A stretch of DNA of 64,000 nucleotides from Octopus sinensis (Eukaryota): positions 30,938,001 to 31,002,000 of the forward strand of contig NC_043001.1 in assembly GCF_006345805.1 (NCBI RefSeq), in the 5' to 3' direction. The notes below the pieces were generated by a model that did no database searches, had not been told where the DNA came from, and saw only the letters and a list, made by a program, of their open reading frames with translations. Shown piece after piece: positions 1 through 64,000 of the stretch (within the stretch, counting starts at the first letter, position 1; every line of letters begins with the position of its first letter). Made by a program: the position numbers and the translations under genes.

Positions 1-848
1 TCACTCTCCCCTTCTCTCTCTCTCACACACACTGCAAAGCTTACAGAGAGGCTGCTGAATTGAAATCTCTGTGTTGCTTTGAGGGGAAGGTAAAACTTGA
101 CAAACTGCTTCTCCCTCTGTTGTTGGACTACCATGATGTTTGTTTAAAAAGAGAGATTATAACTCATCATCATCATCATTTAACGTCCACTTTCCGTGCT
201 GGCATGGGTTGGACGGTTTGACTGAGGGCTGGCAAGCCAGAAGGCTGTACCAGGCTCCAATCCGATATGGCAAAGTTTCTACAGCCGAATGTCCTTCCTA
301 ACACCAATCATTCTGAGAGTGTGATGGGTGCTTTTTACATGCCACTGGCATCGACCACGCTTGAATGGTGCTTTTTATGTACCACCGGCATGGGACCGTC
401 AGGCAGCACTGGCAATGAAAGCAATATTTACTAAGCAAGTGAGCACTATTACACAAAGAAATAATTAGATGTAAACTATAAAAATTATTAGAATTGGGAA
501 TCAAATGTGAAAATACTATCACGGGGTTAGCAGAAAACCGTCTGGAGGGCAGCCGTTCTTCCAGTATATATAAAACAGTCAGTAGCTCATGTATCCAAAA
601 AGAAGCTAGAACTGTAATACTTCGGTTGTTTGTTATGGCTGGTCAGAGATTGACCATTGGTTTCACACCTACAAAACTCTGAACTGTTTAATTGGATGAA
701 CCTTGCCATTCCTTCCACCAGTTGTAGAGAGGTTATGTATCTCCAGCCAATAAGTCTGACAAGCTACTATACAGTTAAGCACTTTGTATGTGCAAAGCTG
801 ATGATTACTCTCTGACTGGCAATAACAAACAACCTTCTAAGTATATAT

Positions 849-890
<42 letters not shown>

Positions 891-1974
891 CAGAAAATGG
901 AGAAAACTTTTGACCAACAAATTGACTACCATCAGTTATTTTTTAATACAAAACCTAACATTGCTAACAGTCGTTTCTGCTGCCTATGTTTCCTATCCTC
1001 CTCGTCAGTCCACACATTTTAGGTCAGTAAGTACTCTCTACAATTATTGAGAACGAAGTACTCAAATCCTGTGTTAATACCAAGAAGGACTCCACTATGC
1101 TTCCTCTACAGTGATAAATGTGTGAGACAAGTGCTAGTGTTTTTGCCATGAGGAAAAAAAAAGCACCCACTTACACAGGTTGGCAATAAACTGAGAATGC
1201 ACAGGGTTGTAAGGTCCTTTCGGTCCTGACTTGCAGAGAACTATTAAACAACTCTAGTGTTAACGTATGAGAAAATGCACTCAGTATACTTTGTTAAATG
1301 GATGACGATAGGGTGATCCTCCGTAGAAGCCAAATCTGTAAGCGCAATTGCTCTTAATAAAAAAAGACAACCTGTCGAATCTATGCCAGCAAGCAGAAAT
1401 AAAATGACATTTCTAAATACATACACAAAAATGATACACGTGCGTTTATGTAGATATACACACACCTACCGGTGTGTATATGCTTGCATATGTATTTATA
1501 AATATATATGCCTGTTAATATATACATAGTTGTAGGTGTACGTAGAAACGACAACAAAAATTAACAGTACAAAATATTTTAAACCTTTAAGAAAGTAGTA
1601 ACTTGTACGATTCCAGAAAAAAATGGAAAAAAAATTCTTTACTAACCCGCCAAACTAAATACAAAGTGACAAAAGTGGAAAGAACTGTCCTAAATTCTAT
1701 GTGTCTAAATATATATATATATATATATAGTATTTTATAAATTATCAAAATTACAAAAACGTATCCCTCTGTATATATTTTGAACATAAATTTATCGTGC
1801 ACACAAGTCCAAATTCCTCTGTAGTGCAAGATACTTCTCTCAGCTGGTTGCTAGTTTGCTTTCGCACGGTAATTTCCGCCACCCCACCATTCCTCAAGAC
1901 CATACCAATATTGTTCTGATAAACGAATAAACAAGAACAAAAGCAAGTACTCAATGCCAGAGAGTGAGAGGGGT

Positions 1975-2300
1975 ATATACCTTATTCTTCTTTATAAACA
2001 AAAATTGTTTTAATCGATAAATATATATCCATCAAAAATGCCAACAGCATTATGGCAATCTTACGGTTCTAGTATATTTTACGTCAAATGACCAATAAAA
2101 TGGAGATAAAACAATGACATTGCAACAAGTACTGTTTTATTCGGAGTAAATAGCTTATTTAGAGGAATTCTAGCAACACAAAGTTTATTAGCATACAAGG
2201 ATGCATGGAAATATATTCCGAAACTCGGAACAAGCTGAGAATATTTTGCCGGGAAATAGTTGGGAAATAGTTTTAAGCTTACAAATGGCGAACTAAACAG
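1975..2300 (-). promoter_or_regulatory. Candidate promoter/first non-coding exon of a leftward transcript
   Basis: CRE-like TTACGTCA 2079-2086, CCAAT 2092-2096, E2F-like TTTGCCGGGAAA about 2246, AAATGGCG about 2283, minus-strand AAG|GTATAT donor at 1980. Confidence 0.25.
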
Positions 2301-2896
2301 AAAAAAATAAAATGACATGCTTAATTTAAATAAAGAATATAGTTGTAAAGTGAAAAAAAGCGAAATAAAAAAAAAAGTAGGAGTTATTAAATGTAAAGAA
2401 GGTAAATAATATAATAACAAAATGTATAATTTTCTATTGTTGTTGTTATCAGGGCATTAAGTTTGACTGACTAGTAACGCCAACTGAAAAATATTACACA
2501 CACATACAAATAATAAACACTTATTCAAGCACCGACCTGCAGATCTAAGTACGAGCATGTCCAAACATATCGTATAAGTTTGCCGATGCATAAGAAGGTT
2601 GCACCAAGTTATGTTCAATCTTTCAGTAAATATCCAATATCCATGTAATACCTGTGTGAAATAGACGTTTGGTGATTTAGACCAATCAAAAATTCCCTTT
2701 CGTACAGAGTACGGCAGCAAATTTGGCAGTGTGGTTAGAACGTCAGATAGAAAGCTAAGCTTCGTAGTATTTGAGCCGATTCTCAGTGTTCCGTGTTCAA
2801 ATCTCGCTGTTATCAACTGTGTCCATTCATCCTTCGAAGTTGATAAAAATGTACCGGTTAAACTAAACCCGGTCAAAAGAACAAAAAAAAAAAAAA

Positions 2897-3313
2897 GGCG
2901 ATCTTTCGTCTCTAGTAGACCTTTCCGTAAAAAAAATTTTTTTTTTACATATGGGCTTGCGGGAACTTTTGAAGTAATATACATACATATACACATACAC
3001 CGAGTAAAAAATTTCAGTTATCTCTTTCTTTCACACATTACTCTGTCTCTTCACACACACTAACAGAAGCACTTCACTTACACAACATACTGTCTGTCTT
3101 CCACACCCCATCAAACACACACACACACACGCATACACATGTACATCAATGCTTGCCATGCACGGTAACTTCAAAAGAAATTCCCTCGTCATAAAATCGC
3201 TTTCTCTTAGTCTCTTTCGCTCTCATTACTTCAAAAGTTCCCGCAAGCCCATATGTAAAAAAAAAATTTTTACGGAAATCGACGGAATGGTCTACTAGAG
3301 ACGAAAGATTGCC
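2897..3313. repeat. Inverted repeat (about 85-bp arms 2897-2978 and 3225-3313), MITE-like
   Basis: GGCGATCTTTCGTCTCTAGTAGACC...GAAGTAAT pairs with ATTACTTC...GGTCTACTAGAGACGAAAGATTGCC, with one 10-nt indel. Confidence 0.7.
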
Positions 3314-4929
3314 AAACAAATTGTGTAATATGTGTTAAACAACTTCCTCTAAACGAATATGAAAAAAAAATGCGCGCACGCGAAAGGGGAGTGGGGGAGA
3401 GGCCTCGGAAAATTCACATCGGGAATTTCCGAAAGCGTCTGAGGGGCTGACCCGGGCACCAAAACAAAAGAAAAAATAGTGTAATATGTGTAAAACATAT
3501 GTACCACCAAAGCAGGGTGGTGAGTTGGCAGAGCTGTTAGGTCGAGCGAGATACGTTGTGGTATTTGTGTCAGTTCTTTATGTTCCGAGTTCAAATCCTG
3601 CTCTGACCTATTAGAGTGGTTGGGGGATCTTTTCGCTTTGGTCGGTCAAAGCGAAGGAATGCAATTTTTTTTTTACACAAAGTAAATATAATACAAAAAC
3701 ACAAAGTAAGGATTGACTAGTCACGACTAGGTAGCACGGATGCGCGAGTACGCGAGTGCGCGCACCGGGACCACTCTTCTTAAATAGTACCGAGTGGTTG
3801 TCTTAACTCATCGTCCGGTTTAACACCATTACCTAGTATCCAGTGTATCTTTAGTAGTGTCCATTCTGTTACAAGCATTCAGGCCAGGTCTCCGATCTGA
3901 GGGTAACTCCCCCTTCCCTTGTAACTTTGTGACGGTCGTAAGCATTGCCTACTTTCCTGACTGAAAAAAAAAAAAGTAAGGAAAGAAACATATTGATAGT
4001 AGAATCGCCAGAGCACAGTGTCATTTCAAAGCATGGGCACACTGGGCAGTTGTCCAGGTGTTTCATGGGTCTACGAGCCCAATTATGATCTATTTATGTT
4101 GTGCCTTGCCGTCAATAAATAATTGCAGTAGAGGCCAGTCCATTGATTTACCCAGAGAGCCTATAATGCTGTTATATCGGCCCTACTTGAGCAGCGAACA
4201 TATTTAGTTACGGTCCCTTACAATTTTAAATCCCACTTGGGTCAACTTTGCCATACATATTCCAGGGGCCAATAAAATAAAGTACCAGTCAATTTACTGG
4301 ATACTCGCCCAAAATTTTGTGTCCTTGTGCTAATCTTAGAAAACATTTATTAACATAAGCCGGAAAAAATCAAACTAACTAAAGAATTAGTAATACAAGT
4401 GAAATAATTTGTAAAATTTTTAATGAAATCTACAAGTATGGTTAGCTAGGAGTGGCTGTGTGGTAAGTAGCTTGCTAACCAACCACATGGTTCCTGGTTC
4501 AGTCCCACTGCGTGGCACCTTGGGCAAGTGTCTTCTACTATAGCCTCGGGCCGACCAGAGCCTTGTGAGTGGATTTGGTAGACGGAAACTGAAAGAAGCC
4601 CGTCGTATATATGTATATATGTATATATATATATATGTGTGTGCGCGTATGTTTGTGTGTCTGAGTTTCTCCCCCCTAGCATTGCTTGACAACCGATGCT
4701 GGTGTGTTTATGTCCCCGTCACTTAGCGGTTCGGCAAAAGAGACCGATAGAATAAGTACTGGGCTTACAAAGAATAAGTCCCGGGGTCGAGTTGCTCGAT
4801 TAAAGGCGGTGCTCCAGCATGGCCGCAGTCAAATGACTGAAACAAGTAAAAAAAAAAAATAGTAAAGCTCGAAAATAAATTGGAGTGAAAATACATTTTC
4901 TCTCGGAAATGACATGTATTTCAGACATG

Positions 4930-5060
4930 AACGAGGTTCGCGCGAGATCGCTCTTTGATTGGTCGATAGATTCTTGCTTCGAAATTCAAAATCGTTTACT
5001 TGAACGTGGACAGAGTTGTCAGTAAAGTTGGCACCACCACCTGACTTCCTGGTGCACTTG
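4930..5060 (+). promoter_or_regulatory. Candidate cell-cycle promoter (E2F-like TTCGCGCG 4937-4944, reverse CCAAT 4958-4962, reverse CHR TTCAAA 4985-4990, ETS-like ACTTCC about 5045)
   Basis: Motif cluster in a locally CpG-enriched unique segment, followed by a GTAAGT donor (5149), an acceptor (5246) and a second donor (5298). Assignment to FoxM1 is inference. Confidence 0.45.
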
Positions 5061-6298
5061 TTCCATAAACTACATCGTTATTGCTGTGGTCAACATTTAT
5101 TCTGCACATTGTCACATTACCCTATGCAAATGCAGTTATTTATTATTCGTAAGTTGGCCAATTGTTGCTTACTACTTTAAAAGTACAATTATATATATAT
5201 ATCTGTGTATAATACATTGTTTATATATCTTATGTTTACTTTTCAGTTTCCTTTCAATAACAAAACAGAATGTCAAACGATTAGATTCTAATAATCGGTA
5301 ACTGAATTAATAAAATTTCATCTGAAATAGTTATTTATGCCATAGTTATCTAACTGATGAGAATTTCAAGAGCGATAGAAGAATTTAAACTAAATCAGCT
5401 GATACGTTGTCAAATTAATCGTCGTTAGAATTAAATGACAGCTTTTATTTTTCATTTGATTGGTACAGATTTTTAAGTTTACGTGTGTAGGAATGTCTGC
5501 ATTTCTATATAATTTTGTTACTTCGACATATTAAAGTTTGACCATCTGGCTTGATTTTTTTTTACCGTGGAAAAAGAATGTTAGACGTATTTTAGTTCGA
5601 TTTACTCTTTACTCTCTTAAATTATGTTATTTGAATAATGATCGTGGAATACTTTATAGTACATTGGGGTCACGTTTCGAAAAAGTAGGTGTTTAAATAT
5701 GGGTTACCACTAAATCAAGTTGAATACTTAAAGCTTAGATCAGCTACAGTTTTCTATAACAATTCTTTACTTGCCTTTTTTTTCTTTACGTGAGCAATAA
5801 TTCATCCATCACTAAAATTATAGCGTTAATTATCTTTTTTTTTTACTACACCAAATATGCTAGTATCCATTATACAACTGATTATCAAGTTCGATTGTTA
5901 CGTAGAGAGGAAAAAAGAAATGACTCCCCACTCCCAAAAGCTGAAGTTTCGAACTACAGGCTGTTCAATTTTCAAATTTCGAGTTTTAACCCATATTGAT
6001 TGATATTTTAGTTAGCTGTCTAGCACTTTAATCTCACAGGCGATGTGCCATTAAAATAGCAGTTCACATAATGAGTTTTAAAAAAAATATCTGGTTATAA
6101 CACAGCAAGTATTATATAAAACTATTCACTTATCCCAAAACTGACGGAAATAAAATTTTCCAGAAAACTCAGATCGGAAAGACTAGCACTCAATACCAGA
6201 AATATACTCATTCTTGTAACTGGTCTTTTTGTTTTATTAATGAGGCTGGGCGGAAACATGTCTCCTTTGTAGCCTATATATAATTAGATTTAATTTAC

Positions 6299-6353
<55 letters not shown>

Positions 6354-6540
6354 AACGGCGGTGCATCAGCATAGCCGCAGCTCGGAGCTGAAACTAGAGA
6401 GAAATATATATATATATATATAATTAATATTTAATTTCTATTCAATATATATATGGCACCTTGGGCAAGTAGCTTCTACTATAGCCCCGGGTCAACCAAA
6501 GTAAATGGATTTGGTAGACGGAAACTGAAAGAAGCCTTTC

Positions 6541-6588
<48 letters not shown>

Positions 6589-7393
6589 TTGTGTCTGCGT
6601 TCGTCCCCCCCTCCTCATCGCTTGACACCAATGTTGGTGGGTTTACGTCCCTGTAACTTAGCGGTTCGGCAAAAGAGGTGGTGCTCCAGCATGGCTGCAG
6701 TCAAATGACTGAAACAAATGAAAGACTATAAAATTTATCTTTTACTTGTTTCAAGATTGCAGTCATGCTGGGGCACCACCTTGAATAATTTGTAAAATGG
6801 ATAGACCCCAGTAATTTTTTTAAAGCTTGGTACTTTATCTGTTTTTTTCCAAACCTCCAAGTTATGAGGATGTAAACACACCAACACCGATTGTCAAGTG
6901 GAGGGCACAGGCACCCCCCCCCCACACGACGGGCTTCTTTCAGTTTCAGCCTACCAAATCCACTCACAAGCCTTTGATCGACTCGAGATGGAGGTGCCAT
7001 GCAGTAGAATTGAACCCAGAACCATGTGGTAGGGAAGCAAGCTTCTGACCACACAGCCATGGCTGCACCTCTCTTTCTCTCTCTCTATCTCTATCTCATC
7101 ATTGTCGTTTAACGTCCGCTTTCCATGCTGGCATGGGTTGGACGGTTTGACTGAGGGCTAGCGAGCCAGAAGGCTGCACCAGGATCCAATCCTATCTGGC
7201 AATGTTTCTACAGCTGGATGCACTACACTCTGAGAGTGTAATGGATGCTGGCATCGGCCACGCTTGAATGGTGCCAGTCAGGCGGCACTGGCAACAACCA
7301 CTCTCAAATGGTGCTTTTTACATGTAACCAGCACGGGACCAGTCAGCCGGCACTATCTATCTATCTATCTATCTATCTGTCTGTCTATCTATC

Positions 7394-7425
<32 letters not shown>

Positions 7426-7436
7426 ATATATATAGA

Positions 7437-7501
<65 letters not shown>

Positions 7502-7792
7502 TACTATATAGAGGCGGCGAGCTGGCAGACACGTTAGCACACCGGGCGAAATGCGTAGCCGTATTTCGTCTGCCGTTACGTTCTGAGTTCAAATTCCGCC
7601 GAGGTCGACTTTGCCTTTCATCCTTTCGGGGTCGATAAATTAAGTACCAGTTTCGCACTGGGGTCGATGTAATCGACTTAATCCCTTTGTCTGTCCTTGT
7701 TTGTCCCCTCTGTGTTTGGACCCTTGTGGGTAGTAAAGAAATATATATATATATAGATAGATATAGATATATACACACATGCACACACACAC

Positions 7793-8520
7793 ACGAGGGC
7801 TGAAAAGTTTATATACTGGCTATGAAGGATTGATGCTAGTGCTGTGAAATCTTGTATGCAATAATTTCAACACTTCTTATTAATAACTGCATTGTTAGGT
7901 AAACTAACAAATGTACTTGGCTGGGAACCAGTATTGCAGTGAGGACGACGTCATATCCATTGTTGATAACTTTTTTGACCAACAGGAAGCTTCTTCACCA
8001 TTGGAATCCAATGGAATCCAAGCACTAAAACAATGATGAAAGAAGTGTATTGACCGCAAGGGGGACTATATTGAAAAATAAAACTCATTTGATCACATTC
8101 CATGAGAGTTTTGTCTTGTCTTGAGACAGCATTCACCCGGGGTGGGTTGAGCTGGCTTCATTCATCCTCAATGCTGCATCTCTCGCAAACACTGACCAGA
8201 CCTGGCGATTTGAGGCTAATTACTGCGTGATCTCCAACCACTCCTTATTCCAGCTACGAACGCCGTAGATATGGGGGCCTAGGTTGGGTTCCAGATCAGC
8301 ATTGACCGTCATCAGTCAGATTTTTCGTTGTCCACCACATTGCTTTCAACAACCCTGAAGGGGAGCTGGGGAAATTGCTTCGTAGATGAATTCCCCTGGT
8401 TGACGACAGAGGGCATGACCCAGCCAACACAGACGTCTCGTTAGGATGACTTGTCGGAGGGAGGTGATTTTGCACTCCATGAGAATATCTTGATCAGCCT
8501 ATGAACTTTTCAGCCGACCA
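7793..8520 (+). mobile_element. Mariner deletion derivative interrupted by an unclassified retroposon (8109-8476, TSD CCATGAGA)
   Basis: TIRs CGAGGGCTGAAAAGTT / AACTTTTCAGCC; decayed transposase C-terminus NGIQALKQ**KKCIDRKGDYIEK* at about 8010-8080. Confidence 0.7.
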
Positions 8521-8841
8521 TTATATATCGAAAAGTAGGAGGAATATATGATTATCATACATTTTCTTATATTTTGAAAATTCTCTAGACTATATTGAAC
8601 ACATTGTTGTTTATCTAAAAAAAAGAAAAGACTTTGGAAGCTGGCATTAAAGCTCTGCAGTCCTGTATTATTGCGAAACTTGAATGAATGTAATAGAAAT
8701 TGAATATTTGCAGCATAGCAGCAAAGTTGTAAAAGCTGAAAAAAAGAAAGAATTTTTTTCATATGAATAATCAATTTTGCATCTCATGCTATGGTGTATG
8801 TGTGTGTATAGACATAAATATATAGATAAATATCATTTCAT

Positions 8842-8915
8842 AAACAATTGCAGTGTGGAAGGTGTTTATAAGCCATTTAAATGGCTTATAAACACCTTCC
8901 ACGCTGCAATTGTTT
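8842..8915. repeat. Loopless 74-bp palindrome
   Basis: 37-bp arms, centre TTT|AAA at 8878/8879, one mismatch. Confidence 0.9.
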
Positions 8916-11900
8916 TTGTTCCAGCACACGATCTCAGATCAAGTCACTTGTTATGCTAGTACATCTCCGTAATATTATTTCATAAAAGCCCTTTAAGTTT
9001 TCATCTCTTTGTGTTTGCACCAGCAAATCGTTTTCGTTACATACTCATCGACTTTTGTTTGAAGTGGCTACCATTTCAATCAATCAGTCAATCAATTATT
9101 CAATATTTATCTCATGCTACTGGGATAAATAGTCAACTGAATAATTTCTTATGATTAGCCCTATTGGTTTCAGCAGTGTCTCTCCTTCCAAACTATAACA
9201 ACTATATAATTTGATCTAATCACTACAAATGAACAAAGAACTCATCTGTTACAAAGTGCTTTCCATTGTTGGTGATAGAACTTATAGTCAATTGGGCCAT
9301 CCTTGTAGATTTTAAATGTCTAGATTTACTAATTTTTCAAATTGGTTAAATTTAATATTTTTCTTGAGACCAGGCATAGATCTGTAGCTGCAGGCATGGC
9401 TATGTGGTTATGAATGTCTCTTGCAACCACTTGGTTGCAGGCTTTGTTCTTCTGTGCAGTGCCTTGGATAAGTTCCTTATCTTATAGCTCCAGGTTGACC
9501 AAAGCCATGTAAGGTAGATGGAAACTGTAGGAAGCTATCAAATGTGTGCCAATGTTTATATATTCCACATACATCACTTCTTGAGTGAAGTTGATGCTGA
9601 TATTCCTTTTGATATTATGGTTGGTTGCACTGCATTTTTAAAGACTTGTGGTATGAAGAAATCTCTTCCTTGAAAAACAGGCAAGACCTCTGTCCAGTAT
9701 GAAAAAGATGCCTTCATGCACATGACCCTGAAGCTTTTCCCATCATAGGTGTAGGAGTGGCTGTGTGGTAAGTAGCTTGCTTATGAACCACATGTTTCCA
9801 GGTTCAGTCCCACTGTGTGGCACCTTGGGTAAATGTCTTCTACTATAGCCTCGGGCCAACCAAAGCCTTATGAGTGGATTTAGTAGATGGAAACTGAAAG
9901 AAGTTCATCATATATATGTATATATATATATATGTGTGTTTGTGTGTCTGTTTGTCCCCCCAACATCGCTTGACAACTGATGCTGGTGTGTTTACGTCCC
10001 CGTAACTTAGCGGTTCAGCAAAAGAGACCGATAGAATAAGTACTTGGCTTACGAAGAATAAGTCCTGGGGTCGATTTGCTTGACTAAAGGTGGTGCTCCA
10101 GCATGACCACAGTCACATGACTGAAACAACTAAGAGAGTAAAGAGTATCACACAAAGTACAGCCAATCTCTTTGGTCTCCTACCAAAAGCATCTACAACT
10201 TTTTTCCTCCTCTTTTAAACAATGATAACTGTAAAACAGTACACTCATGGAGAAATCCTCCTTGTTTGCTACCTGCTTAGCATGTGATCCAGAGGAACTA
10301 ACAGAAATTCAGTTGCTCCAGCTTCTGGTCCATATCTGCTGTTTCCTCTTTCTGTCTTCTCTATTGCTACTATTATGGCCTCAGCACTCTGGAGATGGTT
10401 GATCTTGTATTTTCCCTACTCAGGCATCTCTGTCTCAAGTCAGTCACAATATGTCCAACCTCCTTGGTCCCTATGTTAATTATATTAGTATGTTCTTCTC
10501 AGACATTAGCTCTCTGGAATCTCTTTCCTGCAGGTGTTGAGCAGCAGCAATTTAAAAGGGAGCATTAATAGCATTAGCTTCACCAGTCTTGGAGGGCCTG
10601 TAAAATTCATAGGCATTACCGTTTCATTCAGACACATCAAGTTAAAAATAAAAGTACAGATTGCTGACAGGAAGAACCTTTGGTATAAAATCCTACATCA
10701 AAAAACTTCCCATCTGAGCCCTTGTTGGTATGGAAAAAATGGACATTATTCATAATTGGGCCCCTTGTGGGCAATAAAGAAATAAGAAAATATACTTCAG
10801 TAAACTCCATCCAACCCATGCAAGCTTGGAAATGTGGACATTACAACTACAATGATGATAATGATAACAAAGAGGCATGAGCATTGAATGTAGAGGACCT
10901 GCAAAGACTTAAGAGAAATGGGTTTTGTATATACAAGTTAACTGAAAGGCAGAGTTTAGTAAGCTGCTATGCATTAACAGTATAATGATAGTAATGATAT
11001 GTATCAGAAAAGGGATGATTTATTTGCATTGAAACATGGACAGTAAGTGTGATTGTCAGATTGAGTGCATGTAAATCAACTGGGTTTCAAAGGCAGTATC
11101 GAATGTATATACAGCAGGTAATATTAATGATAAAGAGATGTGAATGATAATGTTCTATGGACAGGTACTCTTTTTCATATTGCAATTAGTGAATAATAGT
11201 GCTGCTGTTAGTTACAGGTTTCCAATGGACCAGTCTCTGATTCATTACATTTCTGATGGCATGAGTATCTGCATTCATCATCATCATCATTCAACGTCTA
11301 TGTTTTTAACCAGGTATAGGTTAAACAGAATTCTGACTGATACTGAAGTGGATTTTCTATGGCCAGATGTTCTTTCTGTTACCAATCCCACCTGTTTCCA
11401 AGTAAGGTGTCTAGCTATTTCCCCATAGCCAAACAGGTTTCCTATGTTAGACTGAAAATGAATAACATTACTTGCATGATGATGATGCTTGATTACAATC
11501 TTCATGTGATCTCAAGACAAGGGTACACACACACACATTCATATGACAGGTGTCACACACACACACACACATTCATATGACAGGTGTCTTGCAGTTTCCA
11601 TCTCTCAAATCCATTCACAAAGCCCAGGACTATAGTAGAAGACACTTGCCCAAGATACCATTCAGTGGAACTGAACCTGAGACCACATGGTTGGGAAGCA
11701 AGTTTCTCAACCACACAGCCATGCTTGTGCCTATATCTGTAACTAGATGCAACACAAATATTTCAAGGTATTTCATTTGTAAAGCACTGGTTTAGCAGTT
11801 TTCTCACTGATGTTTATATACTTCACCAATATACATCAGTGAAAGGTATACACTTACATGCACTTATATACGACAGGCTTCCATGCAGTTTCTCTCAAAT

Positions 11901-14504
11901 TCCACTCACCAGGTACTGGCTAACCTGAAGTTATAGAAGATAACACCTTTCTAAAAGGCCACAAGGCGGAAGATGTCAAACCTGGAACTTCTTAAACATA
12001 AGGTTATGTTTGCATTCAGAGAGTAAATAATTTGGGAGAAACAACAAGCCTTGCTTAAGCCTTAAGCAGTCAAGCCTTACAGGATAATGACACAGAGAAA
12101 GCTGCTGGGTTCCATCTTCCTTTACCCCCATCTCCCCTTGATCCCTACTTTTGCAACTGGTTGCTATCATGCCATCAACACTCCGAGTCCTCCTCAGTCA
12201 CACATCTGTCCTCTTATCACCATCCCTGTTGTGTCCTGCCCCACTCCAACCCTGCAGTCCAATTCTAACCACTGCATTCAGCTTCCACTTCCCAGAATGT
12301 TGGCTTTCAGGAATTCCCTCCCTGTACATGTTTCTAAAGGGACATTAACTGTGTCAGTTTCATCTGACTGAAATGGTCTGCCTACAAAGACAGTAGGTTT
12401 GGCCTTTTCCTCTTGCATAATCTAACAGTAAAAAAACACTCCCTTGATTGCACAATGAAATAAGCACTTTCCTCTCTTCCCCCAAAAAACCCCAATTATT
12501 GCTAATTCTTTGTATTTTAAGTATTACAAGAAAAGCAGCTTCTGGTGGTACCTCAGCAGTCATCCTTATACTCACTGACTTGAGCTTGTTGTGTGTGTGA
12601 GTGTGGTATGTGTATAAATGTGTATATGCATTTGTATTTGTCACCTCCTGCCGTCATCACTTGACAACTGGTGTTGGTTTGTTTACATCCCAGTAACTTG
12701 AAAGTTCAGCAAAAGAGAGCAGTGGAATAAGTACCAGATTTAAAAAAACAAGTGCTGGGGTTGATATCAAAATAATGGGTGAATGATCTGCAGTTTGGTG
12801 ATTTAAAATATACTGATATTAAAATTTTGGCTTAAGCAGATGAATGACTAATTATAATTGTTAATAAGCTATGTTACTATCCCTTCCCTTTCAGCTATAG
12901 TCTTTTATTTATTTATTTTTACTCATTTTCAGTCATTATACTGTGCCCTTTCTAGGATACTGTTTTTTTTAAGGGTTTTAGTCACTCATATTGACCCTAG
13001 TATATATTTCATTCTGATACTTATTTTATCAACCACTATTTATCAAATGGCTAAGTGACAGTTTATACATGGCACCAGTTATTTATTTTTAACTACCCAC
13101 AAGGGGCTAAATACAGAGGGGACAAACAAGGACAGACAAACGGATTAAAACGATTATATCGACCCCAGTGCGTAACTGGTACTTATTTAATCGAACCCGG
13201 AAGGATGAAAGACTAAGTCGACTTTGGCGGAATTTGAACTCAGAATGTAACGGCAAACGAAATACTGATAAGCATTTCATCCAGCGTGCTAACGATTCTG
13301 CCAGCTTGCCACCTCGGCACCAGTTATTACACTGATAATTATAAACATACACACAGCCATTGGTTTCTTTATTGTTTTCATCTTCCAAAATTCTACTCTA
13401 ATAATATTGGTCACTCAAGACTGTAGCCGAAGATGCTTGTCCAAAGTGCTGCACACTTTAATCAAACCTGGTCCTCTGTGGGTGTGATGGATTAGACTGA
13501 AATCTTTTGTCAGCCATATCGAGTTTGACTGGCTTCCGTGCCGGTGACACGTAAAAGGCACCATCCGACCGTGGCCATTGCCAGCTTTGTCTGGTCTCCG
13601 TGCCGGTGGCATGTAAAAAGCACCATCCGATCGTAAAAAGCACCCACTACACTCATGGAGTGGTTGGCGTTAGGAAGGGCATCCAGCCGTAGAAACACTG
13701 CCAGATCAGACTGGGCCTGGTGCAGCCTTCTGGCTTCCCAGACCCCAGTTGAACCATCCAACCCATGCTAGCATGGAAAGCGGACGTTAAACGATGATGA
13801 TGATGATTACATGACTGGTTAGAATATTAAATAATTGTCTGATATAATTGTTAAAGCTATTGTCATATGTAATCCCTGCTTTTTTCATCCCTTCTCCAGT
13901 CCCCTAATCTCTTTGGCACACCTTCAATATATTTGTAAGTATTGATTACTTTGACCAAATACACTGCAATTTTTTTTTTTTTATAAGGGTGTGAGCTGTA
14001 ATGAATACAATGAGCTCCTACTTATTGTATTGATCCCATCAGGATTTTTAATTGAGAACCTAGAAGGACAAAACTAACTGCAACATTATACTACTTCCCA
14101 TTCCCTGCAGTCTTTGTTACTTCATCGACTCTGTATTTATTTATAAATATAAAATACCAAGCATTAATTACTCACATCAATGCCCCATTTTGTGCAGGCA
14201 TAGAAAATCTCTGTTCTTTATTCCATTTACTGGTAGCCATTTGCTTCCCTATTGATTGTTGTATCATTTTCCCTCTGGATTAAGTTATGGTTGTTTATGC
14301 TGTCTCACATTTTTATGTAATATTGGCTTTTATTTGTCTTGTATTTCCTTACAGATCCACAGATACATGAACAATAAGGACCAACAGAACAACCCCATTT
14401 AAATTTCTATATAAAAATACTTATTTTTGGATACTATCTTGCCCCTAAATCAATCTGTAGTTAACGTCACCTAACTCACTGGATGAGAGCCATGCTTAGA
14501 CTTG

Positions 14505-14815
14505 TGGAGGCACATGGCCTAGTGGTTAGAGTAGCGGACTCATGGTCGAGAAATCGCGGGTTTGAATCTCAGGCTGGCCAATGTGTGTGTTTATGAGCGA
14601 AATACTTAAGCTCCACGCGGCTCCGGCAGAAGGTAATGGCGAACCTCTGCTGACTCTTTCACCACAACTTTCTCTCACTTTTTCCTTCTGCATCTTGCAG
14701 CTCACCTGCGACGGACTGGCGTCCCGTCCAGGTGGGGAACCTATATGCCAAGGAAACCGGGAAACCAGCTCTTATGAGCCAGGCATGGCTTGTGAAGGAA
14801 CAAACATAACAACAA
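14505..14815 (+). mobile_element. V-domain-like tRNA SINE with (CAA)n tail and about 50-bp flanking direct repeat; related copy about 47670-47930
   Basis: A/B boxes, GCGACGGACTGGCGTCCCGTCCAGG V-like core; repeats 14455-14504 and 14816-14865. Confidence 0.75.
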
Positions 14816-15315
14816 CTGTAGTTAACATCACCTAACTCAGTGCATGAGAACCGTGTTTAGACTTGCTTCTGCTGTCCTCTTTCTTTGCTCCCCTTTCTTT
14901 TATATTCAGGACTTGTTAGAGGGAACTGCTGTCAGATTACTTTGAAGTGGGACAAAGCAGATGCAGTTTGGTATTTTTTTAATTTTATTATTTCATATGC
15001 TATTCTTTGACCGAAGTTCTATTCACGAGTAATGATTATTGTTGTTGTTTTTGCTTAGCACCAACTCTGCTCTGGCCGAATAGTCTTATGACTACAAGCA
15101 TTCCATCCATGCCTATCCTTTCTTCTTGAAGTGATTGTGTATCTAGGACTACATTATCAAATATATCCCTCTCTTGTCAGGACAGCTGGCTATGATAGGG
15201 AGATTTGGCTGCTATTTCTGGTAGGTATAGCAATCATGTAATAGGCTCCCACCATGAATAATGGCTTTAATATATTAGAATAAAAACCAGATTGTACATT
15301 AGTATTCTAAGTACC

Positions 15316-15811
15316 TTAGATATTTGTCCTCATCTTGTTTGTTGTAAACACGTTTCAGTTGATATACCCTCCAGCCTTCTTCAGGTGTCTTGGGGAAATT
15401 CAAACCTGGGTTCTCGTTCCTAAGGTATTTTTCGATGTTATTATTATTAATATTGTTATTATTATTATTATTATTAGTGTTCAGGTCACTGCTTGGAATC
15501 GAACTTGGAATCTTGGGGTTAGTAGCCCGCACTCTTAACCACTACGTCATATGCCCACGGGCATATGGTGTAGTGGTTAAGTTTGATTCCAAGCAGTGAC
15601 CTGAACACTAATAATAATAATAAAAATAATAATAATAACATCGAAAAATACCTTAGGAATGAGAACCCAAGTTTGAAATTTCTCCAAGACACCTGATGAA
15701 GGCTGGAGGGTACATCAGCTGAAACGTTGTGTTAACAACAAACAACATGAAGACAAATAGCCGTCAAATGTAAATAATGTACAGAATTCCTCCTCTCTTA
15801 AATATAGAACT
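15316..15811. mobile_element. Palindromic tRNA-head/Penelope-tail element, copy 1
   Basis: Head-to-head arms around ATATGCCC-AC-GGGCATAT (centre 15557-15558); TSD GTATTCTAAGTACC 15302-15315 / 15812-15825; hammerhead motif 15688-15733. Confidence 0.85.
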
Positions 15812-16013
15812 GTATTCTAAGTACCATTTCAGTTCTTGGTATCTAGTCATGGTGATTTGATTAAATACAGTACCTTGTATTTTTTAAAGCTGACTATTTC
15901 ATTCACATTTTAGTTTATTTTCTAAAATTTAAAACTGTTATTGTTTCTGCTTGTTATCATTGTTTCGCTTGATCAAACATTTAGTATAACAGACATCATT
16001 GTAGCACTGTTCA

Positions 16014-16243
16014 TTAACCCTTTCGTTACTGTATTTATTTGGAGATGCTCTGCGTTTCTTTCATTTACTTTAAATATAACAAAGAATTTAGTAAAATAAC
16101 TTAGTTATCATTCAGTTAGTGTTAGGAACCAAAATTGTGACTAAGGTTTGGTGGAAAATTTTAATTCAAAACTTTTGAAAGTAAGACGTTTGTACTACAG
16201 AGCCAGAGCCCGGTTTCAGCCGGGTTGCTAACGAAAGAGTTAA
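16014..16243. mobile_element. piggyBac-like MITE
   Basis: TTAA|CCCTTTCGTTA ... TAACGAAAGAG|TTAA. Confidence 0.7.
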
Positions 16244-17591
16244 GACAAATAACACTGTAAAAGTCTCAATATCACAGGTCTAAAAGACATTGCATAGAAG
16301 TATTTCAAGCCAGCTCTGCATAAATCAACATCTAACTTGAAAGTATTCCAAGTCTGCTCTGCTCTAGTAGACATTTGGTACGGAAGTGTTCCCAGTCAGA
16401 TGTTTGAGCTGATATCTAACTTGGATATATTCCAAGTTAGCTCTGCTGCAGCAGACACCTAACAAAGAAGTATTTCAAGTTACCTTTGACTAGGCATTTT
16501 ATTCTTTTGCTTGTTTCAGTGACTGGACCGTGGCCATGCTGGGGCATGGCCTTGAAGGGTTTTTAGTTGGGTAAATTGGCTTCAATACTTATGTTTTTTT
16601 TAAGTTTGGTACTTATTTTATCAATTCCTTTTGCTAAATTGCTCTGTTACAGAGACATAAATCAAAACTAGTTGTCAAGTGGTGGCGGACAAACACTCAC
16701 CCACACATACACAACAAGATTCCACACAGTTTCCATTTATCATATTCACTCATCAGACATTGGTTGGCCAGGAGCTAAAGTAGATGCTTGTCCAAGGTGC
16801 TGTGAAGTGGGGCTGAACCTGAAACCACATGGTTGTAAAGCAAACTTTTTAACCACATAACCATGCCTATAGAAAAATATAAATTAATGATGAATTGATG
16901 CTCTGTAAAGAGTAAAAAACCTAACATTTCAGATCTGTCCTTCTTCAGCTTTAATCCTATGGTTTCAAAATGACTGTGGTATTAACTCCGAATTAAGGCG
17001 TTGAGCTGGCAGAATCGTTAGCACGCCGGGCGAAATGCTTATTGGTATTTCGTCTGCCGTTACATTCTGAGTTCAAATTCCACCGAGGTCGGCTTTGCCT
17101 TTCATCCTTTTGGGGCCGATAAATTAAGTACCAGTTACGCACTGGGGTCGATGTAATTGTCTTAATCCATTTGTCTGTCCTTGTTTGTCCTCTCTGTGTT
17201 TAGCCTCTTGTGGGTAGTAAAGAAATAGGTATGGGTGATTCAATAGAAGTGATGGGAAGAGGAAAGCCTGGTGCATGAGGTGGTGTACAGTTTACAAGCT
17301 CAGAGGAACAGATGAAGACATGTCTGTGAGCTAATGATGATGAACCAGTTAAACCTCAGCATGTCAAATTTTGATCTATTCTTGACCATTTATTACAGTT
17401 TAATCCTCTAGATTTCAGATTTCTCTGTCAAATGTAATACTTATTTATTCACATTGCTTTGAATTAATCATGCATTATTTTGTAGCTTTGAGATTTTGAT
17501 GAGATACCTGTTAATTTTTAGAACGATATAATAGGGTTGGTGTGAGAGGTCAGACCTGGCCATTTTAAACATAAAACAAATAGAATATATT

Positions 17592-17813
17592 TATTTCTTT
17601 ACTACCCACAAGGGGCTACACACAGAGGGGACAAATAAGGACAGACAAACGGATTACGTCGACCCTAGTGCGTAACTGGTACTTAATTTATCGATCCCGA
17701 AAGGATGAAAGGCAAAGTCGACCTCGGCGGAATTTGAACTCAGAACGTAACGGCAGACGAAATACAGCTACGCATTTCGCCCAGCGTGCTAACGTTTCTG
17801 CCATCTCGCTGCC
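17592..17813 (-). mobile_element. tRNA-derived SINE family B (representative, TSD TAGAATATATT 17581-17591 / 17814-17824). Other copies about 7511-7743(+), 13085-13316(-), 16993-17230(+), 21214-21355(-), 22319-22745(+, tandem dimer), 47170-47390(-), 61488-61720(-), 62617-62848(+)
   Basis: A box TGGCAGAAACG, B box GAGTTCAAATT, core GCCTTTCATCCTTTCGGGGTCGATAAATTAAGTACCAG, 3' end TAGCCCCTTGTGGGTA(G/A)TAAAGAAATA. Confidence 0.85.
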
Positions 17814-18384
17814 TAGAATATATTGAATAGAATATATTGGCTGAATATAGCTGGTTTAAATGTGAATGGGTTTAAAATTCAAAATGACTTTATTGGGTGC
17901 AGACAAGACTGTATGGTTAAGAAGTTTGCTTCCCAAATATGTGGTCCTATGTTCAATCCTACTGCTCAGCATGCTGAACAAGTTTTTCCTTCTATGACCC
18001 TGGACCAACCAAAGATTTAGGAATGGATTTTATAGAGTGAAATTGAAAGAAACCCATTGTACCGGTGGCATGTGAAAAACATTTGAGTGAGGTTGTTGCC
18101 AGTGCTGCTGGATTGGCCCCTCTGCAGGTGGCACATAAAAGACTCCACTTGAGCGTGGCCGTTGCCAGTACTGCCTGACTGGCCCTGATGCAGGTGGCAC
18201 TTAAAAGCACCCACTACACTCTTGGAGTGGTTGGCGTTAGGAAGGGCATCCAGCTGTAGAAACTCTGCCAGATCAAGATTGGAGCCTGGTGCAGCCATCT
18301 GGTTCGCCAGCCCTCAGTCATATCGTCCAACCCATGCTAGCATGGAAAGCGGATGTTAAATGATGATGATGATGATGATGAATG

Positions 18385-18667
18385 TATGCATGCATGCATG
18401 CATAGACATATATACATACATATATACAGACACGCACACACATACACATATTTATAAATCTCTGAGTGAGCGTGTGTGAGTTTCTGTATGTATATGTATA
18501 TACATACTTACATACACACACACACACATATATACATACATACACACACACACATACATGCATGCATGCACGCATACATACATTCATGCATGCATACATA
18601 CATTCATGCATGCATACATGCATTCATACATACATACATGCATTCATACATACATACATACATACAT

Positions 18668-18702
<35 letters not shown>

Positions 18703-18735
18703 TACACACACACATACACACATACATACAAGTAT
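18385..18735. repeat. Compound (CATA)/(CATG)/(CA) microsatellite
   Basis: Direct reading. Numerous other (TA)n, (GA)n, (CA)n and (TAA)n tracts occur, e.g. 6300-6350, 7355-7500, 57353-57420, 63825-63898. Confidence 0.95.
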
Positions 18736-19091
18736 GTGTCTGTGCATGTTTTCTGTTTACCCATATCTAGACATTGCATGATGGTTGTAGAGGAGCACCA
18801 TTGTCATACAAGTGAGATTGATTGTTTCCAGTCTTCCATGAAAAATGTTTCTGGCCATGGGAAATACTACCTGGCTTGGAAACAAATAAATTTTGGTGAC
18901 AGCAAGGGCATGAAGCAGTAAAAGATCTGCCTTAGCACATTCTGCCTGACCCATGCAAGCATGGAAAAGCAGATGTAAAATGATGATGATGATGATGATA
19001 AAAGAAATTAAGTTTGGGAGTTTTTCAAAATGAATTATTAACATAGGTATACTCACCAATTATTTCATTAATTGGTAAGTATATTTTTTTG

Positions 19092-19615
19092 TGGGACACT
19101 AAACTCTGCTTGCGAAGACCTGTTGAGGCAAGTGAAATCGGAATCAAAATCGAAATCAAATTTGATGATTGGCATCCGTGCTAGTGGAGCGCTAAGAGTA
19201 CCATACGAGCGTGATTGTTGCCAGAGCAACAAGCTGGCCTCCATGCTGGTGGCACCATTCGAGCGTGATCGTTACCTGTGTCGCCTTACTGGCACTTGTG
19301 CAGGTGGCAAATGAAAAAACATTCGAGCGAGGTCGTTGCCAGTGCTGCTGGACTGGCTCCTGTGCAGGTGGTACATAAAAGGCACCATTTGAGCGTGGCC
19401 GTTGCCAGTACTGCCTGACTGGCCCTTGTGCTGGTGGCACGTAAAGGCACCCACTACACTCGGAGTGGTTGGTGTTAGGAAGGGCATCCAGCTGTAGAAA
19501 CTCTGCCAGATCAGATTGGAGTCTGGTGCAGCTATCTGGTTTAATAGTCCTCAGTCAAATCGTCCAACCCATGCTAGCATGGAAAATGGACGTTAAACGA
19601 TGATGATGATGATGA
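19092..19615 (+). mobile_element. RTE-derived 3'-UTR retroposon (representative). Other copies about 168-420(-), 7097-7350(-), 13503-13805(+), 18050-18380(+), 23729-24200(-), 26118-26487(+), 32258-32600(-), 45045-45480(-), 54975-55322(+), 59088-59430(+)
   Basis: Shared GGAAGGGCATCCAGCTGTAGAAAC...CCAACCCATGCTAGCATGGAAAGCGGACGTTAAACGATGATGAT end and internal about 50-bp tandem units. Confidence 0.8.
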
Positions 19616-20333
19616 ATTCATTATCATCAAACTCTTAATCCTGTAATCAGTCTCTAGAATGTTTTCCACAAAAATGTTTTTTTCGCCTGAAATCAAATAT
19701 ATGATAAATACATTTCTTATATGTTATAACTTCTTCTTGAAGCACCTAATGATTAATAAGTTTTTTTGTGTGTGTGTGTGTTCTTTTCACTTCCTTTTTA
19801 AAGTTTTATATAAGTGTGTCCTTGAACCATTTAAATTCACAGGAGGTAGATTTCCTGAGATCGTAAAAGTTTATTATTGTCGTCGTTAACGCAGCAAGCT
19901 GGGAAGAATGTTTTGTGGCATTTCATCCATCTTTACATTTTGTATTCAAATTATACCATGGTCTGCTTGGCCTTTCATGCTTTGGGGGTTGATGAAATAA
20001 GTACCAGTTGAACACTGGGGTCAACATAATTGACTTACCCCTTCTCCCAATGTTACTGGCCTTGTGCCAAAATTTGAAACCACTATTATTCTTGTTGTTG
20101 TTGTTAAGGCAGCAAACTGGCAGAATTACTCTTTTACTTGTTTCAGTCATGTGACTGTGGCCATGCTGGAGCACTGTCTTTAGTCGAGCAAATTGACCCC
20201 AGGACTTATTCTTTGTAAGTCTAGTACTTATTCTATCAGTCTCTTTTGCCGAACCGCTAAATTACGGGTACGTAAACACACCAGCATCGGTTGTCAAGCG
20301 ATGTTGGGAGGACAAACACAGACACACAAAGAT

Positions 20334-20384
<51 letters not shown>

Positions 20385-20828
20385 ACGGGCTTCTTTCAGT
20401 TTCCGTCTACCAAATCCACTCACAAGGCTTTGGTCAGCCTGAGGCTATAGTAGAAGACACTTGCCCAAGGTGCCATGCAGTGGGACTGAACCCAGAACCA
20501 TGTGGTTTGTAAGCAAGCTACTTACCACACAGCCACTCCTACGCCTACATCAGACAAAATGCTTAGTGACATTTCACCTGTCTTTACATTTTGGGTTCAA
20601 ATTTCACTGAGGTCAACTTTGCTTTTCATCCTTTCAGGGTCGATAAAATAAGTACCAGTGTAACACTGGGGTCAATGTAATTGACTTGCCCACTTCTTTC
20701 AAAAGCTGCTGGCCCTGTGCTGAAACTTGAAACCATTATTATTGTTATTATTGTTTTTACTCGGAGAAACTACTTACCTGTAAAATGTGAATGTGGAAAA
20801 CTGACTAATGAATAACATGAAAATTTAA

Positions 20829-21498
20829 CATTATTTACGTTTGATGGATATTTGTCCTCATCTTCTTTATTGTTAACACAACGTTTCAGCTGATGTACCC
20901 TCCAGCCTTCATCAGGTGTCTTGGGGAAATTTCAAACCTGGGTTCTCATTCCTAAGGTATTTTTCGATGGTGTTATTATTATTATTATTATTGTTATTAT
21001 TATTCAGGTCACTGCCTGGAATTGAACTCTGAATCTTGGAGTTAGTAGCCCACACTCTTAATCACTATGCCATATGCCCGTGGGCCCACGGGTATATGGC
21101 GTAGTGGTTAAGAGCACGGGCTACTAACTCCAAGATTCCAAGTTCGATCCCAAGCCGTGACCTGAATAATAAAAGTAATAATAATAATAATAACAACATT
21201 GAAAAATACCTTACTTATTTAATCGACCCCGAAAGGATGAAAGGCAAAGTCGACCTTGGTGGAATTTGAACTCAGAACATAACGGCAGACGAAAGACGAA
21301 ATACCGCTAAGCATTTTGTCTGGCGTGCTAACGTTTCTGCCAGCTCGACGCCTTTACACTACACTAAAATATGACACCTGATGAAAGCTGGAGAGTATAT
21401 CAGCCGAAATGTTGTGTTTACAACAAACAAGATGAGGACAAATATCTGTCAAATATAAATAATGTACATAATTCCTCATCTCTTAAATATAGAACTGT
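20829..21498. mobile_element. Palindromic tRNA-head/Penelope-tail element, copy 2 (right arm interrupted by a SINE at about 21214-21355)
   Basis: Centre GTGGG|CCCAC at 21084/21085; A box 21097-21107, B box 21142-21150; TSD ATGAAAATTTAA 20817-20828 / 21499-21510. Confidence 0.85.
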
Positions 21499-23725
21499 AT
21501 GAAAATTTAATTCAAATTTTTTTGTAGGTATAGTATAAGCAGAGAGTTAAATAGTTTGCTTTGCAACCACAAAAGCCTAGGTTTGATCCCACACCATGGC
21601 ATGTTGGGCAAATGTAATTTTCTATAGATTTGAACTGCTCCATATCTTGTGAGTGAAATTGGGTAGACAGAACTATATAGAAGCCCATTGGTTGGGGAGG
21701 GGGATTATACTTATAATTAAAAAGTATATTCCTGTACATACACACTGTACCATACTAATCCTCTCTGAGAATTACATTTAGGATACATATGTCTATGAAA
21801 TGTTCTGCCACTTGTTAATCCAGGAACAAGTTATTCAGTTGATGAAACAACTGAATCCTTATTCTCAAACAACTGAAACCCATCTTCTTAGAGCGTATTA
21901 TGTTGATTTGTTCAACTCCGCAGTCTCACTGCAAACTTATAGATTGTAGCAATGAGAAAGATCATTATACCATACAGCAGGTGATATTTGCTTGCTGCTA
22001 ATAAACCTTCTCAGATTTGTTGTTGTCATACCACTGATAGCTGTTAATTATCTCTGACAATAATAATTACCTTGTAACTTAGTCTTTCTCTATTTACTTT
22101 ATCATTCCTAATTAATATTAGCTACATTGTTGATCTTAGAAATCTAGAATGACATAACACCTTTGTAAGAGATGTTTGTCAATGATTATGCTTTAATTTT
22201 TCTTAATACACATTTTAGTAAATGTATCTAGTAAGTATTCAATGAAGACTATATTAAGTTTTAATCAATATTCCTGACTAAAGTTGATGATTAAATGGTA
22301 ATATTTTAGTGTAGTGTAAAGGCGGTGAGCTGGCAGAAACGTTAGCACACCGGGTGAAATGCTTAGCGGTATTTCGTCTTACGTCTGCCGTTAAGTTCTG
22401 AGTTCAAATTCCACCAAGGTTGACTTTGCCTTTCATTCTATCGGGGTTGATTAAATAAGTACCAGTTATGCACTGGGGTCAATATAATCAACTTAATCCA
22501 TTTGTCTGTCCTTGTTTGTCCTCTCTGTGTTTAGCCCCTTGTGGGTAGTAAAGAAATAGGTATTTCGTCTGTCTTTACACTCTGAGTTCAAATTCCGACT
22601 AAGTCAACTTTGCCTTTCATTCTATCGGGGTTGATTTAATAAGTACCAGTTACGCACTGGGGTCAATATAATCGACTTAATCCGTTTGTCTGTCCTTGTT
22701 TATCCTCTCTGTGTTTAGCCTCTTGAGGGTAGTAAAGAAATAGGTAATATTTCAGTGTAGTATTGGTCACTTGTATTAATGTGTACAGTTGGAGCTAACC
22801 TTCTTAGTTTCTGTGTTCTTGCTATTCTTCATTGTATCATTTTCTTAATGGATCCACTGACTAATGACAATGGTGTCCTGATCAGAAACTTGGTTGTTTT
22901 GGAGACAACAATTTTTTTTGTTTTTTTCTATGTCCATAATAATAGTTTAATAAGCAATTACTAATGTGAAATAGGAATCTTCCATTTTATTCAGTTTTCA
23001 GTCTTTGATTGCTGATGGTGGTAATAGATCAATTAAATAAGAAAATCATTAGGCTAACTTATTGATCATGAATAATCATTGATTAGCTGTAACAATACCC
23101 TTTTTTGTACTTTCTTTCTGAAATGGCTTCATTTGTTTGTAAAAAAGAAAGAGAGAAAAAACCCCAACTATATTGTGTTACTTCTGGTGGATTTCTTTAT
23201 CCACACTTCCACCAATAAATAGTCAGCCATTCTAGTATAAAGTTGTTGAAAATGGTTGTTTTTTAAACTTCACTAATGGTATTTGTCCTTGTTTTATCCT
23301 TGTAGTATTGATTAGGTTTCTTTCCCAGGTCTTTTGTTGCCATATGAATTACTTTCATTCTTGGATAGAGGAGTAGAAATATGTTTAATAATGAACCTTT
23401 TCATTTTGTAATTATAGTGTGATGGGGAATGAATGTGTTGGTATAGATGTTTCTCAGTGCTTCTACTAGTGCTCACTAGATGAAGTGGTTTTTCAGCTTA
23501 TGGCTTTGTCTTGCTATCTCCCTATTGAGTAACTCAAGCTATTAAAGAAGGGAAATTTGTTTTTTGTTTTAAAGTGTACAATGTAAATGTAAAGGTAGTT
23601 GAGACTCATTAGAAATATTACATTTATCATAGATGCCTTCTCTTGCAGTGTATCTGAGTTCAAATTTCACCTGTGTTGATTGTCTTTTAGCCTTCTGAAT
23701 AGTTATAAAATACAAAACTATATTA

Positions 23726-23760
<35 letters not shown>

Positions 23761-25560
23761 GTGTAACATCCGCTTTCTATGCTAACATGGGTTGGACTAT
23801 TTGACTGAGGACTATTAAACCAGATGGCTGCACCAGGCTCCAATCTGATCTGGCAGAGTTTCTACAGCTGAATGCCCTTCCTAACACCTACAACTCTGTG
23901 AGTGTAGTGGGTGCTTTTACGTGCCACCGACATGAGGGCCAATCAGGTGGTACTGGCAACGGCCATGCTCAAATGGTGCCTTTTATGTGCCACCTGCACA
24001 GGAGCCAGTTCAGCAGCACTGGCAACGACCTCGCTCAAATGTTTTTTCACGTGCCACCAGCCTGGAAGCCAGTTTGTTGCTCTGGCAACGATCACGCTCA
24101 GATGGTGCTCTTAGCACTCCACTAACACAGATGCCAGACATCAAATTTGATTTTGATTTCACTTGCCTCAACAGGTCTTTGCAAGCAGAGTTTAGTGTCC
24201 AATGAGGGAAATATCCATAGTATCACTCCTTTTCCAACAATTAGTTTTATGCTTAAAAAATTTAATAATTCTATTCAGTATCATGACCAGTTACATATTT
24301 AATACTCTTAGTACATATATTTCTCTCAAGTATCTGTCTGATATCCTTATTCTTATTCTATGCATTATAAATATAACACCTTTTAGACAAAAATTCGCAG
24401 TTCTTTCTTGAACAGGTAAGACTCTCTCTCTCTCTCTCACTCCCCTCTCTCCACACACACAACACACACACACACATACACACATATATATATAGCAGAT
24501 TAAAATGGACTTAGAAACACGAGTGCATAAAAATAGACTGTTTTCCTTAAAGGGAACTGTTCCAGACAAATTGAACTTACATAGTAGCCAGCCACAGTAT
24601 AATACAGTAAGTCCAAGAATAGAGATGTTTGTATTACACTTGTGAAGGAATAAATGTAATACTAACACCTCCATTCTTGGAATTACACTAAATGTATGTA
24701 TGTATGTATGTATGTACGTATGCATGTAAATAGTGTGTATGTATGTATATATTTACATGTCATTTACAAAACAACTTTCCTTAGCAATCTAACATGGGCT
24801 GAAATCTTCTATTGACACTTTGAAATTGTAATATTTTCACTAATTTCTTAGTCATAATTAGCAAAAGTGAAACCTGTTGACTATGCAAACATTTTATCTC
24901 ATAAAAAAATATATACATTTTGTACATTTTCCTTCTTGTATTTTTCACCACACACACACATACTCACTCACTCAGCATACTAATGAATCCGTATGTCTAT
25001 ATAGTTTTTAATATTTTAGATTTTAATATAGTTTTTAATATCTCTGGACAGGGTATAGGGCTCTGATGCTCTGAAATACTAAGCTGGAAACCAAGTAGCA
25101 ATCTAAATGTTTTAAATAAAAGACAATGGCAATCTAACTAACTACTCAGTCTGTCTTACACTTAGGAAACTTGAGTTAAAATCTTGCCTTCAGTTGGTGA
25201 TCCAATTTAAGCCAAGATTTACGGCTATTTGATATTTTGATATGATACTCTTTTATATAGCAATGAAAATATTTTGCTTTTTTACTATCTTACATTTATT
25301 AACTTCGGCATTTTTTGTTTGTGTTTGTTTGGACACCCCCACTACATTTAAAATCAATACATAATAAAGAAGAAAATTAAGAAGTTAATAAATGCAAAAA
25401 GATTAAAAGGCAACATTATTTTTACTGTTATTGGAAAGACTACTTTATCAAAGAATAACATGTAGCTATAAAGTAAAGATAAAAAAATGTAGTGTGTAAT
25501 AAATTATACCTGAAACTATAAGTGCTCTAGACTAAAATCTTTCATAAACTGGCTCTGTGA

Positions 25561-25935
25561 ATAGGTGTAGGAGTGGCTGTGTGGTAAGTAGCTTGCTTAC
25601 CAACCACATGGTTCTGGGTTCAGTCCCACTGCGTGGCAACTTGGGCAAGTGTCTACTACTATAGCCTCGGGCTGACCAAAGCCTTGTGAGTGGATTTGGT
25701 AGACGGAAACTGAAAGAAGCCTGTCGTATATATGTATATATATATGTATATGTTTGTGAGTCTTGACAACTGATGCTGGTGTGTTTACGTCCCCGTAACT
25801 TAGCGGTTCGGCAAAAGAGACCGATAGAATAAGTACTAGGCTTCCAAAGAATAAGTCCTGTGGTCGAGTTGCTCGACTAAAGGCGGTGCTCCAGCATGGC
25901 CACAGTCAAATGACTGAAACAAGTAAAAGAGTAAA
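25561..25935 (+). mobile_element. tRNA-derived SINE family A (representative). Other copies about 4447-4858(+), 6455-6732(+), 6738-7070(-), 9746-10146(+), 20130-20548(-), 29124-29540(-), partials at 11585-11735, 16500-16870, 42060-42410, 44430-44700
   Basis: A box TGGCTGTGTGG, B box GGTTCAGTCC, internal (TA)/(TG) tract, tail (AAAAGAGT)n. Confidence 0.85.
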
Positions 25936-27164
25936 CTTAGATGACTCGTTAGACAAGATTATTAGTTCTGGTTTCTGGAATTCTAGGTAAATTAAATAAG
26001 ATGTTTGTCATATTTTTGCTTGGTTTTTATTCTTTTATTTGTTTCAGTCATTTGACTGTGGCCATGCTGGAGCACCGCCTTTAGTCAAGCAAATCGACCC
26101 CAGGACGCCTGTGCTAGTAGAGTGCCAAGAGCACCATCCGAGTGTGATCGTTGCCAAAGCAGCCAACTGGCTTCCATACCCATGGCACGTAAAAGGGCAC
26201 CATTCGAGCGTGATCGTTACCAACGTTGCTTCACTGGCACGTGTAAAAAGTGAAGGTCATTCGAGCGAGGTCATTGCTAGTACCGCCTGACTGGCCCCCG
26301 TGCCGGTGGCATGTAAAAAGCACCCACTACACTCTTGGAGTGGTTGGCATTAGGAAGGGCATCCAGCTGTAGAAACTCTGCCAGATCAAGATTGGAGCCT
26401 GGTGCAGCCATCTGGTTTGCCAGCCCTCAGTCAAAATCGTCCAACCCATGCTAGCATGGAAAGCGGACATTAAACGATGATGATGATTAAACCCCCATTT
26501 ACTCTAAAAATTACCAATCTCGTGCCGAAATTAGAAACCCTATTTCGAGTGTAGAAAATCATGGTAACCCCACCACCACCACCACCACCACCAAAAAAAA
26601 ACAAACACAACCTTAACTTCTTGTGGAAAGAATGACAGTAGTAGTGATGTGGAAGAAGGGAGAGGGAGGTGTATTGATTGGGCTTTGTTGTGGTGGTTGA
26701 GATTTACAAGCAGCTAGTTTAATGTAGCAGAGACCATTGTAACTGCATAAAAGAGACAGAAAGAATGTAGATTTATAAGCAGCCTATTAAATGAACAACT
26801 TTTATTTGAAATATTCTAGACTGTGCATGTCTGTAAATATCTGTCTACATGCATGTTTATGCATGCATTGTATATCTGCATTCTTCCCTAAAAATATGAG
26901 TAGCTGTCCAGGCATGTCTTGTCTGGGTTACATGTCTTTCAAGTAAAGCTTACACTCAGGTTTCAGATTGTTTTTTTTTTTTAATCTATTATAATCTAGT
27001 AATGTTTCAAGTGACACTTAGCATATGTCATTGTCTACATAATAATAGGGGGGTAATTACTGAAGTGCTGCTAAATGGTTTGTAGTTCAAATCATGTCTC
27101 AGCCATGACACTTTGTTATTAATTAAACAATGCACTTACTTTGCTTGCTTTAACCAACCTTATT

Positions 27165-27186
27165 AGAGAATATATATATTATATAT

Positions 27187-27219
<33 letters not shown>

Positions 27220-27920
27220 CAATAATAATAAAGGGTAAAAATTAATTAATTAATTAATAATTTTACCAAGTAGTTCGGCATGTTAAAAGAACCATTATCG
27301 GTAAACTTAAACAAAAATTTTTATAATTATGAGTATAATTATAATTAAGGTTCAGCAAAAAATTTGCTTCACCACATACCGAAATTTAGAAATAGCAGCC
27401 AAAACTAGCTATTTCTCTACCATAAGAAAATCTCCCAGACAACAATACTCAACAACCCATGTAGGCAAAGATGAAAAAAATAATGAATTCACCTGGCTTC
27501 GATTAACTGTAGATGCGTTTCGGAGTTAGATAGATGTGAAAAATGCAAAAACCACATTTCCACTCCATCATTCTTGCTCTTCAGTACAGTATTTCAAGAT
27601 TTTAAATTTGAGAGCACTGTAAAAGAAATTGAACATACCTTATCTGATCAAACGACATCAGACAAACTACATCCAATGATTGGTACTTCCGAATTCAAAC
27701 AGACGAATGAGATCTTGTATTTTCCCTCACCTACCCACGTGTGTTACTGAGTAAAAATTCTACAGAAAAAAAAACTGTAGTTTACTATCAGGGAGAGAAT
27801 TATATTATCAATAATAATAAAGGGTAAAATTAATTAATTAATTAATTAATAATTAATAATTTTACTAAGTAGTTTGGCATGTTAAAAGAACCATTATCAG
27901 TAAACTTAAACAAAAATTTG
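27165..27920 (-). mobile_element. Penelope-like partial-tandem fragment (two about 120-bp direct repeats around a 460-bp interior)
   Basis: Direct repeats about 27220-27320 and 27805-27920, each ending in an AT microsatellite on the minus strand; pseudo-LTR architecture. Family assignment is inference. Confidence 0.5.
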
Positions 27921-28336
27921 AGGGTTTTCAGAGGTACAGCCCCCTAAAAATCCCCTGCGTATTATACTCAAGGGTGGACTATACTCGAGGATTTACGGTA
28001 TTAATTGTCACCTCACCACTTATATATTATTGTATGTGTAAGGATAAGTGGCATTTAGGTAAAACTATTTGCAACAATTCAAGTACCTAAATTTTTTAAT
28101 TACTTTTGGTTAAAATGATTCTGCTCATATATTTTGTTTTGATTTAACAAATACTAAATTTTATGATTTATTCCAAAGAAATTTTTTTTCTATTAATAAT
28201 GGCTCTCATTTGTGTTTTTGCTCTTTTTTTTTTTTTGTTTAGATATTTTCGGTATTTTGTGAGAATTAAGGTGATATCTGAACAGATCAACTCAGTCACT
28301 TACTCCTTCATTGGTTCATCTCCAAACTTACTTCCT

Positions 28337-29117
28337 ATGGAAGGAGGAAATAATATCTACACAGGCTCACCCGATTCTCCTCATTTTTCTCGTCGAATTT
28401 CTCGTCTCTCTGATGTAGATGACATAAAACGTGACCTCAGCAATATAACCGATGACTCTAATGATGACAGCTACCCACTGGCTCATATCAACCCTGTTTT
28501 TTCTTCGCCTTCGAACAGCATTGATTCTGGCTTCCAGTCTCCTTCCATTGAGTGTTTATCATTATCTTTTTCTCCAGACATCTCTCTCTCCTCAAACCAT
28601 ACTTCATCTTCTCAAAGAAAAGATTATCACAAATCAACAATAAATGGTAGCACTCAATATCCAAAACAGGAGCTTGATATTAATTTCGCTTCACCAGAGG
28701 GAAATGTCTCTTCTTGGACTACAAAGACTCCGTCAACTTCATTTATTGAACTCTCACTTAACGATTCCAGTTCCTGGAAGAACAATGTTGTCCCATTGGC
28801 TGACCCTACTCCAATGCAATGTTCAACTCCCCTATTACCACGTAACTTGAAAATCTTAGCAACCCCTCCAGTCACAAGCTGTTCAACAAACAATGTGGAA
28901 TTTATTTTAAATTCTCAAAGCTTCCAGTTATCTTCGTTGTCCTCTTCTACAACTTCTACAACCAATTCTGTTGGACTGTCACTTTCCAAACCGAAGGAAC
29001 TTGTAATAGAAATTCTAAAACCCGTTTCCTTCTCTGAGGCTCAAATATCACCACTTGCTCCCACAGCCTCATCTTTCCAGACTGCTACATTGAATAACCA
29101 ACCTAAAATCCAGACTA
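28337..29117 (+). CDS. FOXM1: FoxM1-like forkhead gene, first identified coding exon (exon acceptor at 28242/28243, putative ATG 28337); Ser/Pro-rich N-terminal region
   Basis: T-rich acceptor ...gtttag ending 28242; ATG GAA GGA (MEGGNNIY...); donor A|GTAAGT at 29118; phase 1 matches next exon. The frame is open upstream to the acceptor, so an upstream coding exon cannot be excluded. Confidence 0.8.
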
Positions 29118-29123
29118 GTAAGT

Positions 29124-29540
29124 ACTTTACTCTTTACTCTTTTACTTGTTTTCAGTCATTTGACTGCGGCCATGCTGGAGCACCGCCTTTAATCGAGCAA
29201 CTCGACCCCGGGACTTATTCTTTGTAAGCCCAGTACTTATTCTATCGGTCTCTTTTTTGCCGAACCGCTAAGTGACGGGGACGTAAACACACAAGCATCG
29301 TTTGTCAAGCGATGCTAGGGGGACAAATACAGACACACAAACACACACATATATATATATATACACATATATACGACAGGCTTCTTTCAGTTTCCGTCTA
29401 CCAAATCCACTCACAAGGCATTGGTCGGCCCGGGGCTATAGCAGAAGACACTTGCACAAGATGCCACGCAGTGGGACTGAACCTGGAACCATGTGGTTGG
29501 TTAGCAAGCTACTTACCACACAGCCACTCCTGCGCCTATA
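29124..29540 (-). mobile_element. SINE family A copy starting about 6 nt after the FoxM1 5' splice site
   Basis: Reverse complement of the family A consensus; tail begins right after GTAAGT at 29118-29123. Confidence 0.85.
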
Positions 29541-29662
29541 GATATTTATAGATATTTTTCAACAGTTTTAATTTACTATATTAATATTTAAAGTTGAATT
29601 ATTAAATAGATTTTATTGAGATTAAATTGATTGTATTAATTAATTGATAACATTATATATAA

Positions 29663-29923
29663 GAGTTGCTGAAGCATGGAACAAACTGCCGGCATCAGTT
29701 GTTAGTTGTTGGAGCACTGCATCCTTCAAAACTTCCATGCTTCCTGAGATTCGCCAACACTATACTTGATTTTCTCCCCTCCATACACACACAAGCATAT
29801 ATCTGACTCATACACTGTTCACTTTCCAGATATTTGTACATTACTGCATATGCTTTATATGCACTTTTGACAAGTTGTGGTGCACCTGAGCACTGTATAC
29901 AATAATTTCATTATATTATATTA
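29663..29923 (+). mobile_element. CR1 3'-end fragment with (ATT)n tail
   Basis: Homologous to the reverse complement of 41064-41215 (GAAGCATGGAA.AAACTGCC.GC.TCAGTTGTT...GTGCACCTGAGCACTGTA). Confidence 0.75.
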
Positions 29924-30130
29924 TATAGACACATAGTGCTAAAATAAACTAAAAACATAAAATAAGTATTAACCACTTAAACGATTTATCATAAGACTTT
30001 CAGTTCATATTAGCATGGGAAAATGGATGTAAAAATGTGAAACTAAAATGAAATAGATCCAGATAAAGAACTTATAATATTATCTTCATCTTACATTCTA
30101 CTAAATAATATATATAACTTTACTTGATAG

Positions 30131-30177
30131 AACCTGGAGAAAAACTGAACCAGACTGAAAAGACATCAAATCCACAG
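30131..30177 (+). CDS. FOXM1: FoxM1-like coding micro-exon (47 nt, KPGEKLNQTEKTSNPQ)
   Basis: ttgatag| acceptor, CAG|GTAAGT donor; converts phase 1 to phase 0 exactly as needed to join flanking exons. Confidence 0.8.
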
Positions 30178-30886
30178 GTAAGTACTTTGTTTATCTTCTG
30201 TATGTGAATGAAAATGATGTATAAGATTACCATCTAAGAAGTCCTTAATCCATAACTTGAAGGGGTGGCATGGACCTTGTTGTTTAACTCCAGGTCAGCC
30301 CTGATTGAGAAGACTTATGATCAGCAGTATTCCAGTAGTGTCTACAAGTCTTTTATCTCTTACATAGTTTATGTAAGACTACATTACTAAATATATTGTT
30401 CATCATATCAATAGGTTGGGTGTAACTTGAGGGAGATTTAGCTGCCATTTCTAGCATGACAACTAACTGTTAAACTTCAAAATGATATTTAATTCTCTAT
30501 CTGAAGTTGTTGTTTAACCACAGGTCAAAACTGAACTGAGAAAACCTCTGATGTAATATGTTCTAGTCAGCCATGACCACACCATCTTTATACTTGATCA
30601 TAATTATTTATGACTACATTATCTAATGTACCCTCACTTTTTTAAGTTGTTAATGGAAATTTGGCTTCTATTTCTAGCAATGTGAGTGACCACATGAGGG
30701 ACCCCTAAATTACTGAGGGATCCCTTCATTAATTTAGTTTATCAACTCAAGAAAAGCTGCCAGTCCTAAAGGTTATGAACCTGAAACCACAAGGTTGAAA
30801 AGCAAGCTTCTTAGCCACACAGCCATGTAGATTTTTAATTTCATTTGACTCAAATGTTTTTGCTACGTGTTTTATTGAATATTTGC

Positions 30887-31100
30887 TTTATTATTATTAT
30901 TATTATTATTTATTATTATTTATTATTATTATTATTATTTATTATTATTTATTATTATCATTATTATTTATTATTATTATTATTATTTATTATTATTATT
31001 ATTTATTATTATTATTATTATTTATTATTATTATTATTTTATTATTATTATTATTATTTATTATTATAATTATTATTATTATTTATTATTATTATTATTA

Positions 31101-31133
<33 letters not shown>
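30887..31133. repeat. (TTA)n/(TTTA)n microsatellite abutting the forkhead exon acceptor
   Basis: Direct reading. Confidence 0.95.
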
Positions 31134-31138
31134 TGTAG

Positions 31139-31306
31139 ACTTTGGGTAGCAGCCAGTTCAACAAGCGACCTCCATTCTCTTATGTGAAGTTAATAGAAAA
31201 TGCACTTAACAGTCGTCATGATAAACGCATGACCTTAAAAGAAATCTACCGATGGATTGAAACCAACTATCCTTATTACAGCAACACTACAAAGCTTGGA
31301 TGGAAG
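31139..31306 (+). CDS. FOXM1: Forkhead domain exon, helices 1-2 (TLGSSQFNKRPPFSYVKLIENALNSRHDKRMTLKEIYRWIETNYPYYSNTTKLGWK)
   Basis: Canonical RPP(F/Y)SY...MTLKEIY.WI...(F/Y)PY....GWK motif, close to FoxM1 (KRMTLKDIYTWI...KPGWK); tttgtag acceptor, AAG|GTTAG donor, phase 0/0. Confidence 0.95.
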
Positions 31307-31591
31307 GTTAGCTCCCCTTTGCGCTTTGAAAACTGTATATTTTGGGCTATATTGTTATGTTGAGTATATCCTTAGATTATTTACTAAAATTCTATGTATA
31401 GACAGATGTGAGCACCTTTTCTGTATATAGAGTATTTATGCAGTTTATCTTTGTGTATGGAAAAACGTGCAGTTGGCTGAATTGGTTTCTGTCCTATGTT
31501 GGGATGTTATCAGTAAATATGCATTCACTTTAACTATCCACAGAGACACTTCTTTTAAACCTACTATCACATTGGACTTGAGTAAATAAAT

Positions 31592-31820
31592 TTAACCCTT
31601 TAGTGTTCAGATTTACTCTGTTAAATGTAATACTTTTTCACTCAAGTTGTTTTGAATTAATCATACATTATCTTATAGCTTTGATGTTTCAATGGTGTGA
31701 TAGTTTATTCTTAGAATGTCACTGTAGGTTAGGTGTGAGAGGCTAGATATGGTCAGTTTGAATATAAAACATGTAGAGTATCTGGGCCAGATATGGCTGG
31801 TTTAAACACTAAAAGGTTAA
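31592..31820. mobile_element. piggyBac-like MITE; related copy at 17400-17875 carries a SINE insertion
   Basis: TTAA|CCCTTTAGTG ... CACTAAAAGG|TTAA; shared interior with 17400-17875. Confidence 0.7.
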
Positions 31821-33560
31821 AGCATTCTTGGCAGCTAGTTTCATTAATAATTATCATCATCATCACTTACCATCTGTTTTCCATGCTGGCATGGGTTGGA
31901 TGCTTTGACAGGTGCTGACCTGCTGAAGGCTGTTCAGGCTCTATTTCTGTTTTGGCACGGTTTCTATGGCTGGATGCCCTTCATAATGCCAGCCACTTTA
32001 TAGGATGTACTGGGTGCCTTTATGCAGCACCAGCACGGATGCTTTTTATATGCACCGGCAACTATGAGCCTGCAAGATTAATGATGCTCAGCTGGAGAGG
32101 GCAACCATGCTTTTACTGGTTTATTAATACTTTTAATTTTAACTGCTAATGCACCAGCAAGTTAGATTCAAAGAATATATTATATGCACAAACTGGTCTC
32201 TCCAATTTACTCAAACCCATAGTAAGAGTAGTTTTATAACCAGTATCTCTATGGACATCATCATCATCATCATCATCATTGTTTAACGTCCGTTTTCCAT
32301 GCTAGCATGGGTTGGATGGTTCGACCAGGGTCTGGGAAGCCAGGAGGCTGCACCAGGCTCCAGTCTAATCTGGCAGAGTTTCTACAGCTGCATGCCCTTC
32401 CTAATCCAACTACTCCATGAGTGTAGTGGGTGCTTTTTATGTGCCACCAGCACAGGGGCCAGAGGAGGCTAGCAATGGCCACATGGTGCTTTTTATGTGC
32501 CACTGGCACGGACGGCAGTGATGGCGGCGCTGGCATCGGTCATGTTTGGATGGTGCTTTTTATGTGCCACCAGCACGGGTATCACAACTACAATTTCCAC
32601 AGTTGAAGATAATACTCTGTCACAAACAAAATCCAGCTAGTCCAGCTGGTCCTACCTTTTCTATCTTTGAAAATATTTTTTATACAGATAAGGTGTACAT
32701 CTGTTTTTACATTACATCATCATTTTAAGTCCACTTTTCCATGCTTGCATGGGTCAGCTGGAATTCAGTGAAGCTCTTCCTGTCACCAACTCTCGTTTTT
32801 TCCAGGTAAGAAAGTGCTTCCCCTTGGGTAGACATGTTTACATGAAAGGCTTAAAATGAATGGCATCGCTTGTATAACAGTAATGCTTGCTTACAGCAAA
32901 GGGGTGGAAACGCAAACACTACAAAAATACATACGTCTCTATGTTTACATCAGGAGTGAAGCCAGGTTCTAAAGTTAGGGGAGCAACCACATAATAAAAA
33001 AAAAAAAGGTGCTGTGTAAGAAGTTTGCTTCTAATCACATTGTTTCAAGTTCAGTCTCACTGTGTGACACCTTGGGCAACTGTCTTCTTTAGCTCCAAGC
33101 TGACTAAAGCCCTGTGAGTGGTTTTGATAGACAAAAACTGAAAGAAGTCCATCATGAGTGTAGTGGGTGCTTTTTATGTGCCACCAGCACAGGGGCCAGA
33201 GGAGGCTGGCAACGGCCACATGGTGCTTTTTATGTGCCACTGACACGGACGCATAGTTGGGGAGCATTCTTGCTTCTATAATCAACTCTGGAAGAATGGA
33301 AGACAATGTGGGTGTTGATAGGCTTTTAAATTTTCAGTATAAAGGGACATAACTAAGTACTGCTAAGTCCTCTCTTCAATGCTTTAACTAGATTTTTGTA
33401 GTTGCAATTAGTTGAAATTTTGTTTCTCTGTGTATGTTTTTGTATATTCATTATCATGATACTTTAACTATTTTATTTGAATTTGAGTCAACAGAACACT
33501 CAACTATTTGTTGTTCAGCAATTTATTTTAATTTAACTTTGTCATTTTTCAATTTTATAG

Positions 33561-33813
33561 AATTCAATTCGCCATGATTTATCTACCAACAAATGTTTCG
33601 TTCGAGAACCAACTCGTTACTATGGTTCTCACTGGAAATTGGTTTCAACTGCTAAAGACACGGTTTCGTCATCATCGTCATCATCGTCATTGTTGTCATC
33701 ATCATCATCATCATCGTCTTCATCATCAACGTTATCAACAGCAACTTCGTTGTCATTACCATCATCAGTGTTAACATCATATTCATCACCCTCATTATCA
33801 TCTGTTGCCACAG
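33561..33813 (+). CDS. FOXM1: Forkhead domain exon, recognition helix and wing (NSIRHDLSTNKCFVREPTRYYGSHWKLV) followed by a poly-Ser tract
   Basis: ttttatag acceptor; continues GWK|NSIRH; FVRE...S.W as in FoxM1; G|GTAAGT donor at 33814, phase 1. Confidence 0.95.
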
Positions 33814-34221
33814 GTAAGTCTTTCTCTCAGCAACTTAGAATTGAATATATGGATTGTGTCATTTGTGAAATCTGTCTTAGAAATGTCAATTTACTTAGAT
33901 GTTTCAACACACACACACACACACCACACACACACACACATACTCTCTCTCTCTCTCACACACACACACTTTATTTCTTTCTCTCACACACATACATATA
34001 CATACACACACACACGCACATCATATTCAAGAAACAGGAAGAAAGAGTGAGAGAAAGTTGGGGTGAAAGAGTACAATTGGGGTTGCCACCAACCCTTGCC
34101 GGAGCCTCGTGGAGTTTTAGGTGTTTTCACTCAATAAACACACACAACACCCAGTCTGGGAATCGAAACTGTGATGCTCTGACCGCGAGTCCACTGCCCT
34201 AACCACTGGGCCATTGAATAA

Positions 34222-35239
34222 AGATAGAGTGACCCTAGAATATTACACCAGACTAAGAAAAATATGGCAGTCTGTACTCTCCTCTTACGACTGGACAATA
34301 TTCCACAGTGCAGTTACAGTTCTAGTGCTGATTCCATACTCAACTAACCTGTAGAAGAAATCCACTCCATAGACATTAAAGCCCATAAGATTCTAACATA
34401 AACTGCAAATCTCCACTAAAATAATGATATCGACTGGCTTTACCTAAGAAGAAATAAAGTAAATAGGGGGTTGAGATCATTGCAGACAGCCTTTGAATGT
34501 CACAGTCTCTCTCAGACAGCACTTGCTAAACAACAGCAGCAAAAATAAAAACATTAACTTAGTGCCAAGAAGTGAAGAAAACAATATCTCAGAAAGTATT
34601 CTCTTCTTGATGATCTCCCATACAACCCCAAATCAGCCAGGTTAGCATACCCCAAATAAGACCTGGAGGTGAAAATCTCAGTATGCCAAAAAAAAAAATG
34701 ACTATGTTTAGGTATGTTTCTCATAGACTTGAAAAAGATAGTAAAACTGACATGAAGTGAAGCCTCTCTTGGACTTGTGGCTGCTACATCACATCACACT
34801 TCAGAGGCAATCTAAGGACAGGAGATTGCTACTAAATACCTAATTAACAAAAATGAAGCCCTTGGAGTTCTAAGAGGTAATCATAAATGTACATTATGTC
34901 ATATTTCTGTGGAAGACATAACACACACGTGATTAGCAGCTGCCCAAAAATGTCATCAAAGTACTACCTCCCTATGTGACATGATGTTACAAAAACAATA
35001 TATAATGCCATTTGGAAAAAAGACTGTCCTGGAATAAATGTAGAAAATCCCCGTTATTGAATATATACACATATACCAGCACAAGGAATACAGGTGGAAT
35101 ATTCCCATCAAAACATCTGTTAAGTGTAAGCATGACAAGGTTAGATATAAGACAGACAAGAAAAAATATGTACCATCATAGAGGTCAGCTGTCCTGCTAA
35201 TGTGAATATCTCTTTGAAAATCAAACAGAGAGAAGATAA
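34222..35239 (+). mobile_element. Decayed R4/Dong-like (RLE endonuclease) LINE, left part
   Basis: EYYTRLRKIWQS...IDIKAHKIL...NNDIDWLYL.R...RGL; CTLC...EDITH/VISSCP...YYLP..HD..K.IYNAI; WNIPIKT...IIEVSCPANVNISLKIKQREDN; stops and frameshifts present. Confidence 0.8.
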
Positions 35240-35266
35240 TAATAATAATAATAATAATAATCAATT

Positions 35267-38200
35267 CTTTTTTATTGGCCACAAGGGCTGACACGCATGA
35301 TTACATAAAGGGACAAGACAGGACGAAAGGTTACAAAGGGTTTTGTCCGTTTGTTAAAAAAATCCGTGTAAAAAACTTTAAAGCAATGATTATTAAAAAC
35401 AATGAAAAACTCCCAAAATGGGGAGACGTCTCGAAATGTTCCCGGTGGAGAAAACCCTACAAAAGCCAACGGGAGCCTGGTCAAAAAAGGGGGTGTAGAG
35501 AGTCCCCTTTCTTCTCCTTTTACATTACCTTTTTCTTTGAAATCACAGGCGAAACCTGAGAACTGGTCCATTTATACAGGCCAGTCTCGCACAATTCACC
35601 CACCTTTCATAAAACTTGCTATCGGACAGCACTTTCCTCTCTAACCTCATCTTCCTTTTCAAGTGAAACTTGAAAAAGTTGATGAGGCCTTGACCAAAGA
35701 GGAAAGTGTCTGACTTTAGCCCTTTCAAACGAGTCCACCACACGACTTCTTTCGCCACAGCCACAAGGCACAAGAAAACGGCCTCGCCCTCCTTGTTAAA
35801 GGAGGTCGGCGGGGCAATCTTCACTATGGATTCGGCCGATAGTCGGATCCGTCCTACACGTGACAGTAGCTGTTCGACATAAACCCATATTTCAGCAATA
35901 CTCGGGCACTGGACGAGTGCGTGCAGAACGGTTTCGTCGTCCTGGCAACACCTCGGGCAGGCCCGGCTGACGGCACTTCCGTGCCGGTAGAGTTTATCTC
36001 GAACAGGCAGAGCCCCTCGGTAGCACTGCCAGGCGAGAGACCTCTGGAAATTATCCATCGGCCCCGGCCCGAAAGTCCTCCCGAACAGACCGCTCAGTTC
36101 GTCGTCTTCAACGCCTAGAGTTTCCCCGAGAACGTCGTCGCATTTTTCCTCCACTAACCCTCTATAGAACGCTAGAGTGGAGCTGTAACCGACCGCATTG
36201 CCCGCCTGCGGAGGGCGGAGAGGGCTTGACGGCACTCGAGGTGCCAAGCGCCCTTTCTCGGTCTACGTTTGATCCAGGTCTGCAGCTCCGTCAAAGAGAC
36301 GAGCTGCGGAAAATCGCGTCTGACAAAAGACGACCACACCTGTTCACCGTCTAGGAAGCGCTTGAGATGCCGCAGCCTGAGCGCATGTCTGCGCAACAGC
36401 AACCACGGCATTCCAAGGCCTCTGTTCAGCGGTCGTTGACAGCAGATGGATCGCCTGACCAGTGGCACCTGACCCTTCCACAAAAAGTCGAAGAGCAGGC
36501 GTACCAGCTTGGCCAACCAGCGGTCGGGACAAGGGACGACGGTCAAGCGGTAATAGATGACGGATGCGATGTACGCATTCGCCACCTCCGCTCGACCTTT
36601 CAGGGACAGCTTCCTCTCGGCCCATTTCTGGGTGAGACGTGCCACCCTGCTCGTCACCTCTTCCCAGTTCTTATCCACCTGGAGGTCCGGACCGAACCAG
36701 ACCCCGAGCAGTTTAACGGGTCCGTCTGTCCAGCGCCCTACGACGCTGTTGGACGGCATGGGCTTGCCTCTCCAGGTGCCCAGTTGCAAGCCCACAGACT
36801 TTTCCGCGTTAATCTTTGCCCCTGTCACCGCTTCGTACTGGTTTAGCGTCTCGCCAATCAGGCCAATGTGCCTGTGGCTCGACACCACCATGGTGACGTC
36901 GTCGGCATAAGCAGACACGCTGTTTCCGCCTCCTAGATCGCGCGGGATGCCCCTCAAAGCCTCCAACTTGCGCATAATGGCTCGAGAGTCAAAATGTACA
37001 AGAGGGAGGAGAGAGGGCATCCTTGGCGGACCGAACGCGAGATGTCGAACGGTTCCGAAAGGTGACCGTTCACCCGTATCACCGAGCAGATGTTGCTGTA
37101 TAAAGCAGCGATCCACCCGCGGAAGACTGGACCGAAGCCGGCTGCCCTGAGGACAGCTGCCAGGTACCGATGGTCGACCCTATCGAAGGCTTTACTCTGA
37201 TCCAAGTTGATCAAAGCCCCACCCGCGCCAGCGTCGTTACCCACCCTCTCTATGATGTAGCGCATGAGATGGAGGTTGTCGTGTATCGACCTGGTCGGCA
37301 CGGCGCATGTCTGCGGCCCGCCGACCAGCTTGTCCACGACAAGCGCCAATCTCTTGGCTAGCACACTTGGCCAAAATCTTCAACTCTGCATTGAGCAGAG
37401 TGATGGGCCGGAAATTCCCTATAACGTCCCCCTTGTTTGAGTCCTTCTTTAGCAAAGCCACCACCCCTCGACAGACAAAAGCGGAAATTCTCCCGTTTTG
37501 CTGCCAGTTGCAGTAGACGTTTGCCAACAGGTCCGCAACAAGTCTGGCATCGAAAAGTAAAGCTCGTAGGGCAGACCATCCAAACCCGGCGATCTACCTC
37601 TCGTGCAACTCTTCATCGCTTCCTGTACTTCCCAGGCAGATATCGGTCCTTCGCAGCACTCTGCCTCGCTGTCCGAGAGTTGCGGCAGTCCGTCCAGGTA
37701 CACACCGAAATCTGCACCGTTGGTGTCCGTTCCACCGCTCGTCCCAAACAGTTGAGCAAAGTGCCGCTGAAGCACCGTACACATCTGCTTCGGTTGGGTA
37801 ACCTCGCGCCCGTTCTGGTCCACCAAAGACCGAATGGTTGCTTTGTTGCCTCGCTTCGCCTCCGCCACGCGGGCCCATCGAGCGGCTCCTAGTCCCTCCC
37901 CGCTTAGCGAACGTGCCTTAGCTCTGACAACGCAGCCTTTGTGTTTGGCGTCGAAGTGTTGGTCGAGGGCCAACCCTGCTGCCGCCGCCAACACGTTGGT
38001 CGCGATGCCAGTGTCAAGAGCCTCGTCTAGTTTCTTACTAATCCCGCTCTCTCTTCCTACGTTCAATAGCTAGAGTCTTACTATACCTAATCGACTCTAC
38101 TCTAATGCTCTCTTGAGGGCAAACCACCAGTTGTTGTTGATGTTGCCCCCGTGAGCGCCCGCTTAACTAGTAAACTAATCCGGTCTCTGTAAGCTTTGCA

Positions 38201-41058
38201 CGCCGTTAACGACGCGTTCAGCTTCCAGTAGCCGGGTCCCTGTCTATGTAGCCTATCTAAGTCGACCGTACAGATCACTAATTTGTGGTCCGTATATTCG
38301 ACTAGGTGGAATTGTGGACACCCTACGCTGTCCTTATCCGCTGGCCTACAAAACACTCTATCTAAGTACGATCTAGACGACCCGATGCGGTTTGTCCAAG
38401 TCCACATTGGCACATTCGGGTTGTCTAGTCGAAACCTGTCGGACAGCTGAAAGCGCCGAGTAGGTTGGCGAGGCTCTTGCACCCTCCCCCTCTCCTATCA
38501 GACGCTCCCCTGCCCACCCGATCGAAACGTTCGTCTAAGACAGCGTTCCAATCCCCAACTAGTACTAGAGTGCGTGACGTTCCCAGGAAAACTTCCAGAC
38601 GTTTGAAATAATCCGACTGCCCTGCTCCTGTCGGAGCGTAGGCAGCCAGCAGTCTGAAAGCACCGCCGTCACTACCGTCCACGTCGAGGACCACCAACTT
38701 ACCTTCCGGATCCAAGAAGACTGTCCTTATTTTCAGGTCCAGGCCCTTCCGAAACAACACCGCAGTACCACCACTGCCCGCTCCCGGCCGACACGGAGAT
38801 AGAAATATCTCGTATCCGCCGAAAAGGGCTGCGAGTTCCTGCGGGTCGGAGAGCCTGGTTTCACTGATGGCTGCTACATCCACATCATGAAACCTCAGGT
38901 CGTTTAACAGGTGACCCTGTTTCCAAGGTGACCCGAGGCCTCTCACATTCACGCAACCGATTCTAAGATTTGCCATGTTTCAAAATTAGGGAAAAAAAGA
39001 GGAGAAAAAAGGCTCTACTTACTGTTGTTGGTGGTGGGGGTGGCTCCCTTGTGCTTTTGCACGGGTGCTTCAATAATATTTTTGTAAAGTTCTGAGAGAA
39101 ACTTTTCCCTAACGATCCCACATCGTTAGGGAATATTTGTTTTATTTCGTTGTAAACTGTTTTGTTTATTTTAATTGTGAGAATGTGTGCTGGTGGGTGT
39201 TGTGTGTAGGTATTATGAAATCTGTAATGTTTGTGCTTGTTTTGTTTTCAAATACTCAACCAGTTCCTGGTTTCTTGTATTCACTGCTGTAATCGTGTCT
39301 GTAATTGTGTCTGTGTTTGTTTGTGTCTGTGGTAGTGGCAGTAGTGGTGTCGAAAGTGTTGTTGTTGTTGTTTTTTTTGTTGTGTGTTGTTGTTGTGAGT
39401 TGTTGTTGATGTTGGGAAGTTGTTGTTGTGTTGTAAATCTTTTTGTTTTCCTTCTTTTTTGGAGGTACTATGTTCCATTCTCCTTTGTTGGAATCGGAGC
39501 TCGCACAATCCGAGATCTCTTCATCCGGCAAAGGAATGGTTGAGGGGTCTGCTTCAGTAGCAGGACGAAAAGTTTCTGGTTCCACCGGTATCGGTGGTGC
39601 CGCTGCTCCTGTTACTGTTGATGTCGCTGCTGTCGACCTTCGAGGTACTGGTGTCGGTGTTGGTTTGGTGGTGGTTGTCGGTGTTGGTTTGGTGGTGGTT
39701 GTTGTTGTTGGAGGTGGTGTTGCTCGTCTTGGTGCTGGTGTTGGTGATGGTGTTGGTGGTGTGGCAGCCTTTGGTGTTTCTTGCTGTTTTTGTTGTTTCT
39801 GTTGTTGTTGCTTGTGTTGTTGTTGTTGTTGCTGCTGCCTCTTGCTGAAAGCCTCCATCCTCTTTTTGTGAATGGGACAGTCCCTCTTTAAGTGGCTTTC
39901 GCTGCTGCAGAGAAAACATTTTGGCTTTCGCCCCTCCACAGCAACGTTTAGCCTGGTGCCGTCCGGCAAACTTACGAAATCAGGGATTTTACTTATATTT
40001 CTTGCTGAATTTGCGCAAGAAGCAGCACTCCCATCCCCAACCAGTTTTTCGCCCTCACTCTCCTGACATCTAGAATGGTGGTAGTGTCCTCTATATCATA
40101 GAGGACAGCTGCCACCAGCCATGACATATTTAGCTCAGGGGGACGAGGTCGATTTTTATTTTTGTCACTCTTCGCCCGAGGTGGGTTGGAATTAGTAACA
40201 AATTCTCAGTTTGCAAGGGCGAAATGGCGTTCGCCCTTGCCAGCTCCTCTGTTGGGAAGCGAACCTCCACGGTTCCAAAACGCTTCCCTTGGTTACGTAG
40301 CTCTTTTGGGCCCAAATGGGCTTTAGAGCTATTTCCAACTGTTGGGGTGTGGCATTTGTTATTCTTTTTAGTTTTCTGTCGAAAACTTTGTAAATTATTG
40401 TTTGCTTGTTGGTGCTTTCAATCACCTCTTGTGGAGTATTGAGGAAGATACCATTGCCATCCTTCCTTAACAATTCCTTCGCTCTTTTCACATCTTCTAG
40501 AGTTATCTTAACTTCCTCCGAAATTTGCTTCGCAGCAGAAGCAAAATTGTTGGAAGTTTTTCTTTTATCTCCTTGTCAATGTTTGTGATGATTTTTGTAT
40601 TTGTTTTTTTTTCCTCCTCCTTCCGTACCAAAGCATTAGGTGAAGGCAGAGGGGGAAATCGAGAATTACGTCGAACGTGACGTCCTGGCTTGCATTCTCC
40701 TTTTGAACGGAGCTCGTGCTCTGCGGTTCGGAAGGAGAATCTTTGTTGCCTTTTAAGGCGTGAAGTGGGTGTTTTGTACGAGTGTGTGTGTGTTTGCGGA
40801 GGGAGTGTATCTTGAAGGAAGGAACAGCCAACTGTTCGCTTCATAGCCATGTTTTTTTTGTGTAAATATTCAAAATGTTGAAAAATGTCAAATGTTCAAA
40901 ATTTTCAAACGTAATTTCACCCCGAATGGGGCAAAATTTCGCCCAACCGACGAGCTCTGCAAGAAGCCGGTCGGTTTGGCTACAAAAATATTAAAAAATA
41001 TTCAAACCTAACAATAGATTTCCAATGAAATTGGTGTCAAATTCACGGAGCTGATTCA
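35267..41058 (-). mobile_element. Full-length Tx1/L1-clade non-LTR retrotransposon (ORF1 from 40850 with CCHC knuckle; ORF2 38976-35543 with APE, RT and C-terminal Zn finger), frameshifted
   Basis: ORF1 CFLCSSESHLKRDCP; APE GCVNVRGL, AISET, GDWN, YLDR, TDH; RT SKAFDRVDH, RQGCPLS, YADD (36898-36909); CPRC...ETVLHALVQCP; AATAAA at the 3' end; candidate TSD CAATT 35262-35266 / 41059-41063. Confidence 0.93.
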
Positions 41059-41063
41059 CAATT

Positions 41064-41690
41064 GTGTACAGTGCTCAGGTGCACTACAACTCATCTAAAG
41101 TGTATATATAATCAGGTGAAGTTTCGGCGGATTTCGGAAAGCATGAGGGCCTTAAAAGATGCAGTGTCATGGCAGTCAACAACTGACGCAGGCAGTTTAT
41201 TCCATGCTTCAGCAACTCTGAGCGTGAAAAAATGTTCCGAAAGTCATGGGAGCTGTATTGTTTTCTGACTTTGTAGGCATGTCCACGTGTGTTAGACACA
41301 TGGAGATCAAAAAGGTGTTCAGTGTTGTTGTTGGTGAGGTGGTTGATAACTTTGTGGGTGTTTACCAAGTCCGTCGCCAAACGCCGGAGCTTCAGTGAAT
41401 CCATGCCCAGGGAAACAAGGCGCTCAGAATATGGTAGGTGGTCTGATGGAGGGTATGCGTTGGTTGCACGTCTCTGGACAGATTCCAGGAGGTCAATGTT
41501 CTGTGCAAGATAGGGGTTCCAAACTGATGATGCGAATTCCAAGTGTGGTCGTACCATAGCTGTATACAGTTTTAAATAGATGGCTGGAGAGCGGCTAACA
41601 AAAGACCTGCTGAGTGATGCCAAGACACCCTCGGCCTTCCTGACAATCTTAGAGATATGCTTTGACCAACGCAAATCACTGCTGACAGTG
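41064..41690 (-). mobile_element. 5'-truncated CR1-clade LINE 3' end; its (ATT)n tail lies at 35238-35261 on the far side of the Tx1 insertion
   Basis: LYTAMVRPHLEFASSVWNP...LESVQRRAT...YSERL..LG..SL..RR...DL...HK...TRGH is typical CR1 RT C-terminus; 3' end GTGCACCTGAGCACTGTA is shared with the copy at 29663-29923. Confidence 0.85.
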
Positions 41691-41921
41691 AACTATGGAC
41701 AACTGCTTTAAAACCTCTAGCTTTTATATCCTGACTACAAATTTACATTTATACTAATAATAATTGGAGCACTTGGTTTTGTAAGTAAATGCCTAACTGT
41801 CAGTCTGAATAAGCTTAGATTTTCAGAAAAAGAAATCAACCAACTGATTCGAACATTGCAAATACAATCTATAAGTGGGACAGTAAAACTAGGCAAGACG
41901 TTTCTCGGGTTTAAAATGTGA
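41691..41921 (+). mobile_element. R4/Dong-like LINE, right part (C-terminus of RLE domain)
   Basis: NYGQLL*NL*LLYPDYKFTFILIIIGALG...LQIQSISGTVKLGKTFLGFKM* directly continues the ...KQRED fragment ending at 35237. Confidence 0.8.
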
Positions 41922-42835
41922 CATTGTTGACATTCCAAATGCAGTAAATTGCAAAATGCAGTGAATTGCAGTAAACAGTTTAAACCAAGATAAAAGCTTA
42001 GGTTATTGACTGGAAGGTGACATTTGAGCCAGCAAAACTCAAAGTGATAAGAAATATATATAGGTGCAGGTGTGGTTGTGTAGTTAGGCGTTTGCTCCCA
42101 AGCCCCATGGTTTCAGGTTCAGTCCCATCGTGTAGCACTTTGGGCGAGTTTCTTCCACTATAGCCAAAGCTGACCAAAACTTTGTGAGTGGTTTTGGTAG
42201 AAGGAAACAGAAAGAAGCCTATGGTACATGTGTCTGTGTATATACATACAAAATGAGCTTCTTTCAGTTTCTGTCTACCAAATCCACTCACAAGGTATTG
42301 GTCAGCCCGGGGCTATAATAGAAGATACTTGCCCAAGGTGCTAAGCAGTGGGGTTGAACCTGAGATGTGGTTGGGAAGCAAAGATCATACCACATGGCCA
42401 TGCCTGCAAGAAACAAAAGAATGAAAAATAACTAATTAGTAATATTTATTAACCAATTATTATAGAGGAATTTTCAATGATTATGTATCTGTAAACTGCG
42501 TATAAACATAGATGTTGGATAGATATGATATAAATACAAATAAATTAATCTCCCAGGTGAGTTGATACATAATCTCTACTGTATTCTTTAAGCAACAACA
42601 TTTACATTCAATACCTAGACATCTCAAACAAAGAATTAAAATGGACTTTCTTCTAGTTGGTTTGCTATATTTATCATTGCAATCTTTAACTTTCTTTCAG
42701 GTTTGCCTTTCAATTTTAACAATTTGGTGCATTTTCTATTTTGGATATTTGGCAATTCAGTTAATTAATTATAAAAATATTTATAAATGTTTATTGCTTT
42801 CCTTAACCAATTTTCTCCTCATTCAAATGTTTCAG

Positions 42836-42961
42836 GTTCAAAGTATAAACCTCAGTCTCCTGTTGTTAATACTATGAGCAGTATACCATCTGTGATTTCT
42901 TCAGGAACTCATCCGAAATTATCTATTAACAGTCAAACAAAAGCTAATACTAGACGTAAAG
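42836..42961 (+). CDS. FOXM1: FoxM1-like coding exon (GSKYKPQSPVV...ANTRRK)
   Basis: tttcag acceptor, G|GTCAGT donor, phase 1/1, open frame. Confidence 0.8.
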
Positions 42962-43075
42962 GTCAGTGCGAATATTGAATTTTGTCTTTTATTTTAGGTT
43001 TTTATTTTTTTTGTTTATTTTCGTTTTTGGATTTGGTTTGCAAGATTCTTTATATGAGTTCGTGTGTTGAAGCAT

Positions 43076-43360
43076 ATTATGTTGTGCATGGGGAGAGTCA
43101 TTTTCTTTTTGTGCCTTATAATGTAACACACTCACCGGTAAAATTTCCACTTATTTCTTATTTTTATTTTCCTAAAATTTTCGTTGCGTCTTGCAACCTT
43201 TTCAATAGTCTTGACTATTGAAAATTTTAGGAAAATAAAATTTACAAAATTTACGAAAATTTTAGGAAAATAAAAATAAGAAATAAATGGAAATTTTACG
43301 GTGAATGTGTTAAATTATAAGGCACAAAAAGAAAATGACTTTCCCCAGACACAACAGAAT
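43076..43360. mobile_element. Palindromic element with hammerhead-like motif (second Penelope-like family or MITE)
   Basis: Arms GGGAGAGTCATTTTCTTTTTGTGCCTTATAAT... / ...ATTATAAGGCACAAAAAGAAAATGACTTTCCC; centre CAATAGTC-TT-GACTATTG. Confidence 0.65.
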
Positions 43361-43742
43361 TTATTTTCTTAATTTTGAATCATCTTCATCATCATCATCA
43401 TTTAACATCTGTTTTTCATGCTCCACAACCTTTTTTTTTTACTTGTGGTACACTTATATTCTTTTCAAAATTTGATGGCACACCTGAGTTAAAAATATAG
43501 CTAAAAGTATAAGGAAAAAAGTTATATTCAGGTAAAACTGCGGCACACTTAGCATCGTCATGTGCTGTGAAAAATTGGTTGTGGAACACTGGGACTGGTG
43601 AGCTGGAGAGCTGCACCAGGCTCTGGTCATCTGTTTTGGTTTGGTTTCTATGGCTGGATGCCCTTTTTAATGCCAACCACTTTACTGAGTGTACTGGGTG
43701 CCTTTTACAAGTCACCGGCACAGATGGCATGGTAATTAATAA

Positions 43743-44126
43743 TCTCTCTATATATATAAAGCTGAAGTTGTCTGTGTATGGCAGGTTTGGTAGCCTTCAA
43801 CTAACACTATCTCCTCCGAGACCCTGCGGCGCAAGTTGACCAAAATTGAGAGTATGATAGAAGAAGGCTCGCTCTTCCTTCCATAGAATATCGGATCATG
43901 TTAACACCAAAAATTATTTACATCAAAAAGGTGCTTTTTTTCTATGAAAATCCCTATTTTTTAATGATTTTTTTATTGCTGTGTCGCCATTTTTCTGTGT
44001 ATTTCAACCAGAAAAATGTTCACTGAAAGAGAATAACAAGCTACATAATGCAAAATTTTTACTTTTCAAAAATTCCAATTCTAAAGGGTCAAAACAAACC
44101 CAAGCAATGCCGGGCTATACTGCTAG
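43743..44126 (+). mobile_element. Non-autonomous Helitron
   Basis: 5' TCTCTCTATATATATAAAG, subterminal CCC-AAGCAATGC-CGGG hairpin remnant, 3' CTAG, inserted between A and T with no TSD. Confidence 0.7.
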
Positions 44127-44840
44127 TAATATGATAATTTGATACAAGTCACTGTACTCTTCCCCAATAAACATCAGTTAAAATAAATTAATTGCAAAAC
44201 TAATCATATAGCAAAAAATAAATTTATGAATTTATAGTGATCTAGGACTGTTACCCAATTTATATTGTTTTTTTTTTCTTTTTTGAAATTATTTCTTTTA
44301 CATTTTTGAGATTGGTTTTAATATGATAACTTCCCTTTTATTCTTCAAACATTCAAGCCAAAATAATTCAATGTCAACTAATTAGTTTCTTACTTTGATT
44401 ATTATTTCTTCCAAGCAGTGTTAGGCTATATTTTAGGTGCAGACATGGCTCGGCACCAGTATTTTCTTGTTCTTAGGCCTAGTACATATTCTAGTGGCTA
44501 CTTTTGCCAAACTGCTAAGTTATGGGAACGTAAACAAACCAACACACACACACACACAATGAGTTTCCATCCACCAAATCCATTCCCAATGCTTTGGTTG
44601 GCCTGGGGCTAGAGTAGAGGATACATGTCTAAGGTGCTACACAGTGGAATTGAACCTGGAACCATGTGGTTCAGAAGCAAACTTCTTACCACACAGCCTG
44701 CAGAGAAGAAAAATCTTGTTTTCTTTTACTTCTCAAATGTTTGAAGATGACATTTTCTTGTGAAAATTTCAATTTTTTATTTTTGTTGTTTTGAAAGACT
44801 TTTATTCACACACACACACATATATTTCTCTGTTTTTTAG

Positions 44841-45005
44841 AGCCTCCTTTGATCTTACCTCGCCCTAATGTAGCACCTCAAGCTTATGCCTTAATTCCCA
44901 TACACACCAATAATCTGACACTTCAGAATCCCTCGACTATGTCTACTCCTCTTATTATCCAATTACCAACAATTTCAACTACAAATCCAGTCAAAAACTG
45001 TACAG
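44841..45005 (+). CDS. FOXM1: FoxM1-like coding exon (EPPLILPRPNVAPQAYALIPI...)
   Basis: ttttttag acceptor, G|GTAAGT donor, phase 1/1; RRK|EPPLILPR...YALIPI resembles the FoxM1 RRKMKPLLPR..YLVPI motif, supporting the M subclass. Confidence 0.85.
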
Positions 45006-45987
45006 GTAAGTCTTTAGACAAATTTTCTTTGTCTTTTTCCTTTTCACCATCATCATCATCATTATCATCGTTTAATGTCTGCTTTCCATGCTAGCATGGG
45101 TTGGACGATTTGACTGGGGTCAGGCGAACCAGATGGCTGCACCAGGCTCCAATCTTGATCTGGCAGAGTTTCTACAACTGGATGCCCTACCTAACACCAA
45201 ACACTCCGAGAGCATAGTGGGTGCTTTTACGTGCCACCGGCACGAGAGCCAGTCAGGCAGTACTGGCAACGGCCACGCTCAAATGGTGCTTTTTATGTGC
45301 CACCTGCACCGGAGCCAGTCCAGCGGCACTGGCAATGAACTCACTCGAATGTGCCAGTAAGGCGACGCAGGTAACAATTACGCTCGAATGGCATTTTTTA
45401 CGCGCCACCAGTACGGAGGCCAGCTTGTTGCTCTGGCAATGATCACGCTCGTATGGTACTCTTAGCGCTCCATTAGCACGGGTTATTTATGATTATTATT
45501 ATCTTTATTATTATTAACCTATATATGCCCATAAAAAAATGAAGTCTTAAAATTTCACTGTATTTAGATTAAACGTTATGGTAAGCTTTCACAATCTGAA
45601 TGAGAAGGATAGCTACAGGTGAACTGCTAGCTACAGGTGTCGATTACCTGCTGAACATTTCGTATGCTCAGCCAGATGCTTCCCAGTGAGTTCATGTCCA
45701 AACAAGTAGGAGCAGGTTTGTGTTCTGAAAATGCAACCAGGGGTATACATAGGTTAAGGTGGTCAGCTGGCAGAATCGTTAGCAGGCCAGGCAAAATGCT
45801 TAGCGTTCTGACTTCAAATTCTGCCGGGTTCGACTTTGCCTTTCATCCAATTGTGGTTGTTAAATTAAAGTTGATGTAATTGACTATCCTGCTCTCCACA
45901 CATTCCAGGCCTTGTGCCTATAGTAGAATGGATTATTATTAGAGGGAAAGGGAGAGAATTTATTTTCTTTCAAAGTTATTTGTTTAA

Positions 45988-46776
45988 TTATTTACGTTAT
46001 TTATATTTGACGGATATTTGTCCTCATCTTGTTTGTTGTTAACACAACATTTCGGCTGATATACCCTCCAGCCTTCATCAGGTGTCTTGGGGGAAATTTC
46101 GAACCTGGGTTCTCATTCCCAAGGTATTTTTCGATGTTATTATCATTATTCAGGTCACTGCCTGAAATCAAACTCGGAATGTTGGGCAATTATGGAATGA
46201 ATTTTAGGGCTTATAAATCTAATATTTTCCTATCCTTCTTTACTACCGGTTCCTATATGCTATTCATATCTGCACTCAGTCTGCTTAGGAGGTTGTTGTA
46301 TCCCAGAATATGTGCTGCTTCTTTTAGTTATCATATTTTCCAGTGTTGTTAATAGACAGAGAACACCACTGGAAAATATGAAAACTAAAGGAGCAGCACA
46401 TATGCTAGGACATAGCAACCTCCTAAGCAGACTGAGTGCAGATATGAATAGCATATAAGAACTGGTATTAAGGAGGGATAGGAAAATATTAGATTTATAA
46501 ACCCTAAAATTCACTCCATAATTGCCATCGGACAGATGGTGTAGTGGTTAAGAGCACAGGCTACTAACCCCCGAGTTCGATTCCAGGCAGTGACCTGAAT
46601 AATAATTAATAATAATAAGAAGAACAAGAAGAACAACAACAACATTGAAAAATACCTTAGGAATGAGAATCTAGGTTCGAAATTTCCCCAAGACACCTGA
46701 AGAAGGCTGGAGGGTATATCAGCTGTCAAATGTAAATAATGTACATAATTCCTCATCTCTTAAATATAGAACTGTA
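45988..46776. mobile_element. Palindromic tRNA-head/Penelope-tail element, copy 3, with about 170 bp extra upstream sequence in both arms
   Basis: About 790-bp inverted repeat with loop 46351-46361; TSD TTATTTGTTTAA 45976-45987 / 46777-46788; same 3' end AATATAGAACTGTA. Confidence 0.85.
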
Positions 46777-47929
46777 TTATTTGTTTAAATGCTGCAATCA
46801 GCTGAACAGATTTGCACATTTTTAAATGTTGTTGGTGTATAAATTTTATAGGTGATTAGTCATTAATGTCCTAAATTAATATTATTTTATAAATGAAATA
46901 AAACAAAGTAATTCTGAATGTTGAAGATGTACCATACTGTCTAACCACTCACAATTCCCTCACCATTTTAATTTCTCAGTCATGCATTTTTGAGCTGCTT
47001 TTCATTCTTCTCGTAACAGTCCACTGACTTATGCACTCCTCTGAAGGAGTTTCTTTCTCTCTAACCTAATATTGGTTCCAGACATTGTTACAAGGCCTCA
47101 AAATTGAAGCTAGGGAATAATTGATTATATTCTTTTCTACTCTAGGCATAAGGCCTGAAATTTTTTTTGAGTGGGGGTGGGGAGGGCAGTCGATTAGATC
47201 AACCCCAGTACACAGCTGATACTTAATTTATCGACCCCAAAAGGATGAAAGGCAAAGTTGACTTAGGCAGAATTTGAACTCAGAGTGCAAAGACAGACGA
47301 AATACCTATTTCTTTACTACCCACAAGGGGCTACACACAGAGAGGACAAACATTTCGCCTGGTGCGCTAACGTTTCTGCCAGCTTGCTGCATTTATAATT
47401 ATTTCTATTCTAGGCACAAGACCTTGAAAATTTTTTGGTAGAATGGGGATTGTCAATTACATCGATCCCCTGTGCATAACTGGTACTTAGAAACAATTGA
47501 TTATATTGTCACTGTACGGGACCACACCAGAATGATGATAGGCAAGAATATAAAGGGCCATAACTCAGTATCACTAAACATTTTCTCAGTATCTTTTGTA
47601 ATACGTAATGTTATCCCTTAAAAAATTTCCTTTAACATTTATAATAGGTTTATTCAGATCTATGGTTAAGATTGTGGAGACGCGTGGCTTAGTGGCTAGA
47701 GTATTGAACTCATGATCGTAAGGTTGTGGTTTTGATTCCTGGACCAAGCGATTCGTTGAGTTCTTGAGCAAAACACATTTCACGTTGCTCCAGTCCACTC
47801 AGCTGGCAAAAATGAGTAATCCTTCAACGGACCGGCGTCCCGTACAGGTGGGGAATTTCTACGCCACTGAAACCGGGAAACTGGCCCTTATGAGCCTGTC
47901 ATGGCTCGAGAAGGAACATTTATTATTAT

Positions 47930-48258
47930 TTTCTGAGACCCCCTTCGGCACGACACAGACCATGGGATTGCACCTAGAAAGTTACCCTCCCAGGCACAAG
48001 TCCGGGCAAGGTTGTTTATGGAAGACCAGCAGTGACCCATACATACCAGCCACCCCTCTCCACACCACTGATGTTATTCAAGGAAAAGGCAAAGGCTGAT
48101 ACTGCTTGGCACCTGTGACGTCACAACTCATTTCTACAGCCGAGTGAACTGGAGTGACGTGAAATAAAGGGTCTTGCTCAAGAACACAACATGCAGCCTG
48201 GTCTGGGATTCGAGCTCACAACCTCACGATCTAACCACTGAGCCATGCACCTTCACTA
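47930..48258 (-). mobile_element. Additional tRNA-derived SINE family (minus strand)
   Basis: Reverse strand reads GTGAAGGTGCATGGCTCAGTGGTTAGA...GAGCTCGAATCCCAGACC (A/B boxes). Confidence 0.6.
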
Positions 48259-48427
48259 TTTTTATTTATGGCTAAGATTAATGTGGAAATTAAGATGTGA
48301 ATTTGTTTCAATTTTGCTTTGCATTTAAAAAATTTTTTACAGAAACATATTTTCAAATCTGTTTTGTATTGATTTTATTAATTGGTTGTATATACTGATA
48401 TTTTTTTTTTATTTTCTATATTTGCAG

Positions 48428-49281
48428 GTAATTTAATGTCAAGCACTGAAATTCCAACTTCACAAAGGTATCCTCTTACTTCCACACCAATTTTACCAGC
48501 ATCAAATAATCACCAAATTTCAGTAAAAGATCTTTTATTGTTTGATCAAAATTCTCTCAGCAAATCTCAAAACTTGGCTGAAGAACACCTACAGTCTTTA
48601 CCTCAAGAAACGGCTGAGCAACATAGCAGCAAACGTTTGTGTCTTAAAGCAAATATGAATTTGAACACAACCACAAAGAAATCTTTACTCTCAGATCATC
48701 ATTTTCAGGAGCAGAAACCTCCAGCTAATAAGAAGAATCGGCGTAAACAGAAATTTGTTTTGAAGGAAATGAATCCACTAGACTCCTCCGTTATAGAAGA
48801 TTCATTTTCATTGAACAAGGAACTAAGGCCTAAAGTGGTACAATCTATTTCGAACACCAGTTTAGACATAATGTCTTCTTCTTTACCTCTTACTCAAAAA
48901 CCATCTGTAACCTCAGTGCCAAACATTTGTGACAGTTCTTTAGACAGTGGTTTCCCAGAATTAACTGAGGAAGAGGACCAAACATTTTTATCCAATTTAG
49001 ATTCAAATTCAATTTACTCTCGTAGAAAACCTAATATATTGTCAAGGAAGTCATTGTCACAGAATAACTTTACTACCAAACAAGATGGTCCTGAAAAGTT
49101 ATCATCTATGTTTTCGACAAGCACAAGCAGTAGCATTCTTGAATCTGACTTTGGCAATTTATTTGATATTTCGTCTGCCTCTTGCAATAATCTGGATACC
49201 AACAAAGGTGATTTACATGACCAATTAAAAGTCAGTGATTGTGTTGAAACTATTTCCTGGGATGACTGTCATTTTATGTAG
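48428..49281 (+). CDS. FOXM1: FoxM1-like terminal coding exon (acidic/Ser-rich C-terminus ending ETISWDDCHFM*)
   Basis: tttgcag acceptor, phase 1, open to TAG 49279-49281; C-terminal ISW recalls the vertebrate FoxM1 INWSQF end; total spliced CDS is divisible by 3. Confidence 0.85.
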
Positions 49282-52200
49282 CGTAAATAATTAGAAAAAC
49301 TCAATGTAGTATTCTGAATGTGATGACTATAGTCCAAGATATACATTTTACTTTCATGTTATATCCATCCATCCATCCATCATTGAAGGAACAAAAATCC
49401 AGTTAATTTTTCTTTATATCAAAATTTGTTTTGACTGCTTGTTATGGACAATTATAATTCTTTATAGGTCAGATTAAGTTAATAAGCCTAATGCAACCAT
49501 AACATTTATGCTGCCTATCTACTTATTGATAAAGGGTCAGATTAGATTTCTTATGATGTTGGCCTGAAATGCTGGCTAAGGAGAAGACATAATAAATCAA
49601 TCTGTTAAGATATCTTGTATGTTTGTGTCAGTGTCTGTTGTTTGGGAGTAAGTTCTGATATGGAGGAAGGAGTATGGCATCATTCTTCCAAAGACATGAC
49701 AAGTATTGCCTTCAAATTTATTTCTGTAACTTTTACAATTTCTAATAGTGATGGAATTTCTTTGCAAACGCTCCTTGTTTAGAGGAAATTGAGGAAAATG
49801 TTGAAAGTTTGAAGCTATAAGAAAAATTCATGTTATAAAGTGAAATTGAATATAATTATATTAAAATAGTTATAATTCTGTATTATTCAAACACACTATG
49901 ATATTCTAATGTAATTAACGAATATGATGTATTTGAAAAATATTTTTTCCAATATAAAATGAGAAAATATTTTTCTGCAAAATGATACTATAGATATTAC
50001 TCTCTTTATGTTGTAAAGTATTTGATTTTAATAGATGATTATAGCATTGTATATATCACTAATTTTTATGAATTAATTTAGCTGGTGATCTTATTGATTT
50101 AATTATACTCTTATTCTTTGAGAATTTATTAATGGCTGGCAGGTTGTGTATGACAACGAAATGAGAATGGGTTATGTTTTTCTTTCTTCCTTAAATGAAA
50201 ACTTCATAAGTGCAAAAGCTGGAGTTGACATCAACTGCTAAAGAGTCTCTTGTTTTCAGAATCACTATGCGGAAGGAAAACATTAAAAAATTAATTTTAA
50301 TATGTTAATTCAAAGCTGATTCAGATATGCATCAAACTGTATATTATACTATGTACTTTGCAGTACTATATAGTATCATTCTATTTATTATATCTCCTAG
50401 CTCTTCAATTCTGACTGAAGATTCCTCTTGGTCAAATATTCAAAACCACATTTTATATCTTTTCTCTGAGAGTGATTATTTCAAAGAGAGCATTTCTATT
50501 TCCTGGAAACAGAAATGCTATTTTGATTGCAAGTTAGTTTGAAACGCTTGAATGTTTTAACAGTTTTTGGTTGATGGATATCTTCAGGCAAGTTTCTTTT
50601 TTCATGCATGGCTGCGTGGTATGAAGTTTGGTTCCCAGTCACATAGTTTTGGTTTCAGACCTACTGTGTAGCACATTAGGCTACTGTCTTCTACCATAGA
50701 CCCAGGCCAACCAAAGATTTGGTAGACAGAAAATGAAAGAAGTCCATCATATATGTTTGTGTGTGTGTGCTTGAAATTGTCCTGCACCACCACTTAACAA
50801 CCATTATTGGTTTGTTATTTATTTACAATCCCATAACTTTGCAGTTTGGCACACAAGATCAATAGAATAAGTACAAGCTTAAAAAAAGATAAGCATTGAG
50901 GTCGATTCATTCGATTAAAACACTTCAGGGTTCAAAGATTGAAACAAGTAAAAGATAAAAGAATTGATATCAGTTTTCGTTTATGTGATATCATTCTTGT
51001 AGAAACTTATCTTTTGGTATGAGGTATAATTCTAATAAAGAGCTGCAACTGGCTTGGTCTGTGGGATGTCAGCTTATGAGCCAAAAGATTAACAGCATAT
51101 ATTCCTTTACTTGTGCTTAAATACTATCTTTCCTGGACCAGTCAACTTAACTTTAGATTGGCTCTATAGAAAGGTAAAATTTAGTAATGTGAATTGCAGT
51201 TGCACTGTATAGCCAAGGAACATTGTTTTGGCTTTGAGTCTGAGCCAAAGTGCTGTCCATTGAACTCCTTTTAAATGCTGATGTGTAGATGAAGTCTGTG
51301 GTTATGCATAAATATTTTGATGAGTTACTTGGCATTATGTCTTCAGCTTTTTCTAAAAGACAGCTTTTGCACATGTAAACACAATGTCTTTGAAGTGGAA
51401 TACAACTAGAATCTTAAGAAAGCTGACCTCAATACAAATAGATATATATTAGTTGTACCTAGTTTGAAAATAGAATGAAGAGTTATTTCAAGCTTATTAG
51501 GTGTTATTTTATTTCTTAGCATTCTCACGAAAGCTTTCAGATATTATTTTACACAAAAGTTGGATAATTTCAGTTTCCTAGTTCTTCGTCTGTTGTGGTT
51601 GGAAGATTTGAATTTGAAATTATATGATAGCTCTGGTATTCAACAGTGTGGGTATGGTTGTGTTGTATATTTATTATAAATTATATATTTAATTATAAAA
51701 TCTATGAATGTTATTGAATGAAATGTTATAAGTTCATACTAGGAATATGGCTAGTATAAATATTTGTTGAACATTTTACCTCTTCATGTTAATGATTTGG
51801 TGTACAGTAAAAGACCATTCAAATTGAAAACTACAAGTCTTCTAATTCATGTCAATATCTGAAAGAGAATTTGTTAATCCATCTATGCTTGTATTGACAG
51901 ATGGATGTAAAAAAGAGAATTTATAAAGGTATATCAAAGTAATAAAATCTGATTATCATCATTCATGATAATTGCACAATGTTGTATTTACAAAGTATCC
52001 TGTTGTAAAGATTTCCATACACTCAATTTCTATATTACAGTTTTCTGTTTTGCTTGGTAGCCAGTATTTACAAACAGTTTATCTGAAATCAATTTCCATG
52101 ATGTTATTGTTATATTGATATTCACAATATGAACACTTTTTTCTTGTTTTCTGAAATGTTTCGTTACTCCAAATTGAAGCAAAAAGTGAATAAATTATAA

Positions 52201-52291
52201 TTCCTCCCATAATTTCTTTTACTCTATAGTTTGTTAATTATTAAAAAGAAAACCTTGGATTGTAGAGTGACCCGCTGTTCTCGAGGAGATC

Positions 52292-54970
52292 TGTAACGAA
52301 CTTAGTGAATATATCTTCTCTTGTACTTTCGGAGTACAAGAGGCAATCACTAGCCATTGCTTTAATAATCCAGAATCCTACCAGTCAGAAACAACAAGAC
52401 GCAGACGTAAAAGATATATATACTACTTTATTCTCTAATGTGGTAACAGTAACAATAAGTGGTTATCTAGTATCCCTTTGGTATAAATGTGTCAGTGCTG
52501 AACCTTATCGCTGTAAAATAAGAAAGTGTTCAAATGCAAAACGACACTGGTCAAAGATGGCGTCCGGAACAGGGAGAAGATGTGGTCTGCAACAATTTGG
52601 TTAAAGGCCTTTTGGTAAAGCTGCTGCTAGAATCAAGTTCGGACGGAGAAAAAATATTTGACGTCCTGCTCCCTCGGTCGCTGCTGTCTCAAGTCGCTGC
52701 TTGCTGGACGCTGGTGGTCAACGTCTTACGATCCCCTTGCCTCGGCTAACTGCTACGTAGGCAAAAGGGTTCTTCTTCCGGTGGTGAAAGCACCAACCCC
52801 GCACGCGCGAAATACAAATGGACGGTGCGCGAGCGCGCGCCGTTGTATAGGATCACTACAGAGCTCCACCCCAGTGCGTAAACACGACACAAAATTCCCT
52901 GTAGTGACTATAAAACTCAAGGTGGACACCAGATAACCAAATAGCACACAATATAATAAAATGGCAAAATTTACAATATACATAAGAAATCTACCAAAAG
53001 GAAAAAAAATACTCAAAATGAGCAAAATTCAAAAGTGCATGCATGAAAGTGGATACGTCACAAAGTATAGAGCCTTCCGCTGTAGGGAGCGGGAGGAAAG
53101 CAAACTCACAGTTAATGAACCTAGGCGAAATTAAATCCAACTTCTCTAAAGGTAGTTGATCCTGCGAAATAGCAGTTAAGTCAATTGCTGCAGGAGAGGA
53201 AATGGAATCGACAGATAGATCGCTAGTAACACAAAAGCAAAAGTGCAAGCATGCTGGTGTGATGCGCGACACAGATAATTTTCTCTGTTAATTACGTGAC
53301 CAACAGGAGTCTAACAGGGAAAAATAATTACGCCCATACATAGGCGCAGCGCATGTGAACATCCGACATTCTATGAGTCGGGAAAAGAATTAAGCTAACG
53401 CAAACGTGTTGCAAAAAACAAGGCAATACACGTGCGAAGCAAAGGCGCATGAAATGCAATAGGGCTTGCCAGACCGAAAAAAAACAGCAATGAATATGCC
53501 AGTGGTTGAGCGATTATATGCCTCGTTCGTACAGGAACAAAGGTATGGCATGCCGGCGCGTTATAATGGACAAACAATCCTCTCTATGTATACGTGACCG
53601 ACCTAGGGTCTATAGAAATGAGGTGTGTCCACAAAAGGCAAATTTAGCATGGAAAAAAAACAAGCGAGAAAAGCATGTGTGACGTATGTATGTGAGAGAT
53701 AGCATTTATGTGTGTGTACGTGTGTGCGACAAAAATACATACAAGGTGAAATGCGAGCAAAAAAATAAAAATACAGCGCATAGGAAAAATGTCTCTCAGT
53801 GCTATTCCAGACAATGGAGTTAATTTACCAGTCTGTAATAGCCTGATGCACAATAGCAGTTCGTTCTGTAACAGAATGTTGAGATCACAAATGCAGATGC
53901 CGATTGGACACATATCGTGTAACGGTTGTGGCTTCAATGCTGTGACAGGTTAACTGGAACAGAAGAATCTCGTAGATAGTGCTGGGCTGTTAATTCTTGG
54001 CGCGCTATGTACGAACAGCGTGAAAGCTAAAGTTCCGCGAGTTGCTATGTACATCTTGGTCGACGGTGTTGAAAGGCGACGGTGGTGGTGGAAGGCGACT
54101 GTAGTGGACTTGAGACAACATTGTTCTTAGTGGTGATGGCGACGAAGATAACGACGACGTGAAGTAGAAAGACGACGATGGCGATGACGAAGGCAGAGAA
54201 ATAGCATCGATGATGTGATGGCGTCCGTCATTATGTTGAAGAATAAAAAGGGTCCTTCTATAACGGTCCGAGAGGACGGAAACAAATCGTCGAAAGATGA
54301 ATGCGTAGAGTTAATCGTGTTCCGACTTCGCAGAAAAACTGGATTTCTTTGTTGATAAGTGATCTCTGGTTTTAGACCAGAATCACGTCGGGGGTCACCA
54401 GTGTAACGAACTTAGTGAATATATCTTCTCTTGTACTTTCGGAGTACAAGAGGCAATCACTAGCCATTGCTTTAATAATCCAGAATTCTACCAGTCAGAA
54501 ACAACAGGACGCAGACGTAAAAGATATATATACTACTTTATTCTCTAATGTGGTAACAGTAACAATAAGTGGTTATCTGGTATCCCTTTGGTATAAATGT
54601 GTCAGTGCTGAACCTTATCGCTGTAAAATAAGAAAGTGTTCAAATGCAAAACGACACTGGTCAAAGATGGCGTCCGGAACAGGGAGAAGATGTGGTCTGC
54701 AACAATTTGGTTAAAGGCCTTTTGGTAAAGCTGCTGCTAGAATCAAGTTCGGACGGAGAAAAAATATTTGACGTCCTGCTCCCTCGGTCGCTGCTGTCTC
54801 AAGTCGCTGCTTGCTGGACGCTGGTGGTCAACGTCTTACGATCCCCTTGCCTCGGCTAACTGCTACGTAGACAAAAGGGTTCTTCTTCCGGTGGTGAAAG
54901 CACCAACCCCGCACGCGCGAAATACAAATGGACGGTGTGCGAGCGCGCGCCGTTGTATAGGATCACTACA
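52292..54970 (-). mobile_element. Non-autonomous LTR retrotransposon, probably Ty3/Gypsy: LTRs 52292-52860 and 54402-54970, 1541-bp non-coding interior
   Basis: 569-bp direct repeats TGT...ACA with 5 substitutions counted by eye; TSD GATC 52288-52291 / 54971-54974; PBS complementary to tRNA-Trp 3' end at 54381-54400; purine tract 52864-52872; AATAAA on minus strand at 52427-52432. Confidence 0.93.
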
Positions 54971-55813
54971 GATCTATTGAGTCAAGTACGTCAACACCAA
55001 CATCAAAATAAAAATCAAAGGGAAATTGTAGTTGTGATACCCGTGCCGGTGGCATGTAAAAAGCACTGTCCAAACGTGGCAGATGCCAGTGCCGCCTGAC
55101 TAGCGTCTGTGTCGGTGACACGTAAAAGCACCAACTGATCGTGGCCGTTTGCCAGCCTGTGCCAGTGGCATGTAAAAAGCACCCACTACACTCCCGAAGT
55201 GCTTGACGTTAGGAAGGGCATCCAGCTGTAGAAACACTGCCAGATCAGACTGGAGCCTGGTGCAGCCTCCTGGCTTCCCAGACCCCAGTTGAACCATCCA
55301 ACCCATGCTAGCATGATGATGATGAAAAGCAAAATCAAACTTCAATGATTCATTGTTTATTAAATTGAGCTGCAAATTCTCCTTCAAAATGCACCTTACT
55401 GTATTAAAAAGAGAAGACCTGTCTCTTGGATAAAGAAATCCTGGAGGCATTATATCTCAAAGACAGGATGATGGAAGCATGAACCCGTTGATCAAAAGTT
55501 CACTGAGTCAGGACTGATTCAAGGCTAAACAACTTATTAAGTCCTCAATATGCCACAGAAATATCTCTCTTTTTAAAGAATTCCAAGTGAGGTACAATGG
55601 GTTGTAGGAAAATTTAAGTTCATTACTGCAAGCTTCTACTACCTATAATTACTGAGATGGTTATCATTGGTAGAATATCTGCGTTGTGTTGGTGACAGAA
55701 TGTGAATTACAAAAGTTTTAATTTATTGGCTGATAATCTACCAACTTGTTATAGTGATAAACATTAAACTCCTGTGTGATTAAAAGATGGACTTGTTGAA
55801 CGCTTATAAAGAG

Positions 55814-56318
55814 TACCGTAAATCCTCGAGTATAATTCGCATTTTTTCCCCAAAATTTAACGGTCAAAATCCCTAGTGCATACTATATACAAGGTTAAAA
55901 ATGAAATATATTTTCTAAGCAATGTCCGATTCTCTATTTGCTGCCTGGCTATGTTTATTCAGACGCATTTTGTGATGTCAGGCACGAAAATACCTTAAGC
56001 TACGCCTGAGAGCAATGAAGTCATAAAAGAATCATCCATAACTTGCAGTAAGCAACATTTATTAAACGTTATTACTGTTATTTCTTTATTTTCTGCAAAC
56101 AAAATGCACAAAAAAGCTACACGTTTGCATTATGTTATATATACAATAACAATAATAATAAAGGACGTTACCGTATACATTTTTACAAACCAAGGACGTT
56201 ATATAGACCTCTTTGACTCAAGTTAGAGAAGAGGTGCGTATTATACACAAGGTTTAGGTTTTTCAGAGGTACAGCTCCCTAAAAATCCCCTGCGGGCTAT
56301 ACTCGAGGATCTACGGTA
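55814..56318. mobile_element. Tc1/mariner-pogo-type MITE (TA TSD); truncated right end of the same family at 27921-28000
   Basis: TIRs TACCGTAAATCCTCGAGTATA / TATACTCGAGGATCTACGGTA. Confidence 0.8.
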
Positions 56319-56910
56319 ACATTATTGTCGAGATGACAGAGTGCGTGGCTGATAAAAGAAATAACAGGGCGTTCGGAGTCTTGCGTAGCAGTAATCGAAG
56401 TACGTCGTGTGAATACATTACTTTACCCCACTTCGTCATATCATATATCCAAATGCAAGACTATAAAACAACCCTACCAACTGTCACTATCACATTTGTA
56501 ATTAGTATCTATTTTATCTGATCGTTTACTATCACTCCCATTAGTTTATTTAACTGTCATGAAACTTTGCCAGGGATATATATAAAAAAAAATAATTATA
56601 TATTTATATATGTGAACTCTTTGTATCTTTTCATTTACTTTGATTTCAAATTCTGTTTTTTAATCCTGCATTACCTTGTGAGGAGATAGTTACCTCCCTT
56701 TGTATTAATAGCCATCGAGAGGGTACCATGTGGTTAAATTGTAGATTTTTGTCAAAATTTTTCTTTGATGAAAAGTTATTACACATTGATACATTGAGAC
56801 CTGTGTTCTCACTGTGGTTTTTAGTAACGAAGCTTTGGCTATTCTACTCTCTGACTTTCTTCCAGTGTCTGACATATTTAGCAATATTCTTAGCTGGATG
56901 TGTAATGTAA

Positions 56911-57312
56911 AGGATGTTTTCGGTTTGAACGGCAGTTTTTAAAAATAATTTCCACGTAACTAAACACTTTTAAACTTCGTATATTGGTAGAATGTGTTTA
57001 TAAAACATCTTTTTCTCTTGGCTTTATTGAGAAAATTCTATAGTTTGTAAGATATTTGTTGTTTTTTTTCTGCAATTTCAACCAATTAATGACGTCTATT
57101 GAGGTGAAAACATTCTGTGCCGTATGAATATGTCCCTCATTTAAGAAACAGATTGGGTTTATTTACATTTCTGAAGAAAAAAGATACCCTTCCCCCAACC
57201 CCTAACCCTAAAACAGATTGAAATGCAATAGATCGATACTAGGGTCATAATTATGGGTGACAATTTCATATGACACCGCTAGAAAAAAACTGCCGTTCAA
57301 ACCGAAAAGATC
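56911..57312. mobile_element. MITE with internal (CCCTAA)n; second copy 58035-58466, fragment about 60040-60155
   Basis: TIRs GGATSTTTTCGGTTTGAACGGCAGTTTT / AAAACTGCCGTTCAAACCGAAAAGATCC; the two copies are nearly collinear. Confidence 0.75.
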
Positions 57313-57349
57313 CGTATGTAAATTTATATGTGCAACAGAGTGCTAGTGT

Positions 57350-57419
<70 letters not shown>

Positions 57420-57424
<5 letters not shown>

Positions 57425-57955
57425 AGGCATAAGAGGAATTATATTCAGTGTGCAAGAGGGAAGACTACGCTGGTTTAAGTCATGTGATGCAGATGGATGC
57501 TGATAGCGCCATGAAGAAATGTCGTTCACTCAAAGGGGATGGAATTCGTGCAAGAGAGCAACACAGGAAGACGTGTATAATGTGCCGCTACACATGGGAC
57601 GAAGTATTGAAGGGCAATCTCAGACCGCTGAACCTTTCGGACGAGATGATAAAGGACTGGGATACCTAGTGCCTTGCTATATTCAAGAAGACCTGCTCTC
57701 CACAGCAGAAGTGTTAAAGCCGTATCTCCTGGCGAAAGGGATTGGCCTGCAGGAGTCCTGAGCCAGTGGCATGTAAAAAGCACTCGTACTAGTGTCACGT
57801 AAAAGCGCTCGTGCCGGTGTCACGTTAAAAGTACCCATCACTTACTGCAAAGTGGTTGGCGTTAGGAAAGGCATCCAGCCGTAGAAACCAAGCCAAATCA
57901 GACTGGAACCTGGTGTCAGCATAGAAAACGGACGTTAAAGGACGAGGATGATGAA
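57420..57955 (+). mobile_element. RTE-clade LINE 3' end (RT C-terminus plus 3' UTR and (GAT)n tail)
   Basis: LGIRGI...VQEGRLRWF/HVMQMD...KKCRSL...WDEV; continues into the 3' UTR shared with many short copies. Confidence 0.75.
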
Positions 57956-60559
57956 TCTTTTTTAAATTCAGTGTTACCATTCCGTTGTCCATATCCGGCA
58001 TATTCTCTATATTATTTTACTACTTGTAATGTACATATTCGGATCTGTTCGGTTTGAACGGCAGTTTTTAAAAATAATTTCCACGTAACTAAACACTTTT
58101 AAACTTCGTATACTGGTAGAATGTGTTTTATAAAACATCTTTTTCTCTTGGCTTTATTGAGAAAATTCTATAGTTTGTAAGATATTTGTTGTTTTTTTCT
58201 TCTTCAATTTCTGCAATTTCAACCAATCACTGACGTCTATTGAGATGAAAGCATTCTGTGCCGTAAGAATATGTCCCTCGTTTAAGAAACAGAAGAAAAA
58301 AAGATACCCTTCCCCCCACCCCTAACCCTAACCCTAACTAACCCTAACCCTAACCCTAAAACAGATTGAAATGCAATAGATCGATACTAGGATCATAATT
58401 ATGGGTGACAATTTCATATGACACCGTTAGAAAAACTGCCGTTCAAACCGAAAAGATACGAATATTCTATTATGTTTTGAACCAGAATCCATGCCTTTGG
58501 TCCAACCCATGCTAGTATAGAAGATGGACGTTAAAAGACGATGATTTATCTGCTTCGCATTGGCTGTTGGAAGACAGGGTATTTGATACTACAGTAGAAA
58601 TTAATATTCGTATTTTGGCTGAGTTGGTTTCTTGCTACTCTGAGCTTCGCCTGTGCTTCAGTGCCTCCGTTGGAATAGTTTCTATGGCTGGATGTGTTGC
58701 ATGGGAGCAGAGACAGGCAAAAATGATGAACAAGCGTGAAAAGGTGGTCAGTAGTAAATATGAGTTGAATAGAAGGTAGAGGAGAAGAGGTGAGGAATGG
58801 TAGTACAGTATTACATTTTTAATATTCTTGAGAAATATATGAATGTCACATGCTCTCCTTGAAACTAAAAGGTTCTCGGCTTATGTAAGAAATCGCTCAC
58901 TCTATTGACATTATATAACAAGCAAACTTTTGGCGGCCAAAATACACGCTACATCTACACTATGCTACCACACTCAGCTAGAGCTCTGAAAATCACTTCA
59001 ATCGTTGAGTCCCCGAAGATATGTTTTGGCAAAAACACATCCTTAACGTAACCAGGATCAATTTCCAGCGACCAGCTTTTCTATCGCTCAAAAATCAATG
59101 GAAATTGTAGTTGTGATACCAGTGCCGGTGGCACGTAAAAGAACCATCCGAACGTGGCCGTTGCCAGCGCCGCCCCGACTGGCCTCCGTGCCGGTGGCAC
59201 GTAAAAAGAACCACCCGATCGTGGCCGTTGCCAGCCTCGCCTGGCACCGTGCCGGTGGCACGTAAAAAAACACCCACTACACTCACGGAGTGGTTGGCGT
59301 TAGGAAGGGCATCCAGCTGTAGAAACACTGCCAGATCAGACTGGGCCTGGTGCAGCCTCCTGGCTTCCCAGACCCCAGTCGAACCGTCCAACCCATGCTA
59401 GCATGGAAAGCGGACGTTAAACGATGATGATCTATCTATAAGATACTTCATTCTCTAACAATTATTTTACAAAGCTCAGCTGAGATTCTCACACAGTGCA
59501 TTACTCTCACATATGGGACATTACTGCTGTTGGTGTCCACAAACATCATAGACCACTGCCAGAAAAAGGCTACTCCGTTGATTAGTCATTAAGTCACTCA
59601 CAGACATGCTCTAGCTTCTTTCCTACAAGTGTATTGTCTCCTCTCTATGCTTTTTCGACCGCATGTATAATGGGGTTTACTTCTTGATGTTGGCTAGGTT
59701 CAGGCCACTCCTGTCCTACTTATCTTTTCTCCTCCCATAATCCTTGTGTGTCCATCCACTCGCAGGCCCTGCCCTAGTCAGTCCTTCCCAGAACGACAGT
59801 CCTTTGGAATTCTCTCCATGTTCATATTTTCGTTGACTTACATAAATCCAAGGGGAACATTAATGGAACCAATTCTCACCGGTTTGGAAAGGCCTGCAAA
59901 GGCTATGGACACTGCGACGTCTTCCAGTCTCAGCAAGTACAAAAAAAAAAAGAAAAAGAAAAATGGAACGAAATGTTAATGAAATTTGATACGGAGCTTG
60001 CCAAGTCGAAAGTTACTGTTTTGAATGAGTTTGATGCATTTCGGCAATTTTAACCAATCAATTACCTCCATTGACGTAAATAACATTCTGTGCATAATGA
60101 ATATGTCCCTCCTTTAAGAAACAGATTGGGTTTATTTACATTTGTGAAGAAAAAGATTTAATTCTTCGTCGTGGTATAAACAAAATAAAGCGATAAAAAG
60201 ATTGCATGGAACAGATTTAAATAACAACATGGTGAAGATTTTAAGTAAGTTTATTTTCATAGGCTTTAAGTGACATCGATTGCCAGAGTTAAAATATTCT
60301 TCATTATTTGGAAAGTGTAGGAAAATAAAAAGACGTGTATGTTGTATCTGCAATTTCTATTAATTATGGGAGTTACCTTAATATGTAATAAGAGAGATAA
60401 GACAATTTGAGGCTATTGCAATGTGTATGTTTGTGTGAAGAGAGCCTTTAAATAAGAGTATAATGGTAACTTGGCGAATGTTTTCGACGAAGCAGTATCT
60501 CCACTAAGGATTTCAGCTATTGATTAAGCTCCCGAGAAACTAAACTAGAGAGCTGACGT

Positions 60560-60625
60560 TTAATCATCTTCCATGTATTTTGTCTGCTGGCCAGTGTAGG
60601 CTGGAAGAACCATCTTGGAATTGGC
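60560..60625 (-). CDS. Calponin-homology protein, terminal exon ANSKMVLPAYTGQQTKYMEDD*
   Basis: Strong ttttcttcttttgcag acceptor, phase 0, TAA at 60562-60560. The 5' exon(s) were not found in the window. Confidence 0.8.
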   Translation of the reverse strand, partial: ANSKMVLPAYTGQQTKYMEDD

Positions 60626-61022
60626 CTGCAAAAGAAGAAAAGTAACTCAGTGACACAAAATGAAGGAATATTTGGTGTAAAATTTAGAGTGAATCACTGT
60701 AGAATGAGTGGTTTAAGAATGATTAACTGTGTTTTTCGGTAAATTTTCTTTTGAATGCAGTTTAGAATACAAAAAACTCAGACCTGAACCTCCCAGCCAG
60801 GAGAGAATTATTTTCCAGAAAAGAACGCAATTTAAAGCAATTTAAAGCTTTCATTTAGGAAAGCGAAAATTTTATTGGAGATGAGACAGCATTACAACCA
60901 TATCTACACTCACTATACTTCATGAGTGAAGGAGCTAAACCAGTTTATATTAATGAATTCATATACAACTTTTTTGTCTTTTCGAGATAAGTGTAAACGA
61001 AACAGAATAGAAGAATACTTAC

Positions 61023-61245
61023 CAAAAATCCTAAAGAGTGAAGGCAGTTGATGACATTAAGGAAGGGTCCTTTTTTGCCTTCAGTTAAGTCATTGCTCTG
61101 GAAAAGAGCTTCCTTATTGAGGCCAAAACTTTCACAACCTTTCGAGAAGTTCTCGATGTTTCCCATGGCAGCGAAGGGGGACTTCACGTTCTTGGCGTAA
61201 GATATGGCAGATTTGCCATCAGTTTCCAGCAACTTGTTGATAAGT
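61023..61245 (-). CDS. Calponin-homology protein, main exon LINKLLETDGK...PFAAMGNIENFSKGCESFGLNKEALFQSNDLTEGK...VINCLHSLGFL
   Basis: ttcag acceptor, TTG|GTAAGT donor; F..M.NI.NF...C..(Y/F)G.....LFQ..DL.E motif of calponin/transgelin CH domains. Confidence 0.92.
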
Positions 61246-62950
61246 CTGAAATAATAATGTCACCCATAAATATTTGAACAGTAAGAATATATGATATACG
61301 TGCATTTCTAAGCTTATTTGTAACAACTATTTCTAATTGAGGTTGAGGGCCAGCAATTTTGAGGAGAGGAGCATAGTCAATTACTTCGACTTGATTCGTA
61401 CTTCATTTTATCTATTCTGAAAAGATGAAAGGCAAGGTCGACCTTGGTGGGATTTGAACCCAGAACGTAAAGGGCCGGAACAAATACTTATTTCTTTATT
61501 ACCCACAAGGGGCTAAACACAGAGGGGACAAACAAGGACAGACATAGGTATTAAGTCGATTACATCGACCCCAGTGCGTAACTGGTACTTAATTTATCGA
61601 CCCCGAAAGGATGAAAGGCAAAGTCGACCTCGGCGGAATTTGAACTCACAACGTAACGCAGACGAAATACCGCTAAGCATTCCGTCCGGTGTGCTAACGT
61701 TTCTGCCAGCTCGCCGCCGGAACAAATACTGTGAAGTATTTTTCCAACGCTGTAACCATTTTGCCAATCCATCTCCCTTAAGTTCATTTGTAAAAATGAT
61801 TTCAAATTATTGGCACAAGCCCAGCAATTTCGGTGGAGGGGATAAATCGATCACACCGACCCCACTGTTCAACTGGTACTTATTTTGTCGACCCTGAAGG
61901 GATGAAAGGCAAAGTCGACCTTGGTGGAATTTGAATTCAGAACGTAAAGACAGACGAAATGTCGAAAAGAATGATATATTCATTCTATAACATATTTGGT
62001 TGTTACGTTAATGTTAACATTTTATGCCGTGAGTATTCAAATGTTAATTATGCGTCGAGGAATAATTAAAGTAATATTAACCATTGGTTTGTGTTGCTAG
62101 ATGAACTAGGCCGTTGAGATCTATGTGTCCTTATCGCGATCACGACGTGGTATTAGTGACTAGATATGAACTAGCGATCACGGCGCGGAGTAGTCGAGTC
62201 CCCATGGATTCATAAAATTAACTGAATGTTCTGTAGTTTTGTTCCTTGTCTTCGACCCTTGATATTTCATTAGTTGTCAATTTGACGGTAAAAACAGCGC
62301 CCGACATAACGTCACCACCTAGCCCATGGATCCCTTTCGCAAAGTCCACTCTGCTGCAAAGTGTGGGACTAGATTTAGAGTCTGAGAGTGATTCTCTCCT
62401 TTCCATTTACCATTTTAGAGGTCTGAAAAACGTCACGAGTCGTGTACTACTTCCTCTGACCAAGCCATAAAATGTAGACACAGCAGTGTTATGAAGTATA
62501 CTGTGTAAAACACCTCCAGCCCTGTACAACTGACGCGCATATCGTCAGTTTGTATTTGTGACTTCTGTTCCTACAGTGAGTATAATCAAACCAAAGGAAT
62601 ACAGAGCATGAAAAAAAGCGGCGAGCTGGCAGAAATGTTAGCACGCCGGGCGAAATGCGTAGCCGTATTTCGTCTGCCATAACGTTCTGAGTTCAAATTC
62701 CGCCGAGGTCGACTTTGCCTTTCATCCTTTTCGGGGTCGATAAATTAAGTACCAGTTACGCACTGGGGTCGATATAATCGACTTAATCCGTTTGTCTGTC
62801 CTTGTTTGTCCTCTCTGTGTTTAGCCCCTTGTGGGTAGTAAAAAAAATACATAGCATAAAAATATTCTCCTCGTTCATGTAAATAAGACCTAAAGAAATT
62901 TAAATAGACTATTTGAATAAAGTACAATTAAAAAAATATATATATTTTAC

Positions 62951-63009
62951 CTGCATAAGTTAGTTCCATCTTGAAGGTAAGCATGGATTTGTTGCATTGC
63001 GCATCCGGG
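62951..63009 (-). CDS. Calponin-homology protein (mp20/myophilin-like), internal exon PGCAMQQIHAYLQDGTNLCR
   Basis: ttttcag acceptor, AG|GTAAAA donor; L(Q/K)DG..LC motif of calponin-family CH domains; phase 2 matches next exon. Confidence 0.85.
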
Positions 63010-63216
63010 CTGAAAATTACGATAGAATTGAAAATATCAATGATTTATCATATTAGTTTAGTAGTTAAACAAATACATGTTTAGGCATTGTCTCCGAGTG
63101 TTCCCGTTCTTGAACTTGAATAAGTTTTTGTTACTCCATGAGCTCTTTGTTCTATTACACACTCGAACACATACTTATAATTATATTTGTGAAGGAAGTT
63201 TCAACAAACAACACAT

Positions 63217-63272
63217 AAATGGCGGTGCCCCAGCAAAATGGCGGTGCCCCAGCAAAATGGCGGTGCCCCAGC
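63217..63272 (+). repeat. Three tandem 19-bp units AAATGGCGGTGCCCCAGCA
   Basis: Direct reading; unit resembles the AAAGGCGGTGCTCCAGCA segment of SINE family A. Confidence 0.85.
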
Positions 63273-63824
63273 ATAATCAAAATCAAAATCAAAATCATAT
63301 ATACGCACACACATACACACTCACGCATTAAGATAACACATGTATACGAATATGCTGTGTGGGGATGGCATGCCAAAAAAATAGACCCAGCATTTCCCCT
63401 GCGTGTCATATAAGACGTTGAGGTGGATTTGCTCTCCGACCTCGTAAAACCCTCACCAGCAGCGACTATCCAAGCAGCCACAATTAGGTTGGATTGGAGG
63501 ATCGTCGACTCAGTGGTGCAAAGGTGTCATCCGCCAGGGGTAGGGAACACCGATAAATGGTGGCTGCAACAGAGCATGAAACCCCCTCCTCCACGCATAC
63601 ACATACATAATAACAATATTAATATAGACACAAGGCCTGGAATTTAGGGGTGGGGCAGGATATAGTCGATCATATCAACTTCAGTACTTGACAAGCACTT
63701 TATTATATTGACTCTGTAAGGATAAAATGTGAAGTCAGGAATTTGAACTAAGAATATAAAGAATCGGAAAAAATACCACTAGGCATTTTGTTTGACTCGT
63801 TAACGATTCTTTCAGATCACCACC

Positions 63825-63885
<61 letters not shown>

Positions 63886-63947
63886 TAATAATAATTATAA
63901 GGCAATCCTTCGTTTTAACTCGACAAAACTAAAACAAACACTCGGTT

Positions 63948-63961
63948 GTTTCCATGACAAC
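63948..63961. promoter_or_regulatory. RFX X-box-like palindrome GTTTCCATGACAAC
   Basis: Fits the GTHNYYATRRNAAC X-box consensus; ETS-like CCGGGAAGT about 20 bp away; at window edge. Confidence 0.35.
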
Positions 63962-64000
63962 TCGACAATTCAAACAACCGGGAAGTTACACAAAAAGTAC

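Follow-up and report, generated by a model that had tools for sequence, protein, structure and literature searches.

The window analysed here is the whole of a 64,000-nt stretch of Octopus sinensis DNA (NC_043001.1, 30,938,001-31,002,000) at the FOXM locus. It contains three palindromic insertions that we read, with a probability of roughly 0.5, as copies of a non-autonomous, SINE-like retroposon of coleoid cephalopods, about 283 nt long, that was dimerised by priming from both nicks of its target, as in Penelope-like elements (PLEs). Movement through RNA is supported by the Pol III boxes, the fixed 3' end, the variable TSDs and the unequal termini of the element, and the presence of one TSD around each whole dimer supports the origin of each palindrome from one integration. 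This is a real element and probably a PLE-dependent SINE-like family.

Searches with BLAST and nhmmer identified a single non-coding family of ~283 nt, whose six arms in the 64 kb form three head-to-head dimers. Neither search found a monomer of the family in the window, nor any copy of its tail there beyond the six arms. The original prediction had placed three copies, all of them head-to-head dimers, at 15316-15811, 20829-21498 and 45988-46776, and this was borne out. About 15 copies of another SINE lie in the same window and all are monomers; dimerisation is therefore specific to the ~283-nt family and is not a property of the region or an artefact of assembly. The parts of the three dimers are as follows.

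15302-15315, no strand: copy 1 left TSD, GTATTCTAAGTACC, a perfect 14-nt direct repeat with 15812-15825
15316-15557, minus strand: copy 1 left (inverted) arm, c1L (family alignment, inverted repeats, nhmmer E = 3e-79)
15558-15811, plus strand: copy 1 right arm, c1R (nhmmer E = 7e-83)
15812-15825, no strand: copy 1 right TSD, GTATTCTAAGTACC, the repeat of 15302-15315
20817-20828, no strand: copy 2 left TSD, ATGAAAATTTAA, a perfect 12-nt repeat with 21499-21510
20829-21084, minus strand: copy 2 left (inverted) arm, c2L (nhmmer E = 2e-89)
21085-21498, plus strand: copy 2 right arm, c2R (inverted-repeat search, BLAST, family alignment)
21499-21510, no strand: copy 2 right TSD, ATGAAAATTTAA, the repeat of 20817-20828
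45976-45987, no strand: copy 3 left TSD, TTATTTGTTTAA, a perfect 12-nt repeat with 46777-46788
45988-46184, minus strand: copy 3 left (inverted) arm, c3L (nhmmer E = 2.5e-66, model positions 44-265)
46185-46526, no strand: copy 3 central private palindrome, 342 bp (inverted-repeat search; 140-nt arms, 91% complementary)
46527-46776, plus strand: copy 3 right arm, c3R (nhmmer E = 9e-70)
46777-46788, no strand: copy 3 right TSD, TTATTTGTTTAA, the repeat of 45976-45987

The inverted arm of copy 1 has a complete head, stops ~53 nt before the end of the tail and is separated from the TSD by three unexplained nucleotides (TTA). Its partner c1R has the full tail, with the end GAACT(GTA), and an internal deletion of 30 nt in the head; the first three nucleotides of the TSD, GTA, can be assigned equally well to the element end. 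The symmetry centre falls between 15557 and 15558, and the arms overlap there by the 8 nt CCCACGGG. In copy 2, c2L likewise has a complete head, ends ...AAATAATGT and lacks the last 34 nt, and c2R has the full tail together with an insert at 21212-21375, a reverse-oriented fragment of an abundant unrelated SINE that stands in place of 32 nt. The copy 2 junction, ...CCCGTGGG/CCCACGGG..., is a gap-free palindrome, and its inner inverted repeat pairs 20971-21084 with 21085-21198 with 0 nt between them.

Copy 3 is the most elaborate at its centre. The arm c3L stops 27 nt before the end of the tail and has lost ~43 nt of the head between GCCC and CAACATTCC; c3R keeps the full 3' end GAACTGTA and a head that is complete apart from a 7-nt deletion, with 42 nt deleted inside its tail. 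Between the arms lie two mirrored halves of ~165 nt (46185-46350 and 46362-46526) around an 11-nt centre, each half adjoining the 5' end of one SINE arm. This central sequence is unique in the window, and its halves, at 88-91%, are comparable to the SINE arms; in our reading, either the template extended further 5' or a sequence was captured, and this stretch was copied into both arms. Copy 3 is situated between FOXM exon-like matches, and copies 1 and 2 may lie upstream of the FOXM gene. The best match to the FOXM exon protein was a 1.1-kb Logan contig, at 88-91%.

Each whole dimer is bracketed by a single pair of perfect direct repeats (14, 12 and 12 bp in copies 1, 2 and 3), in agreement with the 12-14 bp that had been predicted. 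With 100 offsets allowed, only ~1e-5 perfect 12-mer flanking pairs are expected by chance per locus. The claim that each palindrome arose in one insertion has stood, because, besides the single TSD, the gap-free centre of copy 2 leaves no room for an internal duplication, and because private features recur in both arms of a dimer, a CAC indel in copy 1 and a mirrored 165-nt extension in copy 3. Two independent insertions at one spot, or an artefact of assembly, would agree with the star-like arm identities (84-91%), which are no higher within dimers than between loci; sequence similarity alone is therefore no proof of a common template. However, no second TSD pair exists at any dimer, no base is left over at the centre of copy 2, and three loci in the window share one architecture, which two further species also show. 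The arms, moreover, are 84-90% identical and so are not artefactual duplicates, from which a difference of 10-16% sets them apart. We regard this as the least credible of the explanations considered.

Inverted arms of ~250 bp with a flanking duplication bear a superficial likeness to a long-TIR MITE, and a TIR MITE with a TSD of fixed length had been named in the original prediction as a competing identity. Nevertheless, a non-autonomous DNA transposon with long TIRs, of the MULE, foldback or MITE type, is highly improbable. The termini are not equivalent, since one of them falls short by 27-53 nt and its stopping point varies from copy to copy; the length of the TSD varies too. The Pol III boxes lie within the arms and face outwards from the centre, and a 5'-truncated monomer with its own duplication occurs in squid, as described below. 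We know of no DNA transposon superfamily with a TSD as long as 12-14 bp.

The unit consists of a Pol III-type head, the predicted (AAT)n spacer, a short CORE/Ceph-like motif and a 3' module of ~110 nt. The head is of a degenerate tRNA type, in which a 5-nt leader, CCCAC, is followed by box A and box B. The consensus box A, TGGCGTAGTGG, fits TRGCNNAGTGG; the box B-like sequence is GTTCGATYC, and AGTTCGATTCC matches GGTTCGANNCC at 10 of 11 positions. In the consensus the boxes are ~49 nt apart, a tRNA-like spacing near the 5' end. Only the three right arms (c1R, c2R and c3R) retain the A-box pattern, and four of the six arms (c1L, c2R, c2L and c3R) retain the B-box pattern; the remaining instances are mutated, deleted or missing. 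In copies 1 and 2, each arm has its inner end 13 nt upstream of box A, which is where Pol III would be expected to start. The element had been called tRNA-headed, and as far as the box A and box B motifs go this is correct. ARAGORN, however, found no tRNA in the head, and none of the copies had a tRNA match in Rfam at E <= 10; on visual inspection, the resemblance to a tRNA is limited to the D-arm and T-loop regions. The description is therefore a motif-level statement.

A single head begins (G)CCCACGGGCATATGG and has only an imperfect palindrome of 8-10 nt inside it. The hairpin ATATGCCC-AC-GGGCATAT, with which the head had been supposed to begin, is a self-complementary 18-mer formed at the junction of the copy 1 arms and not a part of the monomer.

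At the other end of the unit, the family alignment gives the same terminal sequence, GAACTGTA, on the right arm in three of three copies, and poly(A) is absent from both ends of all three octopus dimers; on both points the original prediction was accurate. There is no TTTT on the sense strand of any arm, except in the foreign insert nested in c2R, and the first T4 lies 19-69 nt downstream of the arms, so RT must start internally on the RNA. The 3' module comprises a small hairpin (GGCYR...YRGCY), an A/C-rich stretch, a terminal hairpin with the predicted stems AGATGAGG ... CCTCATCT, and a final ~18-21 nt. It is conserved between the octopod and decapodiform lineages; the small hairpin was also predicted independently by RNAalifold, and two double changes in the squid copy preserve its pairing. 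Diagnostic strings of the element had no match in the literature searched, and two of its DNA patterns returned nothing from metagenome, viral and prokaryotic-genome collections.

The inverted arms are where the mechanism can best be judged. The last nucleotides are missing from all three, as had been claimed; the stated range of 35-50 nt was not exact, the shortfalls in the family alignment being 53, 34 and 27 nt in copies 1, 2 and 3. These outer ends are three different points, spread across 26 nt with no single site, and all of them fall within the loop of the predicted terminal hairpin, that is, in the stretch between AGATGAGGA and TCCTCATCT.

A sequence covering the FOXM locus of a distantly related decapodiform cephalopod (L001, from ENA ERZ21867824) provides an outside comparison. 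At 15263-15808 it carries a homologous head-to-head dimer with a 12-bp TSD, TAAATAGTATCA, whose inverted arm has a truncated 5' end and stops 40 nt short at its 3' end; the target of this insertion was a Ceph-like SINE (L001 15110-15262). A 5'-truncated monomer with its own 12-bp TSD, AAATAAAACAGA, lies at 12505-12575, and it ends, with ...AATTAATTCTC, at exactly the nucleotide where the inverted arm of the dimer has its outer end. That the inverted arm in squid should end exactly where an independent monomer has its 3' end points to a second defined start site for RT and, thus, to priming from the second nick. In the ~125 kb sampled from ERZ21867824, copies of the element were seen in L001 only. 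In cuttlefish, one locus (L003 17791-17958) has two short copies of this 3' module in inverted orientation, which brings the sample to a small total of 3 + 1 + 1 dimers and three monomers or relics from three species. No direct tandem or pseudo-LTR arrangement was seen at the five dimer loci.

We propose the following course of events. A monomer RNA would be transcribed by Pol III and would read into the 3' flank. An RT/endonuclease, presumably a Penelope-like enzyme with an RT and a GIY-YIG nickase, would nick the two target strands 12-14 bp apart, and both 3'-OH ends would act as primers. RT would begin internally on the RNA, either just after ...GAACTGTA, so that the arm carries the tail, or within the terminal-hairpin loop, so that the arm is tail-less. 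The two cDNAs would converge on the 5' ends of their RNAs and be joined head to head: bluntly in copy 2, through the self-complementary 8 nt CCCACGGG in copy 1 and after the shared 5' extension in copy 3. Fill-in would then leave one TSD around an inverted dimer with a tail of ~27-53 nt on one end only, which is the structure observed. Each insertion is then an inverted repeat of ~250 bp, and would yield long dsRNA if it were transcribed through.

The same partner could also have produced the dimers from one nick, if the cDNA, on reaching the 5' end of the RNA, snapped back, primed itself, recopied the element and was joined to the upstream target end. Self-priming has been proposed for the junction palindromes of PLEs (PMC3846280), and two of the centres would suit it: that of copy 1 could be a cDNA ending ...CCCGTGGG-3' that folded onto its own CCC, and the 11-nt non-palindromic centre between the mirrored extensions of copy 3 resembles the remnant of a hairpin loop. 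The palindrome of copy 2, however, has no spacer, and the self-complementary 18-mer arose at the junction and did not exist beforehand as a hairpin of the head. The cDNA fold-back favoured in the original prediction also does not easily explain the squid inverted arm, as an end shared with a monomer is expected of a second RT start and not of a random stop; in addition, PLE protein extends both strands in vitro (PMC11167929). We consider self-priming from one nick unlikely, and priming from both nicks fits the data slightly better.

A palindromic RNA that read through a whole dimer and was retrotransposed as a unit would have a fixed right end and, through 5' truncation, a short and variable left arm within a TSD, which is the classic picture of truncated retroposition. 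This is very unlikely. The three dimers have different centres (copy 1 an 8-nt overlap, copy 2 a blunt join, copy 3 a private insert of 342 bp), truncation never reaches beyond the last 27-53 nt in any of the three copies, and in squid the inverted arm has its outer end where a monomer has its 3' end. Furthermore, the internal Pol III boxes can yield monomer RNAs only, and a perfect hairpin RNA of ~500 nt would be a poor template for RT.

Parallels come from the literature on PLEs. PLE insertions typically include an adjacent inverted copy within one short TSD (9, 10 and 8 bp), and the inverted copy was 37 bp shorter than the direct copies (PMC3846280); a tail of 30-40 bp is found at one end only (PMC3846280, PMC8557442). 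Head-to-head junctions are palindromic, and unrelated sequence has been captured between the repeats (PMC3846280, PMC8557442). Purified PLE protein cleaves and extends both DNA strands, and starts RT at two internal RNA sites that are a tail apart, with no target homology (PMC11167929). The insertion anatomy of the cephalopod element matches these published features (PMC3846280, PMC8557442, PMC11167929). An inverted head-to-head copy and a direct copy share one TSD in three of three octopus dimers and in the squid dimer, like the head-to-head inverted copy that Penelope/Poseidon, Neptune and Naiad carry at the 5' end within one short, variable TSD. The tail is on one end, and the short arm lacks 53, 34 and 27 nt in octopus and 40 nt in squid; endonuclease-positive (EN+) PLEs likewise have an inverted copy shorter by ~30-40 bp and a tail at one end only. 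They also share with the cephalopod element an inverted junction that is palindromic or shows microhomology, with occasional foreign sequence between the repeats, as well as AT-rich targets and the lack of poly(A) (PMC3846280, PMC8557442, PMC11167929). Unlike EN+ PLEs, the cephalopod element has no RT/GIY-YIG ORF, pseudo-LTR tandem or hammerhead, and it has a Pol III-type head instead of a pLTR promoter; its TSD of 12-14 bp somewhat exceeds the 8-10 bp known from rotifer PLEs.

Octopus genomes contain many recently active Penelope families (PMC13282606). The autonomous PLE whose presence had been anticipated was not encountered: the 64-kb window has no such element and no RT or GIY-YIG ORF with a matching end, no PLE was found in the fetched loci, and none was met in the ~125 kb sampled from ERZ21867824. 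A regular expression for the GIY-YIG motif, an approximate pattern that provides a lead only, had no match in six-frame translations of the window, L001 and a further locus, L002. Rfam likewise returned no hammerhead ribozyme at E <= 10 in four loci. The tail sequence CTGATGA...GAAAC was considered as a PLE hammerhead and rejected, both on the negative Rfam result and because helices I and III cannot form when it is threaded by hand; CTGATG/CATCAG is a local hairpin of octopus that is not conserved in squid. The hammerhead is not universal in PLEs, being absent from Naiad and most Chlamys elements (PMC8557442). With no PLE, no tail homology and no hammerhead found, the term Penelope-tailed is thus one of analogy in insertion architecture: of the original claim of a Penelope tail and mobilisation by a PLE, the insertion anatomy has held, whereas the tail homology and the RT/GIY-YIG partner were not found.

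An ordinary SINE mobilised by an APE-type LINE (for example RTE or CR1) through its 3' hairpin could form dimers if twin priming on two RNAs were frequent. SINE bodies and tails are often derived from LINEs (PMC5786205), LINEs do occur in the window, and variable TSDs of 12-14 bp together with a fixed, tail-specific 3' end lacking poly(A) would suit a stringent LINE-SINE pair. The LINE at 35.3-39 kb was considered as a partner, but it ends in (ATT)n and has nothing in common with the tail of the element. The ~15 copies of the other SINE in the window include no dimers. A full inverted duplication, a tail of 27-53 nt at one end and starts with 0-2 nt of primer homology are all features of PLEs and, to our knowledge, have not been described for SINEs mobilised by LINEs. 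A LINE partner is accordingly doubtful. As a separate observation, the best matches to the RT of the window LINE were short JGI contigs, at 76-83%.

By the usual definition SINEs parasitise LINEs; if the present reading is true, a Pol III-headed family that relies on PLE machinery would bring in a third class of partner. Sm-alpha of schistosomes, which bears a hammerhead, is the sole partial precedent known to us. We tentatively suggest, though we hold it somewhat less probable than the converse, that a coleoid-wide SINE superfamily parasitises PLEs and not LINEs, and that its insertions record PLE integration and plant perfect inverted repeats of ~250 bp. Integration by PLEs is poorly understood; work on the inverted repeats and tails has so far relied on long elements, which are difficult to assemble, and on a single in-vitro system. 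Because the cephalopod element is so short, its insertions would keep a complete record of the reaction, namely priming from both nicks, two RT starts and head-to-head joining. A 283-nt passenger with both junctions, both 3' ends and the TSD would then be a convenient natural read-out of the PLE mechanism. Were the partner an ordinary LINE, the finding would shrink to an unusual SINE with frequent twin priming.

The inverted repeats could also matter to their hosts. Those of PLEs give rise to dsRNA and siRNAs in Drosophila (PMC3681739). The transcript of copy 1 has a predicted fold of -292 kcal/mol (z = -31.6), and it is plausible that such insertions, if transcribed, would seed dsRNA hairpins in introns. 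Cephalopods are known for heavy RNA editing and, if our reading is true, inverted repeats in their genes would be potential substrates for ADAR (A-to-I editing) or for siRNA production.

Among other known systems, L1 twin priming, in which both 3' ends of a staggered break prime RT (reportedly described by Ostertag and Kazazian in 2001), likewise involves converging cDNAs inside one TSD. There, however, the inversion duplicates no sequence and poly(A) is present, whereas here the whole element is in both arms. With no A-tail at either end and a full element in each arm, L1-type twin-primed retroposition was rejected. The CORE/Ceph SINEs of cephalopods also have a tRNA-type head, and the body motif that follows the spacer of our element, CCTTAGGAATG (in c3L, CCTTGGGAATG), invites comparison with them. 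In its c3L form, AATACCTTGGGAATGAGAACC resembles the Ceph/CORE signature CCTTGGGAAAG, a comparison made with the 11-nt string quoted in the source; the RTE-like half of the Ceph domain, in the form given there, is related neither to the conserved 3' module nor to the tail of our element (PMC5786205). No description of dimeric insertion of Ceph-SINEs was found in the literature, a search whose scope lay outside Akasaki 2010, Repbase, Dfam and SINEBase.

Several short elements are believed to rely on PLE machinery and to have a 3' end in common with an autonomous PLE: Chlamys MRC1 (PMC8557442), the non-LTR retrozymes of animals (10.64898/2026.07.22.740005) and the short Penelope elements of Heliconius (PMC6685494). 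Unlike the cephalopod element, they have no tRNA-type Pol III head and are mostly arranged as head-to-tail repeats, and their homology to a partner has been demonstrated, whereas the cephalopod element is likened to PLEs by its architecture. Sm-alpha and Sj-alpha of Schistosoma are, like the cephalopod element, short, non-coding and apparently transcribed by Pol III, and they carry the hammerhead, a motif typical of PLE repeats (PMC6765202). In Sm-alpha the hammerhead is active and the copies form tandem arrays, whereas the cephalopod element has no hammerhead and is present as dispersed inverted dimers.

The three element loci of the original prediction were confirmed in the window, and a repeat search placed a single perfect direct repeat around each:

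15302-15315 and 15812-15825, GTATTCTAAGTACC, direct repeat of copy 1
20817-20828 and 21499-21510, ATGAAAATTTAA, direct repeat of copy 2
45976-45987 and 46777-46788, TTATTTGTTTAA, direct repeat of copy 3

Given the base composition of the window and allowing 100 offsets, the chance of a flanking 12-mer match is about 1e-5 per locus. BLAST and an nhmmer profile search of the 64 kb recovered exactly six arms of the family and no monomers. The arms differ by 10-16% and are therefore not assembly duplicates. A different, abundant tRNA-type SINE of the window (GGCGGCGAGCTGGCAGAAACGTTAGCACGCC...GAGTTCAAATTCCGCC...), probably an octopus SINE, provided an internal control for dimerisation. All of its roughly 15 copies (7509-7700, 13180-13314, 16995-17232, 17587-17814, 22298-22750, 61399-62846 and others) are monomers, so dimerisation is a trait of the element family and not of the region or the assembly.

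The unit, about 283 nt in the alignment of the six octopus arms (A1), reads from 5' to 3':

CCCAC, leader
box A TGGCGTAGTGG and box B AGTTCGATTCC, head
(AAT)n, spacer
AATACCTT(A/G)GGAATGAGAACC, body motif
GACACCTGATGAAGGCTGGAGGGTATATCAGCTGAAACGTTGTGTTAACAACAAACAAGATGAGGACAAATATCCGTCAAATGTAAATAATGTACATAATTCCTCATCTCTTAAATATAGAACTGTA, 3' module

The putative assignment of the head to Pol III is based on the presence and spacing of the two boxes and on where the arms end, 13 nt upstream of box A in copies 1 and 2, the expected site of a Pol III start; neither ARAGORN nor Rfam recognised a tRNA in the head. TTTT is absent from the sense strand of all arms; a run of four T first occurs in the flank, at 19-69 nt. 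All three right arms share the terminus GAACTGTA. The left arms stop after GACAAATATC (copy 1), AAATAATGT (copy 2) and GTAAATAAT (copy 3), without the last 53, 34 and 27 nt, respectively, and a predicted terminal hairpin, AGATGAGGA...TCCTCATCT, has all three of these end points in its loop. Later damage comprises head deletions in the right arm of copy 1 (30 nt) and the left arm of copy 3 (about 43 nt), a 42-nt tail deletion in the right arm of copy 3, and a fragment of the abundant SINE (21212-21375) nested in the right arm of copy 2. This fragment is 91% identical to 22298-22461, 0.9 kb away, and the two have in common a 20-nt 5' extension, ATATTTTAGTGTAGTGTAAA, missing from other SINE copies; the pair may belong to a subfamily or have arisen by local duplication or conversion.

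The central structure differs from copy to copy. Copy 2 is a gap-free palindrome, ...CCCGTGGG abutting CCCACGGG..., with 0 nt separating the arms, and in copy 1 the arms overlap by a nearly self-complementary 8-mer, CCCACGGG. The self-complementary start of the head proposed originally (ATATGCCC-AC-GGGCATAT) is this overlap, and hence a junction and not a feature of a single head. Copy 3 has at its centre a palindrome of 342 bp (46185-46526) that is private to it and occurs nowhere else in the window; the halves of this palindrome each adjoin a SINE 5' end and flank an 11-nt centre. A single insertion per dimer, as first suggested, is favoured because each dimer has one duplication pair, with no space for an internal one in copy 2, because both arms of copy 1 carry a private GAACACTAATAA where the remaining four have GAATAATAA, and because the arms of copy 3 have a mirrored 165-nt extension in common. 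Identity is 90, 84 and 88% within dimers and 84-91% between them, a star-like pattern that is uninformative on event number; in old copies it fits arms identical at birth, without being proof. We put the probability that the octopus copies are single-event retroposed dimers at roughly 0.9.

The window is AT-rich eukaryotic DNA (36-40% G+C) and carries a cephalopod FOXM gene, with these exon-like matches:

28271-29161, + strand
31154-31312, + strand, forkhead-domain exon
33561-33665, + strand
44852-44965, + strand, weak

Among named sequences, FOXM of the cuttlefish Acanthosepion pharaonis is the closest to it; a Logan contig from a nearer relative shows 88-91% identity. Copy 3, between exon-like matches, is probably intronic. 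The first exon detected is 7-13 kb downstream of copies 1 and 2, which may be intronic or intergenic. If read through, copy 1 would give a transcript with a predicted fold of -292 kcal/mol (z = -31.6); inverted repeats of Penelope-like elements (PLEs) have been documented to give rise to dsRNA and siRNA (PMC3681739).

Several other repeats were seen in the window:

30888-31133, (TTA)n microsatellite, 246 bp, ending 20 bp upstream of the forkhead-domain exon
35240-38976, - strand, LINE antisense in a FOXM intron, G+C-rich (53%), with frameshifts, APE endonuclease, RT and zf-RVT domains, an (ATT)n terminus (35236-35261) and a possible ORF1 at 39256-39969
41084-41674, - strand, 196-aa ORF resembling the C-terminal part of a LINE reverse transcriptase (no Pfam match at E <= 0.01), a second LINE remnant with no relation to the SINE tail
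58320-58359, telomere-like interstitial repeat (CCCTAA)7
19251-19451 and 59122-59275, short tandem arrays of related 64-67-bp units (...GAGCGTGGTCGTTGCCAG..., ...GAACGTGGCCGTTGCCAC...), which may be parts of another repeat family
25855-25935 and 26026-26106, inverted repeat of unrelated sequence, 81-nt arms, 94%
43076-43180 and 43256-43360, inverted repeat of unrelated sequence, 105-nt arms, 76%

At the protein level the first LINE is closest to short JGI metagenome contigs (76-83%) and to one Herbaspirillum-labelled MAG entry, the latter probably host contamination.

DNA pattern scans of three public collections (metagenome, viral and prokaryotic-genome) returned no further copies of the element. 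A distant FOXM match led to a decapodiform ("squid") FOXM locus (L001, ENA ERZ21867824), whose FOXM exon is 63% identical to a cuttlefish-like sequence and 48% to the window. Relatives were found there and at a cuttlefish FOXM locus (L003):

L001 15263-15808, head-to-head dimer within a 12-bp duplication, TAAATAGTATCA
L001 12505-12575, 5'-truncated monomer of about 70 nt with its own 12-bp duplication, AAATAAAACAGA
L001 6148-6220, module relic, E = 1e-9
L003 17791-17958, short inverted module pair with no discernible duplication
L003 44721-44785, single module relic

Counting the octopus copies, the three species together have five inverted dimers and three monomers or relics. No further copies were present in another 105 kb or so of ERZ21867824. 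In the squid dimer the right arm has a tRNA-like but different, degenerate head, and the inverted arm, which has lost about 38 nt by 5' truncation, stops 40 nt before the end of the right arm, at ...AATTAATTCTC, exactly where the squid monomer ends. In an alignment including the squid copy (A2), this dimer and the octopus element have in common a module, CACCTGA.GA.GGC..GAGG...AAACGT.GTG..AACAACAAA..CAAGATGAGGACAAA, and the terminal hairpin stems, AGATGAGG/CCTCATCT. A small module hairpin, GGCYR/YRGCY, predicted independently by RNAalifold, is preserved in the squid copy despite two double changes; its conservation is suggestive only, as a single independent lineage is involved and 57 of 500 shuffles were equally good. 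The target of the squid dimer is the 3' end of a Ceph/CORE-like SINE (L001 15110-15262; ...CTTGGGAAAGGTATTGAACC...GGTTAAATAGTATCA), inside which its duplication falls. Several L001 gene calls (e.g., 19479-19931 and 20031-20243) have in-frame stop codons in the standard code and look like artefacts of a prokaryote-style caller with an alternative code.

A long-TIR transposon is contradicted by the unequal termini and the duplications of variable length, and retroposition of a palindromic RNA by the differing centres and the squid monomer. Given the geometry, each arm must be cDNA-sense with respect to the two 3'-OH ends left by a 12-14-bp staggered break. Published PLE biology provides the remaining pieces. 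An adjacent inverted copy within one short duplication is frequent in PLE insertions, this copy is about 37 bp shorter owing to a 30-40-bp 'tail' at a single end, and the head-to-head junction is marked by palindromes, with unrelated sequence sometimes captured between the repeats (PMC3846280; PMC8557442). A purified PLE protein cleaves and extends both strands, and its RT starts at two internal, tail-separated RNA sites with no target homology (PMC11167929); primer/start-site homology in the octopus copies is 0-3 nt. This leads us to propose PLE-type copying from both nicks: a Pol III monomer RNA would be the template, reverse transcription would start after GAACTGTA at one nick and in the hairpin loop at the other, and the two cDNAs would be joined at the RNA 5' ends.

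It is also possible that the cDNA snaps back on itself, as the original prediction had it. Such folding agrees with copy 1 and with the 11-nt centre in copy 3. It is a poorer explanation of the palindrome without a spacer in copy 2 and of the outer end of the squid inverted arm, which coincides with the 3' end of an independent monomer. As for the Penelope-tailed reading itself, the insertion architecture matches that published for PLEs, but no autonomous PLE was found in the window or the relatives' loci examined, no homology of the tail to a PLE and, in any copy, no hammerhead ribozyme, and no tandem pseudo-LTR arrangement is present. The main rival is a stringent LINE of the APE type in which twin priming would be unusually common. 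We consider PLE-type machinery the probable source of the dimers, and give our specific model, in which both nicks prime, an even chance.

Non-autonomous PLE derivatives are known, namely Chlamys MRC1, the animal retrozymes and the short Penelope elements of Heliconius, and schistosomes have a SINE-like Pol III element that carries a PLE-type ribozyme. What appears to be new, relative to the literature searched (Repbase, Dfam and SINEBase being outside its scope), is a SINE-like family that has a tRNA-type head and no hammerhead, is conserved across coleoid cephalopods and inserts as PLE-style inverted dimers.
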